NCBI GenBank assembly: GCA_023473585.1
Contig: JAMCYU010000009.1
Span: forward strand, 19,487 to 83,486
DNA from: Patescibacteria group bacterium
Lineage (GTDB): Bacteria > Patescibacteriota > Microgenomatia > JAMCYU01
Reading direction: 5' to 3'
Length of the DNA: 64,000 nucleotides
Positions 1-64,000 of the stretch are shown here, piece after piece (position 1 is the stretch's first letter; the number at the start of each line of letters is the position of its first letter). The notes beneath the pieces were generated by a model. It was not told the DNA's origin and searched no databases. It worked only from the letters and a program-made list of their open reading frames with translations. A program made the translations under genes and the position numbers.

Positions 1-553
1 ATATATTTGGCCATATCGCCAAAACACTCATCAATAGAACCAAAGCCGGATTCAGAACCGTATAAAGAAAACCAGGGGGTCCAGACATGGGCCGGAATAA
101 TCAAAGCTTTCTCGTCAACCGATAAAATAATTTTGACCAAATCCGAAGCCGGAATACCGGTAATCGGCCGACCGTCGGCAATTAAATTGACGCCTCTTTT
201 TGTTAATTCCTGGTTAATTTTTTCGGCCGTCTCAATTGAGGGCGCTAAAACAACATTATGAATACGATGTCCCTTGCCGTTTTGCGAATAGATACTGGAA
301 ATTTCGGTAGATAAGATAAATAATGGATCAGCCGCGCGGGAATCGGAATTACTTTTTAATCTAAAAAATCCTTCCGTTACTTCTTCTAAATTGGCTTTGA
401 TTTCTCGCAACCACAAAGGGTGAGTCCAATCACCGGTGGCGACCAAACCTATCCCCTTTTGAGAGGCCCAATGGCTAATTTGCGGTAAGGTCATTTCCTG
501 CGAAACCGCGCGCGAGTACTTAGAATGCAGATGTAAATCGGCAATAAATTTCA
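1..553 (-). CDS. PHP-domain metal-dependent phosphoesterase (partial; C-terminus runs off the window start)
   Basis: Reverse complement of 481-553 reads ATG AAA TTT ATT GCC GAT TTA CAT CTG CAT TCT AAG TAC TCG CGC GCG = MKFIADLHLHSKYSRA. This is the typical N-terminus of PHP (polymerase/histidinol-phosphatase) domain proteins. The ORF stays open to position 1. Confidence 0.55.
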
Positions 554-557
554 TATT

Positions 558-1112
558 TCAAAAGATCAACGAAGCCGAAACAAACAAAAACATCCCCAGT
601 GTATGAGAAATCCAGGCAATGATAATAAATTTCCGGATATTCATTTGCGAAACACCTAAAAGACTGACGCCCAGCTCGTCGGGTAAGGGCGAAATAATGA
701 TGATGGCCCCCAGAACCGGTAGCGTCCAACCAAAATAACGGGTATGCAGAATTTTTTTCAAATGACTGCCGGTAATCTCGTTATAAATCGGTTCAATTTC
801 AGTATCAATTTCGTCTTTCACGAAACGAAAAATAATTAAATCTCCCAAAACGGCTCCTAAACCAGCCAATAAAATAATCTCCAGGGGCAATAAAGTTTGA
901 GCTAAAGTCATTAAAATTAAAGCACCGGTGGCAATGGTGAAAGTGGAAACAAACAAAGCTCCTGCCAAAATGGCGCTAAAATAGCCATAGCTTCCTAAAC
1001 CAATAAAAAAATCATGAAACCATTTATTTTGACTGAAAAACCAAGCCAGTAAGATTCCCAAAAGAAAAAAGATAAGATTTTTATGCTTCCAATGAAATAA
1101 AAAAGTCATCAA
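558..1112 (-). CDS. polytopic membrane protein, possibly DedA/SNARE-associated (VTT) family
   Basis: 184-aa ORF with 4-5 hydrophobic segments and a PLPDELGV-like motif. The family assignment is weak. Confidence 0.35.
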   Translation of the reverse strand: MMTFLFHWKHKNLIFFLLGILLAWFFSQNKWFHDFFIGLGSYGYFSAILAGALFVSTFTIATGALILMTLAQTLLPLEIILLAGLGAVLGDLIIFRFVKDEIDTEIEPIYNEITGSHLKKILHTRYFGWTLPVLGAIIIISPLPDELGVSLLGVSQMNIRKFIIIAWISHTLGMFLFVSASLIF

Positions 1113-1141
1113 CTAAAGTATAACAGAAATCTTAATTCACG

Positions 1142-2893
1142 CTAGTGGAGAACAGATTTATTTTGCCTTATATACATTTTATTAAGCTCGTCAAGCGAGG
1201 TCGCGTCTTCGGGCGTCTTATCATCCCTAAAGTCCACCAAACGCGGAAATCTAAGGGCCAGTTTGGCCGTATGAATTGGTGATTTTGTGATCTCGTCAGC
1301 TTTGATAACGGTCATCAGTTTCGGTTCAACCCAGACATCACAATCCATCCCCTTATTGACATCATATCTCGTCGGTTTAGTTTTTAGTGTTAAGTTTTTC
1401 GTGTTAAGTTTCAAAGTTTTCCATTCTTCATCAGTCAATCCGGTACCGATTTTAGCAACCGTCTTGAAGGTATCGGATTTTTGATCATAAACCCCGATTA
1501 AAAAGTCGCCAATGCCAAAAGTATTCCTCTTTCCCTGTCCAAAGTCATAACCCATCACAAGCGCGTCAATGGTATCGTCAATTTTTCCAGAGTATGATTT
1601 TTTGTATTTGATCCAATTCCAGCTTCTGGCGCCGGCCTGATAAACGCCGTCCAGTTTTTTGGCCATCACTCCTTCCAACCCCTTATCAATCGCCTCTTGA
1701 AAGAGAAATTCGATTTGTTCCGGCTTTTCCGCGATCGTCATTTCCGACAAAATTAAAGTTTCCCCTTTGCCTAAAATTTTCTCCAAAAATTTTCTTCTTT
1801 CCAAAAAACCAAGACCGATTAAGTTTTGACCGTCAACATACAGACAATCAAAACAAATCAACCTTAGGGGCACGCTTTCGGCTGTTTTTTCAATATCATA
1901 TTTCCTTTTTCTCTGCACCGTTTCCTGAAAAGGCAAGTATTCACCTGTTTTGGGGTTATAGGCAATCGCCTCGCCTTCAAAAATGGCTTCATCGACTTTA
2001 ATCTGTTTTTCTACTCCCCGGACAAGATCAGGAAACATCAAGGTCGTATTTTCCATATTTCTCGAAAAAAGGGTAATTTTTAAGTCTTGAGTGTTATGTT
2101 TTAAGTTTTTGGCGTGAACCGCCACTCTAAAGCCGTCAATCTTTCCCTCAATGGCGCATTGACCGATTTGTTTAATGATTTCCTCCCCTGAGGAAAGTCG
2201 TTCCGCCCGCGCCATCATGATTGGCGTTCCCACTTCCGGCTCGACCTTTTTTAAACCACCTAAACCGTCTTTTTTAATAACTTTGGCGATAAACCCGAGG
2301 TCGGGTCTGACGTTAAAAGCCTTTTCAATTTCTTTTCTTTTCTCTTTTGTCCCCGAAACCATCCAGGACAAAGCGTCTAAAACCGTCATGTCGGAAAAAC
2401 CTAACCGCATTTTCGCCAGAGGGATGCGAACCAAATAACGAACCGAAAGAGGATCGGCGTTTTCAATTAGAAAACCAAGCATTTTAATTTTTGCCTCCTG
2501 AGATCCTTCACCGGAAAATTTCGCAATTTTCTCTAATTTTTCAAAAACCTCACCGATCTCTAAAGCCCTAACGGCATTAATAAGACGCAGGTTTTGAGCT
2601 TTGAGCTTTGAGGCGGTAATCCCCAAATCACCCTCATTTTTATAGGTTTTCTCGACTTCGCCGGCCGAAATTCCTAAGCCGTCGGCAATCGCCCGAATCA
2701 TCATCCGATCTGCCACCCCGAATTCCAAAGGCACGAAAAGAGGCGCAACTCGACCCTGGGTTAGATAACAGATTTTGTCGATTTCCGTAGCCGGTGATTG
2801 ACCTAGGAGTTCTGCTAGAATTTCGGTCATGGTGTTACGCGAAGAAGTCTGTTCTAGTTTTTGAAAATATGAAGCCAGTTTCGCAAATTTCAT
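1142..2893 (-). CDS. lig: ATP-dependent DNA ligase (archaeal/eukaryotic type)
   Basis: 583 aa. KxDG adenylation motif (EGKIDGFRV), LEGVMAK motif, and an OB-fold C-terminal region. Confidence 0.9.
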   Translation of the reverse strand: MKFAKLASYFQKLEQTSSRNTMTEILAELLGQSPATEIDKICYLTQGRVAPLFVPLEFGVADRMMIRAIADGLGISAGEVEKTYKNEGDLGITASKLKAQNLRLINAVRALEIGEVFEKLEKIAKFSGEGSQEAKIKMLGFLIENADPLSVRYLVRIPLAKMRLGFSDMTVLDALSWMVSGTKEKRKEIEKAFNVRPDLGFIAKVIKKDGLGGLKKVEPEVGTPIMMARAERLSSGEEIIKQIGQCAIEGKIDGFRVAVHAKNLKHNTQDLKITLFSRNMENTTLMFPDLVRGVEKQIKVDEAIFEGEAIAYNPKTGEYLPFQETVQRKRKYDIEKTAESVPLRLICFDCLYVDGQNLIGLGFLERRKFLEKILGKGETLILSEMTIAEKPEQIEFLFQEAIDKGLEGVMAKKLDGVYQAGARSWNWIKYKKSYSGKIDDTIDALVMGYDFGQGKRNTFGIGDFLIGVYDQKSDTFKTVAKIGTGLTDEEWKTLKLNTKNLTLKTKPTRYDVNKGMDCDVWVEPKLMTVIKADEITKSPIHTAKLALRFPRLVDFRDDKTPEDATSLDELNKMYIRQNKSVLH

Positions 2894-3072
2894 CTTAAAA
2901 TAAAGAAGTACGTCCCTAAAATAATCAGCAAAAAGATCAAACCAAAAAAAAGGCTTGTCCAGCCGGATTCTTGACGTAAAATCTTATGTAAACCTTCAAC
3001 GACTAAAGTCAAGGCAAAAAGACTCGGCAATACCAGAGCAACATAGATAAATTCCGGTTGATTAGGATTCAT
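2890..3072 (-). CDS. small membrane protein (2 TM)
   Basis: 60-aa hydrophobic ORF that overlaps the ligase start by 4 nt. Confidence 0.3.
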   Translation of the reverse strand: MNPNQPEFIYVALVLPSLFALTLVVEGLHKILRQESGWTSLFFGLIFLLIILGTYFFILR

Positions 3073-3073
3073 T

Positions 3074-4189
3074 TTAGCCCTTTAAAATATAACGGGCGGC
3101 TTTCGTTGTTCCCTCTTTCTTGATTATACCTTTCTTGAGCAAATCTTTTAAGTCCCGTAAAATCGTGTCTTCGGAAATCATCGGCAAAAGCTCGGCAAAT
3201 TGCTTGTTTTGTAAGAAACCGACTTTTTGAATATGGTCAATAATTTTCATCTGTCTTTCTGATAGGGCTATTTGTGTTCCGCCGATTTTTTCTTTAAGTT
3301 TTAAATCAATCGAAAGACTCTGGACTTTTTCTTTGATTCTGGTAAGCTCGATCGCCAAGCCTTCGGTAAAATAATCCAACCAATCCGTTAGGTCATAATT
3401 CTCTTCCGGTTTAACCGATTGCAAGGCCGCGTAGTACCGGCTCGCATCCTGATCGTAATGCTCCTCTAGTGAAAAAAACTTTTTGATATCATAGCCTTCT
3501 TTAAAAAGGACTAAAGTGGCGACCGCCCTGGCCACCCGGCCATTGCCGTCTAAAAAGGGATGAATTCTAACGAGTTCATAATGGGTCACTCCTGCCTTCA
3601 AAACCGGATGAATCTCTTTTTCCTGCCTTAACCACTCAATAAAATCATCAACTTGATAAGGAACCTCAAGGGCGGGTGGCGGACGGAAAACGACTTCCTG
3701 GGTTTGGGAATTTTTGACCACCACCTGTTTAGTTCTAAATTGACCGCACTCTCCCGCTTCAAGAATCTTCTCCGTGGTTAATTTATGCATGGTCTTAATC
3801 GTTTCCGCCGCAATTTCCCCGGTAAAGGAATCAATAAAACGCAAAACCTGGCGGTAATTGATGACTTCCTGAATATCCCGGTCGCGGCCAACAATTTCTT
3901 TGCCTTCTAAAACCTGCGCGGCTTCCGTAAAGTTCAACTCATTGCCTTCAATATGGGTTCCGTAGTGAACGGTACGCAAAATCGCTTCGTCCCGGAATTT
4001 CTTTTCCCAGGCCGGCACCAGGGGGGCGTTCATAATGACTTCCCTGGCGGCTTCGGTTATCCCAATATTTTTGAGGATTTTGTTACTAATCGAATATTTC
4101 GGCGTGTACATCGCTTGCTTATTTTCGCATAATTCCCGCAAAAAAACAACAGGAATTGGTAAGGGATGACGTGTGACAATTTTTGACAA
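3074..4189 (-). CDS. Fic/Doc family protein (putative AMPylator) with C-terminal wHTH
   Basis: Canonical Fic motif HPFLDGNGRVARAV within a 371-aa ORF. Confidence 0.85.
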   Translation of the reverse strand: MSKIVTRHPLPIPVVFLRELCENKQAMYTPKYSISNKILKNIGITEAAREVIMNAPLVPAWEKKFRDEAILRTVHYGTHIEGNELNFTEAAQVLEGKEIVGRDRDIQEVINYRQVLRFIDSFTGEIAAETIKTMHKLTTEKILEAGECGQFRTKQVVVKNSQTQEVVFRPPPALEVPYQVDDFIEWLRQEKEIHPVLKAGVTHYELVRIHPFLDGNGRVARAVATLVLFKEGYDIKKFFSLEEHYDQDASRYYAALQSVKPEENYDLTDWLDYFTEGLAIELTRIKEKVQSLSIDLKLKEKIGGTQIALSERQMKIIDHIQKVGFLQNKQFAELLPMISEDTILRDLKDLLKKGIIKKEGTTKAARYILKG

Positions 4190-4303
4190 CCCCGCCCTTA
4201 CGCCTCATACCTATTCTTGTCCTGAAAACTTCGTGCTAGTGCACGAGACAATGATTCATCTAAAGACAACGCGGGGTGAAAAAATTCGTCACCGTCAGCC
4301 CAG

Positions 4304-5104
4304 TCATCGTGCCATTAGTTCTTTCATTGTCTGGGGAATTTGCTCGGCTAAATCCGAAGCGTTATAGTAAAAACCAACCCTGGCTGCCAATTCTTCTCCG
4401 GCCTTCTTATTGATTAAAGAGGCGCCGCAGGCCGCCAAAAACAAATCATTTTTACAGGCTAAGGCCGCGGCTAAACCGGCCAAAACATCACCCGTACCGC
4501 CCTTTGTCATCCCCTGGTTACCGCCTTCGCAAATTTTACATTCTTTCGGAGAACAGATTAAATCCCGCTGACCCTTAAAAAGAATCGTACAGCCATATTT
4601 TTGCGCCATGGCTTTAATATTTTCTTCTTTCGCTTCCATTTTGAAAAGAGTGGCAAATTCTTTTTGGTGAGGTGTCAATAAACAATTTTTATTAAGCCAA
4701 CTCGCTTCCATTTCCGTCAGGCTACCGGCATCAACCACCCATTTCTTTTGCGGATATTTCGTCAATAACTTTCCGGTTATTTCTTTTGTCCCGGGCTCGC
4801 GCATTAAACCAGGCCCGATCAGGATAGCGTCGGACTCCTCAATGTAGCTTTCGACTTCTTCTCTGGGCAGAGTGATAAAATCAAAAATCTCGGCCCTAAG
4901 CGTTTTCGTTAGCTCATTATTTTCAGGAATGGAAGCGTAAAAAACCATATCCACGATTCTTGAGGCCACTTTTAAAGCCCACAAAGAGGCGCCGTGAAAA
5001 AGTTTAGAACCGCCGATAATGGTTAACTTCCCGTTTTCGCCTTTGTGCGATTCTTTACCTGCTAGATAAAGTTTTTTTAAATCCTCAATCGTCACTTTTT
5101 CCAT
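4304..5104 (-). CDS. nnrD: ADP-dependent (S)-NAD(P)H-hydrate dehydratase (YjeF C-terminal/carbohydrate kinase-like)
   Basis: GGTGDVLAGLAAALA motif near the C-terminus and GGSKLFHGA near the N-terminus. Confidence 0.7.
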   Translation of the reverse strand: MEKVTIEDLKKLYLAGKESHKGENGKLTIIGGSKLFHGASLWALKVASRIVDMVFYASIPENNELTKTLRAEIFDFITLPREEVESYIEESDAILIGPGLMREPGTKEITGKLLTKYPQKKWVVDAGSLTEMEASWLNKNCLLTPHQKEFATLFKMEAKEENIKAMAQKYGCTILFKGQRDLICSPKECKICEGGNQGMTKGGTGDVLAGLAAALACKNDLFLAACGASLINKKAGEELAARVGFYYNASDLAEQIPQTMKELMAR

Positions 5105-5107
5105 AAA

Positions 5108-6181
5108 TCAACCTAATTCTATCACTTTTATTTGATCCTGATAATTTTTTTCGACCAAATGTAAATCGGTCGTCGTCATAATCGTTTGCTGCCGGGGAAT
5201 AATTTCCAAAACATAATGACGGTGCTCATGGTCCAACTCGGAGAAAATATCGTCCAAAAGCAAAATTGGCCTTTCGCCGGTTTTGACCGTCATGTATTCC
5301 AGCTCGGCCAATTTAAGCCATAAAATCGCCATGCGCTGTTCTCCCCGAGAACCAAAAAGCGAAAGATCTCTACTTCCCAGCAAGAATTTAAAATCGTCAC
5401 GGTGGGGTCCAACCAAAGTCGCCGCGGCGGCCACTTCCTCTTGAGCATATTGTTCTAACCGCGAGTCAGAAATAACACTTTTGTCGTATTCGATCTGGAA
5501 TGGCTTGCCTTTGGCGATTTCGGCCAAAACCGAAGATCGGTTAAAAAAATTAAGAAACTCAATCCTTTTATCAGTTAAGAGCGAACCATTCCTTATCAGA
5601 AGCTGGTCCCAAAAAAGTAACTGACTTCTGGAAAGACCTTCGTCTCTAATCCTTTCTAAAAGTTTATTTCTCTGCCGCAAGCCTTTCTCGTAAGACAAAA
5701 GAGACCGCCTGTATTCCCTGTCAATTTGCGTTAAAACAAAATCTAAATATCTTCGGCGCCTTGAGGGTGAGTCGGTCACCAGCTCCATATCTTCCGGCCA
5801 AAACAAAACAACGCGCGTGAAACCGACAAAATCAATCATTCTTCTGCTGACACCGTTGACGAAATATTTTTTATGGGGTGTCGGCTGCCCAGCGACCTGA
5901 CCGGCAGTTAAAAGGATTTCCAGATCCGTTTTTCCCTCACTTTTGTCATCTTTTGATACTGTTTGATATTTTATTCTCGCCAACTCCTCTCCTTCTTTAA
6001 TCATCTCTTTTTCTGTTTCCGCCCGAAAACTTTTGCCGGTAGCCAAAAGATGAATCGCCTCTAAAATATTAGTCTTTCCGGCGGTATTCGGCCCGAGGAT
6101 TAAACTTGTTTTAGGAGAAAAAACAAAGGCTTTTTCTTTAAAACTTCTGAAGTTTTTAAGGCTTAATTTATCTAAATACAT
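5108..6181 (-). CDS. recF: DNA replication and repair protein RecF
   Basis: N-terminal LKNFRSF...GPNTAGKTNILEAI Walker A of the RecF/SMC-like family and a C-terminal LLLDDIFSELD signature. Confidence 0.85.
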   Translation of the reverse strand: MYLDKLSLKNFRSFKEKAFVFSPKTSLILGPNTAGKTNILEAIHLLATGKSFRAETEKEMIKEGEELARIKYQTVSKDDKSEGKTDLEILLTAGQVAGQPTPHKKYFVNGVSRRMIDFVGFTRVVLFWPEDMELVTDSPSRRRRYLDFVLTQIDREYRRSLLSYEKGLRQRNKLLERIRDEGLSRSQLLFWDQLLIRNGSLLTDKRIEFLNFFNRSSVLAEIAKGKPFQIEYDKSVISDSRLEQYAQEEVAAAATLVGPHRDDFKFLLGSRDLSLFGSRGEQRMAILWLKLAELEYMTVKTGERPILLLDDIFSELDHEHRHYVLEIIPRQQTIMTTTDLHLVEKNYQDQIKVIELG

Positions 6182-7500
6182 TACTTTTTCTTCTCAAGCA
6201 GAAAAAGAGTTTCCATAAAAACAGGAAGGCTTGGATAAAATTTTTCTGCGGGTTTTAGGTTAAGTTCTTTCCAAAATTTATACCACCAGTTTTTCCCAAA
6301 AACAGAAACGTGAGAAATATCCGGACCATGAAAATGTTTAATCCATTGATTCTCGGTCGTAAAGATTTTATGTAAAACAAATTTCTGAGCCACCCGATTA
6401 CATTCTAAAACCGCTACTTTTAAATCTTCGGTCGGAACATGTTCCAAAACATCGGCTGTCGTTACGACCTCAAAAGAACTGTCTTTGTAGGGTAAAGACA
6501 TAATATTCCCCATTTTTAAGTATTTTTTAACTTGCGGTCTGGCCTTGGATAAAAGATACTGACTAATTTCCAATCCTTGAGCTTCAACCCCTAATAACCT
6601 TAAAAAATAAACCATTTGCCCGGTTCCGCAACCCACATCCAAAAGCGTCTTGGGATTTAGAAGTAATTTAATCTTTATCGCCCGGTAAATATCCCTTAAT
6701 ATGCGCCGAAATTTAACAAAAGAGTCAGTTGTATAGCCTTTTCTTTCGCCGCTTTTACCTCCCTCAAAATAAGCCTGATTATAAAAAGAGGCATCAATTT
6801 GAAAAGGAGCAATAACCGTGCCGGTAAATTTTTTACCCTCAAAAACTTTTTCCAAATTTTCCAAATTATCACCCCGCAGGACAACAACGGTTAAACCTAT
6901 TTTTTGGGCTAATTTTGAAGCTATGGGATCAAAAGGAGTGTTCAAACCGGGGTTCCAAACATCACCGACTAGCGTACGAAAATACTCCCAAGAGGTTCGT
7001 TCAATCGGCGTCGCGTCCTTAAATTTAGCCGGATCCTTATCATAAACCATATCAATATTGGAAAGGTTAATTAAGGTTTTGGATTTATAATCTCTTGCCA
7101 ATAAAACCGCGTTATAATCAGTTGACCATCCCGGTTTCCAACCAGAACAAATAATGACTGGATAAGTGTCCGTGTCATATTTGACATCATATTTATCAAT
7201 AACTCGAGGGTGAGCTAGGTCTTTAAAGATAGTCCGTAGAAGATGAGCGTTAATTCTTGTCGCATGAACACCTAACCAGTCAAGATCGTCATCGGTTAAT
7301 TTTTTCCCCATCACCGCCTGGCCGGCATCGCGATAATGCCTGGCAATTCTGCCGCCGCCGCAAACGATAAAAAATCGCTTGCCAAGGCTGACGTGTTTTC
7401 TGATAAAATCATTAAATTTTTTGAGGAATTCGGTATTAATACCACCATTAGGGACGATTAAAGAACCACCCAATGAGATAATTATAAATTCTTTTTTCAT
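6181..7500 (-). CDS. pyrH: fusion protein: archaeal-type UMP kinase (PyrH) domain + class I SAM-dependent methyltransferase domain
   Basis: N-terminal half LGGSLIVPNGG...IVCGGGRIARHY is an amino-acid-kinase fold of the UMP kinase type. C-terminal half carries LDVGCGTG (motif I) and ADVLEHV. I moved the start to MKKEFII (7500), directly after the upstream gene's stop at 7508. Confidence 0.6.
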   Translation of the reverse strand: MKKEFIIISLGGSLIVPNGGINTEFLKKFNDFIRKHVSLGKRFFIVCGGGRIARHYRDAGQAVMGKKLTDDDLDWLGVHATRINAHLLRTIFKDLAHPRVIDKYDVKYDTDTYPVIICSGWKPGWSTDYNAVLLARDYKSKTLINLSNIDMVYDKDPAKFKDATPIERTSWEYFRTLVGDVWNPGLNTPFDPIASKLAQKIGLTVVVLRGDNLENLEKVFEGKKFTGTVIAPFQIDASFYNQAYFEGGKSGERKGYTTDSFVKFRRILRDIYRAIKIKLLLNPKTLLDVGCGTGQMVYFLRLLGVEAQGLEISQYLLSKARPQVKKYLKMGNIMSLPYKDSSFEVVTTADVLEHVPTEDLKVAVLECNRVAQKFVLHKIFTTENQWIKHFHGPDISHVSVFGKNWWYKFWKELNLKPAEKFYPSLPVFMETLFLLEKKK

Positions 7501-7507
7501 TTTGGTT

Positions 7508-8371
7508 TCAAACAGTAATCGGCCTCGTCTGAAGAAGATAAATTTTTTCTTTTTGGGCCGCCCATTCAAGATCCTGGGGTTTTTGGTAAAAATTCTCAAT
7601 TAAAAGCCCAAGGCTTGCCAATTGAAAAACTTCTTCGTCATTAAGAACCGGTTTATGGCTTTTTAATTTCCGCTGAATAATTTTTAAGTCCGTTTTTTCA
7701 ACCACAAATCTATCTGGCTCAACGATTCCGTCAACAACCTGTGTTCCTAAACCCCTGGCCGCCTCAATAATAATCAATCTTTCGTCGTCTCGCAAGACGT
7801 CTTTAGTAAAGATAACTCCTCCTTTTTCTGCGTTAATCATTTCTTGAACTAAAACCGCCATCTTAATTTCATGCATGGGAATTTGGTGATATAAAGTGTA
7901 AGCAACAACTCTCTCTTCATATAAAGAAGACCAACAGGTTTTGATAAAGTCGAAAACTTTTTCCTCTTTAATGTTTAAATAGCTTTCAAATTGACCGGCA
8001 AAAGAAGCGAAAGCAAGATCTTCGGAAGTAGCCGAAGAGCGAACGGCCAATCTTTTTAATTTATTTTTAAAAATTTCTTGGTTAATTTGTTCTTTTAAAT
8101 TCTTGGGAAACTCTCCTTTTTTAATTTTCCTTTTAAGTTCACGACAAATGTTTTCAAGAATACTTCTGTCATTTTGCAGAGAAAGCCGTTCCAGAAGATA
8201 ACCTAGATTATTTTTCTCAAAAAAAAGATCAAAAGCGACGGTGGTTAAAACAAAGGCGCCGGGAACGGGCAAATCACGGCTAATTAATTGCGCTAGACGA
8301 AAAGCCTTAGCGCCCACAATCGGTTCATCTTTCTTCTTTACGGCCGGAAGAGGTAAAACTAGAGGCATCAT
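7508..8371 (-). CDS. PEP/pyruvate-binding (PPDK_N-like ATP-grasp) domain protein
   Basis: GAKAFRLAQLISRDLPVPGAFVLTT resembles the N-terminal nucleotide-binding domain of PEP synthase / pyruvate phosphate dikinase. Confidence 0.5.
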   Translation of the reverse strand: MMPLVLPLPAVKKKDEPIVGAKAFRLAQLISRDLPVPGAFVLTTVAFDLFFEKNNLGYLLERLSLQNDRSILENICRELKRKIKKGEFPKNLKEQINQEIFKNKLKRLAVRSSATSEDLAFASFAGQFESYLNIKEEKVFDFIKTCWSSLYEERVVAYTLYHQIPMHEIKMAVLVQEMINAEKGGVIFTKDVLRDDERLIIIEAARGLGTQVVDGIVEPDRFVVEKTDLKIIQRKLKSHKPVLNDEEVFQLASLGLLIENFYQKPQDLEWAAQKEKIYLLQTRPITV

Positions 8372-9477
8372 AGTCTTTTAACTGCTAATTCTCCATTTTT
8401 TGTTTCAACCAGCACCTTATCTTTGTCCTTAAAAATTTGGTTACCTATAAAAACAACGAGATGACCAGTCTCCCGAAAAATAGTGGCCGCATGGCCGGTG
8501 CTGGCTGAACCAGGGTAAAGAATGATTTTTTTGTCCTGACTGTTGGTAGCAAGAAAGGTTAAAAGATTCATTTGTCTTTTTTTGATGACTATCGGATCTA
8601 CAAAGATAATTCTTTGCTCCTTACCGATTTTAGGCAAATCACTTTTTGTATTAAGACGAAAGACACTTCCCTCTTCTTTGAGGTGGGGCGCCTTCTCTTT
8701 AGTTAAAAGGAAAGGAATACATTCCCTGAAAAAAAGGCCCTCTCTTTCAAAAGCAAACTCCATCCGATGAGGCCCGTAAGTTTTAACAAAATGTTTGAAA
8801 TAAGAAATTACCTGGAGAATTTGTTTGTCGGAAAACACAGCTTTGTTCCATAAATTTCTGGGAATTTTTAGGCTTCTAATCATTAAATCATTATTTACCT
8901 CCAGGTCTTCTTTCTTCTCCGCCACTACTTTTTCTAGAATCTTTTCCGTTTCGAAATCGACAATATAAAAATCATGAGGAAAACTTTGAACCCCTTCATC
9001 CAAACCATAAATAGCTTCAATAATAACCTTTTGCTGGCTGTTGGAAAGAGTCAAGCAACCGCCGCCGAAGGGGGCCTTAGGATCAATCCAGGGATGAATA
9101 ATGACTCCAATTTTAGCGCCTTTCTTATTGTATCGACTTTGGCAGGCAAAATTATAGAGCTTTTCTACGCCTTTAATCATGTCTTTGGCGCTTCTTACTA
9201 CCGAGTAGGGGCCGGGAGGATTGGTAAAACCGGGAACAGAGAAAGCCCGACCGACATAAAATCCCCGCCGAGGATATTTCTTCTTTAAGTTAAAAAAAAC
9301 CGCCTCAATCTCTTTTTGAAGCGGTTCTGTTATTCCCTTCTTTTCACAAAGAAGAAAGGCTTGATTGTCAATAATCTTAACGTCAGGAATTGGCAATCTT
9401 GCTTTGGCTAATTTTTTAAATCCCTCAACTCTTTCCGTTTTAATTGAGGATTCTAATAAATCTTTGACGTATTTCAT
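8368..9477 (-). CDS. PEP-utilising-enzyme mobile (swivel His) domain protein
   Basis: C-terminus GSASTGHAATIFRETGHLVVFIG matches the phospho-histidine swivel domain. There is a 4-nt ATGA overlap with the downstream gene. Confidence 0.5.
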   Translation of the reverse strand: MKYVKDLLESSIKTERVEGFKKLAKARLPIPDVKIIDNQAFLLCEKKGITEPLQKEIEAVFFNLKKKYPRRGFYVGRAFSVPGFTNPPGPYSVVRSAKDMIKGVEKLYNFACQSRYNKKGAKIGVIIHPWIDPKAPFGGGCLTLSNSQQKVIIEAIYGLDEGVQSFPHDFYIVDFETEKILEKVVAEKKEDLEVNNDLMIRSLKIPRNLWNKAVFSDKQILQVISYFKHFVKTYGPHRMEFAFEREGLFFRECIPFLLTKEKAPHLKEEGSVFRLNTKSDLPKIGKEQRIIFVDPIVIKKRQMNLLTFLATNSQDKKIILYPGSASTGHAATIFRETGHLVVFIGNQIFKDKDKVLVETKNGELAVKRL

Positions 9478-9586
9478 TGGGCTTTAAAAATCCCACCATA
9501 TTGGTGGACTGAAATATCTTACATAATCAATGAGTTTTTGTCAAATAGCTGTGCTGAATATCGTAAGACTTTATTTTAATCGTTCC

Positions 9587-10294
9587 TTATAAAGTCAGCC
9601 TTCTGCTCCTCTCTAACCATTCTTTTTTTATTAAAGCAGCTTGTTCGGGAACATAGTCCCAATGAGAAGCTTTTGTAATATGAGCTCCTCTGGGAACAAC
9701 CAGCTTATTATGATGACCGTCGATAATGATCGTGCTCATCCTTAAGTTTTCGGCTAAGTCCACATTATCATCTATCATCAAATGGGCTCCCAATTTTCCT
9801 ATTTTTTCTTGTTTCCAGATTTTTTCTTGAGGGGTTAAAAGTAAATGGGCCGGCATACATATAACTTCAGCTTCGGGATAACCATTATTTCTTAACCACT
9901 CAACCGTAGTTTGGTAAACGCCATCAGGCCTGCTCGTCACATAGGCAATAAGCCTACCAATCTCTGTCAGTCTCCAAAGTCCTTTAACCGATCCCTCAAC
10001 TGTTCTATGATTCTTGACAAATTCGGAATTACAGCGCAAGTCATTCATAACTTGAGAGAGTTCTTTAGCAAAAGAACACCACGCGGGAACATTTTGAACA
10101 TAACCGTGAACCGCTACTTCTTCTGGAGTTAAATTTGTCCCAAAGCGCGCGTTGAGAAGAGGGATATAGTCTCCCCACGAATCGGCTAGGGTCTCATCAA
10201 TGTCACAAACAATCCTAAAGCTGTTTTCTAACTCGTGAGAGGGAATAAGTTCTGACGTAATCGGTAAGATAAAATCTTCTTTTTTTGTCATCAT
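9587..10294 (-). CDS. HAD-superfamily hydrolase, 5'(3')-deoxyribonucleotidase-like
   Basis: DxDxT motif (CDIDETLADSW) at the N-terminus, as in NT5C-type nucleotidases. Confidence 0.55.
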   Translation of the reverse strand: MMTKKEDFILPITSELIPSHELENSFRIVCDIDETLADSWGDYIPLLNARFGTNLTPEEVAVHGYVQNVPAWCSFAKELSQVMNDLRCNSEFVKNHRTVEGSVKGLWRLTEIGRLIAYVTSRPDGVYQTTVEWLRNNGYPEAEVICMPAHLLLTPQEKIWKQEKIGKLGAHLMIDDNVDLAENLRMSTIIIDGHHNKLVVPRGAHITKASHWDYVPEQAALIKKEWLERSRRLTL

Positions 10295-10343
10295 AGAAAA
10301 GAAATTCTATTCTAGTCCGAAAACCAAAAACTAGCAAGTTTTA

Positions 10344-10372
10344 TTGACAACATAAGAAAAACGTGATATATA
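10344..10372 (+). promoter_or_regulatory. sigma70-type promoter (TTGACA-17-TATATA) for the plus-strand cassette
   Basis: TTGACA, then a 17-nt spacer, then TATATAa. GGAG RBS 8 nt before the ATG at 10393. Confidence 0.55.
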
Positions 10373-10392
10373 AAGACTCTGGAGAAAATTTT

Positions 10393-10794
10393 ATGGTAAC
10401 AAAATTAGAAGTCAACGTTGACGGAACAAAATTCAGCCCAGATCTTCGAGCAAAGGGAGTTGACGAAAAAAAAGCTTGTGGTTTAATTAGAGAGATCCTT
10501 GACGGATACAACGGTCCGGGAGCCGGACCTCAAGGAAAACTTTTAAAAGGCCTGAATTTAACAATAAATGGTCAGGAGAAGAAAACTAGAAAAGAACCTC
10601 CTAAATTATCACCAGAAGACCATCAAGGATTGGCAGAAAAATATAGAGAGCTCGCTGATGACTTAATACAAAGAGCTAAAAATGATCCTTCTCTTTGTCA
10701 ACCATGGTTTAATGACGATGGCGAAGAATGCCCACCTCCAATTACTCTTGTCCCTCAATTGAGCCGGCTAGCTAACCAATTAGAAGCTAAATAA
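10393..10794 (+). CDS. hypothetical protein (133 aa)
   Basis: ORF with a good RBS. The ORF-track start at 10363 overlaps the -10 element, so I used the ATG at 10393. I recognised no family. Confidence 0.5.
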   Translation: MVTKLEVNVDGTKFSPDLRAKGVDEKKACGLIREILDGYNGPGAGPQGKLLKGLNLTINGQEKKTRKEPPKLSPEDHQGLAEKYRELADDLIQRAKNDPSLCQPWFNDDGEECPPPITLVPQLSRLANQLEAK

Positions 10795-10803
10795 AAACAA
10801 TTT

Positions 10804-11766
10804 ATGATCTTAAACCCCGAAAGTGGAAAACCACTTTTGGCTGATTACACCGGTCATTCTCCAAAAATTCTTGTCAGTGAAGGAAATTTACTTGGCCATA
10901 ACCCAGCCATTGAGGGATTTGAAGGCAAAATTCAGGCTTTATGGCAAGAAGCCTGCGGGTCTTTCAGAACAAATAAGGCCAGGATTACTAAAATGCTGGA
11001 AATACTGCCGGCCGATTTAAGAATTCCTCAAACGGTTATCCTTTCCCAAGATAAAGATGGACTGCGAGGAGAGATTGAACAAGGAATAAGGGACAATAGA
11101 GAGATTGGTTTAAGAACCTGTTTTAATAACGCACAGACTCCACCAGCGGGAACTGCTCCTTGGATTATGGGCTTGAATCAAGAAAAACTGGTATCAGCTT
11201 TTTTTGACGAGCAACCGCTTCCAAAAACTCCTATTTGGACAGGCTTTCAAGAAACTTATCGGGACTGGCAAAAATATCCGGGTCTGACCGAAATTATCGT
11301 TATGAAAAATCCGCCTGGTTTAGGCAGAGGAAACTTAAGGGGAAAACATTTTGTCTTCCGGGTTGAAACCGTTGATACCAATTTACGAGCCGAACTAAGA
11401 ATTGGAACAGACCAAATGCGTGACATTGAAGGCAGGGCCAAGCGTGCTGATTTGATTGAAATTACAATGGACATCTCTGAAAACGGTTATGGGATTTTCA
11501 TTCCCGGCAAAATAAAACTCGAACCGGGTAGAAATTATCTTACTAAACACTTAAAAATTCGATCATTCCCCTATAAAATTACTAAACAGGTCATGGAAAC
11601 CGTCTTTGGTCAGTGGTGCCCTCAATTTTATTATCTTTTATTAGCCTTGGATAAATTTGGTTTGGGAGCGATTGAATTTCAGGGTCGTCAAGACAAAGGG
11701 AAAGTTACATGGATTTTAGCCCATGGTTTCAGGGGTGTAAGAGAAGAAAAAATGACTTATCTTTGA
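10804..11766 (+). CDS. hypothetical protein (320 aa)
   Basis: Long ORF 9 nt after the previous one, on the opposite strand to all neighbours. No recognisable motif. Confidence 0.5.
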   Translation: MILNPESGKPLLADYTGHSPKILVSEGNLLGHNPAIEGFEGKIQALWQEACGSFRTNKARITKMLEILPADLRIPQTVILSQDKDGLRGEIEQGIRDNREIGLRTCFNNAQTPPAGTAPWIMGLNQEKLVSAFFDEQPLPKTPIWTGFQETYRDWQKYPGLTEIIVMKNPPGLGRGNLRGKHFVFRVETVDTNLRAELRIGTDQMRDIEGRAKRADLIEITMDISENGYGIFIPGKIKLEPGRNYLTKHLKIRSFPYKITKQVMETVFGQWCPQFYYLLLALDKFGLGAIEFQGRQDKGKVTWILAHGFRGVREEKMTYL

Positions 11767-12575
11767 CATTTTGGGCAATAAAAGGTGCCGCGGCCGCCCA
11801 AAACGATTCTTTTGATTTTACCGCCGCAAGAATTCGGACAAGGTTTCCCGTTTTTTCCATAAACCAAAAAATGTTCCTGGTAAGCGCCTTTTTGCCCATA
11901 AGCATCTAAATAATCCTGATCAGAAGCGCCGCGGTATTTTAAACCCAAGCGTAAAACAGCTTCTATCTTCGTCAATAATTTTTCCGCCTCTTTATCTTGT
12001 AGGCTTTTGGCGGGACGGCGCGGATCAATTTTAGCCAAAAATAAAGCCTCACCAGCGTAGATATTGCCGATCCCCGAGATCTTCGTTTGATCCATCAGGA
12101 TAATTTTTATCGGCCGGCTGTTTTTTTTCAGGATTTGTTTGAATTCCGCTAAGGTTAAATCATTTAAGGGCTCCGGACCAAAACCGGTTAAAATTTTTTG
12201 AAGTTCTTTTTCATCTTCAATCAGCTTAATCCAACCGAATTTGCGCGAATCGGCAAAGCGCAACTGGGTCTCGTCAGAAAAACTAATAACGACGTGTGTC
12301 CATTGATCTTCCTTATCATTTTTCCGGCGATATAATAAGCGTCCGGTTAATTTTAAATGGACAATTAAAATCCTGCCGTTATCAAGAAAAATCTGTAAAA
12401 GTTTGGCCCGTCTTTCAATTTTAAGAATCTTGGTGCCAACGATAGCTTGAGTCACCACACTCAATGATGGCTGGACCTGTTTTGGGCTGTTCGTTTCGAT
12501 GGCCACGATTTTCTTACCCACGATCAACTTTTGTAGGTCCTGACGAATGGTTTCAACTTCCGGCAATTCCGGCAT
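11757..12575 (-). CDS. mutM: formamidopyrimidine-DNA glycosylase (Fpg/MutM)
   Basis: N-terminal MPELPEVE (catalytic Pro2/Glu3) and a C-terminal CPNSCGG...CPKCQ zinc finger. Confidence 0.85.
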   Translation of the reverse strand: MPELPEVETIRQDLQKLIVGKKIVAIETNSPKQVQPSLSVVTQAIVGTKILKIERRAKLLQIFLDNGRILIVHLKLTGRLLYRRKNDKEDQWTHVVISFSDETQLRFADSRKFGWIKLIEDEKELQKILTGFGPEPLNDLTLAEFKQILKKNSRPIKIILMDQTKISGIGNIYAGEALFLAKIDPRRPAKSLQDKEAEKLLTKIEAVLRLGLKYRGASDQDYLDAYGQKGAYQEHFLVYGKNGKPCPNSCGGKIKRIVLGGRGTFYCPKCQR

Positions 12576-13689
12576 GAAAAGCCTCCATTTTTTCTTTCAC
12601 AAATTCCAAAATTTCCTTTTTAAATCTTTCCTGGCTAAATTTCGCGGCCTGCTTTTGGCATTCGTCTTTAGCATATTTTTTTATATCAAAATGTTTCAAA
12701 ACATTAATTAATGAATCAGCGGTATACTCATTGAAAAATTCTCCGGTTTTTCCCTCAATCACGGTTTCCAAATATCCTCCGCCCCGAAAAGCAATCACGG
12801 GCCGACCCGCGGCCTGGGCTTCCACGGTCGTCATGCCAAAATCCTCATCATAGGCCAAAGCTAAAAAAGCACGGCATTCGCCATAAAGCCTCCATAAGTC
12901 TTTGTCTTCAACCCGACCCAAAAACTCAATCGTTCCCCCTTGAGCTTCTTTAAGCTTTTTCTCTTCCCAATGCAAGCCCACCGGTTCGCCGACAATTTTT
13001 AAATTGATCTTTAATCTATTCGCGGCCTCAATCGCTAGTTCAAGACCCTTGGCACCGGCTAGTCTGGCCACAACCAGGAAATAATCCTGAGGCTTTAGAT
13101 TTTTCGTCGCCTGAATGATTTCGGTGACTTTAACCGGCGGATAAATGACTTTTGAATCGCGCCGGTAAAACTTCGCGATCCTTTTTTTGGTATTTTCTGA
13201 ATTGGCGATAAAATCATTAACTTTTTGGGCGGCCAGATAATCATATTGGCGCAAAAAATGGGCCACAATTTCGCCGTAAATTCTTACCGGCCAAAACCTT
13301 TTCCATTCCATGGCCGTCTGATAACCATAAAGCCAGCGTGGCGGGGTGTGACAATAACAAAGGTGTAAAGTTTCGGGAGGCGTTTTAATGCTTTTGGTGA
13401 TATACCAGGAGGCCGAAGAAATCACCAAATCAAAACCCCGAAAATCAAAACTTTCCCAGATTAAAGGCGTTAAAAACCTTAAGGGCGAAAACAAATTACC
13501 CAGGCTTAAAAAACCGTTAGCCCAGGAAGTGAGAACTTTTTTATTTTTGAAAGCTCGGCCGGCGGTTGAATCCGGAACCCTGAAAGCCGTATAAATCGGG
13601 GCTTCGGGATAAATTTCCGAAAGAGTTTCTAAAACCCTTTCCGCTCCCCCGTATTCTTTTAAATAATCATGAACTAAAGCAACTCGCAT
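12553..13689 (-). CDS. glycosyltransferase family 4 (GT-B, RfaB-like)
   Basis: EAQAAGRPVIAFRGGGYLETV, the EX7E-type motif region. Confidence 0.75.
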   Translation of the reverse strand: MRVALVHDYLKEYGGAERVLETLSEIYPEAPIYTAFRVPDSTAGRAFKNKKVLTSWANGFLSLGNLFSPLRFLTPLIWESFDFRGFDLVISSASWYITKSIKTPPETLHLCYCHTPPRWLYGYQTAMEWKRFWPVRIYGEIVAHFLRQYDYLAAQKVNDFIANSENTKKRIAKFYRRDSKVIYPPVKVTEIIQATKNLKPQDYFLVVARLAGAKGLELAIEAANRLKINLKIVGEPVGLHWEEKKLKEAQGGTIEFLGRVEDKDLWRLYGECRAFLALAYDEDFGMTTVEAQAAGRPVIAFRGGGYLETVIEGKTGEFFNEYTADSLINVLKHFDIKKYAKDECQKQAAKFSQERFKKEILEFVKEKMEAFHAGIAGS

Positions 13690-13701
13690 AAATTAGAAAT
13701 T

Positions 13702-14649
13702 CTAAAATAATCCCATCTGTTGATCCTTCGTGTTCTCTGTTTTTTTCTGTGCTTTCTGTGTTACGGGCTTCTGAAATTCATGGATATCCAAGGGCAACCT
13801 GGCAATTAAGCTACGAAACTCCAAATCTTCAAAAAGCTTCGCCACTTTGTCCCAATCATAGTCAGTCAAACGACACTTCTCAAGTTCCAGCTTAATCGGC
13901 GCGTTTTTAATAATCGTCGCCAAATATAATGAAAGCTCGGCGTTTTCTTTTTCCTTTCTTAGTTTTTCGGCAATTTTGGGTGAGATTTTCTCTAAATTTT
14001 GATAGATCTTTTTCAAGGTTGCGTATTCTTTAATAAGGTCAATGGCGGTTTTCGGACCAATACCCAAAACGCCCGGATAATTGTCAGATTGGTCTCCAAT
14101 TAAAGCTTTAAAATCGGGAATTTGCTTAGGCTTAACGCCCATCTTTTCTTCAACCAGCGTCTCATCAAATAGGGTCGCCTGTGATAAGCCCTTAACCGGC
14201 ATATAAACTTTGGTCTTTTCCCCGACCAGTTGTAAAAGATCACGGTCGCCGGTAACCACAATCGTTTCGTGAGCTTTTGTTTCACGGCTTGCTTGCTCAA
14301 CTAATGTCCCGATCAGATCGTCCGCTTCAAAACCGTCCTTTTCAAAAATAGGAATATTTAAGGTTTTAACGACCTCCTTAACCCTTTCTATCTGGCCAAC
14401 CAATTCATCAACCATGGCCGGCCTTTTCGCCTGGTAGCCTTTAAACTTTTCTTTTCGAAAAGTCGGGGCTTTGCGGTCAAAACAAACGGCCACATATTCC
14501 GGATGAAAAGCTTCAAAAATTTTTAAAAGCATGGAGGTAAAACCGAAAACGGCGTTAACTAACTCTCCTTTGGAAGTCGTTAGGGGGGGAAGAGCATGAA
14601 AAGCGCGATGGAGAATGGCGTTACCGTCAATAAGAATTAAACGCTTCAT
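13702..14649 (-). CDS. 5'-3' exonuclease (Pol I N-terminal/FEN-like domain protein)
   Basis: MKRLILIDGNAILHRAFHAL plus H3TH motifs. 315 aa with no polymerase domain. Confidence 0.8.
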   Translation of the reverse strand: MKRLILIDGNAILHRAFHALPPLTTSKGELVNAVFGFTSMLLKIFEAFHPEYVAVCFDRKAPTFRKEKFKGYQAKRPAMVDELVGQIERVKEVVKTLNIPIFEKDGFEADDLIGTLVEQASRETKAHETIVVTGDRDLLQLVGEKTKVYMPVKGLSQATLFDETLVEEKMGVKPKQIPDFKALIGDQSDNYPGVLGIGPKTAIDLIKEYATLKKIYQNLEKISPKIAEKLRKEKENAELSLYLATIIKNAPIKLELEKCRLTDYDWDKVAKLFEDLEFRSLIARLPLDIHEFQKPVTQKAQKKTENTKDQQMGLF

Positions 14650-14651
14650 TT

Positions 14652-16535
14652 TTAGGCCGCGGCCGGTTCATTTTGAGAAGTACGAATCCCTTTCATCAGG
14701 GAATCAAATTCTTCGCCTTCAATGGTTTCTTTTTTCACCAGCTCGTTGGCGACTAAGTCCAGCTTACCTTTTAATTTCGTTAAAATCTTTAAAGATTCTT
14801 TATAGGCATGGTCAATAATCTTATTAACTTCGTTATCAACTTTCGCGGCCATCTCGGGTGATAACTGAGCCGGCTCATACCACATTCCCCCGGCTTCTGA
14901 CAGATCAACCTGCGGTCCTAAATTAACCGGACCCAAATCACTCATACCATACTCAATAACCATGGTTCGGGCAATTTCCGTGGCCTTTTGAATGTCAGAA
15001 GAGGCACCGGCGGTAAACTCATGAAAAATTAACTCTTCCGCCGCCCGGCCGCCCAAAAGCGAAGTCACCTGTTCCAAAAGATGAGACTGGGTTTCGTTAT
15101 AGCGATCTTTCGCCGGCGGGATTAAAGTAAAGCCTAAAGATAAACCCCGGCTGACAATCGAGATCCGATGTACCGGATCCATGTGCGGCAATTCGTGAGC
15201 GACCACGGCGTGTCCGGCCTCATGATAGGCCGTCATTTTTTTGTCCAAATCCGACTGAAGCCGTTTCTTTTCCGGACCTAACTTAACTTTGGTCGCGGCT
15301 TCTTCGATATCTTCCATATCAATCGCTCTTTTTCCGCCTCGAGCCGCTAAAATCGCCGCTTCGTTAAGCATATTCTCCAAATCCGCTCCGGAAAAACCGA
15401 CCGTCCGTTTGGCCACCTTGTCCCAATCAACTTCTTTCGTAAAGGGCTTGCCTCTCATATGAATCTTTAAAATCGCCTTGCGGCCTTCAATGTCCGGCAT
15501 ATCCAACATCACCCGGCGGTCAAAGCGGCCCGGTCGCAGCAGGGCCGGATCTAAAAGATCGCCTCTGTTGGTCGCGGCAATGACAATCACGTTTTCGTTC
15601 GGCGTAAAACCGTCCATCTCCACCAAAATCTGGTTTAAAGTCTGTTCCCGTTCGTCATGCCCGCCCATGACCCCGACGGCCCGCATCCGACCAATGGCGT
15701 CAATCTCGTCAATGAAAATAATCGCCGGCGCGTTTTTCTTGGCCGTGTTAAAAAGATCCCGAACTCTTGAGGCACCGACACCAACTAACATTTCCATAAA
15801 TTCCGAGCCGGCCATGGAGAAAAAAGCGACATTAGCCTCACCGGCCACGGCCCGCGCCAAAAGAGTTTTGCCGGTTCCGGCGGGCCCAACCAGCAGGGCT
15901 CCCTTTGGGGTTCTGGCCCCTAAAGCACGGTACTTACCAGGATGTTTTAAGAAGTCAACGACTTCGGAAAGCTCTTGTTTGGCCTCATCCACGCCGGCCA
16001 CGTCCGCGAAAGTCACTTTCGGCATGTCTTTATTAAAAAGTTTAGCTTTGGACTGGCCGAAAGAGAAAAGGTTATCTTGAGCTCCTCTCGCCTGACGGAA
16101 AATAAAGAAGAAAAAAGCCACCATTAAAACCAAAGGCAAAACAGTCGAGAGAAAATTCCACCAAGCCGCGGTCATTTCCGAATCTTTAACCTGAATTTCC
16201 ACCTGCTTGGCATCAATACCGGCCGATTCTAAGATTTTCGTCAACGACTCCTGCGATTCTTTGTGGACGTTAAAGGCCTTTCCGTCTTTATAGGTTACGG
16301 TTAGACGATTCCCCTCAACTTCAATTTTTTTAATTTTATTGTCCTTAGCGTCACTAATAATCGTTGATAACGGTTTCTCTTCTAAGAATTTGGCTCCATG
16401 TTGAAAGGAAAGAAAAAAGGAAACACCGAAAATAAAGATAAAAAACCAGATAAAAAGATTTTTGAGGTTTAAATTTACCCTAATTTCAGACATTTTCTTG
16501 ATAGGACGCAATTTTTGAGTGTCTTCTTCCATCAT
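14652..16535 (-). CDS. ftsH: ATP-dependent zinc metalloprotease FtsH
   Basis: [18 protein letters not shown] Walker A, second region of homology, HEAGHA zinc site, and an N-terminal TM. Confidence 0.95.
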
Positions 16536-16580
16536 AAATTCTCAAGTAATTTTGTGGAGGAAATTATATCACATTACGTC

Positions 16581-17579
16581 TTAAGCGAGAAGACCCATTT
16601 TTTGCTTAACTTCCATTAAAGTTTGGCTGGCAATTTTGGTGGCATAATCCCGGCCGTCCCTTAAGGCTCCTTCGACTAAAGCCGGATGAGCTTCATAATA
16701 TTTTCTTTTTTCCTGAATCGGCGCCAGAACTTTATAAATACCGTTGGCCAAATCTTCTTTCAATGCCCGATAATTAATCCCAGTACTTAAATATTTTTGT
16801 TCATACTTAGCGCGTTTATCCTGACCCTGAAAAATTTCAACCATTTTCAAAAGATTAGCCACGCCTCCCTCTTGGGGAATGTCTTTGCCAAAACCTTTAT
16901 CCGTCGGCGCGGCGGCCAGTCTTTTTTTGATCGTCGCCTGATCATCGGCAAGCAAGATAAAACTTCCCTCAACGCTTTTGCTCATTTTGCCGCTGCCTAA
17001 AAGCGAAGGAACATATTCTTCTTTCGTTATAAAGCGTTGCGGTTCAGGAAAAGTCACATGATCTTTAGTGCCGTCAGGAAACATCCTGTTAAATTTTCTG
17101 GCTATTTCCCGGGCTATTTCGATATGCGGCTCCTGGTCAAGACCGACCGGAACCAGCTCCGCCTTGTAAACCAAAATATCGGCGGCCATCAAAACCGGAT
17201 AGTATAAAAGGGCCAGATTGACATAATCGGGGTGCTGTAATTTTTTATCCTTATAGGTCGGCAAATCTTCAAGCCGGGAAACCGGATAAACGGTTGATAA
17301 AAGATAGGCCAGTTCCAGATGTTCCGGAACCTGGGATTGAATCATGAGGTGACACTTATGCGGATCTAAACCCGCGGCCAGATAATCCAAAACGACCTCT
17401 CTTATCTTTTTTTGGAGGGTTTTGGGCTCAAAAGGCGTCGTTATTGTATGCAAATCCACCACGGAAAAAATGCAGTCATACTTATCCTGAAGCTCCAACA
17501 TGCCTTTGACCGCGCCAAAATAATTGCCTAAATGCAATCTGCCCGTAGCTCTAATTCCTGAAAAAACACGTTTATCCAT
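16581..17579 (-). CDS. trpS: tryptophan--tRNA ligase
   Basis: HLGNYFGA (HIGH) and KMSKS motifs. 332 aa. Confidence 0.9.
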   Translation of the reverse strand: MDKRVFSGIRATGRLHLGNYFGAVKGMLELQDKYDCIFSVVDLHTITTPFEPKTLQKKIREVVLDYLAAGLDPHKCHLMIQSQVPEHLELAYLLSTVYPVSRLEDLPTYKDKKLQHPDYVNLALLYYPVLMAADILVYKAELVPVGLDQEPHIEIAREIARKFNRMFPDGTKDHVTFPEPQRFITKEEYVPSLLGSGKMSKSVEGSFILLADDQATIKKRLAAAPTDKGFGKDIPQEGGVANLLKMVEIFQGQDKRAKYEQKYLSTGINYRALKEDLANGIYKVLAPIQEKRKYYEAHPALVEGALRDGRDYATKIASQTLMEVKQKMGLLA

Positions 17580-17583
17580 AAAG

Positions 17584-17657
17584 GGTGGCTACGGCTGGGA
17601 TCGAACCAGCGACACATGGCTTATGATGCCACCGCTCTACCGCTGAGCTACGTAGCC
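17584..17657 (-). tRNA. tRNA-Met (CAU), elongator type
   Basis: The reverse complement folds as GGCUACG/CGUAGCC acceptor, AGCUCAGCGGUAGAGC D-arm, anticodon loop AUCAUAA, T-arm GCUGG-UUCGAUC-CCAGC, and an encoded CC. The acceptor is identical to E. coli elongator tRNA-Met. tRNA-Ile2 (lysidine) cannot be fully excluded. Confidence 0.8.
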
Positions 17658-17801
17658 CTAAAAATCTAAAGATTTTCAGGGTAAACCCTAGCAAATTTTA
17701 ACAGAAAAGAAGGATTAAGTAAACTGGCGCTGTTTTTTTCGTTGCACGAAGTGCTCGCGCTGAGCTTGTCGAAGGAGAACGTCTTATTGGTTAATCTTTA
17801 T

Positions 17802-18079
17802 CTAAATAAATGGTGCGGGAAGATACACTACTCGTTCGGGAACTCCTACCTGGTGGACGAAACCAGCGCCTATCCCTTTTTTGTCCGTTTCCTCAAATAG
17901 TCTATGTCTGTCCATTCCTGTTCCTGCTAATTGACCTTCGTGAAAAAAAACATAGGTTCCGGGTGGCATATCTTCAAACTGACCTGCTTGTAAGGCTGTC
18001 TGATAGGCCTTATAGTTTGGGTCATTGGCTAATTCATCAGGAACACTAACTTCTTTTTTATTTACGGTCATAATCATTC
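17802..18079 (-). CDS. hypothetical small protein (92 aa)
   Basis: ATG preceded by AAAAGGAGA. Local GC is higher. I used the shorter start rather than the 163-aa ORF-track version, which overlaps the upstream small ORF. Confidence 0.4.
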
Positions 18080-18096
18080 TCCTTTTAAACTTGTCC

Positions 18097-18312
18097 TTAT
18101 CGCATCTTTTGACCTGCTCTTTGGGCAAGAGCACCCCCAAAACAATGACTGAAGCTATTTGTTCTATGAAAAGATGCGTCGTCCTTTGCGAAAGACCTAT
18201 AGAATTTAGCCATGTCGCGTGGAACACGACCATGCTCTCTAAGATCCTCCTGAATCCAGTTCTTAAGTTGTAAAGCGGTCTCACTACAAACAAGAATTCT
18301 CTCTGTTTTCAT
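18097..18312 (-). CDS. hypothetical small protein (71 aa)
   Basis: MKTERILVCSE..., preceded by GGGAGAAGAAAGGGA. It is 18 nt upstream of the next small ORF. Confidence 0.35.
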   Translation of the reverse strand: MKTERILVCSETALQLKNWIQEDLREHGRVPRDMAKFYRSFAKDDASFHRTNSFSHCFGGALAQRAGQKMR

Positions 18313-18420
18313 TCCCTTTCTTCTCCCTCTATAAACCATCCAATGACATAACCAAATGGACGGTAAATTTATAAAAAAATGGCTATACCAGTTTGGGCAG
18401 AATTATAGGTTTTAAACTTG

Positions 18421-18460
18421 AAAAAAGCAATAAACAAAAAGGGCGTTAATACGCCCTTAA
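18421..18460 (-). terminator. rho-independent terminator (minus strand)
   Basis: On the minus strand, AAGGGCG-UAUUAA-CGCCCUU hairpin followed by UUUUUGUUUAUUGCUUUUUU. It lies directly 3' of the tRNA-like gene. Confidence 0.6.
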
Positions 18461-18469
18461 TTTATTATG

Positions 18470-18539
18470 TTGCGGGGCCGGGAGTCGCGCCCGGCCTAGG
18501 AGATTATGAGCCTCCTGTGCAACTCTACACTACCCCGCG
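18470..18539 (-). tRNA. atypical initiator-like tRNA (anticodon CAU) or tRNA-derived element
   Basis: The reverse complement has acceptor CGCGGGG/CCCCGCA with a C1xA72 mismatch, identical to E. coli tRNA-fMet. Anticodon loop is CUCAUAA. The D-arm is shortened and lacks GG, and the T-loop is CGCGACU rather than UUCRAAU. It is only 70 nt, with no CCA. Confidence 0.45.
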
Positions 18540-18580
18540 TCGAGGTCTAGATTATAGCAAATCTTCCTATTATTGACAAC

Positions 18581-18922
18581 TTAGAAAAACAGTCTCCACC
18601 ATTTCTGCCAATTGGCAAGTTTTTCTTCCGGATTAAGTTTTGGGTTTTGGGGCAAAATCGAAGGCAGGATAACGACCGTTTCCCCCTCCTTCGCCAAGCC
18701 TAATTTTTCCCGAGCCATTTTTTCCAAGAAAGAAGGTGATTGAACTTCGCTTAGCTTATTTTTAAGTTCGTCGTTTTGGTATTTTAATTCCGCCACTTTT
18801 TTTTCTTCTTCTTTGAGTTTATCGCCGGCTTTAAGAAGACTATAAATAGACCTTGTAAGATTTACTATTAAAAACAAACCTAAAATAAGAATAATTAAAT
18901 TTGTCAGTCTGGACTTAAACAT
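18581..18922 (-). CDS. septum formation initiator (FtsB/DivIC-like)
   Basis: Single TM, a coiled coil (KLKEEEKKVAELKYQNDELKNKL) and an EKMAREKLGL motif. I trimmed the start to MFKSRL. Confidence 0.5.
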   Translation of the reverse strand: MFKSRLTNLIILILGLFLIVNLTRSIYSLLKAGDKLKEEEKKVAELKYQNDELKNKLSEVQSPSFLEKMAREKLGLAKEGETVVILPSILPQNPKLNPEEKLANWQKWWRLFF

Positions 18923-18962
18923 AAAGGCCGTCCCCAATAGTAACTTTATAAAAACAGCTCTC

Positions 18963-18991
18963 TTGACACATAACTTCGTGAATGATATTAT
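18963..18991 (+). promoter_or_regulatory. consensus sigma70 promoter (TTGACA-17-TATTAT), near-leaderless transcript for the recombinase
   Basis: Perfect -35 and a 17-nt spacer. The ATG at 19004 starts only 12 nt after the -10, and there is no SD. Confidence 0.6.
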
Positions 18992-19003
18992 AGGTCGCGA
19001 AAT

Positions 19004-19867
19004 ATGCCTCAAACTCTTGATTTATCTTCTGCCAGAGAAAAATTTGTTGAATTTTTAGAAGGGCAACGGCGTGCCCATGCCACTATTTTAGCATACCGCA
19101 AAGATATCGAACAATTAATGAACTTCCTCAAGGATATGGGTAGAAAAACCATTGATGAGGCGCAAAAAGAAGATATCGAGGCTTTCTTAGGTAAGCTCGG
19201 CAAAGACGGCTACACGCAAAAATCTCTTTCCCGAAAGTTAAACTCTTTTAAAACTTTTTACCGGTTTTTAAAAAGCTCCGACATTGTTCAGTTTGATCGG
19301 GCCGCAGAAATCGCTCACCCGAAATATGAAGTTCGGCCGCCCAGAATTCTTTCCAAAATAGAATACCGGGCGCTAAGAGATGCCTGCCGGGAAGATGTCA
19401 GAATTTCCGCTATTGTTGAGATTCTTCTGCAAACCGGCTTAAGAATCGGTGAGTTGGCCAACTTACGTCTTGAAGATCTTCGGGAAAACGAAATTATCGT
19501 TAAGCCCTTTGAATCCCATGAAGGCCGAACTGTGCCTTTAAACAAGGCGGCTAAGGCGGCTTTGGACCATTATCTGACGATCAGGCCGAAAACCAAGGAA
19601 GAAGCGCTTTTCATAACCAAAACCGGCAAACCACTTTTGATCAGAAACATAAGAACCGCGATTGACCGTTATTTTAAATTGGCCGGAATTGAACATGCGT
19701 GTGTTAATGATCTCCGTCATACTTTTATTGCCCATCATTTAATGGCCGGAACGCCTTTAACCGTCATCTCGAAACTAGCCGGCCACAAAAGACTCTCGAC
19801 GACCGAAAAGTATTTAGATTTAGTAAAAGACAAAGTCGAAGAAAACGTCAAATTAGAGGAATTATAG
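19004..19867 (+). CDS. tyrosine site-specific recombinase (XerC/XerD/phage-integrase family)
   Basis: N-terminal SAM-like domain and a catalytic domain with R...HxxR...Y signature (DLRHTFIAHHLMAG...TEKYLDL). Confidence 0.85.
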   Translation: MPQTLDLSSAREKFVEFLEGQRRAHATILAYRKDIEQLMNFLKDMGRKTIDEAQKEDIEAFLGKLGKDGYTQKSLSRKLNSFKTFYRFLKSSDIVQFDRAAEIAHPKYEVRPPRILSKIEYRALRDACREDVRISAIVEILLQTGLRIGELANLRLEDLRENEIIVKPFESHEGRTVPLNKAAKAALDHYLTIRPKTKEEALFITKTGKPLLIRNIRTAIDRYFKLAGIEHACVNDLRHTFIAHHLMAGTPLTVISKLAGHKRLSTTEKYLDLVKDKVEENVKLEEL

Positions 19868-19870
19868 CTC

Positions 19871-20530
19871 TCATTTTCCTTGAAACTTTCTTAATTCTTC
19901 TGTCTTTATAAATAAAGAGTCTTCTTCGCCGTTTATGTTCTTATGAAAAAATCTTGTGTAGTCTTTTAAATTAAGACCAGTTTCGGAAGAGACCACTGTG
20001 CCACTCAGGGATAGAGATTTCCCTCGACCAAGGAAAGAAAATCTTCTCTCTGTTTTTCCTAGCGGCAAAATATGATCACCATACTCAGGGGGAGCATAAG
20101 GGGACATCAGGTCAAATAAAATAGCCGTAACCAAAATGAAATTTCCATCCTCTGAAAGATAGGGAGATATATTTGACGACGGTTTTTGATAAATCCCTGA
20201 GACTAATGGGAAAAAGTCCCGCTTTCCGTATTGCCGATGACATCTCTCATAAAAAATATCTATAACAGAAAGAGGATCCGGACCGCCTCGTTCATCTCTT
20301 CGAATCAGTAAAGTTTTTCCATCCTGCGAGATAGCAAAAACTGTTATTTTGGCTCTTTCGTAAAATTCTTGTTCCCGGGCTTCCTCTCTTACGTCTTTTA
20401 GCAACTCCTGAAAAGACTTCCCTGGCAACTCTTGACGATTCTCTTGACCATAAATATAAATGGCACGTCTCAAAGAATCTTTTGAACCACGTAGTACCAA
20501 AAATCTTTCTATTGACTCTTTAATTCCCAT
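19871..20530 (-). CDS. hypothetical protein (219 aa)
   Basis: Clean ORF with no recognised motif. Confidence 0.45.
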   Translation of the reverse strand: MGIKESIERFLVLRGSKDSLRRAIYIYGQENRQELPGKSFQELLKDVREEAREQEFYERAKITVFAISQDGKTLLIRRDERGGPDPLSVIDIFYERCHRQYGKRDFFPLVSGIYQKPSSNISPYLSEDGNFILVTAILFDLMSPYAPPEYGDHILPLGKTERRFSFLGRGKSLSLSGTVVSSETGLNLKDYTRFFHKNINGEEDSLFIKTEELRKFQGK

Positions 20531-20618
20531 ATTCCACCTATCCTATAGCATAATCTGGGTAGATTTGTCAAGTTTTAGGCCGTAGAATCAACCGAATATT
20601 TGTCATGGGAAAATGGGA

Positions 20619-21098
20619 TTAGACGAACTTTAAAGCTTCCAAAAACCAGGGGCTAACGCGATAGTTATTTAAATCTTCTTTTTTAACCCAGGCAATTTCG
20701 CTGATTTCTTTTTTTTGGGGAAAAGCTACATTGCTTTTGGCCTCAAGTAAATGACAAAACTCATACTCTACTCCCTCTTCACCCCATTTAGTCTGATAAA
20801 TAAAATGAGCCAGGTATTTTAAAGGAATTTTTTCTATCCCCAGCTCTTGTTTAAGAGCCCTGGCCGCGGCTTCGGTAACTTTCTCCCGAGGAAAAACATG
20901 AGTCGCGACCGTCCCGTCCCAAATTCCCGGCCAGAGGGTTTTTTCTAAAGACCGGCGGGCCAAAAGGATTTGCCCCCGATCGTTTTTGACGATCACCAGA
21001 ATCGCCCTATGGAGTTTACCGGGGATTTTATGAGTCTCCTCCCTTTCGGCGAAACCTACTTCTTTGTCTTCCTTATCAACTAAAATTAAAGTCTGCAT
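20619..21098 (-). CDS. NUDIX hydrolase (isopentenyl-diphosphate isomerase-like fold)
   Basis: Nudix box region REKVTEAAARALKQELGIE. LHRAILV is similar to Idi, but the Idi catalytic Cys is not evident. Confidence 0.65.
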   Translation of the reverse strand: MQTLILVDKEDKEVGFAEREETHKIPGKLHRAILVIVKNDRGQILLARRSLEKTLWPGIWDGTVATHVFPREKVTEAAARALKQELGIEKIPLKYLAHFIYQTKWGEEGVEYEFCHLLEAKSNVAFPQKKEISEIAWVKKEDLNNYRVSPWFLEALKFV

Positions 21099-21105
21099 AA
21101 AAAAG

Positions 21106-21177
21106 TGGGCCCGCTTGGGGACGATCCAAGCACCTGTTGTTTATAAGACAACCGCTCTTCCGCTGAGCTACGGGCCC
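21106..21177 (-). tRNA. tRNA-Ile (UAU)
   Basis: The reverse complement folds as GGGCCCG acceptor, GCUC-AGCGGAA-GAGC D-arm, anticodon stem GUUGU/ACAAC with loop CUUAUAA (anticodon UAU), and T-arm CUUGG-AUCGUCC-CCAAG. Confidence 0.75.
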
Positions 21178-21212
21178 AAATTTATTAAGTTAGAACGCGC
21201 GGTGAGATTATA

Positions 21213-23561
21213 TCACAGCCTGGATCTTTGGGCGATTTCCGCCTCGATAAGCTCTTTGGGCTTGCCGTATTTTAAAGCGGAGAGTTTTTTAATCGCCTCG
21301 GCGACCTTGTCATTTTTAGCTTTTTCCTCTGCGGCCAAATCTTTAGTCATATCAACGGAAAAAGGCGGAACGGCTTCCATATTAACAATCGTTCTGATAT
21401 AGGCGTTATAACGGTCAACGTTGATTAAATCAGCCTCGTTAAAAACCGGCTGGAATTCGTGCTGGATAAAATTGGCGTCTGTGACGCCAACCCGAAAGGC
21501 AATCAAGGTTCCGACGTTACCGAAAACGGCGTTTTTCACTTCCTCTTCCATTTGGCCGATAAATTGGTTGGCCACGGTAATGGCGAGATGATATTTTCTG
21601 GCTTCAGAAAGCATGGTGGCAAAATCAGGAGTGGCAAAATTTTGGAATTCATCAACATAAAGATAAAAATCACGCCGTTTTTCTTCAGAAACATCGGTCC
21701 TTGACATCGCCGCCATTAAAATCTTTGGCACAATAATCGTCCCTAAAAAGCTGGTATTCTCTTCACCGATCTTTCCCTTGGCCAAATTAACGAGAATGAT
21801 TTTCCCTTCATCCATCGCTTTACGAAAATCAAAAGCGGTTTTTGATTGTCCGATAATGTTTCTGATGAGTTTATTAGTGACGAACCGACCGAATTTGGAA
21901 ACGATATAATCCAAAACTTCGGATTTGTGGAAGTCAGCCGTTTGCGCAATTTGATCGGTCCAATACCGCCTCACCATCGGATCCTGAACTTTCGGCAAAA
22001 TTTCTTGAACAAAATTAGAATCGGTCAGACAACGAACAACTTCGACAAAAGTACTGCCCGGTTCGGCCATGACGGTTAAAATCGCATTTCTGATCGCGTG
22101 TTCAAATCTGGGCCCGATAATTCCGGTTTTATAAGGATCATAAAGTTTATACATGAGACCGATAATTGAAGTGGTCACCATGTGCTGCTGCTGTTCGGTA
22201 TAGGCCTCAATCATGTTCAGACCCAGCGGCCGTTCCGTGTCTGACGGGTCAAAATAGATAACGTCTTCGGCTCGCTCCGGCGGGATTAACGGCAAAATTT
22301 TGTCAATCGTATCGTGAGGATCAATAAAACAAACACCTTCGCCGTTTTTAATATCCTGTAAAATCATGGATTTTAAAAGCTCTGACTTGCCGACTCCGGT
22401 TTTCCCGATAATATAGATATGACGACTGCGATCTCCTTTTTCAATATAAACCGGTCTTTTGATCCCGCGGTAAACCGATTCGCCCAGGAAAAGACCGCTC
22501 GTTGAAATCTGCTGCGGCGCCGGGGCCTTTTTCGCGTTCAGCCAGAAGAGATGCGGTGTTTCGACTTGTTTATTGGGAAAATGGAAAATGGTCGCTAATT
22601 CTTCCGAATTTAAGATCCCGGTTTTCCCAAAAAAAGGTACGGAGATCGTCGGAAAATAACGATAAATAAAATCAATCATAAAAGATCTTTTACTGAAGAG
22701 TCTAGCCTTCTTAAAACTGTTTAAATCATTGGCAAATTGTTCAAAAACGGCCGTCAAATTCTGAAGATGAGCGCTCGCTTGTTCTTTCGTGGCCGAGGCC
22801 ACGACAAGACGAATACAGGTAGCAAAACCGGGCTTGCTGCATTTTTGTTCAATGGCCTCCAAAATTTTTTGGTCAACGGTAAATCGGGCCTTTTCCGGAT
22901 CCGCCTCCCGCCTTTTAATTTTACCGATATACCCTCGACCGATCGACTGCCATTTACTGTTAACCGGTGAAATTAAGATTTGGATCGCCGCCCCCTCCCC
23001 TTCTCCCATTTTCGCCAAAGCCGAAGTCATTAAAGATAAAGGGTCGGTCGGCAAATCCTTATAAATTTTTAAAGGATAATAATTGACGTTTTTAAGTTTT
23101 AAAGAAGCAAAAGCGACCTTGCCTTTTTCGCCGAAAAGATTATATTCCTCAACTTCCTTGATGTCGGCGCCGGGATAAGCACCGTTAATCTGTTTTTCGA
23201 CCAGGTCCTGAATGTTTTTCGGACAATGCACATAAAATCTGATGTCCTCGGGTAAACCGACAATTTCAAAAGAAAGATGTTCCTGAAGTTTTAAAAAAGA
23301 AAAAAAACCACTTTTAGTCAACGAGTGTAAGGAAGCAAACATCTGTTCGGCCGCATCAATTTTAATCTCATTGTCTTTAGGCAAGGCAATTTGCAGCAAA
23401 ACCGAGTTAAGCGCCCGCTCTTCCCGATGACGGTATTTCCATAAAAGGAAAATAAAGTAAAGAAGAATGACGAAACCTCCCAAGGCCAAAAGAGCGATGA
23501 CAAGACTAAATAAAAAAGCCTGGGCTTGAGTTAAAAACTCGTTAATCGCTTCCGTCTGCAT
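21213..23561 (-). CDS. membrane-anchored TraG/VirD4/TraD-family (type IV coupling protein-like) ATPase
   Basis: N-terminal TM helix, Walker A IIGKTGVGKS, and Walker B LYVDEFQNF followed by ARKYHLAITVANQFIGQ. The last resembles the T4CP DEF...R.yG...QS..Q signature. Confidence 0.5.
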   Translation of the reverse strand: MQTEAINEFLTQAQAFLFSLVIALLALGGFVILLYFIFLLWKYRHREERALNSVLLQIALPKDNEIKIDAAEQMFASLHSLTKSGFFSFLKLQEHLSFEIVGLPEDIRFYVHCPKNIQDLVEKQINGAYPGADIKEVEEYNLFGEKGKVAFASLKLKNVNYYPLKIYKDLPTDPLSLMTSALAKMGEGEGAAIQILISPVNSKWQSIGRGYIGKIKRREADPEKARFTVDQKILEAIEQKCSKPGFATCIRLVVASATKEQASAHLQNLTAVFEQFANDLNSFKKARLFSKRSFMIDFIYRYFPTISVPFFGKTGILNSEELATIFHFPNKQVETPHLFWLNAKKAPAPQQISTSGLFLGESVYRGIKRPVYIEKGDRSRHIYIIGKTGVGKSELLKSMILQDIKNGEGVCFIDPHDTIDKILPLIPPERAEDVIYFDPSDTERPLGLNMIEAYTEQQQHMVTTSIIGLMYKLYDPYKTGIIGPRFEHAIRNAILTVMAEPGSTFVEVVRCLTDSNFVQEILPKVQDPMVRRYWTDQIAQTADFHKSEVLDYIVSKFGRFVTNKLIRNIIGQSKTAFDFRKAMDEGKIILVNLAKGKIGEENTSFLGTIIVPKILMAAMSRTDVSEEKRRDFYLYVDEFQNFATPDFATMLSEARKYHLAITVANQFIGQMEEEVKNAVFGNVGTLIAFRVGVTDANFIQHEFQPVFNEADLINVDRYNAYIRTIVNMEAVPPFSVDMTKDLAAEEKAKNDKVAEAIKKLSALKYGKPKELIEAEIAQRSRL

Positions 23562-23579
23562 AAATCTTAATGACCCTTT

Positions 23580-23999
23580 TTAGGTCTTGACCCTGACAAT
23601 TCGGCCGTTTTCTTTTTTTAACTTAATATGAACTTTTCTTAATTGTTTTAAACACCATTCGGCAAACCAACGCAAGTTGTCGGTAATTGGGGCTTTCCGG
23701 CTGCTTAAAATTTTTTCGTCAGCTAAGGGAAGATTCACCGATGATAAATTTACCGATAAATCCGCTCCGGTTTGAGTCACTCCCATTTTCGGCAGGGGCG
23801 GCGGCAGTTCAATTTCTTCCTGACGGATTTCGACAACTTTTTTGATTTCCGGTGTCAACTCAATTTCTTGTCTGACCGCTTCTAAAGAAGCTTCATCTTG
23901 TCTTATAAGAGTTTCTTTTTCTTTGGTTCCTAAGGAACCAGAATAAGAACTTGTTGTTTGATCAATTTTTTTATTAAGAGGATCGGGCAGACTGCTCAT
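23580..23999 (-). CDS. hypothetical protein (139 aa)
   Basis: Lies 18 nt upstream of the ATPase gene and is probably co-transcribed with it. Confidence 0.4.
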   Translation of the reverse strand: MSSLPDPLNKKIDQTTSSYSGSLGTKEKETLIRQDEASLEAVRQEIELTPEIKKVVEIRQEEIELPPPLPKMGVTQTGADLSVNLSSVNLPLADEKILSSRKAPITDNLRWFAEWCLKQLRKVHIKLKKENGRIVRVKT

Positions 24000-24111
24000 C
24001 TTGCCTTAATTCTAACAACTTTTGAGGTTTTTCTCAACTAATTTAACTTCCTTTACAATCTCCCCTTCTTTGACCCCGGCCAAATGTTTAGGGATTAAAT
24101 CGGGAAAAACC

Positions 24112-24672
24112 CTAGCGGCGAAATAGGAAGTTGAGATTCCTAGATTTTGAGGCATAAAAGGATTTTACCATTTCGACGATACCAAAAGAAACCGGCACGA
24201 AGAACAAATTGCCCAAAAGATTAAGTTTTAAGAAGGGCAAACCCATAAGATAAGACTCAATTAAACCCGCCAGTGTTTTTGGATACATCCCCCAGCTGTC
24301 TAAAGCCCAAACCCCGAAATTGGTCCAAAGAAAAAACCACAGTGCCGCTCCTATTCCTAACCCCGTGGCTTTTGGTATCAGGTATTTGGTATTAAGTATT
24401 AAGTATTTGGAACCAACTAGTCCAATGACTAAGTAAGCCGACCAGGTAAAAAGAAAAATATTGGTGTTGCCGATTAACGTGTCTGACAAAACCATGATCG
24501 CTAAGGGCACTAAAATGGCGTATTTTTTCCCTAAATAAGCTCCGGCCAAAAGCGAGGCGGCCGTAACGTATTCGATATTCGGCGCAATATGACCAATGGT
24601 TCTAAAGAAAAGACCTAAAAAAACCAAAAGGATTGTCCAGAAAATTTTACGTTTAAGTTTAAACATTAGCAA
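24112..24672 (-). CDS. small polytopic membrane protein, ECF-transporter S-component-like (possible cobalamin permease)
   Basis: 186 aa with 5-6 TM segments. It is the last gene of the riboswitch-controlled gene string. Confidence 0.4.
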   Translation of the reverse strand: MLMFKLKRKIFWTILLVFLGLFFRTIGHIAPNIEYVTAASLLAGAYLGKKYAILVPLAIMVLSDTLIGNTNIFLFTWSAYLVIGLVGSKYLILNTKYLIPKATGLGIGAALWFFLWTNFGVWALDSWGMYPKTLAGLIESYLMGLPFLKLNLLGNLFFVPVSFGIVEMVKSFYASKSRNLNFLFRR

Positions 24673-24679
24673 TTAAAAA

Positions 24680-25093
24680 TTAAAAATTTGGTTTTATGTA
24701 TTTCCACTCTATTATATCACCATTTTTCAATTCGTATTTGTCAGCCGCAACTTCCGCCGATTTCCCGTTAATAAAATAGATCCAGGCTTTTTCCTTGGTG
24801 TTTTCTACTCCGCCAATTCCTTCCACGAAAACCCCGAAATCATATTGCTTTGTTTTTAAATCAAGATTTTCTTGTTTGGCCAAATTTTGCAGAGCCTCAA
24901 GGGCCGTTTTGGCCGAAACCGTGGCTTCTTTCCTTGTTTCTTCATTTTCGATAACTATCTGTGTTTGTAACTTAGGTTGTTCCACCTTAACTTGCGGCGC
25001 CGGGGTTGGACTTGGTCTTTTCTCTAAAATCACCAAAGTTCCCAATCCCCCCAATATTCCCAGACTAATTAGCAAAAGCAAATACTTGCGCAT
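24680..25093 (-). CDS. secreted DUF4430-like protein (transcobalamin-like B12-binding fold candidate)
   Basis: Signal peptide MRKYLLLLISLGILGG. C-terminal GDIIEWKY resembles DUF4430, which often accompanies B12 uptake genes. Confidence 0.4.
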   Translation of the reverse strand: MRKYLLLLISLGILGGLGTLVILEKRPSPTPAPQVKVEQPKLQTQIVIENEETRKEATVSAKTALEALQNLAKQENLDLKTKQYDFGVFVEGIGGVENTKEKAWIYFINGKSAEVAADKYELKNGDIIEWKYIKPNF

Positions 25094-27038
25094 AATTTCC
25101 CCTTTCTTGCAATAATGAGAAATAATACTCTATCTCCTGAAAATCTTCAAGATCCCCTGAAGTTTCTGTTAAATCATCTGCTGGCCCGTCTGCATTCATC
25201 AGACTTATCCGCCGCTGCCATAAGAAATCTTCTCCTAGTTTTTCCTTAACCAATTTTCTTAAGAAATGTAATAAAGAATAAAGTCTTTGGTTTTGGTCTT
25301 TAGGAAACTCTAGCTCTAAAATATCCGAAAACGTAACTTCGGTCGACTGGCTAACCCAAATCAGTTTTTGAATCTCCGAACGGACCCCAACAACGTCAGG
25401 TTTTGCCGAAGACAAATCTAAAGATGGTCTCACTACCAGTCTTTTTATGGCCAAAACCTTGACCTTTTTTCCAACTGCCGGTTTATCCGGTTCTTCACTT
25501 CTGTCTTCTGTCTTAATTTTGGGCCGAACAGCTGTCTGTTCATTTAATACAGGCTGATCATAAAATTGTAACCCTGGTTTAACTGGCAACATCTTTCCCA
25601 TCTCATCTTCGTCAATTATTTCTGCTTCTACTTCCAGTATCTTGCCGATTTGGTTATCCGCCGTCGCAGAAATTTTTACCAAAGGCATGGTGATTGTTTC
25701 TCTGGCCGTTTCGCAAACTATCTGGTCTTCCTGTCCTACTTTGATTTGTGGTTTAAATATAGGTATCTCTTTAAAATTCACCGGTCTTTCCATCATGAGA
25801 TTTTTTTGCTCGACTACTTGTCCCCTGGAGGATTGACTCTCATATATCAACACATAAGAACACTCTGCTAGGGGTTGATAGGGAGCTACTTGTGGGATAA
25901 TTACTTCTACCTGTTCCCGCACGCGGTCAAATATTTGGATATTTGGATATGGTTTAATCATGTCCCTTTCCGCTGGCGCGATAAATTCAACGGCGGGCAG
26001 TACTCCTGTTTTAGGAAACAGTTCATTAATCTGCACATTATTGGGCAAAGATAAAATCTTAAACATAGAAGCTGATTCAGATAAAACGTGACTAACAGGA
26101 TTATCATTATCGTTTGCTACAATGTTACATAGCACTGTAGTAAGAGGTGTAACCCCATGAATTAATGGCAATGATGGGGATGGCAAGGAAACGGCCAATA
26201 AAAGAGGCACGACTGGAAGGATTGGGACTATGGGTATCTGTCTGTCTGAGAAATTATTCTGTGTCTCGCTTTTGCAGGTAGATCCGCAAGTTCTCTCTTG
26301 CGAAACTGACTGACACGCGCCTAGTGAAATTTGTATCGTTGGTGTTTCTCCTAGTCTTTGAAGATGAAATTTGTTTCTTTCCTCCAAAAAATTTCCCTGA
26401 AAATCGATATTTCTGACGTGTCCTTTGACAACCATGAATAAGACTAAATCTCGCTGTTTATCTAAATTAATCAACTGGGATTCATCCGTTAAAAAATCAC
26501 CAAGAAGGCTTCTGGCGGTATTCTCCGTCGTTGGCGGCAAGAGTTTTGATTTAAATTGAAATTCGTTGTCTGTTCTTGTCACTTTAGAAACCGCCGCGCC
26601 GTCATTAATATCGATACCGCAAGGACTGAAAAAAATAAGGCTTTCTCCGTTTTTTAGAGAAAAAACAGCTCTTTGCACACCTTCAAATTGCTTAATTTGT
26701 CCAAGTGCCACTCGCCATTTAAGGCTTCGAATTTCCCCAGAATCTCTTTTGTCATTTTGCACAAAAGCCGCATAGCGTTTCATCGAATCAATCATCGCCA
26801 GGCCGGTCTCGCCTTTGCTATCGACCAAAGCCGGCTCACCGTGTCTGTCTTGACCCCAACGGTAAGTCGTTTGCCAATAGGCCCGGTGAGGATTTCCTTT
26901 TTCATTATTGGCGCTTCTGCGATTTTGCACCAAACCAAACATTCTCCCAGGAAGACTTAAGGGATCTCTCTTGAGAGAATCAACAATACCGACTATTTCC
27001 GCCCTGACATCAAAGATTGGTCTTTCGACTTTGGCCAT
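25065..27038 (-). CDS. hypothetical protein (657 aa) under cobalamin-riboswitch control
   Basis: Uninterrupted 1974-nt ORF in an AT-rich genome with no plus-strand alternative. It starts immediately after the riboswitch terminator. No known domain recognised. Confidence 0.6.
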   Translation of the reverse strand: MAKVERPIFDVRAEIVGIVDSLKRDPLSLPGRMFGLVQNRRSANNEKGNPHRAYWQTTYRWGQDRHGEPALVDSKGETGLAMIDSMKRYAAFVQNDKRDSGEIRSLKWRVALGQIKQFEGVQRAVFSLKNGESLIFFSPCGIDINDGAAVSKVTRTDNEFQFKSKLLPPTTENTARSLLGDFLTDESQLINLDKQRDLVLFMVVKGHVRNIDFQGNFLEERNKFHLQRLGETPTIQISLGACQSVSQERTCGSTCKSETQNNFSDRQIPIVPILPVVPLLLAVSLPSPSLPLIHGVTPLTTVLCNIVANDNDNPVSHVLSESASMFKILSLPNNVQINELFPKTGVLPAVEFIAPAERDMIKPYPNIQIFDRVREQVEVIIPQVAPYQPLAECSYVLIYESQSSRGQVVEQKNLMMERPVNFKEIPIFKPQIKVGQEDQIVCETARETITMPLVKISATADNQIGKILEVEAEIIDEDEMGKMLPVKPGLQFYDQPVLNEQTAVRPKIKTEDRSEEPDKPAVGKKVKVLAIKRLVVRPSLDLSSAKPDVVGVRSEIQKLIWVSQSTEVTFSDILELEFPKDQNQRLYSLLHFLRKLVKEKLGEDFLWQRRISLMNADGPADDLTETSGDLEDFQEIEYYFSLLQERGNYAQVFAFAN

Positions 27039-27071
27039 AAAAAAACCCTCTCGTTTTTTCTCTCGAGAAGG
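27039..27071 (-). terminator. riboswitch expression-platform terminator/SD sequester
   Basis: On the minus strand, CCUUCUCG-AGAGAAAAAA-CGAGAGGG hairpin (8 bp), then UUUUUUU, then AUG. The only SD-like GAGGG lies inside the 3' stem. An alternative pairing partner CUCUCGAG sits upstream. Confidence 0.55.
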
Positions 27072-27254
27072 TTAAGCGAATTAATGGAAAATTACTCCAC
27101 TGATTCTTAATTTCTGATATTTAACGCTACCCTTGCTCGAGAGATAACCTTAAGACGGTTCCCGGCTCTGGCTCGCCGAAGCTTTAGCGAAGGCGGCCTT
27201 TTACGGTTGCGGCACAGTCCTTGATTCACACAAGGTTCCCGTAACCTTAAGGAT
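27046..27254 (-). ncRNA. cobalamin (AdoCbl) riboswitch
   Basis: Minus-strand RNA reads ACGGGAACCUUGUGUGAAUCAAGGACUGUGCCGCAACCGUAAAAGG...GAGCCAGAGCCGGGAACCG. This matches the RF00174 core (AGGGAA..GGUGnAAnUCC..CnG..CCCGCcACUGUAA and the B12-box-like GCCAG...CCGGGAA). Confidence 0.65.
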
Positions 27255-27260
27255 AATTAA

Positions 27261-27288
27261 AGTCTAACAAAATAAATTTTTTTGTCAA
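27261..27288 (-). promoter_or_regulatory. promoter of the riboswitch transcript (TTGACA-16-TAGACT)
   Basis: Perfect -35 with a weaker -10, located between the cobO-like stop and the riboswitch. Confidence 0.4.
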
Positions 27289-27291
27289 TCA

Positions 27292-27828
27292 TCAATAATC
27301 AATTCCCTTGCGGGCTTTTTCGCCTTTTTGAAAAGGATGGCTGACTTCGGTGAATTCTGTTACCAGATCCGCTTTTCTAATAATTTCCGGACAAGCGAAC
27401 CTGCCGGTTAAAACCAAATCAAGCTTTTTGGGTTTATCATTTATTATTTGTAACACATCCTCTAATTTAATGAGCCCGAATTTTACCGCCACATTGATTT
27501 CGTCTAAAATAATAAGCTCATACTTACTACTTAATACTTGATACTTACTACTTTCAAGCGCCTTCTTGGCTTCTTTGTAATCAACCGGTTTTAATCGTTT
27601 TGGGTTGACAAAATCTTTAGTTCCGTATTGCTCAACGTCAATTTGAAATTTGAAATTTGAAATTTGAAATTTTTTTTGTATCTCATACAGCGCTTTTACT
27701 TCTCCGCTAACCTGTTTTTTAAGGAATTGAATGACGAGTACTTTCTTCCCCCATCCCGCCGCCCGCAACGCCAAACCCAAGGCTGCGGTTGTCTTGCCTT
27801 TGCCATTGCCGGTATAAACGATAATCAT
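27292..27828 (-). CDS. cobO: cob(I)yrinic acid a,c-diamide / cob(I)alamin adenosyltransferase (CobO/BtuR type)
   Basis: IIVYTGNGKGKTTAALGLALRAAGWGKKVLVIQFLK P-loop, diagnostic of CobA/CobO/BtuR. The protein also contains low-complexity inserts from micro tandem repeats. Confidence 0.75.
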   Translation of the reverse strand: MIIVYTGNGKGKTTAALGLALRAAGWGKKVLVIQFLKKQVSGEVKALYEIQKKFQISNFKFQIDVEQYGTKDFVNPKRLKPVDYKEAKKALESSKYQVLSSKYELIILDEINVAVKFGLIKLEDVLQIINDKPKKLDLVLTGRFACPEIIRKADLVTEFTEVSHPFQKGEKARKGIDY

Positions 27829-27840
27829 AATAATTAGAAA

Positions 27841-27896
27841 TTAGATATTAGTAATTAGGAATTAGTAACTTTTCCTTAATTAGCTAATTACTTTCC
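27841..27896. repeat. tandem heptamer array (ATTAGNN x5) in the cobO upstream region
   Basis: attagaa attagat attagta attagga attagta, followed by ttaattagctaattac. Confidence 0.5.
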
Positions 27897-28619
27897 TTAT
27901 ATTCCCCTTAGTTCCGTTTTTGGTATTAATTTACGTAATTTGGGCAAGACTTTATCAAAAAATTCCTTCGGATAAGGCTTCAGTTTCTCAAAACTTTTAT
28001 CTAAACACTGTCCGGGATTAAATTGCTGTAAAAACCACTTGATGGATGATGGATTGTGGATGATGGATGATAGGTCTTTTGCCATTTCGATCAAATCTTC
28101 TCTATTATGTAGTGTTGGGACTACTGTTGTCCGCAATTCAAAATCAAGACCGCTTTTGATTAAAATATTAATGCATTCGCTTATTTGTTTATTGATTTGT
28201 TTATTTGTAGTATTTGTATATTTGTAGTATTTAATAAGCGGTCCTTTATAATCAATCGCCACGTAGTCCAAAAGTTTTTGGGCCAATAAATCTTTAACCA
28301 TCCCGGGGTTTGTCCCGTTGGTGTCAAGTTTAATTAAAAAACCCAATTTTTTGATTTTTTTGATAAAGGCCGGCAGATCTTCGTAAAGGGTCGGCTCGCC
28401 GCCGGTAACGACAATCCCGTCTAAAAGTTGCCTTTTGTTTTTTAAAAAAATAAAAAAATCTTCTTCTTTTATCTCCGGTAAGGTTTCCGGCCGCAAAACC
28501 AAATCGCTATTGTGACAAAAGGGACAACGGAAATTACAGCCGGCAACAAAAATAATCGCCGCCACTTTCCCCGGATAATCAAGCAGGGTTGTTTTTTGCA
28601 GACCTTTAATTTTTATCAT
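27897..28619 (-). CDS. nrdG: anaerobic ribonucleotide reductase-activating protein (radical SAM)
   Basis: CNFRCPFCHN radical-SAM cysteine motif. Immediately downstream of nrdD. Confidence 0.85.
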   Translation of the reverse strand: MIKIKGLQKTTLLDYPGKVAAIIFVAGCNFRCPFCHNSDLVLRPETLPEIKEEDFFIFLKNKRQLLDGIVVTGGEPTLYEDLPAFIKKIKKLGFLIKLDTNGTNPGMVKDLLAQKLLDYVAIDYKGPLIKYYKYTNTTNKQINKQISECINILIKSGLDFELRTTVVPTLHNREDLIEMAKDLSSIIHNPSSIKWFLQQFNPGQCLDKSFEKLKPYPKEFFDKVLPKLRKLIPKTELRGI

Positions 28620-31600
28620 TAAGTCTTGTGTTTTTGAAGATGCTGGTAAACCTGTCTTTCGACAAATTCGGCTTGTTTACCGGCATTCCATTGCACTACC
28701 GGCCGAAGATAACCGACGATTCTTGACCAAACCTCGCAGGTTTTACCACATTCTGGACAAGTTTTTTGTTCACCTTTAAGATATCCGTGAGAAGGACAGA
28801 TACTAAAAGTCGGCGTTAAGGTATAGTAAGGCAAATGATAATTTTGGGCAATCTTCTGGACTAGATTTTTGACGGAAGCGGTGTCCGGAAGGCTTTCGCC
28901 CAAAAAGCCGTGCAAAACCGTACCCCCGGTATATTTCGTCTGTAAATCGTCCTGAAGATTTAAGGCTTCAAAAAGATCGTCGGTAAAATTAACCGGCAAA
29001 TGAGTCGAATTGGTATAAAATGGTTCCGCGTGATCTTTGGCGATTTCTTCCTCATTGGCACAGATGATATCAGGATAAGCTTTTTTATCAAGCTTGGCCA
29101 GATGATAAGAAGTCCCTTCGGCCGGCGTCGCCTCCAGATTAAACATCTGGTCGGTTTCTTTTTGATAAATCAAAAGCTTCGTCCGCATAAAATCCAGAAT
29201 TTCCTGGGCAAAGGCTTTCCCCTCTTCATCGCCGATGGTTTTCCCCATAAAATTCAAAAGTGATTCATTCATGCCGATTAAACCAATCGTGTTAAAATGA
29301 TTTTTCCAGTATTCGCCGAAACGGTCTTTAATCGCCCCTAAATAGACCTTGGAATAGGGATAAAGTCCTTCGTCGGTAAACTGTTCGACGATCGTTCTTT
29401 TAAGCATCGTCGCCTCTTTCGCCAAATCCATCAAATGAGAGAGTTTTTCGAAATATTCTTTTTTGTTTTTGGCCAAATAGCCAATCCGGGGAAGATTAAT
29501 CGTGATAACGCCTAAGCTGCCGGTTAAAGGGTAGGCCCCGAAAAGACCGCCGCCCCTTTTGGCCAATTCACGGTTGTCTAAACGTAAGCGGCAATTATGA
29601 GTTAAAATACCGGTCGTACCGACCGTAAACATTGGCCTGCCATTTTTTACCTCAAAACAATAAGCGGTTGAATTACTAATTTGTTCTATGGATTTTATTT
29701 TTACCCATAGTTTTTTATCCTTTTTAAACCAAATATCCCCGTATTTCTTTCTGTTTAATTGATAAACTAAAACTGCATAATTAGTTTCTTTTCCAAAACG
29801 ATCCTGTCGGTTATCTCTATATATAGAAGTTGTCGTTCCCAATGTTGCCGCTAACATATTCAGGGTTTCTACCATTTTTTTCGAAGAAGTATAAATTCTA
29901 TGTCTGTTACCCCCATCAGTAGCATAATGTCCAGTAATCACTCCCTCTCTAAATTCTTGACTCATACCAAAAATACGAGCGGAATAATATTTTTCTCTTT
30001 CTTTTCCGGAAACGAAATCCTGACATAAACCAACCGCCGCTTTGGAATGGATTTTTAAGGTAAAAAGTTTCGTTTCCTGGGATGGCGAAACAGACCAATG
30101 GGCTCCAAAATATTTTTCACTAATCTTTTGCAATCGGGTGATTACCTGCTTTTTCTTTTCATTTTCTAACGAAAAAATAACTGTTGTTTCCCCGTCAAAC
30201 GATCCATCGCCCGCATAAGCACCGACAAAATATCCCAAATCTCTATTTCCACCTGATCCTTTCATCATCTTTAAGGAATAAGGTAAAAACATACCTTTTT
30301 TTAATTCTTTGCCTTTTAATTCTTGAGTTTTTGATTCTTGATCAAAAGTGACGAAATTTAAATGTTCTTCACTAATTTTTATTTCGTGTCCATTTTCCAA
30401 CGTTACTTTAATCATTTTTTGGTTTTCAAACTTATTAAATACTCCCTTAACAAAATCTCCGTCACTATAAATTTCATATTCATTATTTTTACCATTACCT
30501 TCATATATATTTTTAATCTCACTGTATTCCAAATCTCGCCCCCGGCTTGACTTAATTAAAACTTTTTCATCACCGGCTAAAGGGCACATGCTTCGGGCAT
30601 CCTCTGGTTTCATATCGGAATTGACAAAATTGGAAAAATAGGGAATGCCGTATTTTCTCGTCATTTCCCAAATCCCCTCATAATTGGGATTATTCCAGGC
30701 AAAATCCTTGGTGATATTGTATGTCGGGATGGGAAAAGTAAAAACCCGTCCCTTGGCATCGCCCTCAAGCATCACTTCGGCAAAAGCTTTATTAAACGAA
30801 TCGACTTCTTTTTGAAAATCACCATAAGTTTTATCCTGGGTCTTGCCGCCGATAAGGACCGGCTCTTTAGCAAGATGTGTAGGAATATTAAGATCCAAAG
30901 TCACGTTGGTAAAAGGCGTCTGGAAGCCAACGCGGGTCGGCACGTTCATATTAAAAACAAACTCCTGCAGGGCCTGCTTAACTTCCTTGTAAGAAAGATG
31001 GTCGTAGGCAATAAAAGGCGCTAAAAGCGTATCAAAACTCGAGATCGCCTGGGCCCCGGCCGATTCTCCCTGAAGGGTGTAAAAGAAATTGACCAGTTGT
31101 CCCAGGGCGGTCCGAAAATGTTTGGGCGGTTTACATTCAACCTTACCAACCACGCCGCCAAAACCCCTAAATAATAGGTCCCTTAAATCCCAACCGCAAC
31201 AATAGGCCGCCAGGATTTGTAAATTATGAATATGCAAATCACCATTAGTATGGGCTTCTCTTATCTGCGGCGGGTAGATTTTATTAAGCCAATAATTGGC
31301 GGAAATCACCGAGGCGACATGATTGTTTAGGCCCTGAAGAGAATAGGCCATATTGCTGTTCTCCCGAACCCGCCAGTCAAGCTTAGCAAGATAATCGCCG
31401 ACTAATTCGTCGGAATCAATAAGGGAATGGACATCGCGGACCCGGCTTCGCAAATCCCGGTAAAGAATATAAGCGCGGGCGACATCATAATGTCCGTGAT
31501 GCATTAAAACTTCTTCGATAAGGTCCTGAATTTCTTCAACTTGAGGAATGATTTTACCATCATAGCGGGCCTCCAATTTTTCCATCACTTTATCTCCTAA

Positions 31601-31735
31601 ATAACGAACCCGCTCCCCATCTTTTTCGCCAATGGCCCTAAAAGCCTTTTCCATGGCGTTGATAATTTTTAAAGGATTGAATTTAACAATCCGGCCGTTT
31701 CTTTTTTTGATTTGTTTGATGGTTGTTTTGGTCAT
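28619..31735 (-). CDS. nrdD: anaerobic ribonucleoside-triphosphate reductase (class III, NrdD), intein-containing
   Basis: N-terminal ATP-cone, C-terminal GYLRPV glycyl-radical motif and CxxC zinc ribbon. A 331-aa insertion carries intein hallmarks. Confidence 0.9.
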   Translation of the reverse strand: MTKTTIKQIKKRNGRIVKFNPLKIINAMEKAFRAIGEKDGERVRYLGDKVMEKLEARYDGKIIPQVEEIQDLIEEVLMHHGHYDVARAYILYRDLRSRVRDVHSLIDSDELVGDYLAKLDWRVRENSNMAYSLQGLNNHVASVISANYWLNKIYPPQIREAHTNGDLHIHNLQILAAYCCGWDLRDLLFRGFGGVVGKVECKPPKHFRTALGQLVNFFYTLQGESAGAQAISSFDTLLAPFIAYDHLSYKEVKQALQEFVFNMNVPTRVGFQTPFTNVTLDLNIPTHLAKEPVLIGGKTQDKTYGDFQKEVDSFNKAFAEVMLEGDAKGRVFTFPIPTYNITKDFAWNNPNYEGIWEMTRKYGIPYFSNFVNSDMKPEDARSMCPLAGDEKVLIKSSRGRDLEYSEIKNIYEGNGKNNEYEIYSDGDFVKGVFNKFENQKMIKVTLENGHEIKISEEHLNFVTFDQESKTQELKGKELKKGMFLPYSLKMMKGSGGNRDLGYFVGAYAGDGSFDGETTVIFSLENEKKKQVITRLQKISEKYFGAHWSVSPSQETKLFTLKIHSKAAVGLCQDFVSGKEREKYYSARIFGMSQEFREGVITGHYATDGGNRHRIYTSSKKMVETLNMLAATLGTTTSIYRDNRQDRFGKETNYAVLVYQLNRKKYGDIWFKKDKKLWVKIKSIEQISNSTAYCFEVKNGRPMFTVGTTGILTHNCRLRLDNRELAKRGGGLFGAYPLTGSLGVITINLPRIGYLAKNKKEYFEKLSHLMDLAKEATMLKRTIVEQFTDEGLYPYSKVYLGAIKDRFGEYWKNHFNTIGLIGMNESLLNFMGKTIGDEEGKAFAQEILDFMRTKLLIYQKETDQMFNLEATPAEGTSYHLAKLDKKAYPDIICANEEEIAKDHAEPFYTNSTHLPVNFTDDLFEALNLQDDLQTKYTGGTVLHGFLGESLPDTASVKNLVQKIAQNYHLPYYTLTPTFSICPSHGYLKGEQKTCPECGKTCEVWSRIVGYLRPVVQWNAGKQAEFVERQVYQHLQKHKT
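29594..30586 (-). mobile_element. intein with LAGLIDADG homing-endonuclease domain inside nrdD
   Basis: Begins with Cys (SM|CPLAGDEK) and ends with HN followed by Cys (THN|CRL). Two LAGLIDADG-type blocks (LGYFVGAYAGDGSF and GVITGHYATDGG). 993 nt, in frame. Confidence 0.8.
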
Positions 31736-31738
31736 TTT

Positions 31739-32185
31739 TTAAGTTAATTTATCAATCATTTGTTCAAAGTCCGAGAGGTCGTCAAAATCCAGATAAACGC
31801 TGGCGTATCTTAAATAGGCAACCTTATCAATCTTTTTCAATTTTCGTAAAGCTAAGTTTCCAATCGTTTTTGAGGAAATCTCGGTTGTTGCCTTGCCCAA
31901 TAATTCTTTTTCAATCTCCTCAACCAGGCTCTCAATTAAATCCATACTCACCGGTCTTTTCTGACAAGCCTTAATAACTCCTTCCCGCAATTTTTCTCTG
32001 GAAAATGGTTCTCTCCGGCCGTCCTTTTTGGTGACTAATAAAGGTGTCGTCTCGACTCTTTCGTAAGTCGTAAATCTTTTCTTGCACTTAATGCACTCTC
32101 GTCTTCTTCTGGTCGTCGTAAAGTCTTCACTGTCTCGGGTTTCGACGACTTCGGTTTCCTGACTGTCACAATAAGGACATTTCAT
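31739..32185 (-). CDS. nrdR: transcriptional repressor NrdR
   Basis: MKCPYCDSQETEVVETRDS...C..C zinc ribbon plus an ATP-cone. 148 aa. Confidence 0.9.
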   Translation of the reverse strand: MKCPYCDSQETEVVETRDSEDFTTTRRRRECIKCKKRFTTYERVETTPLLVTKKDGRREPFSREKLREGVIKACQKRPVSMDLIESLVEEIEKELLGKATTEISSKTIGNLALRKLKKIDKVAYLRYASVYLDFDDLSDFEQMIDKLT

Positions 32186-32212
32186 CTTTTTCTTTGTGAA
32201 ATAATAAGCACT

Positions 32213-32226
32213 AGATATAGTGCCAA
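32213..32226. promoter_or_regulatory. NrdR box-like palindrome in the nrdR-nrdDG promoter
   Basis: CACTAGATATAGTG fits the consensus acaCwAtATaTwGtgt. It lies just downstream of a TTGACA-17-TACTAT promoter (about 32236-32264, minus strand). Coordinates are +/-2. Confidence 0.45.
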
Positions 32227-32451
32227 GAAGAATAGTAGGACACTAATCGTAGCCTGTCAACTAGGAATGAAGATATCAAAATAGATCAGTTTAAAAACCA
32301 GCCTTAAAAAGATCAATAACTGACGAAAAGCAAAAGGAGAAAAAATGACCGAATAAACTTTTTATTCGAAATCTTAAGAAGAATAAGCGTTTCGTTCCTA
32401 ATGACCAACGACTGATGACCAATAATTAATTACTCGTATCTATATCTCTCT

Positions 32452-33219
32452 TTATCCTGCCAGCCAGCCGCCGTCAACATAGAAGGTCGCGCCAGTACAA
32501 TAATCAGCCTCATCAGAAGCCAAAAAAACCGCCATCGCCGCAATATCTTCCGGCTTGCCCATTCGACCTTTCGGGATTCTTAGAAGCATTCCCTGTTTAG
32601 CTTTCTCATCCATCGTAATTGTTTTCGTCATGTCGGTTTCAATTACGCCCGGAGCAATGGCGTTGACGTTAATCTTTTGCGGGCTTAATTCCAAAGCCAT
32701 GGCTTCGGTCATGGCGATAATGCCTCCTTTGGTCGCACAATAGTGAGCCAGGTTAGGAAAACCGGTGCCGATTTGTCCCGAAGCAATGGAGGCGATATTA
32801 ATAATCCTTCCACCTTTTCCTTGTTTAACCATTTGTTTGGCGGCGGCTTGAGCGACTAAAAACTGGCCTTTTAAATTAACGGCGATCATTTTATCCCAGG
32901 TCTCTTCCGTCATTTCCAAAAAAGGCGCGTAAGATAAAATGCCGGCATTATTGACCAAAATATCAATTTTAGAAAACTGCTTAGTCACTTCGTCAACCAT
33001 AAACTCCACTTCTTTTTTCTGGGAAACATCAGCCCGAATCGTTATGGCTTGACGACCCATCTTCTTAATTTCCTGGATAACCTGTTCGGCTTCATTCTCA
33101 CTCGCCGCATAGTTAACCGCTACATCGGCTCCGACTTTCGCCATCGCCAAACAAATCCCCCGGCCGATTCCCCTTGAACCACCGGTGACTAAAACTTTTT
33201 TGCCGCTTAAATCAAACAT
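32452..33219 (-). CDS. SDR-family oxidoreductase (3-oxoacyl-ACP reductase-like)
   Basis: VLVTGGSRGIGRGI Rossmann motif and a catalytic YxxxK region. Confidence 0.8.
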   Translation of the reverse strand: MFDLSGKKVLVTGGSRGIGRGICLAMAKVGADVAVNYAASENEAEQVIQEIKKMGRQAITIRADVSQKKEVEFMVDEVTKQFSKIDILVNNAGILSYAPFLEMTEETWDKMIAVNLKGQFLVAQAAAKQMVKQGKGGRIINIASIASGQIGTGFPNLAHYCATKGGIIAMTEAMALELSPQKINVNAIAPGVIETDMTKTITMDEKAKQGMLLRIPKGRMGKPEDIAAMAVFLASDEADYCTGATFYVDGGWLAG

Positions 33220-33783
33220 TTATTTTTGGGTTTTAAGTTCCAAAACTCTTTGGTAGCCCTTTCGAGAATTTTTTAAGGCGTTTTGTAAACCGGGCTTTGC
33301 CTGCTCCGGAGCCTTTTGCAAAACTTCTCCTAAAACTTCAAGATGTTTAGCGATGGAGCTTTCTAACTTTTCGGTTAAACCGCTCGTGTCTTTCCCTTGC
33401 TCTTTGGCTAACCTGGCGGTTTCGATGGCCCGGAGAAGATAGTTTTCGCCTTTATTAATGGTCGTCTGGCCCAGGTCCGCTTTTTGACTTTCGATCAAAG
33501 TTTTGCCCGCGCCTAGTCTTTTATCGGCCATCAAAATTAAAAACTCGGCTTTTTTCAAAGGATCACGGATCAAAAAATCCACCAGTCTGTCTCTTAACAT
33601 TTTTAAGGAATACAAAGGATGATCCGGCAAGATCCCGGGATAGGGCAAAGAATAATTGACTTTAGGTTGAGCGGTGGGGCTGGCCGCTTTTAAGGGGCCC
33701 GCTTGGGTCGCGGCTAGGGTCGTTTTCCCTAAAATTAAAGAAACAAAGATCATTAATAATAGTCCTAAAAATATTTTTCTCAT
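33220..33783 (-). CDS. secreted hypothetical protein
   Basis: Start trimmed to MRKIFLGLLLMIFVSLILG (signal peptide). It is preceded by GGAGGAAAAAATG. Confidence 0.5.
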   Translation of the reverse strand: MRKIFLGLLLMIFVSLILGKTTLAATQAGPLKAASPTAQPKVNYSLPYPGILPDHPLYSLKMLRDRLVDFLIRDPLKKAEFLILMADKRLGAGKTLIESQKADLGQTTINKGENYLLRAIETARLAKEQGKDTSGLTEKLESSIAKHLEVLGEVLQKAPEQAKPGLQNALKNSRKGYQRVLELKTQK

Positions 33784-33831
33784 TTTTTCCTCCTTGCCCT
33801 CCATAGTTTTAACGAAGGAGGGTCTTTTTTT

Positions 33832-33868
33832 ATTATACACGAATTATCAAAAAGTCAAACGGGGGGGG
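33832..33868 (-). promoter_or_regulatory. promoter (TTGACT, extended -10 TGTATAAT) flanked by a C8 (plus-strand G8) homopolymer
   Basis: Minus strand reads CCCCCCCCGTTTGACTttttgataattcgTGTATAAT. The G8 run is at 33861-33868. Confidence 0.5.
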
Positions 33869-33930
33869 TAGCAAAGAAAGGAAGCTGTCGATAAGATTCC
33901 AGGAAACCAAAGAAACCGAAATTCAAAAGA

Positions 33931-34794
33931 TCAAGAACCAAGAATTATAGCGAAACGAAAGCCGACGTCTTCGTACGAGTAACCAGGAGAAGCCTTGCTG
34001 ATGTGAGCAGCTCCACCGTTACCAAAGAAACCAACAATAATACGGCAAGAACTATCCCCGTGAAATTCTGTGTTTGTCCACTCATAAGTGTTAGTTCCTC
34101 CCCAACCTTCACGATTAGCCAGTAAATTCCACTCATGAACCTCAAGCATTCTCGCGTCCAGACTGCTGGGTAGCCCAGCTTTCCAAAGAATATCTGGTTT
34201 GGCTTTTTGAATGGCAGCTTGGGCATTGTTCCAAATAACATTGAAACGCCTAGAAAGTCCTAACATGTCTCCGCCTGATGTTTCATCCTCATATAAGCTA
34301 TCACGGGAAGGTTTAGGCATAGTTTCTACTGCCAACCAAACTCCAGGAAATCGTGGAAAGTCAATTTCCCCATTCATTACCATCCTCCAATACTCTTCTG
34401 TCAGGTTTCTGCTTATCCACGGGTTGACCCACTCTTGGCTGCTTAATGATTCAACTTTTCTCCAGCCTGGATAGCGTTCCTGAAGCTTTTTTAAATACCC
34501 TTTTTCACCCTTGCTCCTTAAGTCATTAATCGTTCCAATCTCTAGTTTGGGAATAAAACGTAACTCTATTCCCATTCCCTTAAGATTTCTTCGGACTTCA
34601 GGAGTGACATACTCCGGAAGAGGCTGAATTTCAAAATCTACGCCTAAAACTCCTCTCCAAGCATCTTGTTCACTTCTAAGTAATTCGGAAGATGCAGAAG
34701 GGAGTCGCTTGGTGTCAGTCCCTCTTTCACCACGACGCTGAGGAACATCTGAAGGCAGAGTAGGTTTTGGTCTCTCTTTTATGTTTGCTGTCAT
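33931..34794 (-). CDS. hypothetical protein (287 aa), Trp-rich, higher local GC
   Basis: Clean ORF with no recognised family. It is followed by long non-coding stretches and IS remnants. Confidence 0.45.
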   Translation of the reverse strand: MTANIKERPKPTLPSDVPQRRGERGTDTKRLPSASSELLRSEQDAWRGVLGVDFEIQPLPEYVTPEVRRNLKGMGIELRFIPKLEIGTINDLRSKGEKGYLKKLQERYPGWRKVESLSSQEWVNPWISRNLTEEYWRMVMNGEIDFPRFPGVWLAVETMPKPSRDSLYEDETSGGDMLGLSRRFNVIWNNAQAAIQKAKPDILWKAGLPSSLDARMLEVHEWNLLANREGWGGTNTYEWTNTEFHGDSSCRIIVGFFGNGGAAHISKASPGYSYEDVGFRFAIILGS

Positions 34795-35021
34795 ATTTGG
34801 CGAATTATACTATAAGCTTAAATCAAAAAGCAAATCCGAAAACGTGATAAAATAAAATCGTGAAAAAAGAAGGTCTTGGTCAATATCGGGATTTTTCCCT
34901 GGCTGATGAAAAGATTGCTTATGCCCTGTCAAAAAATATCAGGATGTTTCGGAACTTTATTGGCAGGCAGGTATTTTTTGCGCGCGCGATTTTTGCTTAG
35001 CTATTGCCAAGCATTTGAGGA

Positions 35022-35411
35022 TTAATTCAAACCAAAAATTCTTTTCATGGTATTTTTTTGAAGCTCTATTGGTACAGGTCCAAACTTATTTTGTTTTTGA
35101 TCTCCCTTCCATAATCCCACATATGTCCAAAGAATTGAATTTATTCCTGGGATAAAACTAAGCAAAGCCCACCAACCAGACTTATTCAAATCATGCAATC
35201 TTCTTATTATCAGTGATGCCATAAATACAAAAAAAGCGCTGAATAGTAGTACTGCTGAAAAATCTATTTCATAAATAATAAGTGGTGGTAGAAATGTTGC
35301 TATTAATGCAAGTACTATTCCACCTACTAGGCTTCCTACCCATATATCACCAATACTTATTCGACCAGAAAAAAGATTTTTAATCATATGATTTATAATA
35401 GCATGTGTCAA
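35022..35411 (-). CDS. DUF805 family membrane protein
   Basis: RRLHDLNKSGWWALL signature of DUF805/YhaH-like proteins. 3-4 TM. Confidence 0.7.
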   Translation of the reverse strand: MTHAIINHMIKNLFSGRISIGDIWVGSLVGGIVLALIATFLPPLIIYEIDFSAVLLFSAFFVFMASLIIRRLHDLNKSGWWALLSFIPGINSILWTYVGLWKGDQKQNKFGPVPIELQKNTMKRIFGLN

Positions 35412-35460
35412 TATTTTTTTCTATCTGCAGACAAACAATAATTATTGTACAACCTAATGA

Positions 35461-35616
35461 TTCAGAAATTCAGTAGATTTCTCCCTCGTTTCAGAGGAGG
35501 AATTGCAGGATGTTATTGACGAGATTAACAACCGTCCGAGAAAGATCCTTGGGTATATGACAGCAAGAGAAAAGTTTTATCAATTATTAAGGGAGGAGGT
35601 TAGGGGTTGCGATTGA
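35461..35616 (+). pseudogene. IS30-family transposase C-terminal fragment
   Basis: Reads ...SEEELQDVIDEINNRPRKILGYMTAREKFYQLL*. This matches the conserved IS30 C-terminus (LNnRPRK.LG..TP.E.F). No upstream catalytic domain is present. Confidence 0.5.
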
Positions 35617-35826
35617 TTATTGACAATGGGTCTGTCCCTTTAGGAAAGTAGTACCTTAAGTGCCAGTTGCCATGTTCGTTTGTCCCCCGTTGTCAGGAAG
35701 AGTACGGATCGGCATGATAGGTCTTCATTTTCAACTCTCCCCGTAACCGGAAGTGAAGATGCGTTTCTCTTCCATTATCCAAAGTTGTAGATTTTCTTGC
35801 AGGAATGGGAAGGCTGAATTAAAGTT

Positions 35827-35966
35827 TCAAGTGCCCCACCCGGTCTCCTGGTAAAAAACTTCTGATGGTGTTTGAAAGCCTAATCTTTTTCTCGGACGGT
35901 GGTTTAATTCCCAAGCAATCCAATCAAGACCTGCCTTGGTGATATTAGTCAAATCCGTGCTTTCCA
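35827..35966 (-). pseudogene. second IS30-family transposase C-terminal fragment (opposite orientation)
   Basis: Reads MESTDLTNITKAGLDWIAWELNHRPRKRLGFQTPSEVFYQETGWGT*. Confidence 0.5.
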
Positions 35967-36214
35967 TAATCCTGAGTTTATTATACATTTTTCAAAAGAT
36001 TTTGCGTAGTGCAACAGCTATTATTTTTTCTTTCTACAACTGGGGCGGCCATTTAAATTATAAAAAATTCTTTAAAATTTTTGCGTTTTTTCTTTGTCTT
36101 TACGAACCGACAGTTCCGGAGGTGCGGCGGGCGGCCTGCCCGCAATGCTTCGCAAAGCGATAGCAGGCGGGGGGCGCCAGTTGACAAATTTTCTTTTTAA
36201 CCGTAAGCTAAAGG

Positions 36215-36451
36215 TTGATGTCTAAAAAATTACTGCTTAGAAATTTACCGATCATCATTGCCCTCATCGTCTTACTTTTAACCATTCCTCTTTTACTTTT
36301 AGCGGTCACGCAAAAACAGGATATCAGAAAAGAGGCGGCGGAACCGGATCAATTCCCCAAGGTTGACCTTAACAATGACGGTGTCATTAACGCCGTTGAT
36401 TTTAAAATTTACCAAGAGCAATACGCCAAATCGCCTCAACCTTTAAAATGA
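36215..36451 (+). CDS. small membrane-anchored protein with a dockerin-like Ca-binding repeat
   Basis: N-terminal TM/signal anchor and a DLNNDGVINAVDF motif. A TTGACA promoter candidate lies at about 36180. Confidence 0.5.
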   Translation: MMSKKLLLRNLPIIIALIVLLLTIPLLLLAVTQKQDIRKEAAEPDQFPKVDLNNDGVINAVDFKIYQEQYAKSPQPLK

Positions 36452-36987
36452 TTAATCCTTTTTTGCCGGCTTTGGTCTTCGCGGCTTCGGTTAATTTATC
36501 TTTTGAGGCCGTGCCGCAAATGATTCCGGCCGGTGACGAATTCAGGCTTTCGGTTAATGTCTCCAGCGCCGGCATCCCGACTTTGGGGACTGACGTGGTT
36601 ATTACCTATGATCCGAAGATGGTGGAAGTGACCAAATTTCTGGGTGGGAAAGTTTATCCCCATTATCCGGTGACTTTGGTTGATATTGATAATGTTCACG
36701 GCAAAACCCGATTTAGCGGGACTGCGGATTTATATCAAACAAGGGTGGCGGAAGGTCTTTTGGGCTGGGTTTATTTCCGGGCCAAAAAATCCGGCACCAC
36801 CGAAGTCTCTTTTGTTTGGAAAAAAAACGGGACGGATGAATCTAATATCGTTCCCGATACCGGCGGCCTGGATCTTTTAAAGGAAAAACCAAAGGGGGTT
36901 AATCTGTCTTTTCTTGAGCCGAGTTCAGGAACCCGAGTTTGGATTTTAATTAAACGAATTCTTTCTTTTGACTACTTAAACTTCTAA
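36448..36987 (+). CDS. cohesin-domain-like protein
   Basis: Pattern typical of cohesin beta-sandwich modules (LSVNVSS...GTDVVITYDPKMVEV...FRAKKSGTTEVSF). ATGA overlap with the dockerin-like gene. Confidence 0.45.
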   Translation: MINPFLPALVFAASVNLSFEAVPQMIPAGDEFRLSVNVSSAGIPTLGTDVVITYDPKMVEVTKFLGGKVYPHYPVTLVDIDNVHGKTRFSGTADLYQTRVAEGLLGWVYFRAKKSGTTEVSFVWKKNGTDESNIVPDTGGLDLLKEKPKGVNLSFLEPSSGTRVWILIKRILSFDYLNF

Positions 36988-36991
36988 AGAA

Positions 36992-37576
36992 CTATTTGTT
37001 ATTTTGGTAATAACCCAATGCCTGGAGAACAATATCTAGAGTTTCGGTTGGTCCGTGGGAATAAGTATTAATGACCAGATCATAATATTTGGTGTCCCAA
37101 AAATCCGTGACCGGCACTTTGTAAATCCTTGACCATTTGGCTAAATTTTTCTCTTCTCTTTTTTTTAAATGCTCTTTGGCCTCATCGACGGTTAAAACAT
37201 CGCGGTTAACAATCCGGTCAATCCGTAGGGCATCGTCACACATTAATAAAACTTTAAGAACCTTTTTAAGACCTCTCATGTTCCATCCGGCAATCCACGA
37301 TTCCACGACATAATGCCCCTCGCCTTCTAACTTTTCTCTCATGGCCACGTCAATTTGATAATCAACCTCGTCCCCGTAAACCGTGGCAAAATGATGTTTG
37401 GAATCATGGGGATTACAAAGACCATGATCAATCGCGTATTGTCTTGACCATTCACCGCCAGAAAAAAAAGTAAAATTTAGAGGTTGCAAATCTTTTTTAA
37501 GATTGGTAAAAAGCGTCGTCCGGCCAACACCCGGCTTGCCGGAAATAGCAATGCTTTGGTATTTAAGTTCCTTCAT
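36992..37576 (-). CDS. P-loop nucleoside/nucleotide kinase (cytidylate kinase-like)
   Basis: IAISGKPGVGRTTL Walker A at the N-terminus. 194 aa. Confidence 0.4.
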   Translation of the reverse strand: MKELKYQSIAISGKPGVGRTTLFTNLKKDLQPLNFTFFSGGEWSRQYAIDHGLCNPHDSKHHFATVYGDEVDYQIDVAMREKLEGEGHYVVESWIAGWNMRGLKKVLKVLLMCDDALRIDRIVNRDVLTVDEAKEHLKKREEKNLAKWSRIYKVPVTDFWDTKYYDLVINTYSHGPTETLDIVLQALGYYQNNK

Positions 37577-37622
37577 GGCAAAATTCTATCCCAATTTGCA
37601 GAAAAAAACAAGAAGATTTAAC

Positions 37623-39113
37623 TCACTCGGGCTTATTTAAAACCACGGGTTTAAGACGCGTCATCGCTTCGAGCGCATATTTAACTCCCTGGACGCCCAC
37701 ACCCGAACCTTTAATGCCTAAAAACGGAAAGTGGTCCGGCCCTCGTTGCGGCTTACCGTTGATTTGAACCGTACCGACGTTAATTTTTCCCGCTAACCGA
37801 ATCGCCGTTCCTTCGTCTTGAGTAAAAAGACAAGCCTGCAGCCCATATAAGCTTTCGTTAATAATCCTGACGGCTTCGCTTAAATTTTGAACCCTGATTA
37901 AAGACAAGACCGGCCCGAAAGTTTCGACTTTAACAATTTCCCAGTAGGGTTTAACGTGATCTAAGATCGTCGGCTCAATGTATAAGCCTTTTCTCTTGCC
38001 CCCCAAAACAATTTCCGCGCCCGCCACCTTAGCCTTAATAAGCCTGTCCTCAACTTGAGTTGCTGTCTGAAGGCTGATAAGGGGTCCGACCATTTTGGTT
38101 TCTTTTTGGCGGGGATCCCCCATGCAAACTAGCTCTTCAATCACCTTGCCAAGTTTTTCTTTTAATTTTTCCATGACCGGATCAAGAGCTAAAACATATT
38201 TAATGGCCGTACATCTTTGACCGGAAAAAGCATAAGCGCCTTTAATGATTTCTTTCGCCGTCAGATCTAGGTCGGCATTGTCCAAAACGATGGCCGGATT
38301 ATTACCGCCGCATTCAAAAAGGAGCGGAATCATCCCCGCTTTGCGGGCAATTTTATCCCCTATCAAACTCGAGCCGGTAAAAGAAATCATCGAAACCTTA
38401 GGATGAGTCACTAAATAATCACCGATAACCGACCCCTCGCCGGTCACCGTATTCAAGATGCCGGGCGGCAAACCGGCTTTTTTAAAAATTTCGACTAAAT
38501 GAAGAGCCGAGAGTCCCCCCTGGGTGGGCGGTTTTAAAACGACCGCGTTGCCGGCAATTAAGGCCGGCGCGATCTTGGAGGCTGATAAATTAATCGGATA
38601 ATTAAAAGGGGCAATCGCCAAGACAACACCCACCGGAACTCGAGAAACAATGGCTTGTTTCCCTTTTTCATAGCCGGGGAAAGCGTCGGACTCCAGAATT
38701 TCCCCTTGTAAAGCCCGGCCTCCTTCAGCAAAATAATCAATGAGGTCGGCGGTTCTTAAGACCTCGTCCTCCGCTTCTATTAAATTTTTACCGATTTCCA
38801 AAACCAAAAAATCAGTCAGGTCGTCTTTTTGTTCTCTTAGCCAATCGGCAGCCAAATGAAGGACTTTTGCCCTCTTATCGAGAGGAACTTTTTGCCAGGC
38901 AAGTTGAGCCCAGTAAGCGGCTTCCACCGCTTCGTCAATTTCTTCTTTGGTCAGGCTTTGCACTTTGCCTATAACTTGATTTGTGACCGGAGAAATAATT
39001 TCAACGGTCTTCCCACTTTTTGAAGTCAACCATTCACCATCACAAAAGTATTTGTAGGTCGGGATTCCGCCAGCCGGCGGTTTGTCTTTAATTTCCTGAA
39101 AAAAATCGGGCAT
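37623..39113 (-). CDS. NAD(P)-dependent aldehyde dehydrogenase, non-phosphorylating GAPDH (GapN)-like
   Basis: ALDH-family length and motifs (FTGS, catalytic Cys in GQRCTA, ELGGK-like region). Confidence 0.75.
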   Translation of the reverse strand: MPDFFQEIKDKPPAGGIPTYKYFCDGEWLTSKSGKTVEIISPVTNQVIGKVQSLTKEEIDEAVEAAYWAQLAWQKVPLDKRAKVLHLAADWLREQKDDLTDFLVLEIGKNLIEAEDEVLRTADLIDYFAEGGRALQGEILESDAFPGYEKGKQAIVSRVPVGVVLAIAPFNYPINLSASKIAPALIAGNAVVLKPPTQGGLSALHLVEIFKKAGLPPGILNTVTGEGSVIGDYLVTHPKVSMISFTGSSLIGDKIARKAGMIPLLFECGGNNPAIVLDNADLDLTAKEIIKGAYAFSGQRCTAIKYVLALDPVMEKLKEKLGKVIEELVCMGDPRQKETKMVGPLISLQTATQVEDRLIKAKVAGAEIVLGGKRKGLYIEPTILDHVKPYWEIVKVETFGPVLSLIRVQNLSEAVRIINESLYGLQACLFTQDEGTAIRLAGKINVGTVQINGKPQRGPDHFPFLGIKGSGVGVQGVKYALEAMTRLKPVVLNKPE

Positions 39114-39173
39114 TAGTCAAATCATAGCATAAACTTTAAAAGGTGTCATTAAATGATGATATAATATCGCCAA

Positions 39174-41417
39174 ATGAAGAAAAAAAAGGTTTCTGCTCAT
39201 TTCCTCCTTGTGGCCTGGGAAAAGTTGCCCCCCCAAAAAAAAGACCGCTATGGTTTAACCGTTATTTTTTCTTTAATTATCATTTTTGCCTATTTTTTTA
39301 TTTTGCGTGATCTGCCTTTACCGACCAAACTGACGACTCGCGAAATACCTCAGACCACTAAGATTTTAGACCGTCACGGCACGCTTCTTTATAATATTTA
39401 TACCGATCAAAATCGAACGATGGTGAAGTTTGAGGAAATTCCCCTAAAGCTTCGTCAAGCCACCATTGCCATTGAAGACAGAGAATTTTATCGTCACGGC
39501 GGTTTTGCTTTTAGCGGCATCATCAGGGCCTTAAGAGAAATTGTTCTCCATCGCCAACTCCAGGGCGGCTCAACGATTACCCAGCAGCTGGTTAAAAGCG
39601 CTCTTTTAACGCCGGAACGAACCGTCCAAAGAAAAATAAAAGAAGCGCTTCTTTCTTATTTTGTGGACAAAATTTACAGCAAAGACCAAATCCTCGAGAT
39701 GTATTTAAATCAGGTTTCCTACGGCGGCACCGCCTGGGGCATTGAAGCGGCCAGTCATACCTATTTCGGCAAAAGCGTTAAAGATTTAAGCTTAGCCGAA
39801 ACCGCTCTTTTGGCGGGATTGCCGGCCGCCCCGACTTATTATTCTCCTTATGGCACTCATCCTGAATTAGCCAAAGCCAGACAGCACGAGGTCTTGCGCC
39901 GTATGGTCGAAGATGGATATATTTCGTCTGCAGAGGCTGAAACGGCCAAAAAACAAAAATTAAATTATTTACCCTTAAAAACAGATATCAAGGCCCCTCA
40001 TTTTGTCATGTATGTCAAGGAACAACTGATTCAAAAATACGGGGCCAAGCTCGTGGAACAAGGAGGTTTAAAGGTCACAACGACTTTAGATCTAGCTTTG
40101 CAGGAATTTGCCCAAAAGACCGTCGCCAGCGAAGTGGCCAGCTTAAAGGATCTTCGGGTTAAAAACGGCGCCGCCTTAATCACCCGACCCCCGACCGGAG
40201 AAATCTTGGCCATGGTCGGTTCCAAAGATTATTTTGCCGAGGATGAAGACGGCAACGTGAATGTGACGATTTCTTTACGCCAACCCGGCTCGGCCATTAA
40301 ACCCCTTAACTACGCGGTGGGTTTGGCTTCAGGCCAGATTACCCTGGCCAGTCTTTTTTTAGATATTCCGACTTGTTTTGCTATTGCCAATCAGCCTCTT
40401 TATTGTCCGGTCAATTACGACGGCAAGTTTCATGGTCCGGTGCAAACCAGGTTCGCCCTGGGTAACTCCTACAATATCCCGGCGGTTAAGATGTTAGCCT
40501 TAAATAAGGTGGAAACGCTGATTGCCACCGCTTCGGCCATGGGTATTTCCACCTTTAAAGACCCCTCAAGGTACGGCCTTTCCTTAACTTTGGGCGGCGG
40601 CGAGGTGACAATGACGGACATGGCGACCGCCTTTGGCGTTTTTGCCAATACCGGCATCAGAAAAGATCTCGTCTCCCTTTTAAAAGTCGAGAACAATCAG
40701 GGCAAAACCTTAGAAGAATACAAAGATCCTAATTTGAAAATTGATTTAAAAAATTTAACCTTCCCCTCAACTTTGCAGATTGACGGGCCCAGGGTTTTAA
40801 AAAACGAGGTGACATTTTTAATCTCTCATCTTTTATTGGATCAAAACGCCAGAAGCGCCGCTTTTGGCGAAAGCTATTTAAATATTCCAGGGAGAGCCGT
40901 CTCGGTTAAGACCGGAACCACGGATGATAAAAAGGATAACTGGACCATCGGCTTTACGCCCAATTTTCTCGTTGCCACCTGGGTCGGCAATAACGACAGC
41001 ACGGCGATGAATCCCTGGTTGACTTCGGGCGTGACCGGGGCGGCGCCGATTTGGTACAAAATCATGCGTGTTGTGTTAAAAGACCAACCCGATCTTTGGC
41101 CGCAAAAACCAGACGGAATTGTCGGCGCCAATATTTGTCAGCTTTCCGGCAAATTGCCAGGCGACTCCAATTGTCCGACCAGATTTGAATATTTTCTTGA
41201 AGGCACCGTCCCTAAAGAAGTTGAAAACCTCAAAAGACAGATTTTGATAGAAAAAGATACACAAAGACAAGCAATTTTTATTCAGGATCCGCAAGCGCCA
41301 CCCATTCCTCTAGAGAAATTAGAAATGAAAGAAAAACAGGTTGTCTCCGATCCTTTTACCCCGGAATATTGTCTTGATTGCCCCCACGACGGCGACCGGC
41401 CGGTGATTGTCAAATAA
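39174..41417 (+). CDS. bifunctional penicillin-binding protein 1A (GT51 transglycosylase + transpeptidase), copy 1
   Basis: EDREFYRHGG and QGGSTITQQL GT51 motifs. SAIK (SxxK), SYN and KTGT transpeptidase motifs. Confidence 0.9.
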   Translation: MKKKKVSAHFLLVAWEKLPPQKKDRYGLTVIFSLIIIFAYFFILRDLPLPTKLTTREIPQTTKILDRHGTLLYNIYTDQNRTMVKFEEIPLKLRQATIAIEDREFYRHGGFAFSGIIRALREIVLHRQLQGGSTITQQLVKSALLTPERTVQRKIKEALLSYFVDKIYSKDQILEMYLNQVSYGGTAWGIEAASHTYFGKSVKDLSLAETALLAGLPAAPTYYSPYGTHPELAKARQHEVLRRMVEDGYISSAEAETAKKQKLNYLPLKTDIKAPHFVMYVKEQLIQKYGAKLVEQGGLKVTTTLDLALQEFAQKTVASEVASLKDLRVKNGAALITRPPTGEILAMVGSKDYFAEDEDGNVNVTISLRQPGSAIKPLNYAVGLASGQITLASLFLDIPTCFAIANQPLYCPVNYDGKFHGPVQTRFALGNSYNIPAVKMLALNKVETLIATASAMGISTFKDPSRYGLSLTLGGGEVTMTDMATAFGVFANTGIRKDLVSLLKVENNQGKTLEEYKDPNLKIDLKNLTFPSTLQIDGPRVLKNEVTFLISHLLLDQNARSAAFGESYLNIPGRAVSVKTGTTDDKKDNWTIGFTPNFLVATWVGNNDSTAMNPWLTSGVTGAAPIWYKIMRVVLKDQPDLWPQKPDGIVGANICQLSGKLPGDSNCPTRFEYFLEGTVPKEVENLKRQILIEKDTQRQAIFIQDPQAPPIPLEKLEMKEKQVVSDPFTPEYCLDCPHDGDRPVIVK

Positions 41418-41451
41418 AATCGTCTTTAGGTTTTACTGAAGCCCTAAATAA

Positions 41452-41480
41452 TTGATTTAGCCCCTGATTTGTGGTATCAT
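41452..41480 (+). promoter_or_regulatory. sigma70 promoter TTGATT-17-TATCAT, near-leaderless
   Basis: The ATG at 41490 lies 9 nt after the -10. Confidence 0.45.
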
Positions 41481-41489
41481 TCTTCTCTT

Positions 41490-42272
41490 ATGTCTCCCGA
41501 CAATAGAAGAATTTACGAAAGCGAAGCCCGGGCTTTTGCCGATATTGTCCCTACTCTTTTAGAGGGAAAACTGCCTCCCGAGGATCAATTTAACATCAGT
41601 CTTAAAAGACTTCTTAAAGATCGCCAGGGAAACCAGCACACTGAAACACAAATTCAGGCTTTAAATTTATTACATCATTGGGTTGATACTTTGGCTCACT
41701 TTGGGGTCCCCTCTTTAAATCTTGAGGCGTTTACCGCGGAAATTCATTTGCCACCGGTTGAATCCGAACACTTGATCAAATTGGGCATTATTGTCAATAA
41801 GGAAATTATGACCCAAATCATGACCCGACGACGAAGAAAAGGTCTCCCTCCGGAAAACAGGGTTGTCGTCCGGGCTTTACAAGAAACGACCGTTGGCGGT
41901 TTAAAACCAAAAACAACCGTTTATTCTTTGCAGGAACTATATACGGTCACCATGCCGATTTTTAATAGCGGCGTGGAAGAACTGGATGTTATTAGAGAAT
42001 ATCTGCTCGGTCAGGATCAGGACGACAAGCCGACTCTTCTTTTTATGAACGAAAGACAAGTCCCCCATATTCATTTTCATCATGGTAACACAACTTATCG
42101 CTTAGACGCCGAAACTAATCCGTCTTATCTTCCTCATGAGGAGGCTAGAAAAAATTACCCAGAAGCAAAAACCGTACCCGCGCCAACTCCGGCCACCAAT
42201 GAAGAATTAGCCACTTTAATGGCCTTAGTTTACCACAGTGTCAAACAAGTTTTTGAAAGAAAAGAGAATTAA
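41490..42272 (+). CDS. hypothetical protein between the PBP paralogs
   Basis: I prefer the ATG at 41490 (MSPDNRRIYE) over the upstream GTG of the ORF track. No recognised family. Confidence 0.45.
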   Translation: MSPDNRRIYESEARAFADIVPTLLEGKLPPEDQFNISLKRLLKDRQGNQHTETQIQALNLLHHWVDTLAHFGVPSLNLEAFTAEIHLPPVESEHLIKLGIIVNKEIMTQIMTRRRRKGLPPENRVVVRALQETTVGGLKPKTTVYSLQELYTVTMPIFNSGVEELDVIREYLLGQDQDDKPTLLFMNERQVPHIHFHHGNTTYRLDAETNPSYLPHEEARKNYPEAKTVPAPTPATNEELATLMALVYHSVKQVFERKEN

Positions 42273-42316
42273 CCCAGCTTAACAAATCCCATAAGATATG
42301 CTAATATGCCACAGCT

Positions 42317-44581
42317 ATGGCAAGAAAAGGCAGGCCGGTAAAGAAAAAATCTCTCATGACCTTTTGGGATGTTTTGGTTTTGCCTTTTGTTTTGCTCTTC
42401 TTTTTTCTGATCAAAATCGGTGATACGGTCAGATGGTTTTTCAAGGTTTTATGGCAATTAATAAAAATCTTCCTAAGTTTAAGATTAAAACTCCCCCATC
42501 CTTATTTTCCCCGATATCGCTTACCAACTTTACCCAAATTAAGAATAAGTCTTCCGAAAATCAGTCTGCCTCAACCTCAAATTAAATTACCGTCCTTAAA
42601 GGGGAGACCGCAAGGGCAAGGGTTTATCCTGGGTGTTTTTTTCACTTTAATTTTTGTTTTGCTTCCTTACGAGACTTGGCTTATGTTAGAAAAACTCCCC
42701 CATCCTCAACTTTTAGCGGTCAGGGAAATTCCGGTCACCACTAAGATTTTTGACCGTAACGGCTTTTTACTTTATGAGATTTATGCCGAACAAAACCGTA
42801 CCCCGGTAACCTTAGCCGAGATTCCGCCCTTTTTAAAACAAGCGACCATTGCGATTGAAGATAAAGAATTTTATAACCATCTTGGTTTTTCTCCTCGGGG
42901 AATTTTAAGGGCGACCAGGGAAATTATTCTCCATCGCCGAATTCAGGGCGGCTCAACGATCACACAACAATTAATAAGAAGCGCCCTTTTAAATCAAGAG
43001 GTGACTTTGCCAAGAAAAATAAAAGAAATTATCCTTTCTTTCTGGGCAGAGAGAATTTACAGTAAGGATCAGATCCTGGAAATGTATTTTAATCAAGTTC
43101 CCTACGGCGGCACCGCCTGGGGCATTGAAGCGGCCAGTCATACCTATTTCGGCAAGTCCGTTAAAGATTTAAACCTCGCTGAAGCTTCTTATCTGGCGGG
43201 ACTGCCGGCCTCACCCAGTGTCTATTCTCCTTTTGGCATTCACCCGGAACAAGGCTTAACCCGTCAAAAAGAAGTCCTGCAAAGAATGATGGAAGACAGT
43301 TATCTTGATGAAACGGCAAAACTTAAGGCCGAAGAAACCAAACTTCAGTTTGCCACCCCCAAAACCGAGATTAAAGCGCCTCATTTTGTCATGTATATCA
43401 AGGATCTTTTGGAAAGAAAATACGGGTCAAGACTCGTCCAAATGGGCGGCTTAAGAGTCACAACCACTCTCGATTTACCAACTCAAGAAATAGCGCAAAG
43501 CCTGGTAACCAATGAGGTTGAAAGATTAAAATCCTTAAATGTCGGCAACGGCGCCGTCCTAATCACAAATCCGAAAACGGGTGAGATTTTAGCGATGGTT
43601 GGCTCTAAAGATTATTTTGGCGCTTCATCTTCTTTGTCTTTTAAACAATTTGAAGGAGCTTTTAATGTTACCTTAGCTTTACGCCAGCCCGGTTCTTCCA
43701 TTAAAGTCGTTAATTACGCTCTGGCTCTAACCAACGGTTTGACCGCGGCCACGGTTTTAGATGATACACCGGCAACTTTCCAGGTTCCGGGTCAACCGCC
43801 CTATACGCCTAAAAATTACGACGGAAAGTTCCACGGTCAAGTGACTTTAAGAGAGGCTTTGGCCAATTCCTATAATGTTCCGGCGGTGAAGATTTTAGCG
43901 CAAATGGGGGTTAAAAAAATGATTGAACAGGGCAAAAAAATGGGTATTGCTTCCTGGCCGGATGAAAACCGCTACGGTCTTTCCTTAACCTTGGGCGGCG
44001 GCGAGGTGACGATGCTGGATATGGCCAGGGTTTACGGCACTTTAGCCAATCAGGGGGAAAAAGAAGAACTGGTAAGTCTTCTTAAAATCACCGACTATAA
44101 AGGACAAGTTTTGGAAGAACATCGTTCTTCGCAGGGAGAAACCGTTTTGCCGGCCGGCGTTGCTTTTATTCTTTCTAATATTTTGGCTGATAACCATGCC
44201 AGAAGCGCGGCTTTCGGTTTAAATTCCCTTTTAGTCGTCCCCGGTAAAACCGTGGCGGTTAAAACCGGCACCAGTAATGATCTTCGGGATAACTGGGCCA
44301 TCGGTTTTACGCCTTCTTACGTGGTTGTCACCTGGGTTGGGAATAATGATAACAGCCCGATGAATTGGGTCGCCTCGGGCGTGACCGGCGCCACCCCCAT
44401 TTGGCAGCAACTCATGATCAATTTATTAAAAGATAAGCCAGATGAGCTGATTTTGCCTGGTGAGGATATTCTCAGGGCCGACGTTTGCGGTAAATCGGAA
44501 TATTTCTTAAAAGGAACGTTTAAAAATCTTTCCTGTCCGTCCCGCTTAACCGTTGAACCCTCGCCCTCCCCTCTACCCTAA
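42317..44581 (+). CDS. bifunctional penicillin-binding protein 1A, copy 2 (paralog)
   Basis: Same motif set as copy 1 (EDKEFYNHLG, QGGSTITQQL, SSIK, SYN, KTGT). Several stretches of 40-50 nt are identical to copy 1. Confidence 0.9.
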   Translation: MARKGRPVKKKSLMTFWDVLVLPFVLLFFFLIKIGDTVRWFFKVLWQLIKIFLSLRLKLPHPYFPRYRLPTLPKLRISLPKISLPQPQIKLPSLKGRPQGQGFILGVFFTLIFVLLPYETWLMLEKLPHPQLLAVREIPVTTKIFDRNGFLLYEIYAEQNRTPVTLAEIPPFLKQATIAIEDKEFYNHLGFSPRGILRATREIILHRRIQGGSTITQQLIRSALLNQEVTLPRKIKEIILSFWAERIYSKDQILEMYFNQVPYGGTAWGIEAASHTYFGKSVKDLNLAEASYLAGLPASPSVYSPFGIHPEQGLTRQKEVLQRMMEDSYLDETAKLKAEETKLQFATPKTEIKAPHFVMYIKDLLERKYGSRLVQMGGLRVTTTLDLPTQEIAQSLVTNEVERLKSLNVGNGAVLITNPKTGEILAMVGSKDYFGASSSLSFKQFEGAFNVTLALRQPGSSIKVVNYALALTNGLTAATVLDDTPATFQVPGQPPYTPKNYDGKFHGQVTLREALANSYNVPAVKILAQMGVKKMIEQGKKMGIASWPDENRYGLSLTLGGGEVTMLDMARVYGTLANQGEKEELVSLLKITDYKGQVLEEHRSSQGETVLPAGVAFILSNILADNHARSAAFGLNSLLVVPGKTVAVKTGTSNDLRDNWAIGFTPSYVVVTWVGNNDNSPMNWVASGVTGATPIWQQLMINLLKDKPDELILPGEDILRADVCGKSEYFLKGTFKNLSCPSRLTVEPSPSPLP

Positions 44582-44582
44582 A

Positions 44583-45071
44583 TTAGGTATGCCGGTCCGC
44601 AACCTTTGAAGCGCCGTAAGAAGAGGGTTTAATTTGCACTTTATAACCTAAGTTTCTGACCATGCCGACGACCTCATTGATCATCTCTTTGGTCTCGCCG
44701 TACTCGCCGATGTCAACGTGGATCTCAACGTCATAGCGGCTGATCCCGTCATGCTTGGTTTGTTCTAAAAACTTATCGGCCAAAGCCAAAGACAGGGTCG
44801 CCTCCTGATAAATCCTCTGGCGCAAGACGTAGGTTTTTTTCTCAATTTTCCGCTGCCAAAAATATATCCCGCCGCAACCGAGACGGTGGATGACGATCGC
44901 GGAGACAAAATCGGTTTCGGTTCCGTTTTTCGCTTGGGAATCACTGCCGATAACCACACGGTATTTTTCTTCCGGCCGTTCCTCCATAAACTTCAAGACC
45001 TTCTCCTTGACTTCAGCTAAACTTAAGGTACCGAAGGTAAAACTATTAAACTGATCCAAATCATTATCCAT
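44583..45071 (-). CDS. DUF458 (YkuK-like) RNase H-fold protein
   Basis: VVIGSDSQAKNGTETDFVSAIVIHRLGCGGIYFW matches the YkuK family core. Confidence 0.55.
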   Translation of the reverse strand: MDNDLDQFNSFTFGTLSLAEVKEKVLKFMEERPEEKYRVVIGSDSQAKNGTETDFVSAIVIHRLGCGGIYFWQRKIEKKTYVLRQRIYQEATLSLALADKFLEQTKHDGISRYDVEIHVDIGEYGETKEMINEVVGMVRNLGYKVQIKPSSYGASKVADRHT

Positions 45072-45119
45072 AAGAATAGCTGGAATTCTACCACTTTTGA
45101 GGCTTAAACTCCAGGCAGC

Positions 45120-45836
45120 TTAGGAAGCTAAATAAAACTCTCTTTGCTTTTGGGAAAACTTCTCAATGGCGTAGCGAAGCATGGTTCTGGGCATAGTCTG
45201 ATAATGTTTCTTTAAAAAAACCTCTTCTGCCTTTTGATCTTTCTTACCGATCTCCCTTAGCATCCAACCAACGGCTTTATGAATTAAATCATGTTTGTCG
45301 GTAAGTAAAATTTCCGCAATTTTTAAGGTGTCAACGAAATCGTTTTCCCTGATAAAAGCAAAAGTTGAGATAATCGCAATCCTTCTCTCCCACAAATTCT
45401 CACTCCTCGCCAACCTATATAATATCTCTCTACCAATTCCACAATTCCCATTATCCATTATCCAAATGTATTCTCCGATTATTTTTGGTGCCGAAATATC
45501 CACCAGGTTCCAATTGTTAATTTTTTTGGTGTTTTTTAAGTAGAATTTAAAAACCTCTTCCCTCTTTACCCTTTCTCCTTTCTTATACTGCCTAATCAAA
45601 ATCATAACAGCAAGTGTCCGTTCTTCGTGATATTGCCCGTTTAGAAGCTTCTGAAGGTCTGAAAAAGATAAATCTTTATACTTACCTGCTAAGTCCTGAA
45701 TCGGTCCGGTCATGATCCCTAAAAACTTGTCGCCTTCGCCGTATTCGCCTTTGCCGGTTTTAAAAAATCTCGCCAAAATCCTGGCTTTTTCGGGATTGGC
45801 TAATTTTTTGAGCTCTTTTTGAACTTGCAAAAACAT
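45120..45836 (-). CDS. DNA alkylation repair protein (AlkD/AlkC-like HEAT-repeat glycosylase)
   Basis: N-terminal LKKLANPEKARILARFFKTG and overall HEAT-repeat pattern, as in AlkD-family proteins. Confidence 0.65.
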   Translation of the reverse strand: MFLQVQKELKKLANPEKARILARFFKTGKGEYGEGDKFLGIMTGPIQDLAGKYKDLSFSDLQKLLNGQYHEERTLAVMILIRQYKKGERVKREEVFKFYLKNTKKINNWNLVDISAPKIIGEYIWIMDNGNCGIGREILYRLARSENLWERRIAIISTFAFIRENDFVDTLKIAEILLTDKHDLIHKAVGWMLREIGKKDQKAEEVFLKKHYQTMPRTMLRYAIEKFSQKQREFYLAS

Positions 45837-45983
45837 AATTTAATTATATAGAAAATAGTGGTATTTGTGTTAATTCTCAACCAATCCTGATTCCCATTAT
45901 CTATTGTCTTTTGAAGTTCCGATTCTCTGAGGCTCTGAAACTCTGATTCACTGGCGTACTAAAAGTATTGCCCTCAATTATTT

Positions 45984-46451
45984 TCATTTCGAAGTTAAAA
46001 CATGAAGTTTGTTCGCTAACCCTAATCCCACTTGTAACTCGCCTAAACGATTGAGCATATTCCCATGAATACTTTCTGAATAAGGTTCTTGTCTGCGTCT
46101 TTCAGAATTATGTTGATCAAACCTAAAAATGTCACGAACCAAAACCCTATTCACATAAGATAATCTTGTTGGGATATCAAAATCTATTCCCGCTTGTGCC
46201 AGCATGGCAAATTCAAGGCCCATTTCTCCATATTTCCCTTCATCAACACTCTTTTCTAACCTCCCCATAATGGAATTTCTTTCCCTTTGCTGTTCATCAG
46301 AAGATAAAGATTGATATTTAGAAGTCCATCTTTCTAATTCTTCTTGATCGTAATAACCAGCATGATCTTTAACAAATTTTTCCGCCCTACTTTGAATATC
46401 GGCTCGTTCTTGTTCTTCTTTGGGAATTTGTCCTCTTGCTTCTTCGTCCAT
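45984..46451 (-). CDS. hypothetical protein (155 aa)
   Basis: ORF only. Confidence 0.4.
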   Translation of the reverse strand: MDEEARGQIPKEEQERADIQSRAEKFVKDHAGYYDQEELERWTSKYQSLSSDEQQRERNSIMGRLEKSVDEGKYGEMGLEFAMLAQAGIDFDIPTRLSYVNRVLVRDIFRFDQHNSERRRQEPYSESIHGNMLNRLGELQVGLGLANKLHVLTSK

Positions 46452-46569
46452 ATGTTTTCAAAATTAAGTATATCTATATTTATTTTTAAGTCAAGTATCT
46501 TAAAATTTTTAGTTTCAAAAGGCGAGGCCTTACGAGGCTCAAATTTTGATAAGTGATAAACTATAAATA

Positions 46570-46869
46570 ATGAAATCTTTCAAAGAAAAAGTTTACGAGA
46601 TCACCAGAAATATTCCTAAAGGCAAGGTGGCAACCTATGGTCAAATTGCTTGGTTGGCTGGAAACAAAAAAGCCGCCAGAGCTGTTGGCGCGTTAATGAG
46701 AACTAATCCTAATGCGCCCCGTACTCCCTGCCACCGCGTGGTTTCTGCTGATGGATCACTAACAGGTTATTCCGGCAAAGGCGGAATCAAGAAGAAAAAG
46801 CAGATGCTTTTGGGTGAAGGGGTTATTTTTAAAAACGATAAAGTGGACAAAATTTGTTTTGTTTATTAA
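46570..46869 (+). CDS. ogt: methylated-DNA--protein-cysteine methyltransferase DNA-binding domain protein (MGMT/Ogt family)
   Basis: TYGQIAW...PCHRVV active-site motif. Only 99 aa, i.e. a stand-alone C-terminal domain. Confidence 0.75.
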   Translation: MKSFKEKVYEITRNIPKGKVATYGQIAWLAGNKKAARAVGALMRTNPNAPRTPCHRVVSADGSLTGYSGKGGIKKKKQMLLGEGVIFKNDKVDKICFVY

Positions 46870-46953
46870 TGTAAAATAAAAATAACCTTATCCCCGGCGC
46901 CGCCATGGTCTGGTCTTGCTTCAAACAACAATAAAAAAGAGATTTCGCGGATT

Positions 46954-48023
46954 AAAAGTTGTCTAGGACGCGATAGATCCCGTACACTTGGAAAGATGTG
47001 AAAGGAATGTACAATGGCGTAACTATGAGGTTACGCTATTTATGGCCAAAAGGCCTTTCTAAACAAGTCCATCTTCTTTCCAGGGAGGGAAGAAAAAAGT
47101 TAGAGTGGATGGATTGGTATTTAACTCACGGCAAGAACGCCCGGGCAACGTGTCGGCATTTCTCTTTATCCCCAGACACCTTCTATGGGTGGAAGAAGAG
47201 ATTTAGAACCTCTGACTTAAAAAGTCTTGAAGACAACCATAAAACCAGAAGACTAAAACATCTAAGAGAAATGGTTATTCCTTTGTGGTTAATCGACAAG
47301 GTAGTTAATATCAGAAGAAATGATCCGGAGAAAAGTAAGTATGAAATTAAGGAAGAGCTAAAAAGAGAAGGGGTTAAATTAGGTTCTTCAACAATCCAGA
47401 AGATTATTAATCGTCATCCTGATCTTTTGAATTGCCAACATGTTAACCATGTAAGAAACCGTAGAAGACTGGCTATTACCAGAATTAAGGCTGCCAGAGA
47501 GCTCAAAGACAAAGACCCGGGGTCATTAGTTCAGATCGATACCAAACACTTATATATTTTAGGCCAAAGATTTTATCTTTTTGCGGCTATTGATAGCTTC
47601 TCCCGGATGGGTTATATTTCCTGTTACCAAACAGGTTCGTCACTTTCTGCCAGATTCTTTTTAGAAGAATTAAAGGAATATTTCCCTTTGGACATTAAGG
47701 CCATTCAAACAGACAATGGATCAGAGTATCTTTTAAACTTCCACCAAGCCTGTCAAGGTTTAGGTCTAACCCATTATTTTACAGATCCCTATTGTCCTAA
47801 ACAAAATGGCCGAGTCGAAAGATTTATTCAAACAGCCACTTACGAGTTCTTCAACTGGCAGGATGATCTTTTAGATGATATATTAATGCTTAAGGAAAGT
47901 TGCCAGAGATTTAATATTAAGTACAACAACGAACGATTTAATCAGGCCTTAAACTACCTGACACCAAAAGAATATTTACAAGAGAGGCAAGCGTACGTCA
48001 TCTAGGTGTCCAGCACAAAAGTT
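46954..48023 (+). mobile_element. IS481-family insertion sequence (approximate ends)
   Basis: Single transposase ORF flanked by imperfect inverted repeats (left AAAAGTTGTCTAGGAC, right GTCCAGCACAAAAGTT). Both ends contain TCTAGG. Confidence 0.55.
46998..48005 (+). CDS. IS481-family DDE transposase (HTH + rve integrase core)
   Basis: QIDTKHL ... DNGSEY ... NGRVERF DDE triad and a C-terminal LNYLTPKEY. Confidence 0.8.
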   Translation: MKGMYNGVTMRLRYLWPKGLSKQVHLLSREGRKKLEWMDWYLTHGKNARATCRHFSLSPDTFYGWKKRFRTSDLKSLEDNHKTRRLKHLREMVIPLWLIDKVVNIRRNDPEKSKYEIKEELKREGVKLGSSTIQKIINRHPDLLNCQHVNHVRNRRRLAITRIKAARELKDKDPGSLVQIDTKHLYILGQRFYLFAAIDSFSRMGYISCYQTGSSLSARFFLEELKEYFPLDIKAIQTDNGSEYLLNFHQACQGLGLTHYFTDPYCPKQNGRVERFIQTATYEFFNWQDDLLDDILMLKESCQRFNIKYNNERFNQALNYLTPKEYLQERQAYVI

Positions 48024-48058
48024 TGACACACTTTCTTTTACGTGTTAAGGTAGATACG

Positions 48059-48559
48059 ATGATGAAAAAAATAATCTCTTTAATTTTTATCGCTGCTCCC
48101 TTAATTTTAGCTTCATCCTCTGCCACGCTCGCTCACGCGAAAAGTCCTGTTGTCTCGCCGGCCAATCCCACAACCACGCCCACAATCATGCCGACAATCA
48201 CTCCAACACCGACCATCGTTAAAAGTGATTTTGCCATAGATTTAGAGGAGGGCGAAAAAGAGACAGCCAATGACGAAGAAGTGAAAAAACACCAAAAAGA
48301 GCAAAAAGACAATGAGAATGTCGGCGTCAACGAACAGGGCGAAGATGAAAACGAACAAGAAGAAATTGAAGAAAAGGATATGGAGCAGTCAAGCGAGGAT
48401 TTAAATGAAGATTTGGACGAAGAAGAAAACGATAACGACAAAAATCCAGAACAAGAGGAAAATGAAGAGGAAGAAGAAACAATTGAAAATAGAAATGTCA
48501 CCCCGGGAGTAACCAGTACTTCCCGTGAACAACCTGCCAATGGAAGAAATAACAACTAA
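48059..48559 (+). CDS. secreted, highly acidic low-complexity protein
   Basis: Signal peptide MMKKIISLIFIAAPLILASS, then PT-rich and E/D/N-rich repeats. Confidence 0.4.
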   Translation: MMKKIISLIFIAAPLILASSSATLAHAKSPVVSPANPTTTPTIMPTITPTPTIVKSDFAIDLEEGEKETANDEEVKKHQKEQKDNENVGVNEQGEDENEQEEIEEKDMEQSSEDLNEDLDEEENDNDKNPEQEENEEEEETIENRNVTPGVTSTSREQPANGRNNN

Positions 48560-49172
48560 ACCAATTTCTGAAACCAAAACAAATCTGCCGGCTAATGATG
48601 GAGAAGTCAAACCTACGTCAGTGCCGGATGAGACGCCAATTCTGCCCCAAAAATCCCCAAATTCACCAAAGACTTTATGGTATATTCTCGGCGGAATCGT
48701 CGTGGTTCTTCTGATTTCAATTGCCGGAATATTTGCCGCTTTACAAAAACCCAAAAAAACCACCCTGCCGACAGCGCAGCCGACTATTCAACAACCAATA
48801 CCTTCACCAAAACCAACCCTACCTCGCAGTAAAGCGCCTGGGATCGTTACTAATGTCCTAACCGCCTCCTCTCTTGACGCCCAAGGCAAAGCTGTGACCC
48901 CGATTACGACTTTTGCTAAAACAGAAAAAAACATTTATCTGGCCTTAACGGTTAATAAGCCAGCCGTGGGAACAAAAATTGAATATATCAGATATTTAAA
49001 CGGAAAATATTTGGATAATGGCACCAATAAAATCTTAAAACCCAATATTACTTACACGAGTTTTGTTTGGAGCTTAACTAAAACTGGAGCCGCACATCCG
49101 ATAGGAACCTATAAAGTCAAGGCCTACACCAACGGCGTCTTTGAAAAAGAAACTTCATACACGGTTCAATAA
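48540..49172 (+). CDS. membrane-anchored extracytoplasmic protein
   Basis: TM LWYILGGIVVVLLISIAGIFAAL, then a Pro-rich linker and a beta-rich domain. It overlaps the previous ORF in another frame. Confidence 0.4.
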   Translation: MEEITTKPISETKTNLPANDGEVKPTSVPDETPILPQKSPNSPKTLWYILGGIVVVLLISIAGIFAALQKPKKTTLPTAQPTIQQPIPSPKPTLPRSKAPGIVTNVLTASSLDAQGKAVTPITTFAKTEKNIYLALTVNKPAVGTKIEYIRYLNGKYLDNGTNKILKPNITYTSFVWSLTKTGAAHPIGTYKVKAYTNGVFEKETSYTVQ

Positions 49173-49197
49173 CCTCGCTAGTACTTTTGCTCCCAGT

Positions 49198-49614
49198 TTA
49201 AGGGACTCTATCCTTAGGGTTGGCTTGCTTTTTTTGGGTATTAAAAAATCCTGAAATAAACACAAAAATACCACTAATCAAAACCAGCCATTTGGCGATA
49301 AAAATCCAAATAAATAATATTTGAGCTTCCGAAGGGACCATTAGAGCCGATATTGACATCATGGTAAGTACCGGCCCGGGTAAAAGAGGAATAAAAGAAT
49401 AAAACAAACCAAGGAAAAGCAAAATGATACCAATAAATAAATTATTTCTTTTAGTTAAAAGCAAGACTAAACAAAAAATAATCGCCACGTTAAAAAACAT
49501 CAGCCATAAATACAAACCCAATAAGCCGGCTTTAATAATCACCCAGAGTAAATCAACAAGGAGTAAAAATCCCAAGATTTTGCGTATCCAAAGAAGTATT
49601 TTATAAAACAGCAA
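49198..49614 (-). CDS. small polytopic membrane protein
   Basis: 138 aa with 4 TM. Confidence 0.4.
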   Translation of the reverse strand: MLFYKILLWIRKILGFLLLVDLLWVIIKAGLLGLYLWLMFFNVAIIFCLVLLLTKRNNLFIGIILLFLGLFYSFIPLLPGPVLTMMSISALMVPSEAQILFIWIFIAKWLVLISGIFVFISGFFNTQKKQANPKDRVP

Positions 49615-49792
49615 CGGAAGAACGGTTTTTTGGACTTTTTCTTTAATAAAAACCCATCAATAATAAAATAATTCCCAAAATCAGAAAATCCAAAGAGATA
49701 CTGGCAACAAAATCAGATTTAAAAAAGATAAAGGTTGAAAGAAAAGAAAATACGGAAGCGAAGATAATCAAAAGGCCGATTTTTTTCACTAA

Positions 49793-50899
49793 CTAAAGTT
49801 TTTGAGTAAACCAGAGTTTAATTTCTTCTAATGCCTTGGAGTTTTTGATCGTCCAGCCGCCTAAATCGGCCGGCGGGTCTAAGATGATAAATCCGGCAAC
49901 TTGTTCTTTTCCTTGCTCGAAAATAATTTGGTGAACTTTAACCTTGCCCTCTTCGCTAAATTTTAAGGCCCCGCCCCAGACTCCCACTTCGGCAAAAATA
50001 ACTTTGGGAACAGCGTCTCTTTTGGCCGCCTTGTTGGCGTTTTCAACCGCACCTTTTACGATGGATGGAAAAGAGGAAAGGCTTTGGGTTTCTGCTCCTC
50101 CGGGCGCCGTAAAATCGATTCCCAGAAGATCATAACCCTTAAAATTAATCTGTTGGATTTGCGGATTAACTCCCAAGCCGACTTTCCATAAAACCTTGCC
50201 CTTATAATTACTTTTTATTTTCGGCAGGATTTTTTGCCCCCAGGAAGAAGAAACCCCTATTCCCAGCTTCATATCCGCCTCATTAAGGGGCGAGAAAAAC
50301 TCAAATTGATATTTTTGGGCCAATTTAGACAGATCTTCAATTAAACTGTCGTATTTATCCATAAAACCAGGAGTAGCGGCTACTTCTTTAGGGATTCGCC
50401 TCGGTTCGCCCCCGGAACGGCTGTTTAAATCAGTGGCGTAGTCAAGTTCCGGCGACATAAAAACCCTGATGCCGGCTTGATAATATCTGGCCGTTATTTC
50501 GTTTAAACGCTGATCCAAATAATCCAAGGGAAGAGCTTGGATTTCGCCTTTATCGTTAATTTTAATATTCGGCGCGATCCCGACAATATTGACGCCCGTA
50601 GCGCGCAAGATTTTGGTATCGTTCATCGGCTGGCAGGCATCTTCCATAAAAGAACAGGGCAGCCAAAAGCCTTTGTAAACAGAGACTTTTCCCGAAGGAG
50701 GTTTTACTTTTGGCTTAAGAGTATCGAGAGAATATGATCCGGCACCACCAGGCCGCCCTCCCCAATCTTGGCTCGGTCCTCCTCCTGGCGGCCCGCCGCG
50801 GAAACGACCTTGTCCAATTAAAGCCGCAACCATACCCACGATCACAATCAGAATAAAAACTAAGAATAATTTACGAAGAGACAATTTCTTTAGTACCAT
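49793..50899 (-). CDS. secreted GH5-like (clan GH-A TIM-barrel) glycoside hydrolase candidate, paralog A
   Basis: Signal anchor, Gly/Pro-rich linker, SPLNEAD (NEP-like acid/base) and FAEVG (TExG-like nucleophile) motifs. Confidence 0.4.
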   Translation of the reverse strand: MVLKKLSLRKLFLVFILIVIVGMVAALIGQGRFRGGPPGGGPSQDWGGRPGGAGSYSLDTLKPKVKPPSGKVSVYKGFWLPCSFMEDACQPMNDTKILRATGVNIVGIAPNIKINDKGEIQALPLDYLDQRLNEITARYYQAGIRVFMSPELDYATDLNSRSGGEPRRIPKEVAATPGFMDKYDSLIEDLSKLAQKYQFEFFSPLNEADMKLGIGVSSSWGQKILPKIKSNYKGKVLWKVGLGVNPQIQQINFKGYDLLGIDFTAPGGAETQSLSSFPSIVKGAVENANKAAKRDAVPKVIFAEVGVWGGALKFSEEGKVKVHQIIFEQGKEQVAGFIILDPPADLGGWTIKNSKALEEIKLWFTQKL

Positions 50900-51050
50900 A
50901 AAAGATTATTACGTGTCAGATTGTAAATGCTTTTTAGGATTCGCTTTGTCTAATTACCGCTTTTAGGCAAAGACTCACACACCACGCCGTCTTTGTCGCC
51001 ATCAAGACGGTTGATGTCGTTCCTGTGCCTCCGACTTTTTCAAAAAAGGC

Positions 51051-51416
51051 CTAGGCTTGGGGTTGAGTTTTAAAATCATCACAGTTATAATCATTGGCTT
51101 TTTTCCCTTTAGAAGAGTCCGTGGTGATATTTCCTAATTTATCAAAAAGAAGATTTCCCTGTTTGTCTCGGCTGACCTTTGATTCTTGAAAAGATTTTGT
51201 CTGCCAAAGTTTTCCTAAATCCCAATCATTCTGTGAAACTTCAAGTCCCAAAGCCGCCAAAAGGGCAATAAAAGCGACTATAAGGACAAGCCGCAGTTTT
51301 TCAAAGAAAAAAAACAGGATGGCGACAATAGCCAGAAGAAAAATAATAAACCAAAGCCGAAATTTATGGCTGCCCCTAGCTTGTTGAAGCATTGAAGGTT
51401 TTTCTTCTTCCTTCAT
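51051..51416 (-). CDS. small membrane protein
   Basis: 2 TM. 121 aa. Confidence 0.35.
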   Translation of the reverse strand: MKEEEKPSMLQQARGSHKFRLWFIIFLLAIVAILFFFFEKLRLVLIVAFIALLAALGLEVSQNDWDLGKLWQTKSFQESKVSRDKQGNLLFDKLGNITTDSSKGKKANDYNCDDFKTQPQA

Positions 51417-51474
51417 AATTTTATTATATTTTTTCGTTGGTTAATTTGCAATACATAAAAGGAGTAATTTTAAA

Positions 51475-51750
51475 TCAAGACTTATGGGAAGACAGGTGTT
51501 TATTTGAAATCCTGATTTCGCTATGAACATGGTAAAGAGCGGCAAGAATCGCTAGGGATAAATAGACATTCCAAATAGGGATGTCATAGAATGTTGCACA
51601 GGGACTTTTTGATATAGGCGAAATGACTCCGCAGATCGCACTGTATAATTCCCGGTCAAAATTAAACATATCGACAACAGCAACCAGAAAGAAAAGTAAG
51701 AGAAAGATGAAGAATAAACTATGATAACGAATTACGCTTATAAATTTCAT
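51475..51750 (-). CDS. small membrane protein
   Basis: 2-3 TM. 91 aa. Confidence 0.3.
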   Translation of the reverse strand: MKFISVIRYHSLFFIFLLLFFLVAVVDMFNFDRELYSAICGVISPISKSPCATFYDIPIWNVYLSLAILAALYHVHSEIRISNKHLSSHKS

Positions 51751-52044
51751 CTCTCTTTTATAGTATACGCTTCTTTTAAAACTTGCAAGTCTCTAAAAAC
51801 AGGGAGATAAAATCAAGCCGATACTAGGCATGAAGGATTTCCGAAGAATCAAATCATTTCAGTTTTTACTTAAAGAGAACTTATTATTATTCCTCCGACA
51901 ATACTCGCAATTAAAGCTATCAAAAACCAATTCATGGTTGAAGTATATCAAAAAAGTCTTCTAAGTTAATACACTGTATTTTTAGTTGTAAAAAATATTG
52001 AAATTTGTTTAACTTATATTAGGGTTAAACCAATATAAAAAACA

Positions 52045-53175
52045 ATGAAGAGAATTAAATTATCCAAACGGCAATTTGGGCTTATTGTTTTAGGTTTACT
52101 GGTTCTGCTTAGTTCTCTTTTTTTTATTTATTTTCGGCAAAACCGGCTGGGCTTCTTAAACGGTGGGCCTGGACAACAACCAGGCCGGGGACAAAGGCCG
52201 GAAGGGGCGCAAGATTTTGGCGGATCCCCTCAAACGACAAATAAACCCCGCTGGAGTGGTCCAATTCCCACTCCTCCTAAAGATAAAATTACTTTTTATA
52301 AAGGCCTTTGGGCAGGCACGTGGTTTTACCCTGAACAATATAGCGGAGTAAAACCTGAACCTGAAAAATATAAAAGTTGGGGAGTAAATATTGTTAATAT
52401 TCAACCGGGTTTTGAGATTAACAGCCGCGGCGAGACGCGCTATCCCATAGACTATCCCACTTATGAAGATCTAGATGCCTGGTTTGGCCAGTTGGCTGAA
52501 TTATTTTATAAAAACAATATCCATCTGGCGATGACGGTGATGATTCATTATAAAGAAGAATTTGTTCGCGGCGTTGACTGGGGAGGAGAAACCGCCTATG
52601 TTCCCAAAGAAAAAACTCAAAGTCAAGGGTATTTTAAAAATTATGATGTCATCGTACAGGATATGGCTAAAATTGCCGAGAAATACCATTTTGATCTCTT
52701 TAGTCCGATGGGAGAACCGGAAAACGTGTTTTTGGATGCCAAACTGGCCTCTGACTGGAACCAGCAAATTCTTCCCAAGATTAAAAAATATTATCACGGA
52801 AAGGTTTATTACAAAGGAGATTTACATAAAGGCCAAGGAAACACCATGAACTTTAAGGGCTATGACGTTTTGGGAATGGTTACCAGCCCTACTGAACCAC
52901 AGGCGACTAAAGAAGAATTAAGAAAGTCGTTTGATTTTGACATGGAGAGAGTTCTTGTTTGGGCAAAACGAGATGGGGCTTCCGAGGTAGTAATATCTGA
53001 ACATGGTTATCTGGGAGAAAACAAAATGGCCCCACCTGAAAATATTGGAATTGTTTTGGAAGAAGGTAGTAAAAAATTAAACGGGGTCTTTTTGACCGAA
53101 CCCTTCCCCGCCGTTTTAAAAACAACCCAAGGAGAACAAATAGTTGGAGAGATGAAACGATGGTTTCTAAAATGA
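52045..53175 (+). CDS. secreted GH5-like glycoside hydrolase candidate, paralog B
   Basis: Same architecture as 49793-50899 (signal anchor, GP-rich linker, SPMGEPE and ISEHG motifs). Oriented divergently. Confidence 0.4.
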   Translation: MKRIKLSKRQFGLIVLGLLVLLSSLFFIYFRQNRLGFLNGGPGQQPGRGQRPEGAQDFGGSPQTTNKPRWSGPIPTPPKDKITFYKGLWAGTWFYPEQYSGVKPEPEKYKSWGVNIVNIQPGFEINSRGETRYPIDYPTYEDLDAWFGQLAELFYKNNIHLAMTVMIHYKEEFVRGVDWGGETAYVPKEKTQSQGYFKNYDVIVQDMAKIAEKYHFDLFSPMGEPENVFLDAKLASDWNQQILPKIKKYYHGKVYYKGDLHKGQGNTMNFKGYDVLGMVTSPTEPQATKEELRKSFDFDMERVLVWAKRDGASEVVISEHGYLGENKMAPPENIGIVLEEGSKKLNGVFLTEPFPAVLKTTQGEQIVGEMKRWFLK

Positions 53176-53807
53176 AAACAATCGCCTACGTTTCGGGGAA
53201 AATCGAAACAAGGAGTCGAGAATGTTTTGTTGGGGATCAAAAAGTCGATTGCCCGCAAAGTGGTAAAGCGTTTACCACCGGAGGCGACAAACTCGATCTC
53301 TTGCCGCAAATTCCTTTTTTGGAAAAACGCGGTGATCCGATTTTCTTCACCATTCTCCTTGCCACCATTATCTTTTTTGCCGCGCTAACCGTATTCAGGA
53401 TTAAAATTTTTGGCAAAACTTTGGCAGAATACATTAAGCCAATTTGGTTTCTTATTTTAATTTCCATCGCGGCTGTAGCCTGGCAGTATTTGTTTGGACT
53501 GAAGATTGATGATAATTTTATGTCAATAAAGATTAGCCAGTGGCTTTGGGAGATATGTATTGCCGTTTCGGCTTATAAATTAATTAAAAACTCAAATTTT
53601 GGCTATGGCAATTTGTTTTTCTTGGGAATTTTGTACAGTCTCATTATTCACGGACTAAAGGTCACGGTTAGATACCTTTTTTACGAAAAGACGTTTTTAT
53701 ATCTAGCTGACAGGTTTTTATACGGGAGTTTGCTCGTAATGATGATTATCTTTATGGGCGGATCAATGTTTCTCTACTTCAGGCAAAAAGGGATAATCAA
53801 ATTTTAA
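53160..53807 (+). CDS. polytopic membrane protein
   Basis: 215 aa with 5 TM. 16-nt overlap with the previous gene. Confidence 0.4.
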   Translation: MVSKMKTIAYVSGKIETRSRECFVGDQKVDCPQSGKAFTTGGDKLDLLPQIPFLEKRGDPIFFTILLATIIFFAALTVFRIKIFGKTLAEYIKPIWFLILISIAAVAWQYLFGLKIDDNFMSIKISQWLWEICIAVSAYKLIKNSNFGYGNLFFLGILYSLIIHGLKVTVRYLFYEKTFLYLADRFLYGSLLVMMIIFMGGSMFLYFRQKGIIKF

Positions 53808-53808
53808 A

Positions 53809-55977
53809 CTAATCCCCTCCCGAACAATCCTTAGGGCAGCTTTCTTTTGTCTCACCCAAACCTGGTTCACAAATAGTATTTCCGCACCCGCTTTCAGTCT
53901 TTCCTCTATTAATTACACCGTCTTTATTTTCATTCTTAATCACTTTCCCTGACGCTGGTTTTGTCTGCTCACCCTGTTTTAATAATTTTGCATCAGGGTT
54001 CTTATTAAATAAAACTGTTGTTATCGTCAGAATCAAAAATAAGGTCGTCAAGATTATCAGCGCTATGGTAACTTTTTTCCCTGTAAGTTTTAAAAAAGAA
54101 AGTTTAGAAATGTTAAACTGTGTCAGTATCTTTTTTTGACTCTCAAGGAATTTTAATTTTCTAACTGCCGTAAAAAGCCCAAGCAATAGTGCAAATCCTA
54201 AAAAGCCAAAACCAAACAACATGCCCGGGAGTTTTCCTCTGGTTGTTTTAAAATTCGGGTCGCAATCTTGTTTGCAATTATCAATTGCTTCCGGTCCTTC
54301 GCATTTTCCATCGCCACAAAGACTTGTCGCTGCTTTTTGACCCGTGCCATCTCCTCCCATCGTGTCATTTCTGGGTTTTGGCTCGATAACCGTCGTACAT
54401 GGGAAAGTTTTACCGCTGCTATTAATGCTTTCAAAAAAATAAACTGATCCTCCCGTTCCAGCTGCGATATATTTTCCATTTCCTGAAATATCGATTTCCT
54501 CAACATATTCATCAAAAGAAATCTCTTTTCCGACTTCGTTACCTTTTTCAAAAAGATGAAGTTTTTTGTCTGTTCCGCCGGCCGCGATAAAACTGCCGTC
54601 ATCACTTATATCCACCCCTCCCAAAGCCGTGTTGTTGACAACCCACGTAGCAACAGGAGAACTTTTATCCTTTTCAAAAATATACGCCTGCCCGCCAAAA
54701 GTCGCCGCCCCAATAAACTTTCCATCAGGGGTAAAGTTTAAGGCTCTGACCGAACTGCCATTTTGCGTTGGGAATTTCCATACCGGTTCTTTAGAATCTG
54801 TTTTAAAAAGAAAAACGGCTCCGGCGTCAGATTCGCTGCCGATAGCCGCGAGTGTTCCGTCAGCAGAAATTTTTGCCCGATGGACAGGAGAATCTCTGGT
54901 TAGCATCTCTGATTGAATCAGCGGCGTGTTTGAGTCACGCGAAAAAACATAAAATCTTCTATCCGGGCAACCTGTTGCGCCAACAACGAATTTTCCATCG
55001 CTGGACAAAGAAACGTCATGGAAATTACCGGAAGAGTGATATTGCCACAGCGGTTTTTCGCTTTTTTCGTTCCATAAAATAAGAAGATTTGAATTGGTGT
55101 TTGATTCTGTTCCGCCTGTTCCGGCGGCCATATATTTCCCGTCTTTGGAAATGGCCACGTTATAGGCATTTCCTACATGATTATAGCGCCATAAAGGCTT
55201 ATTGCTTGAGCTATCAAAGAAAAGAGTGCTTTCGGCAATTGAAGCAATAATTTTTGAGCCGTCTTCGGAAATAGCGATTCCGCCTTTTAGATCTCCCCCG
55301 ATTTCATTATTCTGATCATGGGTGTAAACCCATTTAGGTTCTTTGGTATTATTCAAGTCAAAGAAATAAACATGGCGCGAGGTTTTAGCCGCTAAATACT
55401 TTCCGTCATCCGACAAGGCCACTCCGCCAACCCATTCTTCTTTAGTCGGATAGCTTAAAACCTTTTGTCCGTTTTTACTGTCTATAACCGCAATTTCATT
55501 TTTGTCAAAAGCGCTATCAAAAAGAACCGGCCCATTATCAGGAGAATCGATTATTGAGGCGCGCGCTTTTCCTAAACCGTTTGAGGCCTCAAAATAGTAA
55601 AAGTTAGATCCCAGTTTATTGGGAACAAATTTATATTCGTAGCTAACACCCTTTTGGTAATCTTCCTTGCTCGGTGAAACATCTGGAGAAGTTGTATCCA
55701 TCTCAATCGGTTTGCCGTTAAAGATAATTCTCATGTATTCGGGTTTTCGGCCTTCTTTATCGCGATAAGTAACCGTATATGTATATCTTTGGCAAACCGG
55801 TCCCCACATGGGATAAACGAAATTATTAAAAAGTTCAGGATCATTTGGCGTTTTTGGAAGCTTGGGAATAATACCGGAAGTTGTCCATGAGTTTGGAATA
55901 TTTTTATCTTCGGCAAAGACGGGATTAAAAAAGGAAAAAGCAAAAATAAAGATTAAAACCAACCCTAACTTTTTCAT
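53809..55977 (-). CDS. large secreted beta-propeller repeat protein (PQQ/WD40-like repeats) with C-terminal TM and Cys-rich tail
   Basis: Signal peptide. At least 8 repeats of the type [IL]S.DGK[YF][IL]AAG[TG]. TM near residue 590. C-terminal CGNTICEPG...CPKDC. Confidence 0.6.
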   Translation of the reverse strand: MKKLGLVLIFIFAFSFFNPVFAEDKNIPNSWTTSGIIPKLPKTPNDPELFNNFVYPMWGPVCQRYTYTVTYRDKEGRKPEYMRIIFNGKPIEMDTTSPDVSPSKEDYQKGVSYEYKFVPNKLGSNFYYFEASNGLGKARASIIDSPDNGPVLFDSAFDKNEIAVIDSKNGQKVLSYPTKEEWVGGVALSDDGKYLAAKTSRHVYFFDLNNTKEPKWVYTHDQNNEIGGDLKGGIAISEDGSKIIASIAESTLFFDSSSNKPLWRYNHVGNAYNVAISKDGKYMAAGTGGTESNTNSNLLILWNEKSEKPLWQYHSSGNFHDVSLSSDGKFVVGATGCPDRRFYVFSRDSNTPLIQSEMLTRDSPVHRAKISADGTLAAIGSESDAGAVFLFKTDSKEPVWKFPTQNGSSVRALNFTPDGKFIGAATFGGQAYIFEKDKSSPVATWVVNNTALGGVDISDDGSFIAAGGTDKKLHLFEKGNEVGKEISFDEYVEEIDISGNGKYIAAGTGGSVYFFESINSSGKTFPCTTVIEPKPRNDTMGGDGTGQKAATSLCGDGKCEGPEAIDNCKQDCDPNFKTTRGKLPGMLFGFGFLGFALLLGLFTAVRKLKFLESQKKILTQFNISKLSFLKLTGKKVTIALIILTTLFLILTITTVLFNKNPDAKLLKQGEQTKPASGKVIKNENKDGVINRGKTESGCGNTICEPGLGETKESCPKDCSGGD

Positions 55978-56351
55978 ACTCTATTTCATTCTAGCAAAAA
56001 ATTAAACAGGAAGTAAATTGTGAAGTCATATTAAGTGCCAACTGGTTTACACTGAGTTTATCGAATGTGCTCGAACGATGGTATGATTATAGAACAACTG
56101 ACTGGGCAAGTGAGCTGGAATATCCAGAGTTTACAACGAAGGAAGTGAATCGCTTCCTTCACATTAACTCGCGCTTTCTGGCTTCACCTCCCATGCCTAT
56201 TCCATCAAGAAACGAACTGCTTCATCCAGCGTAACGCCGTCTGTTGGCTTGTAGCAGGCTTTCATGACTGGGACGGCGTAAGTTTTACTTCTGTTTGGCT
56301 TCATCAACCCTGTTAAGCATATGTTAAGGATGCAGAAAAATTAAAGACTGG

Positions 56352-57284
56352 TTACCAAAACCTCCAACCCTTTAAGGCTCTTTCATAGACTCGGGAGGGT
56401 TTAGAACCTACAAACACCTCACCATTAATAAAAATAGTTGGCGTTCCGTAAATGTGGATTTTCTGAAGCTCAACAGACTGTTTGCCGACTGCTTCTTGAG
56501 TAGATGGATCAGCTATACATTTTTTAATTTCGGAAAGATTATAACCAACCCCTGAAGCAATATTCTCGACAAAACTGACGCTGCTGATCTTTTCTTTATC
56601 AGAAGCGAATATCTTATCGTTAAGCTGCCAAAACTTATCCTGATCCTGTTTGTAAGCACAGTAACCAAACTCTGATAGAAAATTTGTCTCACTCTTAACT
56701 GGGAAGTGGGCAAAAGTAAAACTCACATCGTTACTTTTGACCAGCTTTTGAATCATCGGATAAGCCTTGCGGGTATAATCACACTCATAGCAACCGATAA
56801 AAACAATTTTATCTTTGGCGTTTTTGTTTTTGACAGGGAAAATATCAAGATTAACTCCGCTTAAAGTCAAATCTTTTTCTGTGGTCTTCTCTGAACTACA
56901 CTGGGTAGAAACCTGTGATACTTTATTATTTTCTCCCGCAGGGTCAAACACACAAAAACCTGATTTATTTAACCCGTTACAGCTTCCATAAAGGTAGTAG
57001 TTGTATCCACCTTTAATAACAAAAAGGGTGCTTCCAATGGTCAAAATTACGAATGTCCAAGATATCAGCTCAAAGTGTTTATTAAAGATACGAGCAGCAA
57101 GGACAGAACGACTTAATAATTTCCCCACAATCTTGCCTTTAATTTTTTCATTGAAGCCTGTCGTGCAAGGTCTAAAGGTAACCCGCCTTAACACACAATC
57201 AAGTGCTTCTTTGGCTAAAGCACGGTGAGTAGCGCTAAAAATACCCAAGATTGAAAAGACAATAAGAGCAATGATGCAAATCAT
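56352..57284 (-). CDS. membrane-anchored thiol-disulfide oxidoreductase (DsbA-like thioredoxin fold)
   Basis: N-terminal TMs with paired Cys, and a C-terminal thioredoxin-like domain with CYEC (CxxC). Confidence 0.5.
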   Translation of the reverse strand: MICIIALIVFSILGIFSATHRALAKEALDCVLRRVTFRPCTTGFNEKIKGKIVGKLLSRSVLAARIFNKHFELISWTFVILTIGSTLFVIKGGYNYYLYGSCNGLNKSGFCVFDPAGENNKVSQVSTQCSSEKTTEKDLTLSGVNLDIFPVKNKNAKDKIVFIGCYECDYTRKAYPMIQKLVKSNDVSFTFAHFPVKSETNFLSEFGYCAYKQDQDKFWQLNDKIFASDKEKISSVSFVENIASGVGYNLSEIKKCIADPSTQEAVGKQSVELQKIHIYGTPTIFINGEVFVGSKPSRVYERALKGWRFW

Positions 57285-57288
57285 ATAT

Positions 57289-58503
57289 TTAGTTTAATAC
57301 CCGTAGCACCTTCTTCAAACTTTTAACAAAAATATCAACTTCTTCGAGAGTGTTATAAAAATACAAAGAGGCTCGGACAGAACCTGCTATTTTCCGAGAG
57401 GCAAACCAGGAATGAACACAGTGTTGCCCAGAACGAACCATAATATTGACACTTTGATCAAGCATTATGGCTATTTGATGTGAATCAACTCCTTTGATAT
57501 AAAAAGAAATAATCCCACTTCGCAGGTTTGGATTTTGATCGCCTATAATCTTGAGTTTAGGAATGTTAACAATCTCATCGGTAATAAATTTATTAAGCAC
57601 CTGTTCCTGTCTAGTAATGGTTTCAAAACCCACGGTTTCCAAATACCTTACCGCCTCACCTAACCCGATAATGCCAGCGTAATCTTGGAGTCCTGCCTCA
57701 AACTTTTCAGGAGGCGGGAGAAATTCATGAGACTCATAAGTGGAGGACGAAACAGTATCTCCGCCAGCTAAAAATGGATCGAGCTTTTCTAGAAGGCGGT
57801 ATTTGCCATATAGAACACCTGTCCCCGACGGAGCTAGCATCTTATGACCCGAAAAGGCTAAAAAATCCACATCTAGGGCTTGTACATCAATTTTATGGTG
57901 TGGAACAGTCTGGGCAGCGTCTAAAAGCACTAGCGATCCCACCCCGTGAGCAATCTTTATCACATCAGAAGCAGGAATGGTCATTCCGTCCAAATTAGAG
58001 GTAAAACCCAAAGACACCAATTTAACCCGCTCATTCATCAAGCCCCTAAATGCCTCGAGGTCAAAAGTATTATTTTCTTTTGTAGGAGCAATTTTATACT
58101 CAATACCGATTTTTCTTTTCAAAACTTGCCATGGAATAAGATTAGAGTTATGCTCTTTGTCCGAGATTATAACTATATCACCCTGACGAAATCCTAGTGA
58201 ATGAGCAATCAGATTTATTCCTTCTGTAGTATTGCGAGTGAAGACAATTTCCTCCTTGCGCTTAGCGTTAATAAAACGAGCTACTGTTCTTCTTGTCTCG
58301 TCACACTTTTGGGTAACAGTTTCTGCTAAGCGGTGCATACTCCGTCCACCACAAGCAGAATAGCGTCGATAGTAGTCAGTAATGGCATTTATAACAGACT
58401 GGGGGCGTAAGCTCTGGCAGGCATTATCAAGATAGATAATAGGTTTATTGCCTAGACTTTCTTGAAGCAAGGGAAAATCTTGACGGATGCTCTTTATATT
58501 CAT
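57289..58503 (-). CDS. sufS: cysteine desulfurase (class V aminotransferase, SufS/NifS-like)
   Basis: SGHKMLAPSGTGVLYGK PLP-lysine motif and a C-terminal catalytic Cys region. Confidence 0.85.
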   Translation of the reverse strand: MNIKSIRQDFPLLQESLGNKPIIYLDNACQSLRPQSVINAITDYYRRYSACGGRSMHRLAETVTQKCDETRRTVARFINAKRKEEIVFTRNTTEGINLIAHSLGFRQGDIVIISDKEHNSNLIPWQVLKRKIGIEYKIAPTKENNTFDLEAFRGLMNERVKLVSLGFTSNLDGMTIPASDVIKIAHGVGSLVLLDAAQTVPHHKIDVQALDVDFLAFSGHKMLAPSGTGVLYGKYRLLEKLDPFLAGGDTVSSSTYESHEFLPPPEKFEAGLQDYAGIIGLGEAVRYLETVGFETITRQEQVLNKFITDEIVNIPKLKIIGDQNPNLRSGIISFYIKGVDSHQIAIMLDQSVNIMVRSGQHCVHSWFASRKIAGSVRASLYFYNTLEEVDIFVKSLKKVLRVLN

Positions 58504-58544
58504 AGGTCGTTGATTGTAAATTGGGCTTGACGCTCATATTTTCA

Positions 58545-59285
58545 TTATTGCCCTAGAACTTTGTCAATTAAAGGTTTTACCTGTTCAAAAGGCAATGCTC
58601 CTCCAATAAACTCTTTCTTCCCATTCTTGCCAATAATGATTGTTCCTGGGGTTCCTTGAATCCCTGTCTTTACTCCACCTGCCATATCGTCCTTGACATG
58701 CTGGGCATATTTCCCGCTATCAAGACATTGTTTAAATTTATTACTGTCTAAGCCCAACTCTGAGGCAAGGGGAACCAGTTGATCAAGCGCAAACCCAGTG
58801 CCATTTGAGGTGGTTTTTTCATAAATTGCATCTGTATACTTCCAGAAGGCATCATTACCTCCTTGTTCGGCTGCGCATTCAGAAGCCTCTGATTCCTTTT
58901 GAGCGTTAGCATGGAATCCTAATGGGTATTGGCGATATACCCAAGCCACTTTATTACCATATTCTTTAACAACCTGTTGCATGGTTGAATGGAAACGCTT
59001 ACAGAAAGGACACTCAAAATCTGAGTATTCAACCAAAACCACATCAGCATTTTTATTGCCTAATATATGGTCTTTATCAGAAACAGGTGGAATAGCGTCT
59101 AAGTTTTGCTCAGGGACTTGTGGAGCTTGCTGTTTCGCCTGTTCACCTTTTACTTGAGCAATGGAGTCTCCTGAAACGACTTTCTTTTCCAGTGATTGAA
59201 CCCTAGTAAACAAATAACCAGAAAAAATAAATCCTACAATGACTAACAATATAAGAACTTTATTTGTGTTTTTCATAATCATCAT
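58545..59285 (-). CDS. DsbA-family thioredoxin-fold protein (secreted)
   Basis: Signal anchor and a CPFC active-site motif. Confidence 0.7.
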   Translation of the reverse strand: MMIMKNTNKVLILLVIVGFIFSGYLFTRVQSLEKKVVSGDSIAQVKGEQAKQQAPQVPEQNLDAIPPVSDKDHILGNKNADVVLVEYSDFECPFCKRFHSTMQQVVKEYGNKVAWVYRQYPLGFHANAQKESEASECAAEQGGNDAFWKYTDAIYEKTTSNGTGFALDQLVPLASELGLDSNKFKQCLDSGKYAQHVKDDMAGGVKTGIQGTPGTIIIGKNGKKEFIGGALPFEQVKPLIDKVLGQ

Positions 59286-59301
59286 TTTAATTAATAATAA
59301 C

Positions 59302-59320
59302 TTCTACATATTGTAGAAGG
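59302..59320 (-). terminator. perfect 8-bp palindrome hairpin (CTTCTACA-TAT-TGTAGAAG), possible terminator
   Basis: Sits in an AT-rich context downstream of the czcD-fragment transcription unit. Confidence 0.35.
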
Positions 59321-59336
59321 TTGATTAACAAAAAGT

Positions 59337-59453
59337 CAATAGGTTTTACCAATAACAATCGGTGTAAATCCGTATTGCTTGAGAAAATACGCGAGTGTAC
59401 ATCCTGCGATGCCGCCGCCTGAAATGAGAACTCTTTTATTTATATTTTCCATC
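59337..59453 (-). pseudogene. N-terminal fragment of an FAD-dependent oxidoreductase (GxGxxG Rossmann)
   Basis: Reads MENINKRVLISGGGIAGCTLAYFLKQYGFTPIVIGKTY*. Only 38 codons; the rest of the enzyme is absent. Confidence 0.35.
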
Positions 59454-59455
59454 TA

Positions 59456-60355
59456 TTACATCCCCTCATCCGTTCGTTCATCGTGATGCGGGCCTTCTGT
59501 GAGTTCTGTTTCAATTGTTGCGTGCTCTGTATGAAATTTTTCAGACAGCATTTCTTTGATCCTTTCTTTTATTTCCATACTTTCCTTAAGCGTACTGTCT
59601 TTAATGATAAGATGACAGCTTAATGCTACGCTTGTTGTTGATAGCGCCCAAACGTGCAGGTCATCAAGTCCTGTTACTCCAGGCATCGCACAAATAGCTT
59701 GTTTAATTTTTGTAACATCAGTTCCCTCAGGAGTACCTTCAAGAAGGGCATGGAGCGCGTCCTTTACCACACTCCATCCACTGTACAAAAGCATGATACC
59801 GATAATGATACTGATAAACGGATCAATAAATGTTTTTCCGGTCAGAACAATAATTAGACCTGCAAAAAGCGCCCCAACTGAAGCAAGCGCATCCATAGCC
59901 ATATTCAAAAACGCACTTCGAATATTCAAATCACCGCGGCTTTTGAAAAAGAGATAGGCGATACTGCCGTTGATCAGAATGCCGACAAAGGCAACTATCA
60001 TAACAAGCCCACCCTCAACAGGTTGGGGATTCTGAAACCGTTTATACGCCTCTATAAAAATATAGACAGCTAACCCAAGTAGAATCAACGCGTTAATGAG
60101 TGCAGCCAACACGGTAGCCCTACCATACCCATATGTTTTATCAATGTTCGCTTCTCTTTTTGCAATTTTGGTTGCAAAAAATGAAACCAGAAGACTCATT
60201 GAATCAGTTAAGTTGTGTGTGGCATCAGAAACAAGTGCTAAACTGCCTGAAATAATCCCAATACCAAATTCAAAGATCGTAAAACCAGTATTAAAAATAA
60301 GACCAAGCTTGAGCTTGTTATCTAAATTAGTTGGTACCTCATGCGATCCACTCAT
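59456..60355 (-). CDS. czcD: cation diffusion facilitator (CDF) family metal efflux transporter
   Basis: 6-TM core with a His/Asp-rich TM2/TM5 pattern and a C-terminal cytoplasmic domain. Confidence 0.85.
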   Translation of the reverse strand: MSGSHEVPTNLDNKLKLGLIFNTGFTIFEFGIGIISGSLALVSDATHNLTDSMSLLVSFFATKIAKREANIDKTYGYGRATVLAALINALILLGLAVYIFIEAYKRFQNPQPVEGGLVMIVAFVGILINGSIAYLFFKSRGDLNIRSAFLNMAMDALASVGALFAGLIIVLTGKTFIDPFISIIIGIMLLYSGWSVVKDALHALLEGTPEGTDVTKIKQAICAMPGVTGLDDLHVWALSTTSVALSCHLIIKDSTLKESMEIKERIKEMLSEKFHTEHATIETELTEGPHHDERTDEGM

Positions 60356-60365
60356 ATGTTATTTT

Positions 60366-62279
60366 CTAGACTTTTTTCTGACCAAAATTAAATAACCTCA
60401 AACTGTTAACCACGACCAATACGGTTACCCCCACGTCTGCAAATATAGCCAGTACCAAACTGCTTTTACCAGCTAGTGCAAGAGAGAGGAAAAGAAGTTT
60501 TACACCAATTGCGGTTGCAGTATTATAACGGATTTTCTGAACAGATTTTCTACCCAACTCAACAAGGAAGGGAATAAGCGTCATGTTATTATTCATCAGA
60601 GCCACATCGGCATTCTCAATCGCTACATCAGAACCGATTGCTCCCATAGCGATGCCAACAGGAGCAGTAACCAACGAAGGAGCGTCATTCACGCCGTCTC
60701 CTACCATACCTACATGCTTATATTGACTAATAAGTTTTGACAATTCAGCTACCTTCTGGTCGGGGAGCAGTTCTGCTCTAACCTGCTTTATACCTATCTG
60801 CTCAGCAACAAAAAACGCCGAAGATTCGTTGTCACCCGTAAGAATGACTGGTTTAATTTTCATACGAGTTAAAGCGTTTATCATTAACTTGCTATCTTCC
60901 CTAATCTCGTCAGTAATACCTATAACCCCAGTTACCTTCTTATTGTCACTCATAATAACCGTCGTTTTCCCTTGTTTTTCAAATGCTTCAACTTGTTGAA
61001 TAACTTCATCTTCAACCGCATGCTCCTCGGTAATAAACTTAATATTGCCCATACAATGATGTTTATCGGTGCAGACTAAACAGTCGCCTCTCAATCCTTT
61101 TCCTGACACTGCTTCAAATTTGGTGAATTGATGAGGATTGAGATTATGCTTTTTAGCTTCTTCGATAACACTCAGGGCTAGTGGATGTTCGGAAAAAGAC
61201 TCTATCCCAGAAGCACAAGCCAGAACATCCATTTGGGTAAATCCATTAAAAGGCACGATGTCAGAAACCACGGGTTCTCCTTTAGTGAGCGTTCTTGTTT
61301 TATCAAAAGCAATCGCCCTTATTTTTCCTAATTCTTCAACAAACCTACCGCCCTTAATAATGACGCCCTTTTTAGTGGCGTTACCAATGGCAGAAAAAAT
61401 TGTAATAGGGGTCGAGATAACTAAGGCGCAAGGACAGGCAATAATGAGAAGAGTTAGTGATTGGGTAAACCAGGGCGTAAATGGCTCTCCGAGGAAACCA
61501 ACTGGCACCAGAACAAGAAGAAATGCGGCTACTATAACAAAAGGCGTGTAATAGGAAGCGAACTTCTCAATAAACTTTTGCGAATGAGACTTTTTCTCGG
61601 CTGAGCTGTAGGTTAAATCTATAATCTTGGAAAGTGTACTATCTTCTGCTGTTTTGGTGACCTGAATTTCCATATAACCATTCCCGTTAATTGTTCCCGC
61701 ATAAACAAAATCTCCTTCGTGCTTATTTTTAGGTAAAGGCTCGCCAGTTATTGTTGCCTCATCAACTAAAGACATTCCCATAATAACCTTACCATCAAGC
61801 GGGATTTGGTCACCTGGCTTTACTATGATCACATCACCGATCCCTATCTCCTTAACAGATGTCTTTCCTGTTTTACCCTTCACTTGGGCAGTTTTGGGAG
61901 TGTTGTCAACCAGTTCTTTCAATGCAGACTGACTCTGTTCTATCCCAAAGTCCTCTAAAGCATTTCCTAGAGCAAAAAGAACGACGATAATCACAGCCTC
62001 TTCCCATTCCTGAAGGTATACCGCCCCAGCGATAGCTATGGTCATTAAAAGATTAATGTCTGAAAACCGAAGATGCAAAAGACTGCGGATACCGCTAGTA
62101 AAGACAGCTCTACCGAAGATAATGATGAGAGTTATAAAAAGCGGCAGTTCGACCCATTTAGGTAAATGGGTTGAGAAAAAAGATAAAATCTCAAAAGGTA
62201 GAACTATCAAAAATGCTAACAACAGATACTTAAACTTCTTATTTTGTAAAAGCTCTCGATATTTTTCTAGATTTTTCAT
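60366..62279 (-). CDS. heavy-metal translocating P1B-type ATPase (Zn/Cd/Pb or Cu type)
   Basis: CPC motif (ACPCALVISTP), DKT phosphorylation site (FDKTRTLT), GDGVNDAPSL hinge. There is no N-terminal HMA domain. Confidence 0.9.
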   Translation of the reverse strand: MKNLEKYRELLQNKKFKYLLLAFLIVLPFEILSFFSTHLPKWVELPLFITLIIIFGRAVFTSGIRSLLHLRFSDINLLMTIAIAGAVYLQEWEEAVIIVVLFALGNALEDFGIEQSQSALKELVDNTPKTAQVKGKTGKTSVKEIGIGDVIIVKPGDQIPLDGKVIMGMSLVDEATITGEPLPKNKHEGDFVYAGTINGNGYMEIQVTKTAEDSTLSKIIDLTYSSAEKKSHSQKFIEKFASYYTPFVIVAAFLLVLVPVGFLGEPFTPWFTQSLTLLIIACPCALVISTPITIFSAIGNATKKGVIIKGGRFVEELGKIRAIAFDKTRTLTKGEPVVSDIVPFNGFTQMDVLACASGIESFSEHPLALSVIEEAKKHNLNPHQFTKFEAVSGKGLRGDCLVCTDKHHCMGNIKFITEEHAVEDEVIQQVEAFEKQGKTTVIMSDNKKVTGVIGITDEIREDSKLMINALTRMKIKPVILTGDNESSAFFVAEQIGIKQVRAELLPDQKVAELSKLISQYKHVGMVGDGVNDAPSLVTAPVGIAMGAIGSDVAIENADVALMNNNMTLIPFLVELGRKSVQKIRYNTATAIGVKLLFLSLALAGKSSLVLAIFADVGVTVLVVVNSLRLFNFGQKKV

Positions 62280-62500
62280 ACAAATTAATATACTCTTGAA
62301 TTGGCTTGGTTTCTACAATTTGTAAAAACACTTTTCTCATTATACGAAATTCCAAGCAAAACTTTAAGAGCTTTGTGCTTCTTTGCAGATCGTAACGCCG
62401 TGTGTTGACCTGTGTGGGGCTTTCGTGCCTGGGGTGGAAGGTTGGCCTTCGTTCGGATTCAGAAGCCTCGTTGGGGATGTGTTGAGGGAATTGAAGGTTA

Positions 62501-62638
62501 GTAACTACAATCTTTGATGTTTGCCCAGTCTATAGGTATTCCAGAGTTTACCCTATTCAGAACACAATCAGCTGTAATTATAAGCCATATTACGGCGATC
62601 ACTATAAACACAATAGCCACAACCCTCTGCTTTTTCAT
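62501..62638 (-). CDS. small secreted/membrane peptide (45 aa)
   Basis: Reads MKKQRVVAIVFIVIAVIWLIITADCV.... It is below the ORF-track threshold. Confidence 0.25.
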
Positions 62639-63069
62639 ACACACTTTTATTCTACGACAACTGCTTTAATTCTTGAAAAGCGATACGGTATTCCAATACT
62701 GAATCTCCTTGTTGCCGCTAATACTTATACGGATAGTTGGATACGACCAGGGTCTACCATCCAACCCTTCTGGTAATTTGTAACCTTTGTCTTCCCAGAA
62801 CCATTGGTGTAACTCACCGTTTGATTGGAGTGAATAAGTAAACTGTCCCCATATCTGATCAAGGTTTGGCACGGCTCGTTTCAGATAGTCCAGAGCGATA
62901 TTTTCTCTCTCTCCGGTGCTGATTCGGTTGGTCTTTCAGTATTGAACCATGAAAAAAGAGTCCGAAGAAAAGAGTTTGAAGTCCCTAACATCATCAACTC
63001 CTTAGATATTTGCATTATACCCAAATACTAATACCAAAAACCCATAAATGCAAAAAATAAGGTAGCAAA

Positions 63070-64000
63070 ATTGGAAGAAGAATTACTGAAGATACCAACG
63101 ACAGTAAAAGCTAAATCTGGAGGGACGGGCAGTTCCCCTCATCTAACATCTCCTATCGGAGAAGTACCTGGAGCTGGAGCCCGACTTCCCAGGTCTTCAG
63201 AACCTAAAAGTATTATACCACAAAATGTCAAATTGGCAAAAGACCTAGAGGACTTTCTCAATGGGAAGGTAAACGATTTAATGCCCAACCGACCAATGTA
63301 TAGGATTACTAAAGGAGGAAGGGGAGCGGGGGGGGCTAGTTCGGTCCTCCAAAAACAACCGAAGTCAACATTATCAAACCAAAGAGCAATAAAATTGCCA
63401 GCGGGGTCGCTAAAACTAGAACTACCATTTCAACAATCCACTTTGAATCAATCTTCATCCGTCCCGATTATATCACGGAATACAAGAGATATTTTGACTG
63501 GAGAGGGATTAAAGGAGAAGAAATTAGTAGGAAGATTAAAGACTAATGAAAAATACCCGACAGAGCTTAGGCAGATGCTAGAGGGTACTTACGTTCCGCA
63601 AAGCAATGCCCAAACAATCTCGAATGCCAAAAAACTAGTCAGGCTTGATCCGAATGCCGCCGAAGCAAGAGCCATGAATCCTCAAAACGCTGTTGATCAA
63701 GCTATCGGAGCGGAATTATTTAATTATCACATGGATAAAGGAAACGTTGCCAAAGCTAATGAGATTTTAAACGCCACCGCAGGAACAAACGAAGGACAAA
63801 TGATCCAGATTTTATCGCAGTACGACAAAACAACTCCTCAAGGAGCTATTAAATTCGCTCAAAATGCGGTTAAAGAATATAACAAAATTCACGTAGATCA
63901 ACCACTACAATTATCAGATACTACTATACAGGACATTTATAAAAAGGCTAAAAATATTCAAGTAATGCCAGAAGGCAGGGAAAGAAACATTGCCGCCAAC
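63070..64000 (+). CDS. hypothetical protein (partial, runs off the 3' end), possible TTG start
   Basis: Open frame from about 63030 to the window end with no in-frame ATG. The TTG at 63070 is preceded by AAGGTAG. Contains a G8 homopolymer at 63327-63334. Confidence 0.35.

Follow-up and report, generated by a model that had tools for sequence, protein, structure and literature searches.

A conserved two-gene operon in Patescibacteria encodes a predicted ATP-grasp-like enzyme from an undescribed family that is elsewhere fused to PEP-synthase-type phosphotransfer domains

Embedded in a block of minus-strand genes of a Patescibacteria group bacterium is a plus-strand pair of genes, ORF-A and ORF-B, which on comparison of their sequences is a lineage-specific operon passed on by vertical inheritance within a small Patescibacteria group. 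The larger protein, ORF-B, belongs to an undescribed family that has neither a name nor a Pfam model, although its fold is already known. In other members of the family the ORF-B-like domain fills the slot taken by the pyruvate-binding domain in PEP synthase and PPDK. Our preferred but tentative reading, which we hold to be somewhat short of probable, is that ORF-B is the acceptor-side phosphoryl-transfer module of a PEP-synthase-like system and ORF-A its small partner subunit. The features concerned lie in the first part of the window, the whole stretch of 64,000 nucleotides that was analysed:

7508–8371, minus strand: g287, a stand-alone PPDK_N ATP-grasp protein, the nucleotide-binding module, 287 aa (PF01326, E = 5.2e-73, profile positions 2–311 of 328)
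8368–9477, minus strand: g369, a degenerate ATP-grasp half with a C-terminal phosphohistidine swivel, 369 aa (PPDK_N, E = 1.5e-9, residues 113–250)
9587–10294, minus strand: NT5C-family HAD 5'-nucleotidase, divergent from ORF-A (Pfam PF06941, E = 5.7e-12)
10344–10349, plus strand: -35 box TTGACA, read from the sequence, followed by a 17-nt spacer and the -10 box
10364–10372, plus strand: extended -10 element TGaTATATA (TG at 10364–10365, TATATA at 10367–10372)
10381–10384, plus strand: Shine-Dalgarno-like GGAG, 8 nt 5' of the ORF-A ATG at 10393
10393–10794, plus strand: ORF-A, 133 aa, a small, fast-evolving protein and putative partner of ORF-B
10804–11766, plus strand: ORF-B, 320 aa, a predicted ATP-grasp-like enzyme of an unnamed family

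Direct reading of the sequence upheld the arrangement given in the initial annotation, in which TTGACA and TATATA boxes 17 nt apart are followed by GGAG, the 133-aa frame and, after a gap of 9 nt, the 320-aa frame. The 3' end of ORF-B shares 10 nt with the convergent fpg gene. At a distance of 6 nt from the TTGACA box, the minus strand carries a divergent -35-like element, TTGCTA, which starts at 10337 and is directed towards the NT5C gene. The flanking genes are on the opposite strand, as had been described: between 558 and 18293, the ORFs of 110 aa or more are all encoded on the minus strand, with the exception of ORF-A, ORF-B and one antisense artefact inside ftsH. Two other start sites were considered and rejected. 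The GTG at 10363, as a start for ORF-A, falls within the promoter, and a 309-aa call for ORF-B (P0001) begins downstream of a conserved N-terminal motif; this motif, LLADYxGHSP, is common to the relatives and supports the start of the 320-aa frame.

On sequence evidence, the pair is likely to have its own promoter. The earlier description of this promoter as strong and near-consensus was overstated, as only 4 of the 6 positions of the -10 box agree with TATAAT and the conserved final T is missing; a consensus promoter scanner did not list the TATATA site because its sixth position is A. Across the window, nine perfect TTGACA boxes are paired with a -10 box that agrees with the consensus at 4 or more of its 6 positions, which is about chance level for 48 copies of TTGACA. 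The chance of one such site falling on the correct strand in this 98-nt intergenic gap is about 0.006 by our estimate, and relatives carry TATAAT, TATAGT or TATATT at the equivalent -10 place, directly 5' of the small ORF; on these two grounds we consider a dedicated promoter likely. At the place equivalent to the GGAG, the relative at locus L005 has AGGAGG and that at L001 has no Shine-Dalgarno sequence.

Upstream of ORF-B in all its relatives at 38–62% identity, at a distance of 8–93 nt, is a small ORF of 62–81 aa. Two conserved neighbourhoods are seen, one in which the small ORF and ORF-B are followed by fpg (the window, L005, L001–L004 and L009) and one in which they stand between a SIMPL gene and an XerC-like gene (L006, L008 and L017). 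The loci available for context are thin, a scan of GTDB genomes having yielded one locus, already known, and a metagenome scan four. As the two neighbourhoods differ and are each conserved, the pair has moved and been retained as a unit, which bears out the view of it as a self-contained two-gene unit. Its description as an orphan, accessory cassette did not survive: relatives at 44–62% identity hold the pair at the same chromosomal position, on the plus strand, convergent with fpg and inside a minus-strand block of housekeeping genes. Syntenic conservation in relatives, the outcome that the initial annotation had named as speaking against its own proposal, is thus largely what was found. It is the small ORF upstream of every close ORF-B relative, together with the two conserved contexts, that points to vertical inheritance.

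Horizontal insertion of the pair was rejected on this synteny, on the native composition of the genes and on the absence of repeats. The GC content is 0.400 for ORF-A and 0.408 for ORF-B against 0.412 for the window, contrary to the impression that local GC is slightly higher; GC3 is low (0.25 and 0.34, respectively), and the pair has no anomaly of GC or codon usage. Between 9400 and 12700, a repeat search found short chance repeats only, with no flanking repeats, and an Rfam scan gave only one sub-threshold match, to a snoRNA.

The ORF-B family is rare: 5.8 billion protein clusters contained 9 close relatives, and 1.84 billion representatives a further 126 that are distant. That neither protein of the pair matches a recognised family, as first noted, is borne out by Pfam, NCBIfam, PADLOC and PHROGs (scans at E ≤ 1) and by PDB sequences, searched with single sequences and with profiles. 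A Pfam scan of ORF-B and 36 family members at E ≤ 10 gave no consistent weak family. By sequence, ORF-B matches neither PPDK_N nor PEP-utilizers_C, and no profile link to any ATP-grasp family, PPDK_N included, was found; when the ORF-B family was compared by hhalign, locally and globally, with g287/g369 and with a 52-sequence PPDK_N profile, the score was not above that of a reversed-sequence control. Seven colinear pairs of motifs can be matched by eye between ORF-B and PPDK_N (TxKA with GxKA, LRTC with VRSS, PWIMGLN with FAGQxESYLN, EIIVM with AVLVQEM, HFVFR with GVIFT, GTDQMR with GLGTQVV, and IEFQG..ILAHGFRG with LEWA..LLQTRP); as these have no statistical support, they are taken as a lead only.

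The fold of ORF-B was approached through an AlphaFold (AF2) model (pLDDT 80.9, pTM 0.80). The best 50 PDB matches found by Foldseek for this model are all ATP-grasp enzymes (probability up to 1.00, E ~1e-4), among them PGM1, which is the best PDB match, Ddl, ACLY, CPS, TTL, SCS-beta, PatZ and PPDK. The TM-scores against PDB entries are low, at 0.22–0.37, with the highest query TM-score (0.37) observed for PPDK (1dik). In the BFVD library the same fold class is recovered with a top TM-score of 0.42, the best viral matches being phage G Gp139 and a PPDK_N-type protein. The predicted structure supports assignment to the ATP-grasp fold class but not a close superposition on any member. Conserved polar residues of ORF-B are K58, R104, H182, T202, R206, E291, Q293 and E314. 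Of these, all but E314 are 75–99% conserved in fused and stand-alone members alike, and each is present in ORF-B; conservation reaches 87–99% for K58, R104, R206 and the E291-x-Q293 motif, whose two residues lie on a predicted strand (289–297). In our preferred reading, ORF-B belongs to an ATP-grasp-fold family and has kept its catalytic site intact.

In 51 of 132 family sequences (~40%), the ORF-B-like domain forms the C-terminal part of a larger protein of 713–1031 aa. All eight proteins sampled from this size class have PPDK_N and PEP-utilizers domains preceding it, giving the order PPDK_N ATP-grasp, phosphohistidine swivel, ORF-B-like domain. Each fused relative is encoded by a single uninterrupted reading frame, matches to the swivel model PF00391 reach E values of 4e-24, and no other recurrent fusion partner of the domain was found. 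Literature searches for this fused architecture, or for any connection with defence, returned nothing. The initial annotation had passed over both the fusion to PEP-synthase-type relay domains and the relay genes just upstream of the pair.

Located 1–3 kb upstream of the pair on the minus strand, in the window and in L005, are separate genes for both relay modules (7508–9477 in the window). The g287 protein shares 20–28% identity with the N-terminal domain of fused family members. Residues 143–342 of g369 align to residues 235–455 of PEP synthase 8a8e_A (phmmer, E = 1.1e-7), such that STGH of g369 falls on the catalytic RTSH; its putative phospho-carrier is His329 (codon 8491–8493), and the Pfam PEP-utilizers model scores below threshold against g369. 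We refer to g369 and g287 as putative relay partners of ORF-B. Adjacency of a PPDK_N gene to ORF-B is confined to the window and its closest relative, L005, and these two count as a single lineage; no such gene lies within ~7–8 kb of the family member in L001, L006, L017, L018, L021 or L023, so most stand-alone members must either function by themselves or depend on a donor whose gene is located elsewhere.

In the relay proposed here, the ATP-grasp module g287 would use ATP to phosphorylate the swivel of g369 at His329, and the swivel would then pass the phosphoryl group to a substrate bound in a Mg/phosphate-type site of ORF-B, which may be formed by K58, R104, H182, T202, R206 and E291-x-Q293. 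Set against this relay are that g369 and g287 could be a self-sufficient two-component dikinase unrelated to ORF-B, that the fold matches are weak (TM-scores 0.3–0.42, E ~1e-4), and that ORF-A is almost without invariant residues.

For ORF-A, only one exact copy was found elsewhere, a 'hypothetical protein' at NCBI from a Patescibacteria MAG. Homology to the small ORFs of relatives is traced by BLASTP, with 39% identity over 62 aa to an uncalled 66-aa ORF of L001 and 32.5% identity over 83 aa to an 81-aa ORF of L010, both of which connect onward to the small ORFs of L005, L006 and L008; the scores that tie these small ORFs to ORF-A are 51, 28.5, 67 and 33.5 bits. Together with ORF-A they span 62–133 aa and share one loosely conserved helix with a single invariant Pro in the alignment, and ORF-A evolves much faster than ORF-B. 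A single-sequence AF2 model of ORF-A predicts a helix, β-hairpin and helix in the C-terminal half (pLDDT 76–82 at residues 73–133); the N-terminal half is of low confidence (below 50 at residues 1–23 and 41–72). A fold search with this model gave no match and, as the model is only half confident, is uninformative. The best reading of ORF-A is that of a partner subunit of ORF-B, a small helical protein that would bind the enzyme as a regulator or adaptor.

An alternative that we judge unlikely is that ORF-B is an autonomous ATP-grasp ligase or kinase using ATP directly, with ORF-A as its protein substrate or carrier and the PEP-synthase fusion secondary, on the model of RimK/S6, LysX/LysW, tubulin-tyrosine ligase (TTL) or the peptide ligase PGM1. 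These systems have in common with the pair an ATP-grasp fold, predicted for ORF-B, and a gene beside that of a small protein. PGM1, the best PDB fold match, is a ligase that takes ribosomal peptides; TTL is also among the matches; the E-x-Q on a late β-strand resembles, by eye, the E-x-N Mg-binding motif; and for most family members that stand alone, neither a PPDK_N nor a swivel gene is close by. The small ORF, moreover, is always immediately upstream of close ORF-B relatives and is probably translationally coupled to them. A protein substrate would sit poorly, however, with the small-ORF alignment, which contains no conserved acidic C terminus or other acceptor residue, and the small ORF was not found with the distant stand-alone members in L018 and L021 or with fused members. 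The Pfam scan also detected no sequence similarity of the ORF-B family to RimK, TTL or MdnC-type families. The small ORFs lack the leader and core motif of RiPP/graspetide precursors, and no RiPP-type protease, exporter or other transporter gene is adjacent.

The initial annotation had suggested a toxin/immunity or defence function, and a toxin–antitoxin or anti-phage module would make ORF-A a labile antitoxin or immunity protein and ORF-B a toxic enzyme. We regard this as very improbable: relatives at 38–62% identity carry the pair in syntenic housekeeping blocks, strongly reduced genomes keep it at a fixed site, its GC and codon usage are native with no flanking repeats, none of the PADLOC, PHROGs, Pfam and NCBIfam scans gave a match, and no related sequences were found in phage, plasmid and viral-contig collections (tblastn, with a pattern scan for viral contigs). 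The organization of the locus, with a small upstream gene, a larger downstream enzyme and its own promoter, would fit such a module, as would the fast evolution of ORF-A, and some fused family members adjoin restriction or defence genes (GmrSD, type I HsdR and PLDc_2 in L015; HD-CE/EAD8/Trypsin_2 in L014). Little credence is likewise given to ORF-B being a degenerate ATP-grasp domain with a non-catalytic, nucleotide-binding or regulatory role, acting as a sensor when fused and accompanied by an unrelated or marginal ORF-A. Heterogeneous family neighbourhoods and the lack of a sequence profile tying ORF-B to active ATP-grasp families are consistent with such a role. The charged and polar residues conserved at 75–99% over very divergent members are, by contrast, typical of phosphoryl-transfer sites, and in both contexts ORF-B is accompanied by the small ORF, whose homology from one lineage to another can still be recognised.

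The dikinase-relay reading of ORF-B finds its closest parallel in PEP synthase and PPDK. Fused ORF-B relatives share their first two domains in the same order, with the ORF-B-like domain third, in the substrate position, and in the window the same two domains are represented by g287 and by the swivel His of g369. [quoted passage not shown] Rifampin phosphotransferase and the two-component small-molecule dikinases HpeHI, CreHI and PpsAB likewise join an ATP-grasp module and a swivel His to a substrate domain that is specific to each family. The last three provide a precedent for a system spread over several proteins, as their ATP-grasp and swivel modules reside on different polypeptides whose association is only transient (PMC4844700; PMC12167813). 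Dikinases of the rifampin phosphotransferase (RPH) type differ in that a substrate domain of the RIF-binding type is N-terminal to a C-terminal swivel, whereas the ORF-B-like domain is C-terminal to the swivel; ORF-B has no sequence or fold match to the RIF-binding domain of RPH. In phenylphosphate synthase, too, there is a third subunit, small and stimulatory, to which ORF-A might be analogous.

A phosphohistidine that shuttles to a nucleotide-holding ATP-grasp domain is known from succinyl-CoA synthetase (SCS), ATP-citrate lyase (ACLY) and ADP-forming acyl-CoA synthetases, and SCS-beta, ACLY and PatZ are among the fold matches of ORF-B. In those enzymes, unlike here, the phosphohistidine is on a loop of the CoA-binding subunit rather than on a PEP-utilizers swivel; they have no sequence similarity to ORF-B, and CoA-ligase domains are absent from this system. 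VadK (Rv1127c) is a PPDK in truncated form that has kinase activity in trans (bioRxiv 10.1101/2025.10.30.685616). As a protein with PPDK_N and swivel domains and no pyruvate domain that can autophosphorylate and act on other partners, VadK resembles g369/g287, from which it differs in being a single polypeptide and mycobacterial. We know of no ORF-B-like partner of VadK.

If the relay operates as proposed, ORF-B would represent a third kind of acceptor module for dikinases of the PEP synthase, PPDK and rifampin phosphotransferase group, the first two being the TIM barrel and the RIF-binding fold. The pair also adds a small, poorly called gene that accompanies the ORF-B enzyme in Patescibacteria, whose metabolism is mostly inferred from annotation. 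For genome scanning, the locus is a case in which two 'hypothetical' genes, alone on the opposite strand behind what looked like a good promoter, resembled an insertion, yet are ancestral and syntenic.

The substrate of ORF-B may be a nucleotide or another phospho-ester, a weak pointer taken only from nearby genes. The NT5C gene adjoins the pair in L005 as well as in the window, and a functional link between them is possible; in L013, one is located at a distance of 6 kb from a fused member of the family. Recurrent across the neighbourhoods of the ORF-B family are UPRTase (in two independent contexts), NT5C (in two), tandem YfbR-like 5'-deoxynucleotidase domains, a P-loop nucleotide-type kinase, HD, IMPase and HAD phosphatases, and a UMP-kinase-like fusion. 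Based on these neighbours, a more specific version, which we consider decidedly unlikely, would have the swivel His shuttle phosphate between two ATP-grasp-type sites, with the ORF-B domain holding a pyrimidine NMP- or NDP-like acceptor and ORF-A serving as a lineage-specific regulatory subunit; if true, it would amount to an unrecognised nucleotide-phosphorylating salvage route in the reduced genomes of Patescibacteria and in other bacteria.

Embedded on the plus strand, in a block where all other long ORFs (558–18293) lie on the minus strand, is the two-gene unit encoding the small protein ORF-A and the ATP-grasp-like protein ORF-B. The window has a match in the Patescibacteria metagenome-assembled genome GCA_023380895.1. 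The opposite orientation of the flanking genes and every element of the unit that the initial annotation described were found in the sequence:

9587–10294, minus strand: NT5C-family nucleotidase gene, directly upstream of ORF-A
10344–10349, plus strand: −35 box TTGACA, read from the sequence
10367–10372, plus strand: −10 box TATATA, 17-nt spacer from the −35 box, with TG two bases 5′ (extended −10)
10381–10384, plus strand: GGAG, 5′ of the ORF-A ATG at 10393
10393–10794, plus strand: ORF-A, 133 aa
10804–11766, plus strand: ORF-B, 320 aa, 9-nt gap after ORF-A

The promoter had been called near-consensus but is less so than described: the −10 box agrees with the consensus at only 4/6 positions and its final T is missing, which led a consensus scanner to pass over it. 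TTGACA-plus-(−10) combinations of this grade occur window-wide at about the chance rate; the chance of such a site in the 98-nt gap on the correct strand is an estimated ~0.006, and TATAAT, TATAGT or TATATT boxes lie just 5′ of the small ORF in relatives. This location favours a genuine promoter. Within 10295–10392, promoter-like elements stand back to back, TTGCTA (starting at 10337)–17 nt–TAGAAT on the minus strand towards the NT5C gene and TTGACA (10344)–17 nt–TATATA towards ORF-A; the two −35 boxes, 6 nt apart, would allow co-regulation. Upstream of the small ORFs at two loci carrying ORF-B relatives (L001, 7636–7736; L005, the closest relative, 5700–5800) is a common ACTTGAC(A/T)A..TA.GCTATAAT, whose TTGACA-like box, 7 nt from a perfect TATAAT, is too close for a standard −35/−10 pair; this motif could serve as an operator or belong to another kind of promoter.

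ORF-B had no match in Pfam, NCBIfam, PADLOC, PHROGs or PDB sequences, and it belongs to a family with very few members. In 5.8 billion clusters, a single-sequence search found only 8 relatives and a profile search 9 (38–62% identity, plus one identical copy); when 1.84 billion representatives were searched exhaustively by profile, 126 were recovered (86 at E ≤ 1e-10, 32 at E ≤ 1e-30). A Pfam scan of 36 members matched none (0/36), and source databases name them only 'hypothetical protein' or 'phosphohistidine swiveling domain-containing protein'. The AlphaFold model (9-sequence alignment; pLDDT 80.9, pTM 0.80) is confident, with residues 1–31 disordered. The best 50 Foldseek matches in the PDB are all ATP-grasp enzymes, with low TM-scores (0.22–0.37), and include PGM1, D-Ala-D-Ala ligases, ATP-citrate lyase, carbamoyl-phosphate synthetase, tubulin-tyrosine ligase, succinyl-CoA synthetase beta and PPDK. 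A viral structure library again returned the ATP-grasp class, its second-best match being a PPDK_N-type protein; profile–profile comparison of the family with PPDK_N gave no signal above the reversed control. We accept ATP-grasp as the predicted fold class.

In 51 of the 132 collected family sequences, the ORF-B-like domain is the C-terminal part of a protein of 713–1031 aa. Preceding it in all eight of those sampled are PPDK_N and then a PEP-utilizers swivel domain, each fusion being a single uninterrupted reading frame; no other recurrent fusion partner was found. The fused members share the layout of PEP synthase and PPDK, but with a new third domain. K58, R104, H182, T202, R206, E291, Q293 and E314 are 75–99% conserved in fused and stand-alone members alike, and ORF-B of the window retains all eight, a pattern that fits a predicted intact phosphoryl-transfer or Mg site. 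The ATP-grasp fold class and dikinase relay logic are already known; the libraries and literature searched held no description of the ORF-B domain family, its fusion architecture or the small-protein family. These results should be useful to enzymologists and to annotators of Patescibacteria (candidate phyla radiation) genomes.

Next to the NT5C gene are g369 (369 aa, 8368–9477, minus strand) and g287 (287 aa, 7508–8371, minus strand). Residues 143–342 of g369 align to PEP synthase 235–455, with STGH over the catalytic TSH, and it is therefore read as a degenerate ATP-grasp half plus swivel domain; g287 is a complete PPDK_N protein (E = 5.2e-73). With both near ORF-B, 4.3 kb of the window thus encodes the full three-module set of the fused proteins. 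This adjacency is repeated in L005 and limited to that one lineage, no PPDK_N gene lying within 7–8 kb in six other stand-alone ORF-B contexts.

The two adjacent genes (7508–9477, minus strand) make up a split PEP-synthase-like enzyme without the pyruvate-binding barrel; in g369 the swivel domain is C-terminal, and His329 aligns with the catalytic His of PEP synthase. Their order recalls that of the two-component dikinases HpeHI and CreHI, which with PpsAB are documented split dikinases of this superfamily (PMC12167813). At 6181–7599 (minus strand) is an amino-acid-kinase-family (UMP-kinase-like) domain fused to a SAM-dependent methyltransferase domain; the gene is conserved at the equivalent place in L001, a distant relative, and may overlap the PPDK_N gene start if a TTG start is used.

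ORF-A has no database relatives besides its own copy, yet every close ORF-B relative has a 62–81-aa ORF located 8–93 nt upstream, several of them uncalled in source records. By BLASTP, ORF-A matches those of L001 (39% identity over 62 aa, 51 bits) and L010 (32.5% over 83 aa), and the small ORFs match one another (L010–L005 65%, L010–L006 43%, L005–L008 29%). Judged by these links, they form one family with ORF-A, fast-evolving and mosaic, of which ORF-A is the longest member. Single-sequence AlphaFold places a moderately confident helix/β-hairpin/helix at residues 73–133 of ORF-A, the N-terminal half being low-confidence. The L001 ORF (66 aa, 7734–7934, plus strand), a homologue of the ORF-A C-terminal half, carries the motif N-[DE]-DGE-x-CPPP and is uncalled, likewise in L002–L004; gene annotation systematically misses the small partners of ORF-B.

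The pair lies between an NT5C gene (or the AA-kinase-methyltransferase gene) and fpg in the window, L005, L001–L004 and L009, and in L006, L008 and L017 it is flanked by SIMPL and a XerC-like recombinase gene. Being kept in two different contexts, the two genes behave as one unit, which within its lineage is ancestral. The initial annotation had called the pair an orphan cassette and had named synteny in relatives as evidence against its reading; that synteny was largely found. More distant stand-alone ORF-B relatives are without the small ORF. In L023, in a housekeeping region adjoining ProRS, two tandem ORF-B-family paralogues (5910–6956 and 6971–7918, plus strand) are followed by a 66-aa ORF. 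Tight convergent junctions with DNA-metabolism genes end ORF-B-family genes: a 10-nt overlap with fpg in the window (11757–11766), a 4-nt overlap with an MGMT-type DNA_binding_1 gene in L021 (8056–8059) and a 0-nt gap to the XerC-like gene in L006 (7539/7540), with no terminator predicted between the convergent genes at any of the three.

We tentatively favour a role for ORF-B as the catalytic module on the acceptor side of a PEP-synthase-like dikinase relay, in which ORF-A would be a small partner subunit and neighbouring genes in this genome would supply the ATP-grasp and swivel modules. That ORF-B is instead an autonomous ATP-grasp ligase or kinase, with ORF-A its substrate or carrier, is the main alternative and seems less likely; the lack of a conserved acceptor residue in the ORF-A family counts against it. 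The toxin–antitoxin (toxin/immunity) or defence module first proposed is unlikely, because the pair is syntenic in relatives, native in composition, free of flanking repeats, absent from phage, plasmid and viral-contig collections and unrecognised by defence databases, although some distant fused family members adjoin restriction and conflict genes. Such neighbours are HD-CE/EAD8/Trypsin_2 in L014 and GmrSD, HsdR and PLDc_2 in L015.

For the relay, a nucleotide-type acceptor is weakly suggested by the nucleotide and phospho-ester enzymes that recur beside family members: UPRTase in two contexts (L012, L014), NT5C in two (window, L013), tandem YfbR-like nucleotidase HD domains in L014, a P-loop AAA_18/AAA_33 kinase overlapping the family gene's 3′ end in L015, HD, inositol monophosphatase (IMPase) and HAD phosphatases in L018, and the UMP-kinase-like fusion.

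The raised local GC initially reported was not borne out (ORF-A 0.400 and ORF-B 0.408 versus 0.412 for the window), and third-position GC is low. In the block of five genes that runs from PPDK_N to ORF-B (7508–11766) it is 0.25–0.37, versus 0.42–0.45 in flanking genes, with unremarkable overall GC. The centre of ftsH (15000–16000, minus strand) reaches a GC of 0.50–0.55 versus a window mean of 0.41; a 200-aa antisense ORF inside ftsH is almost certainly spurious.
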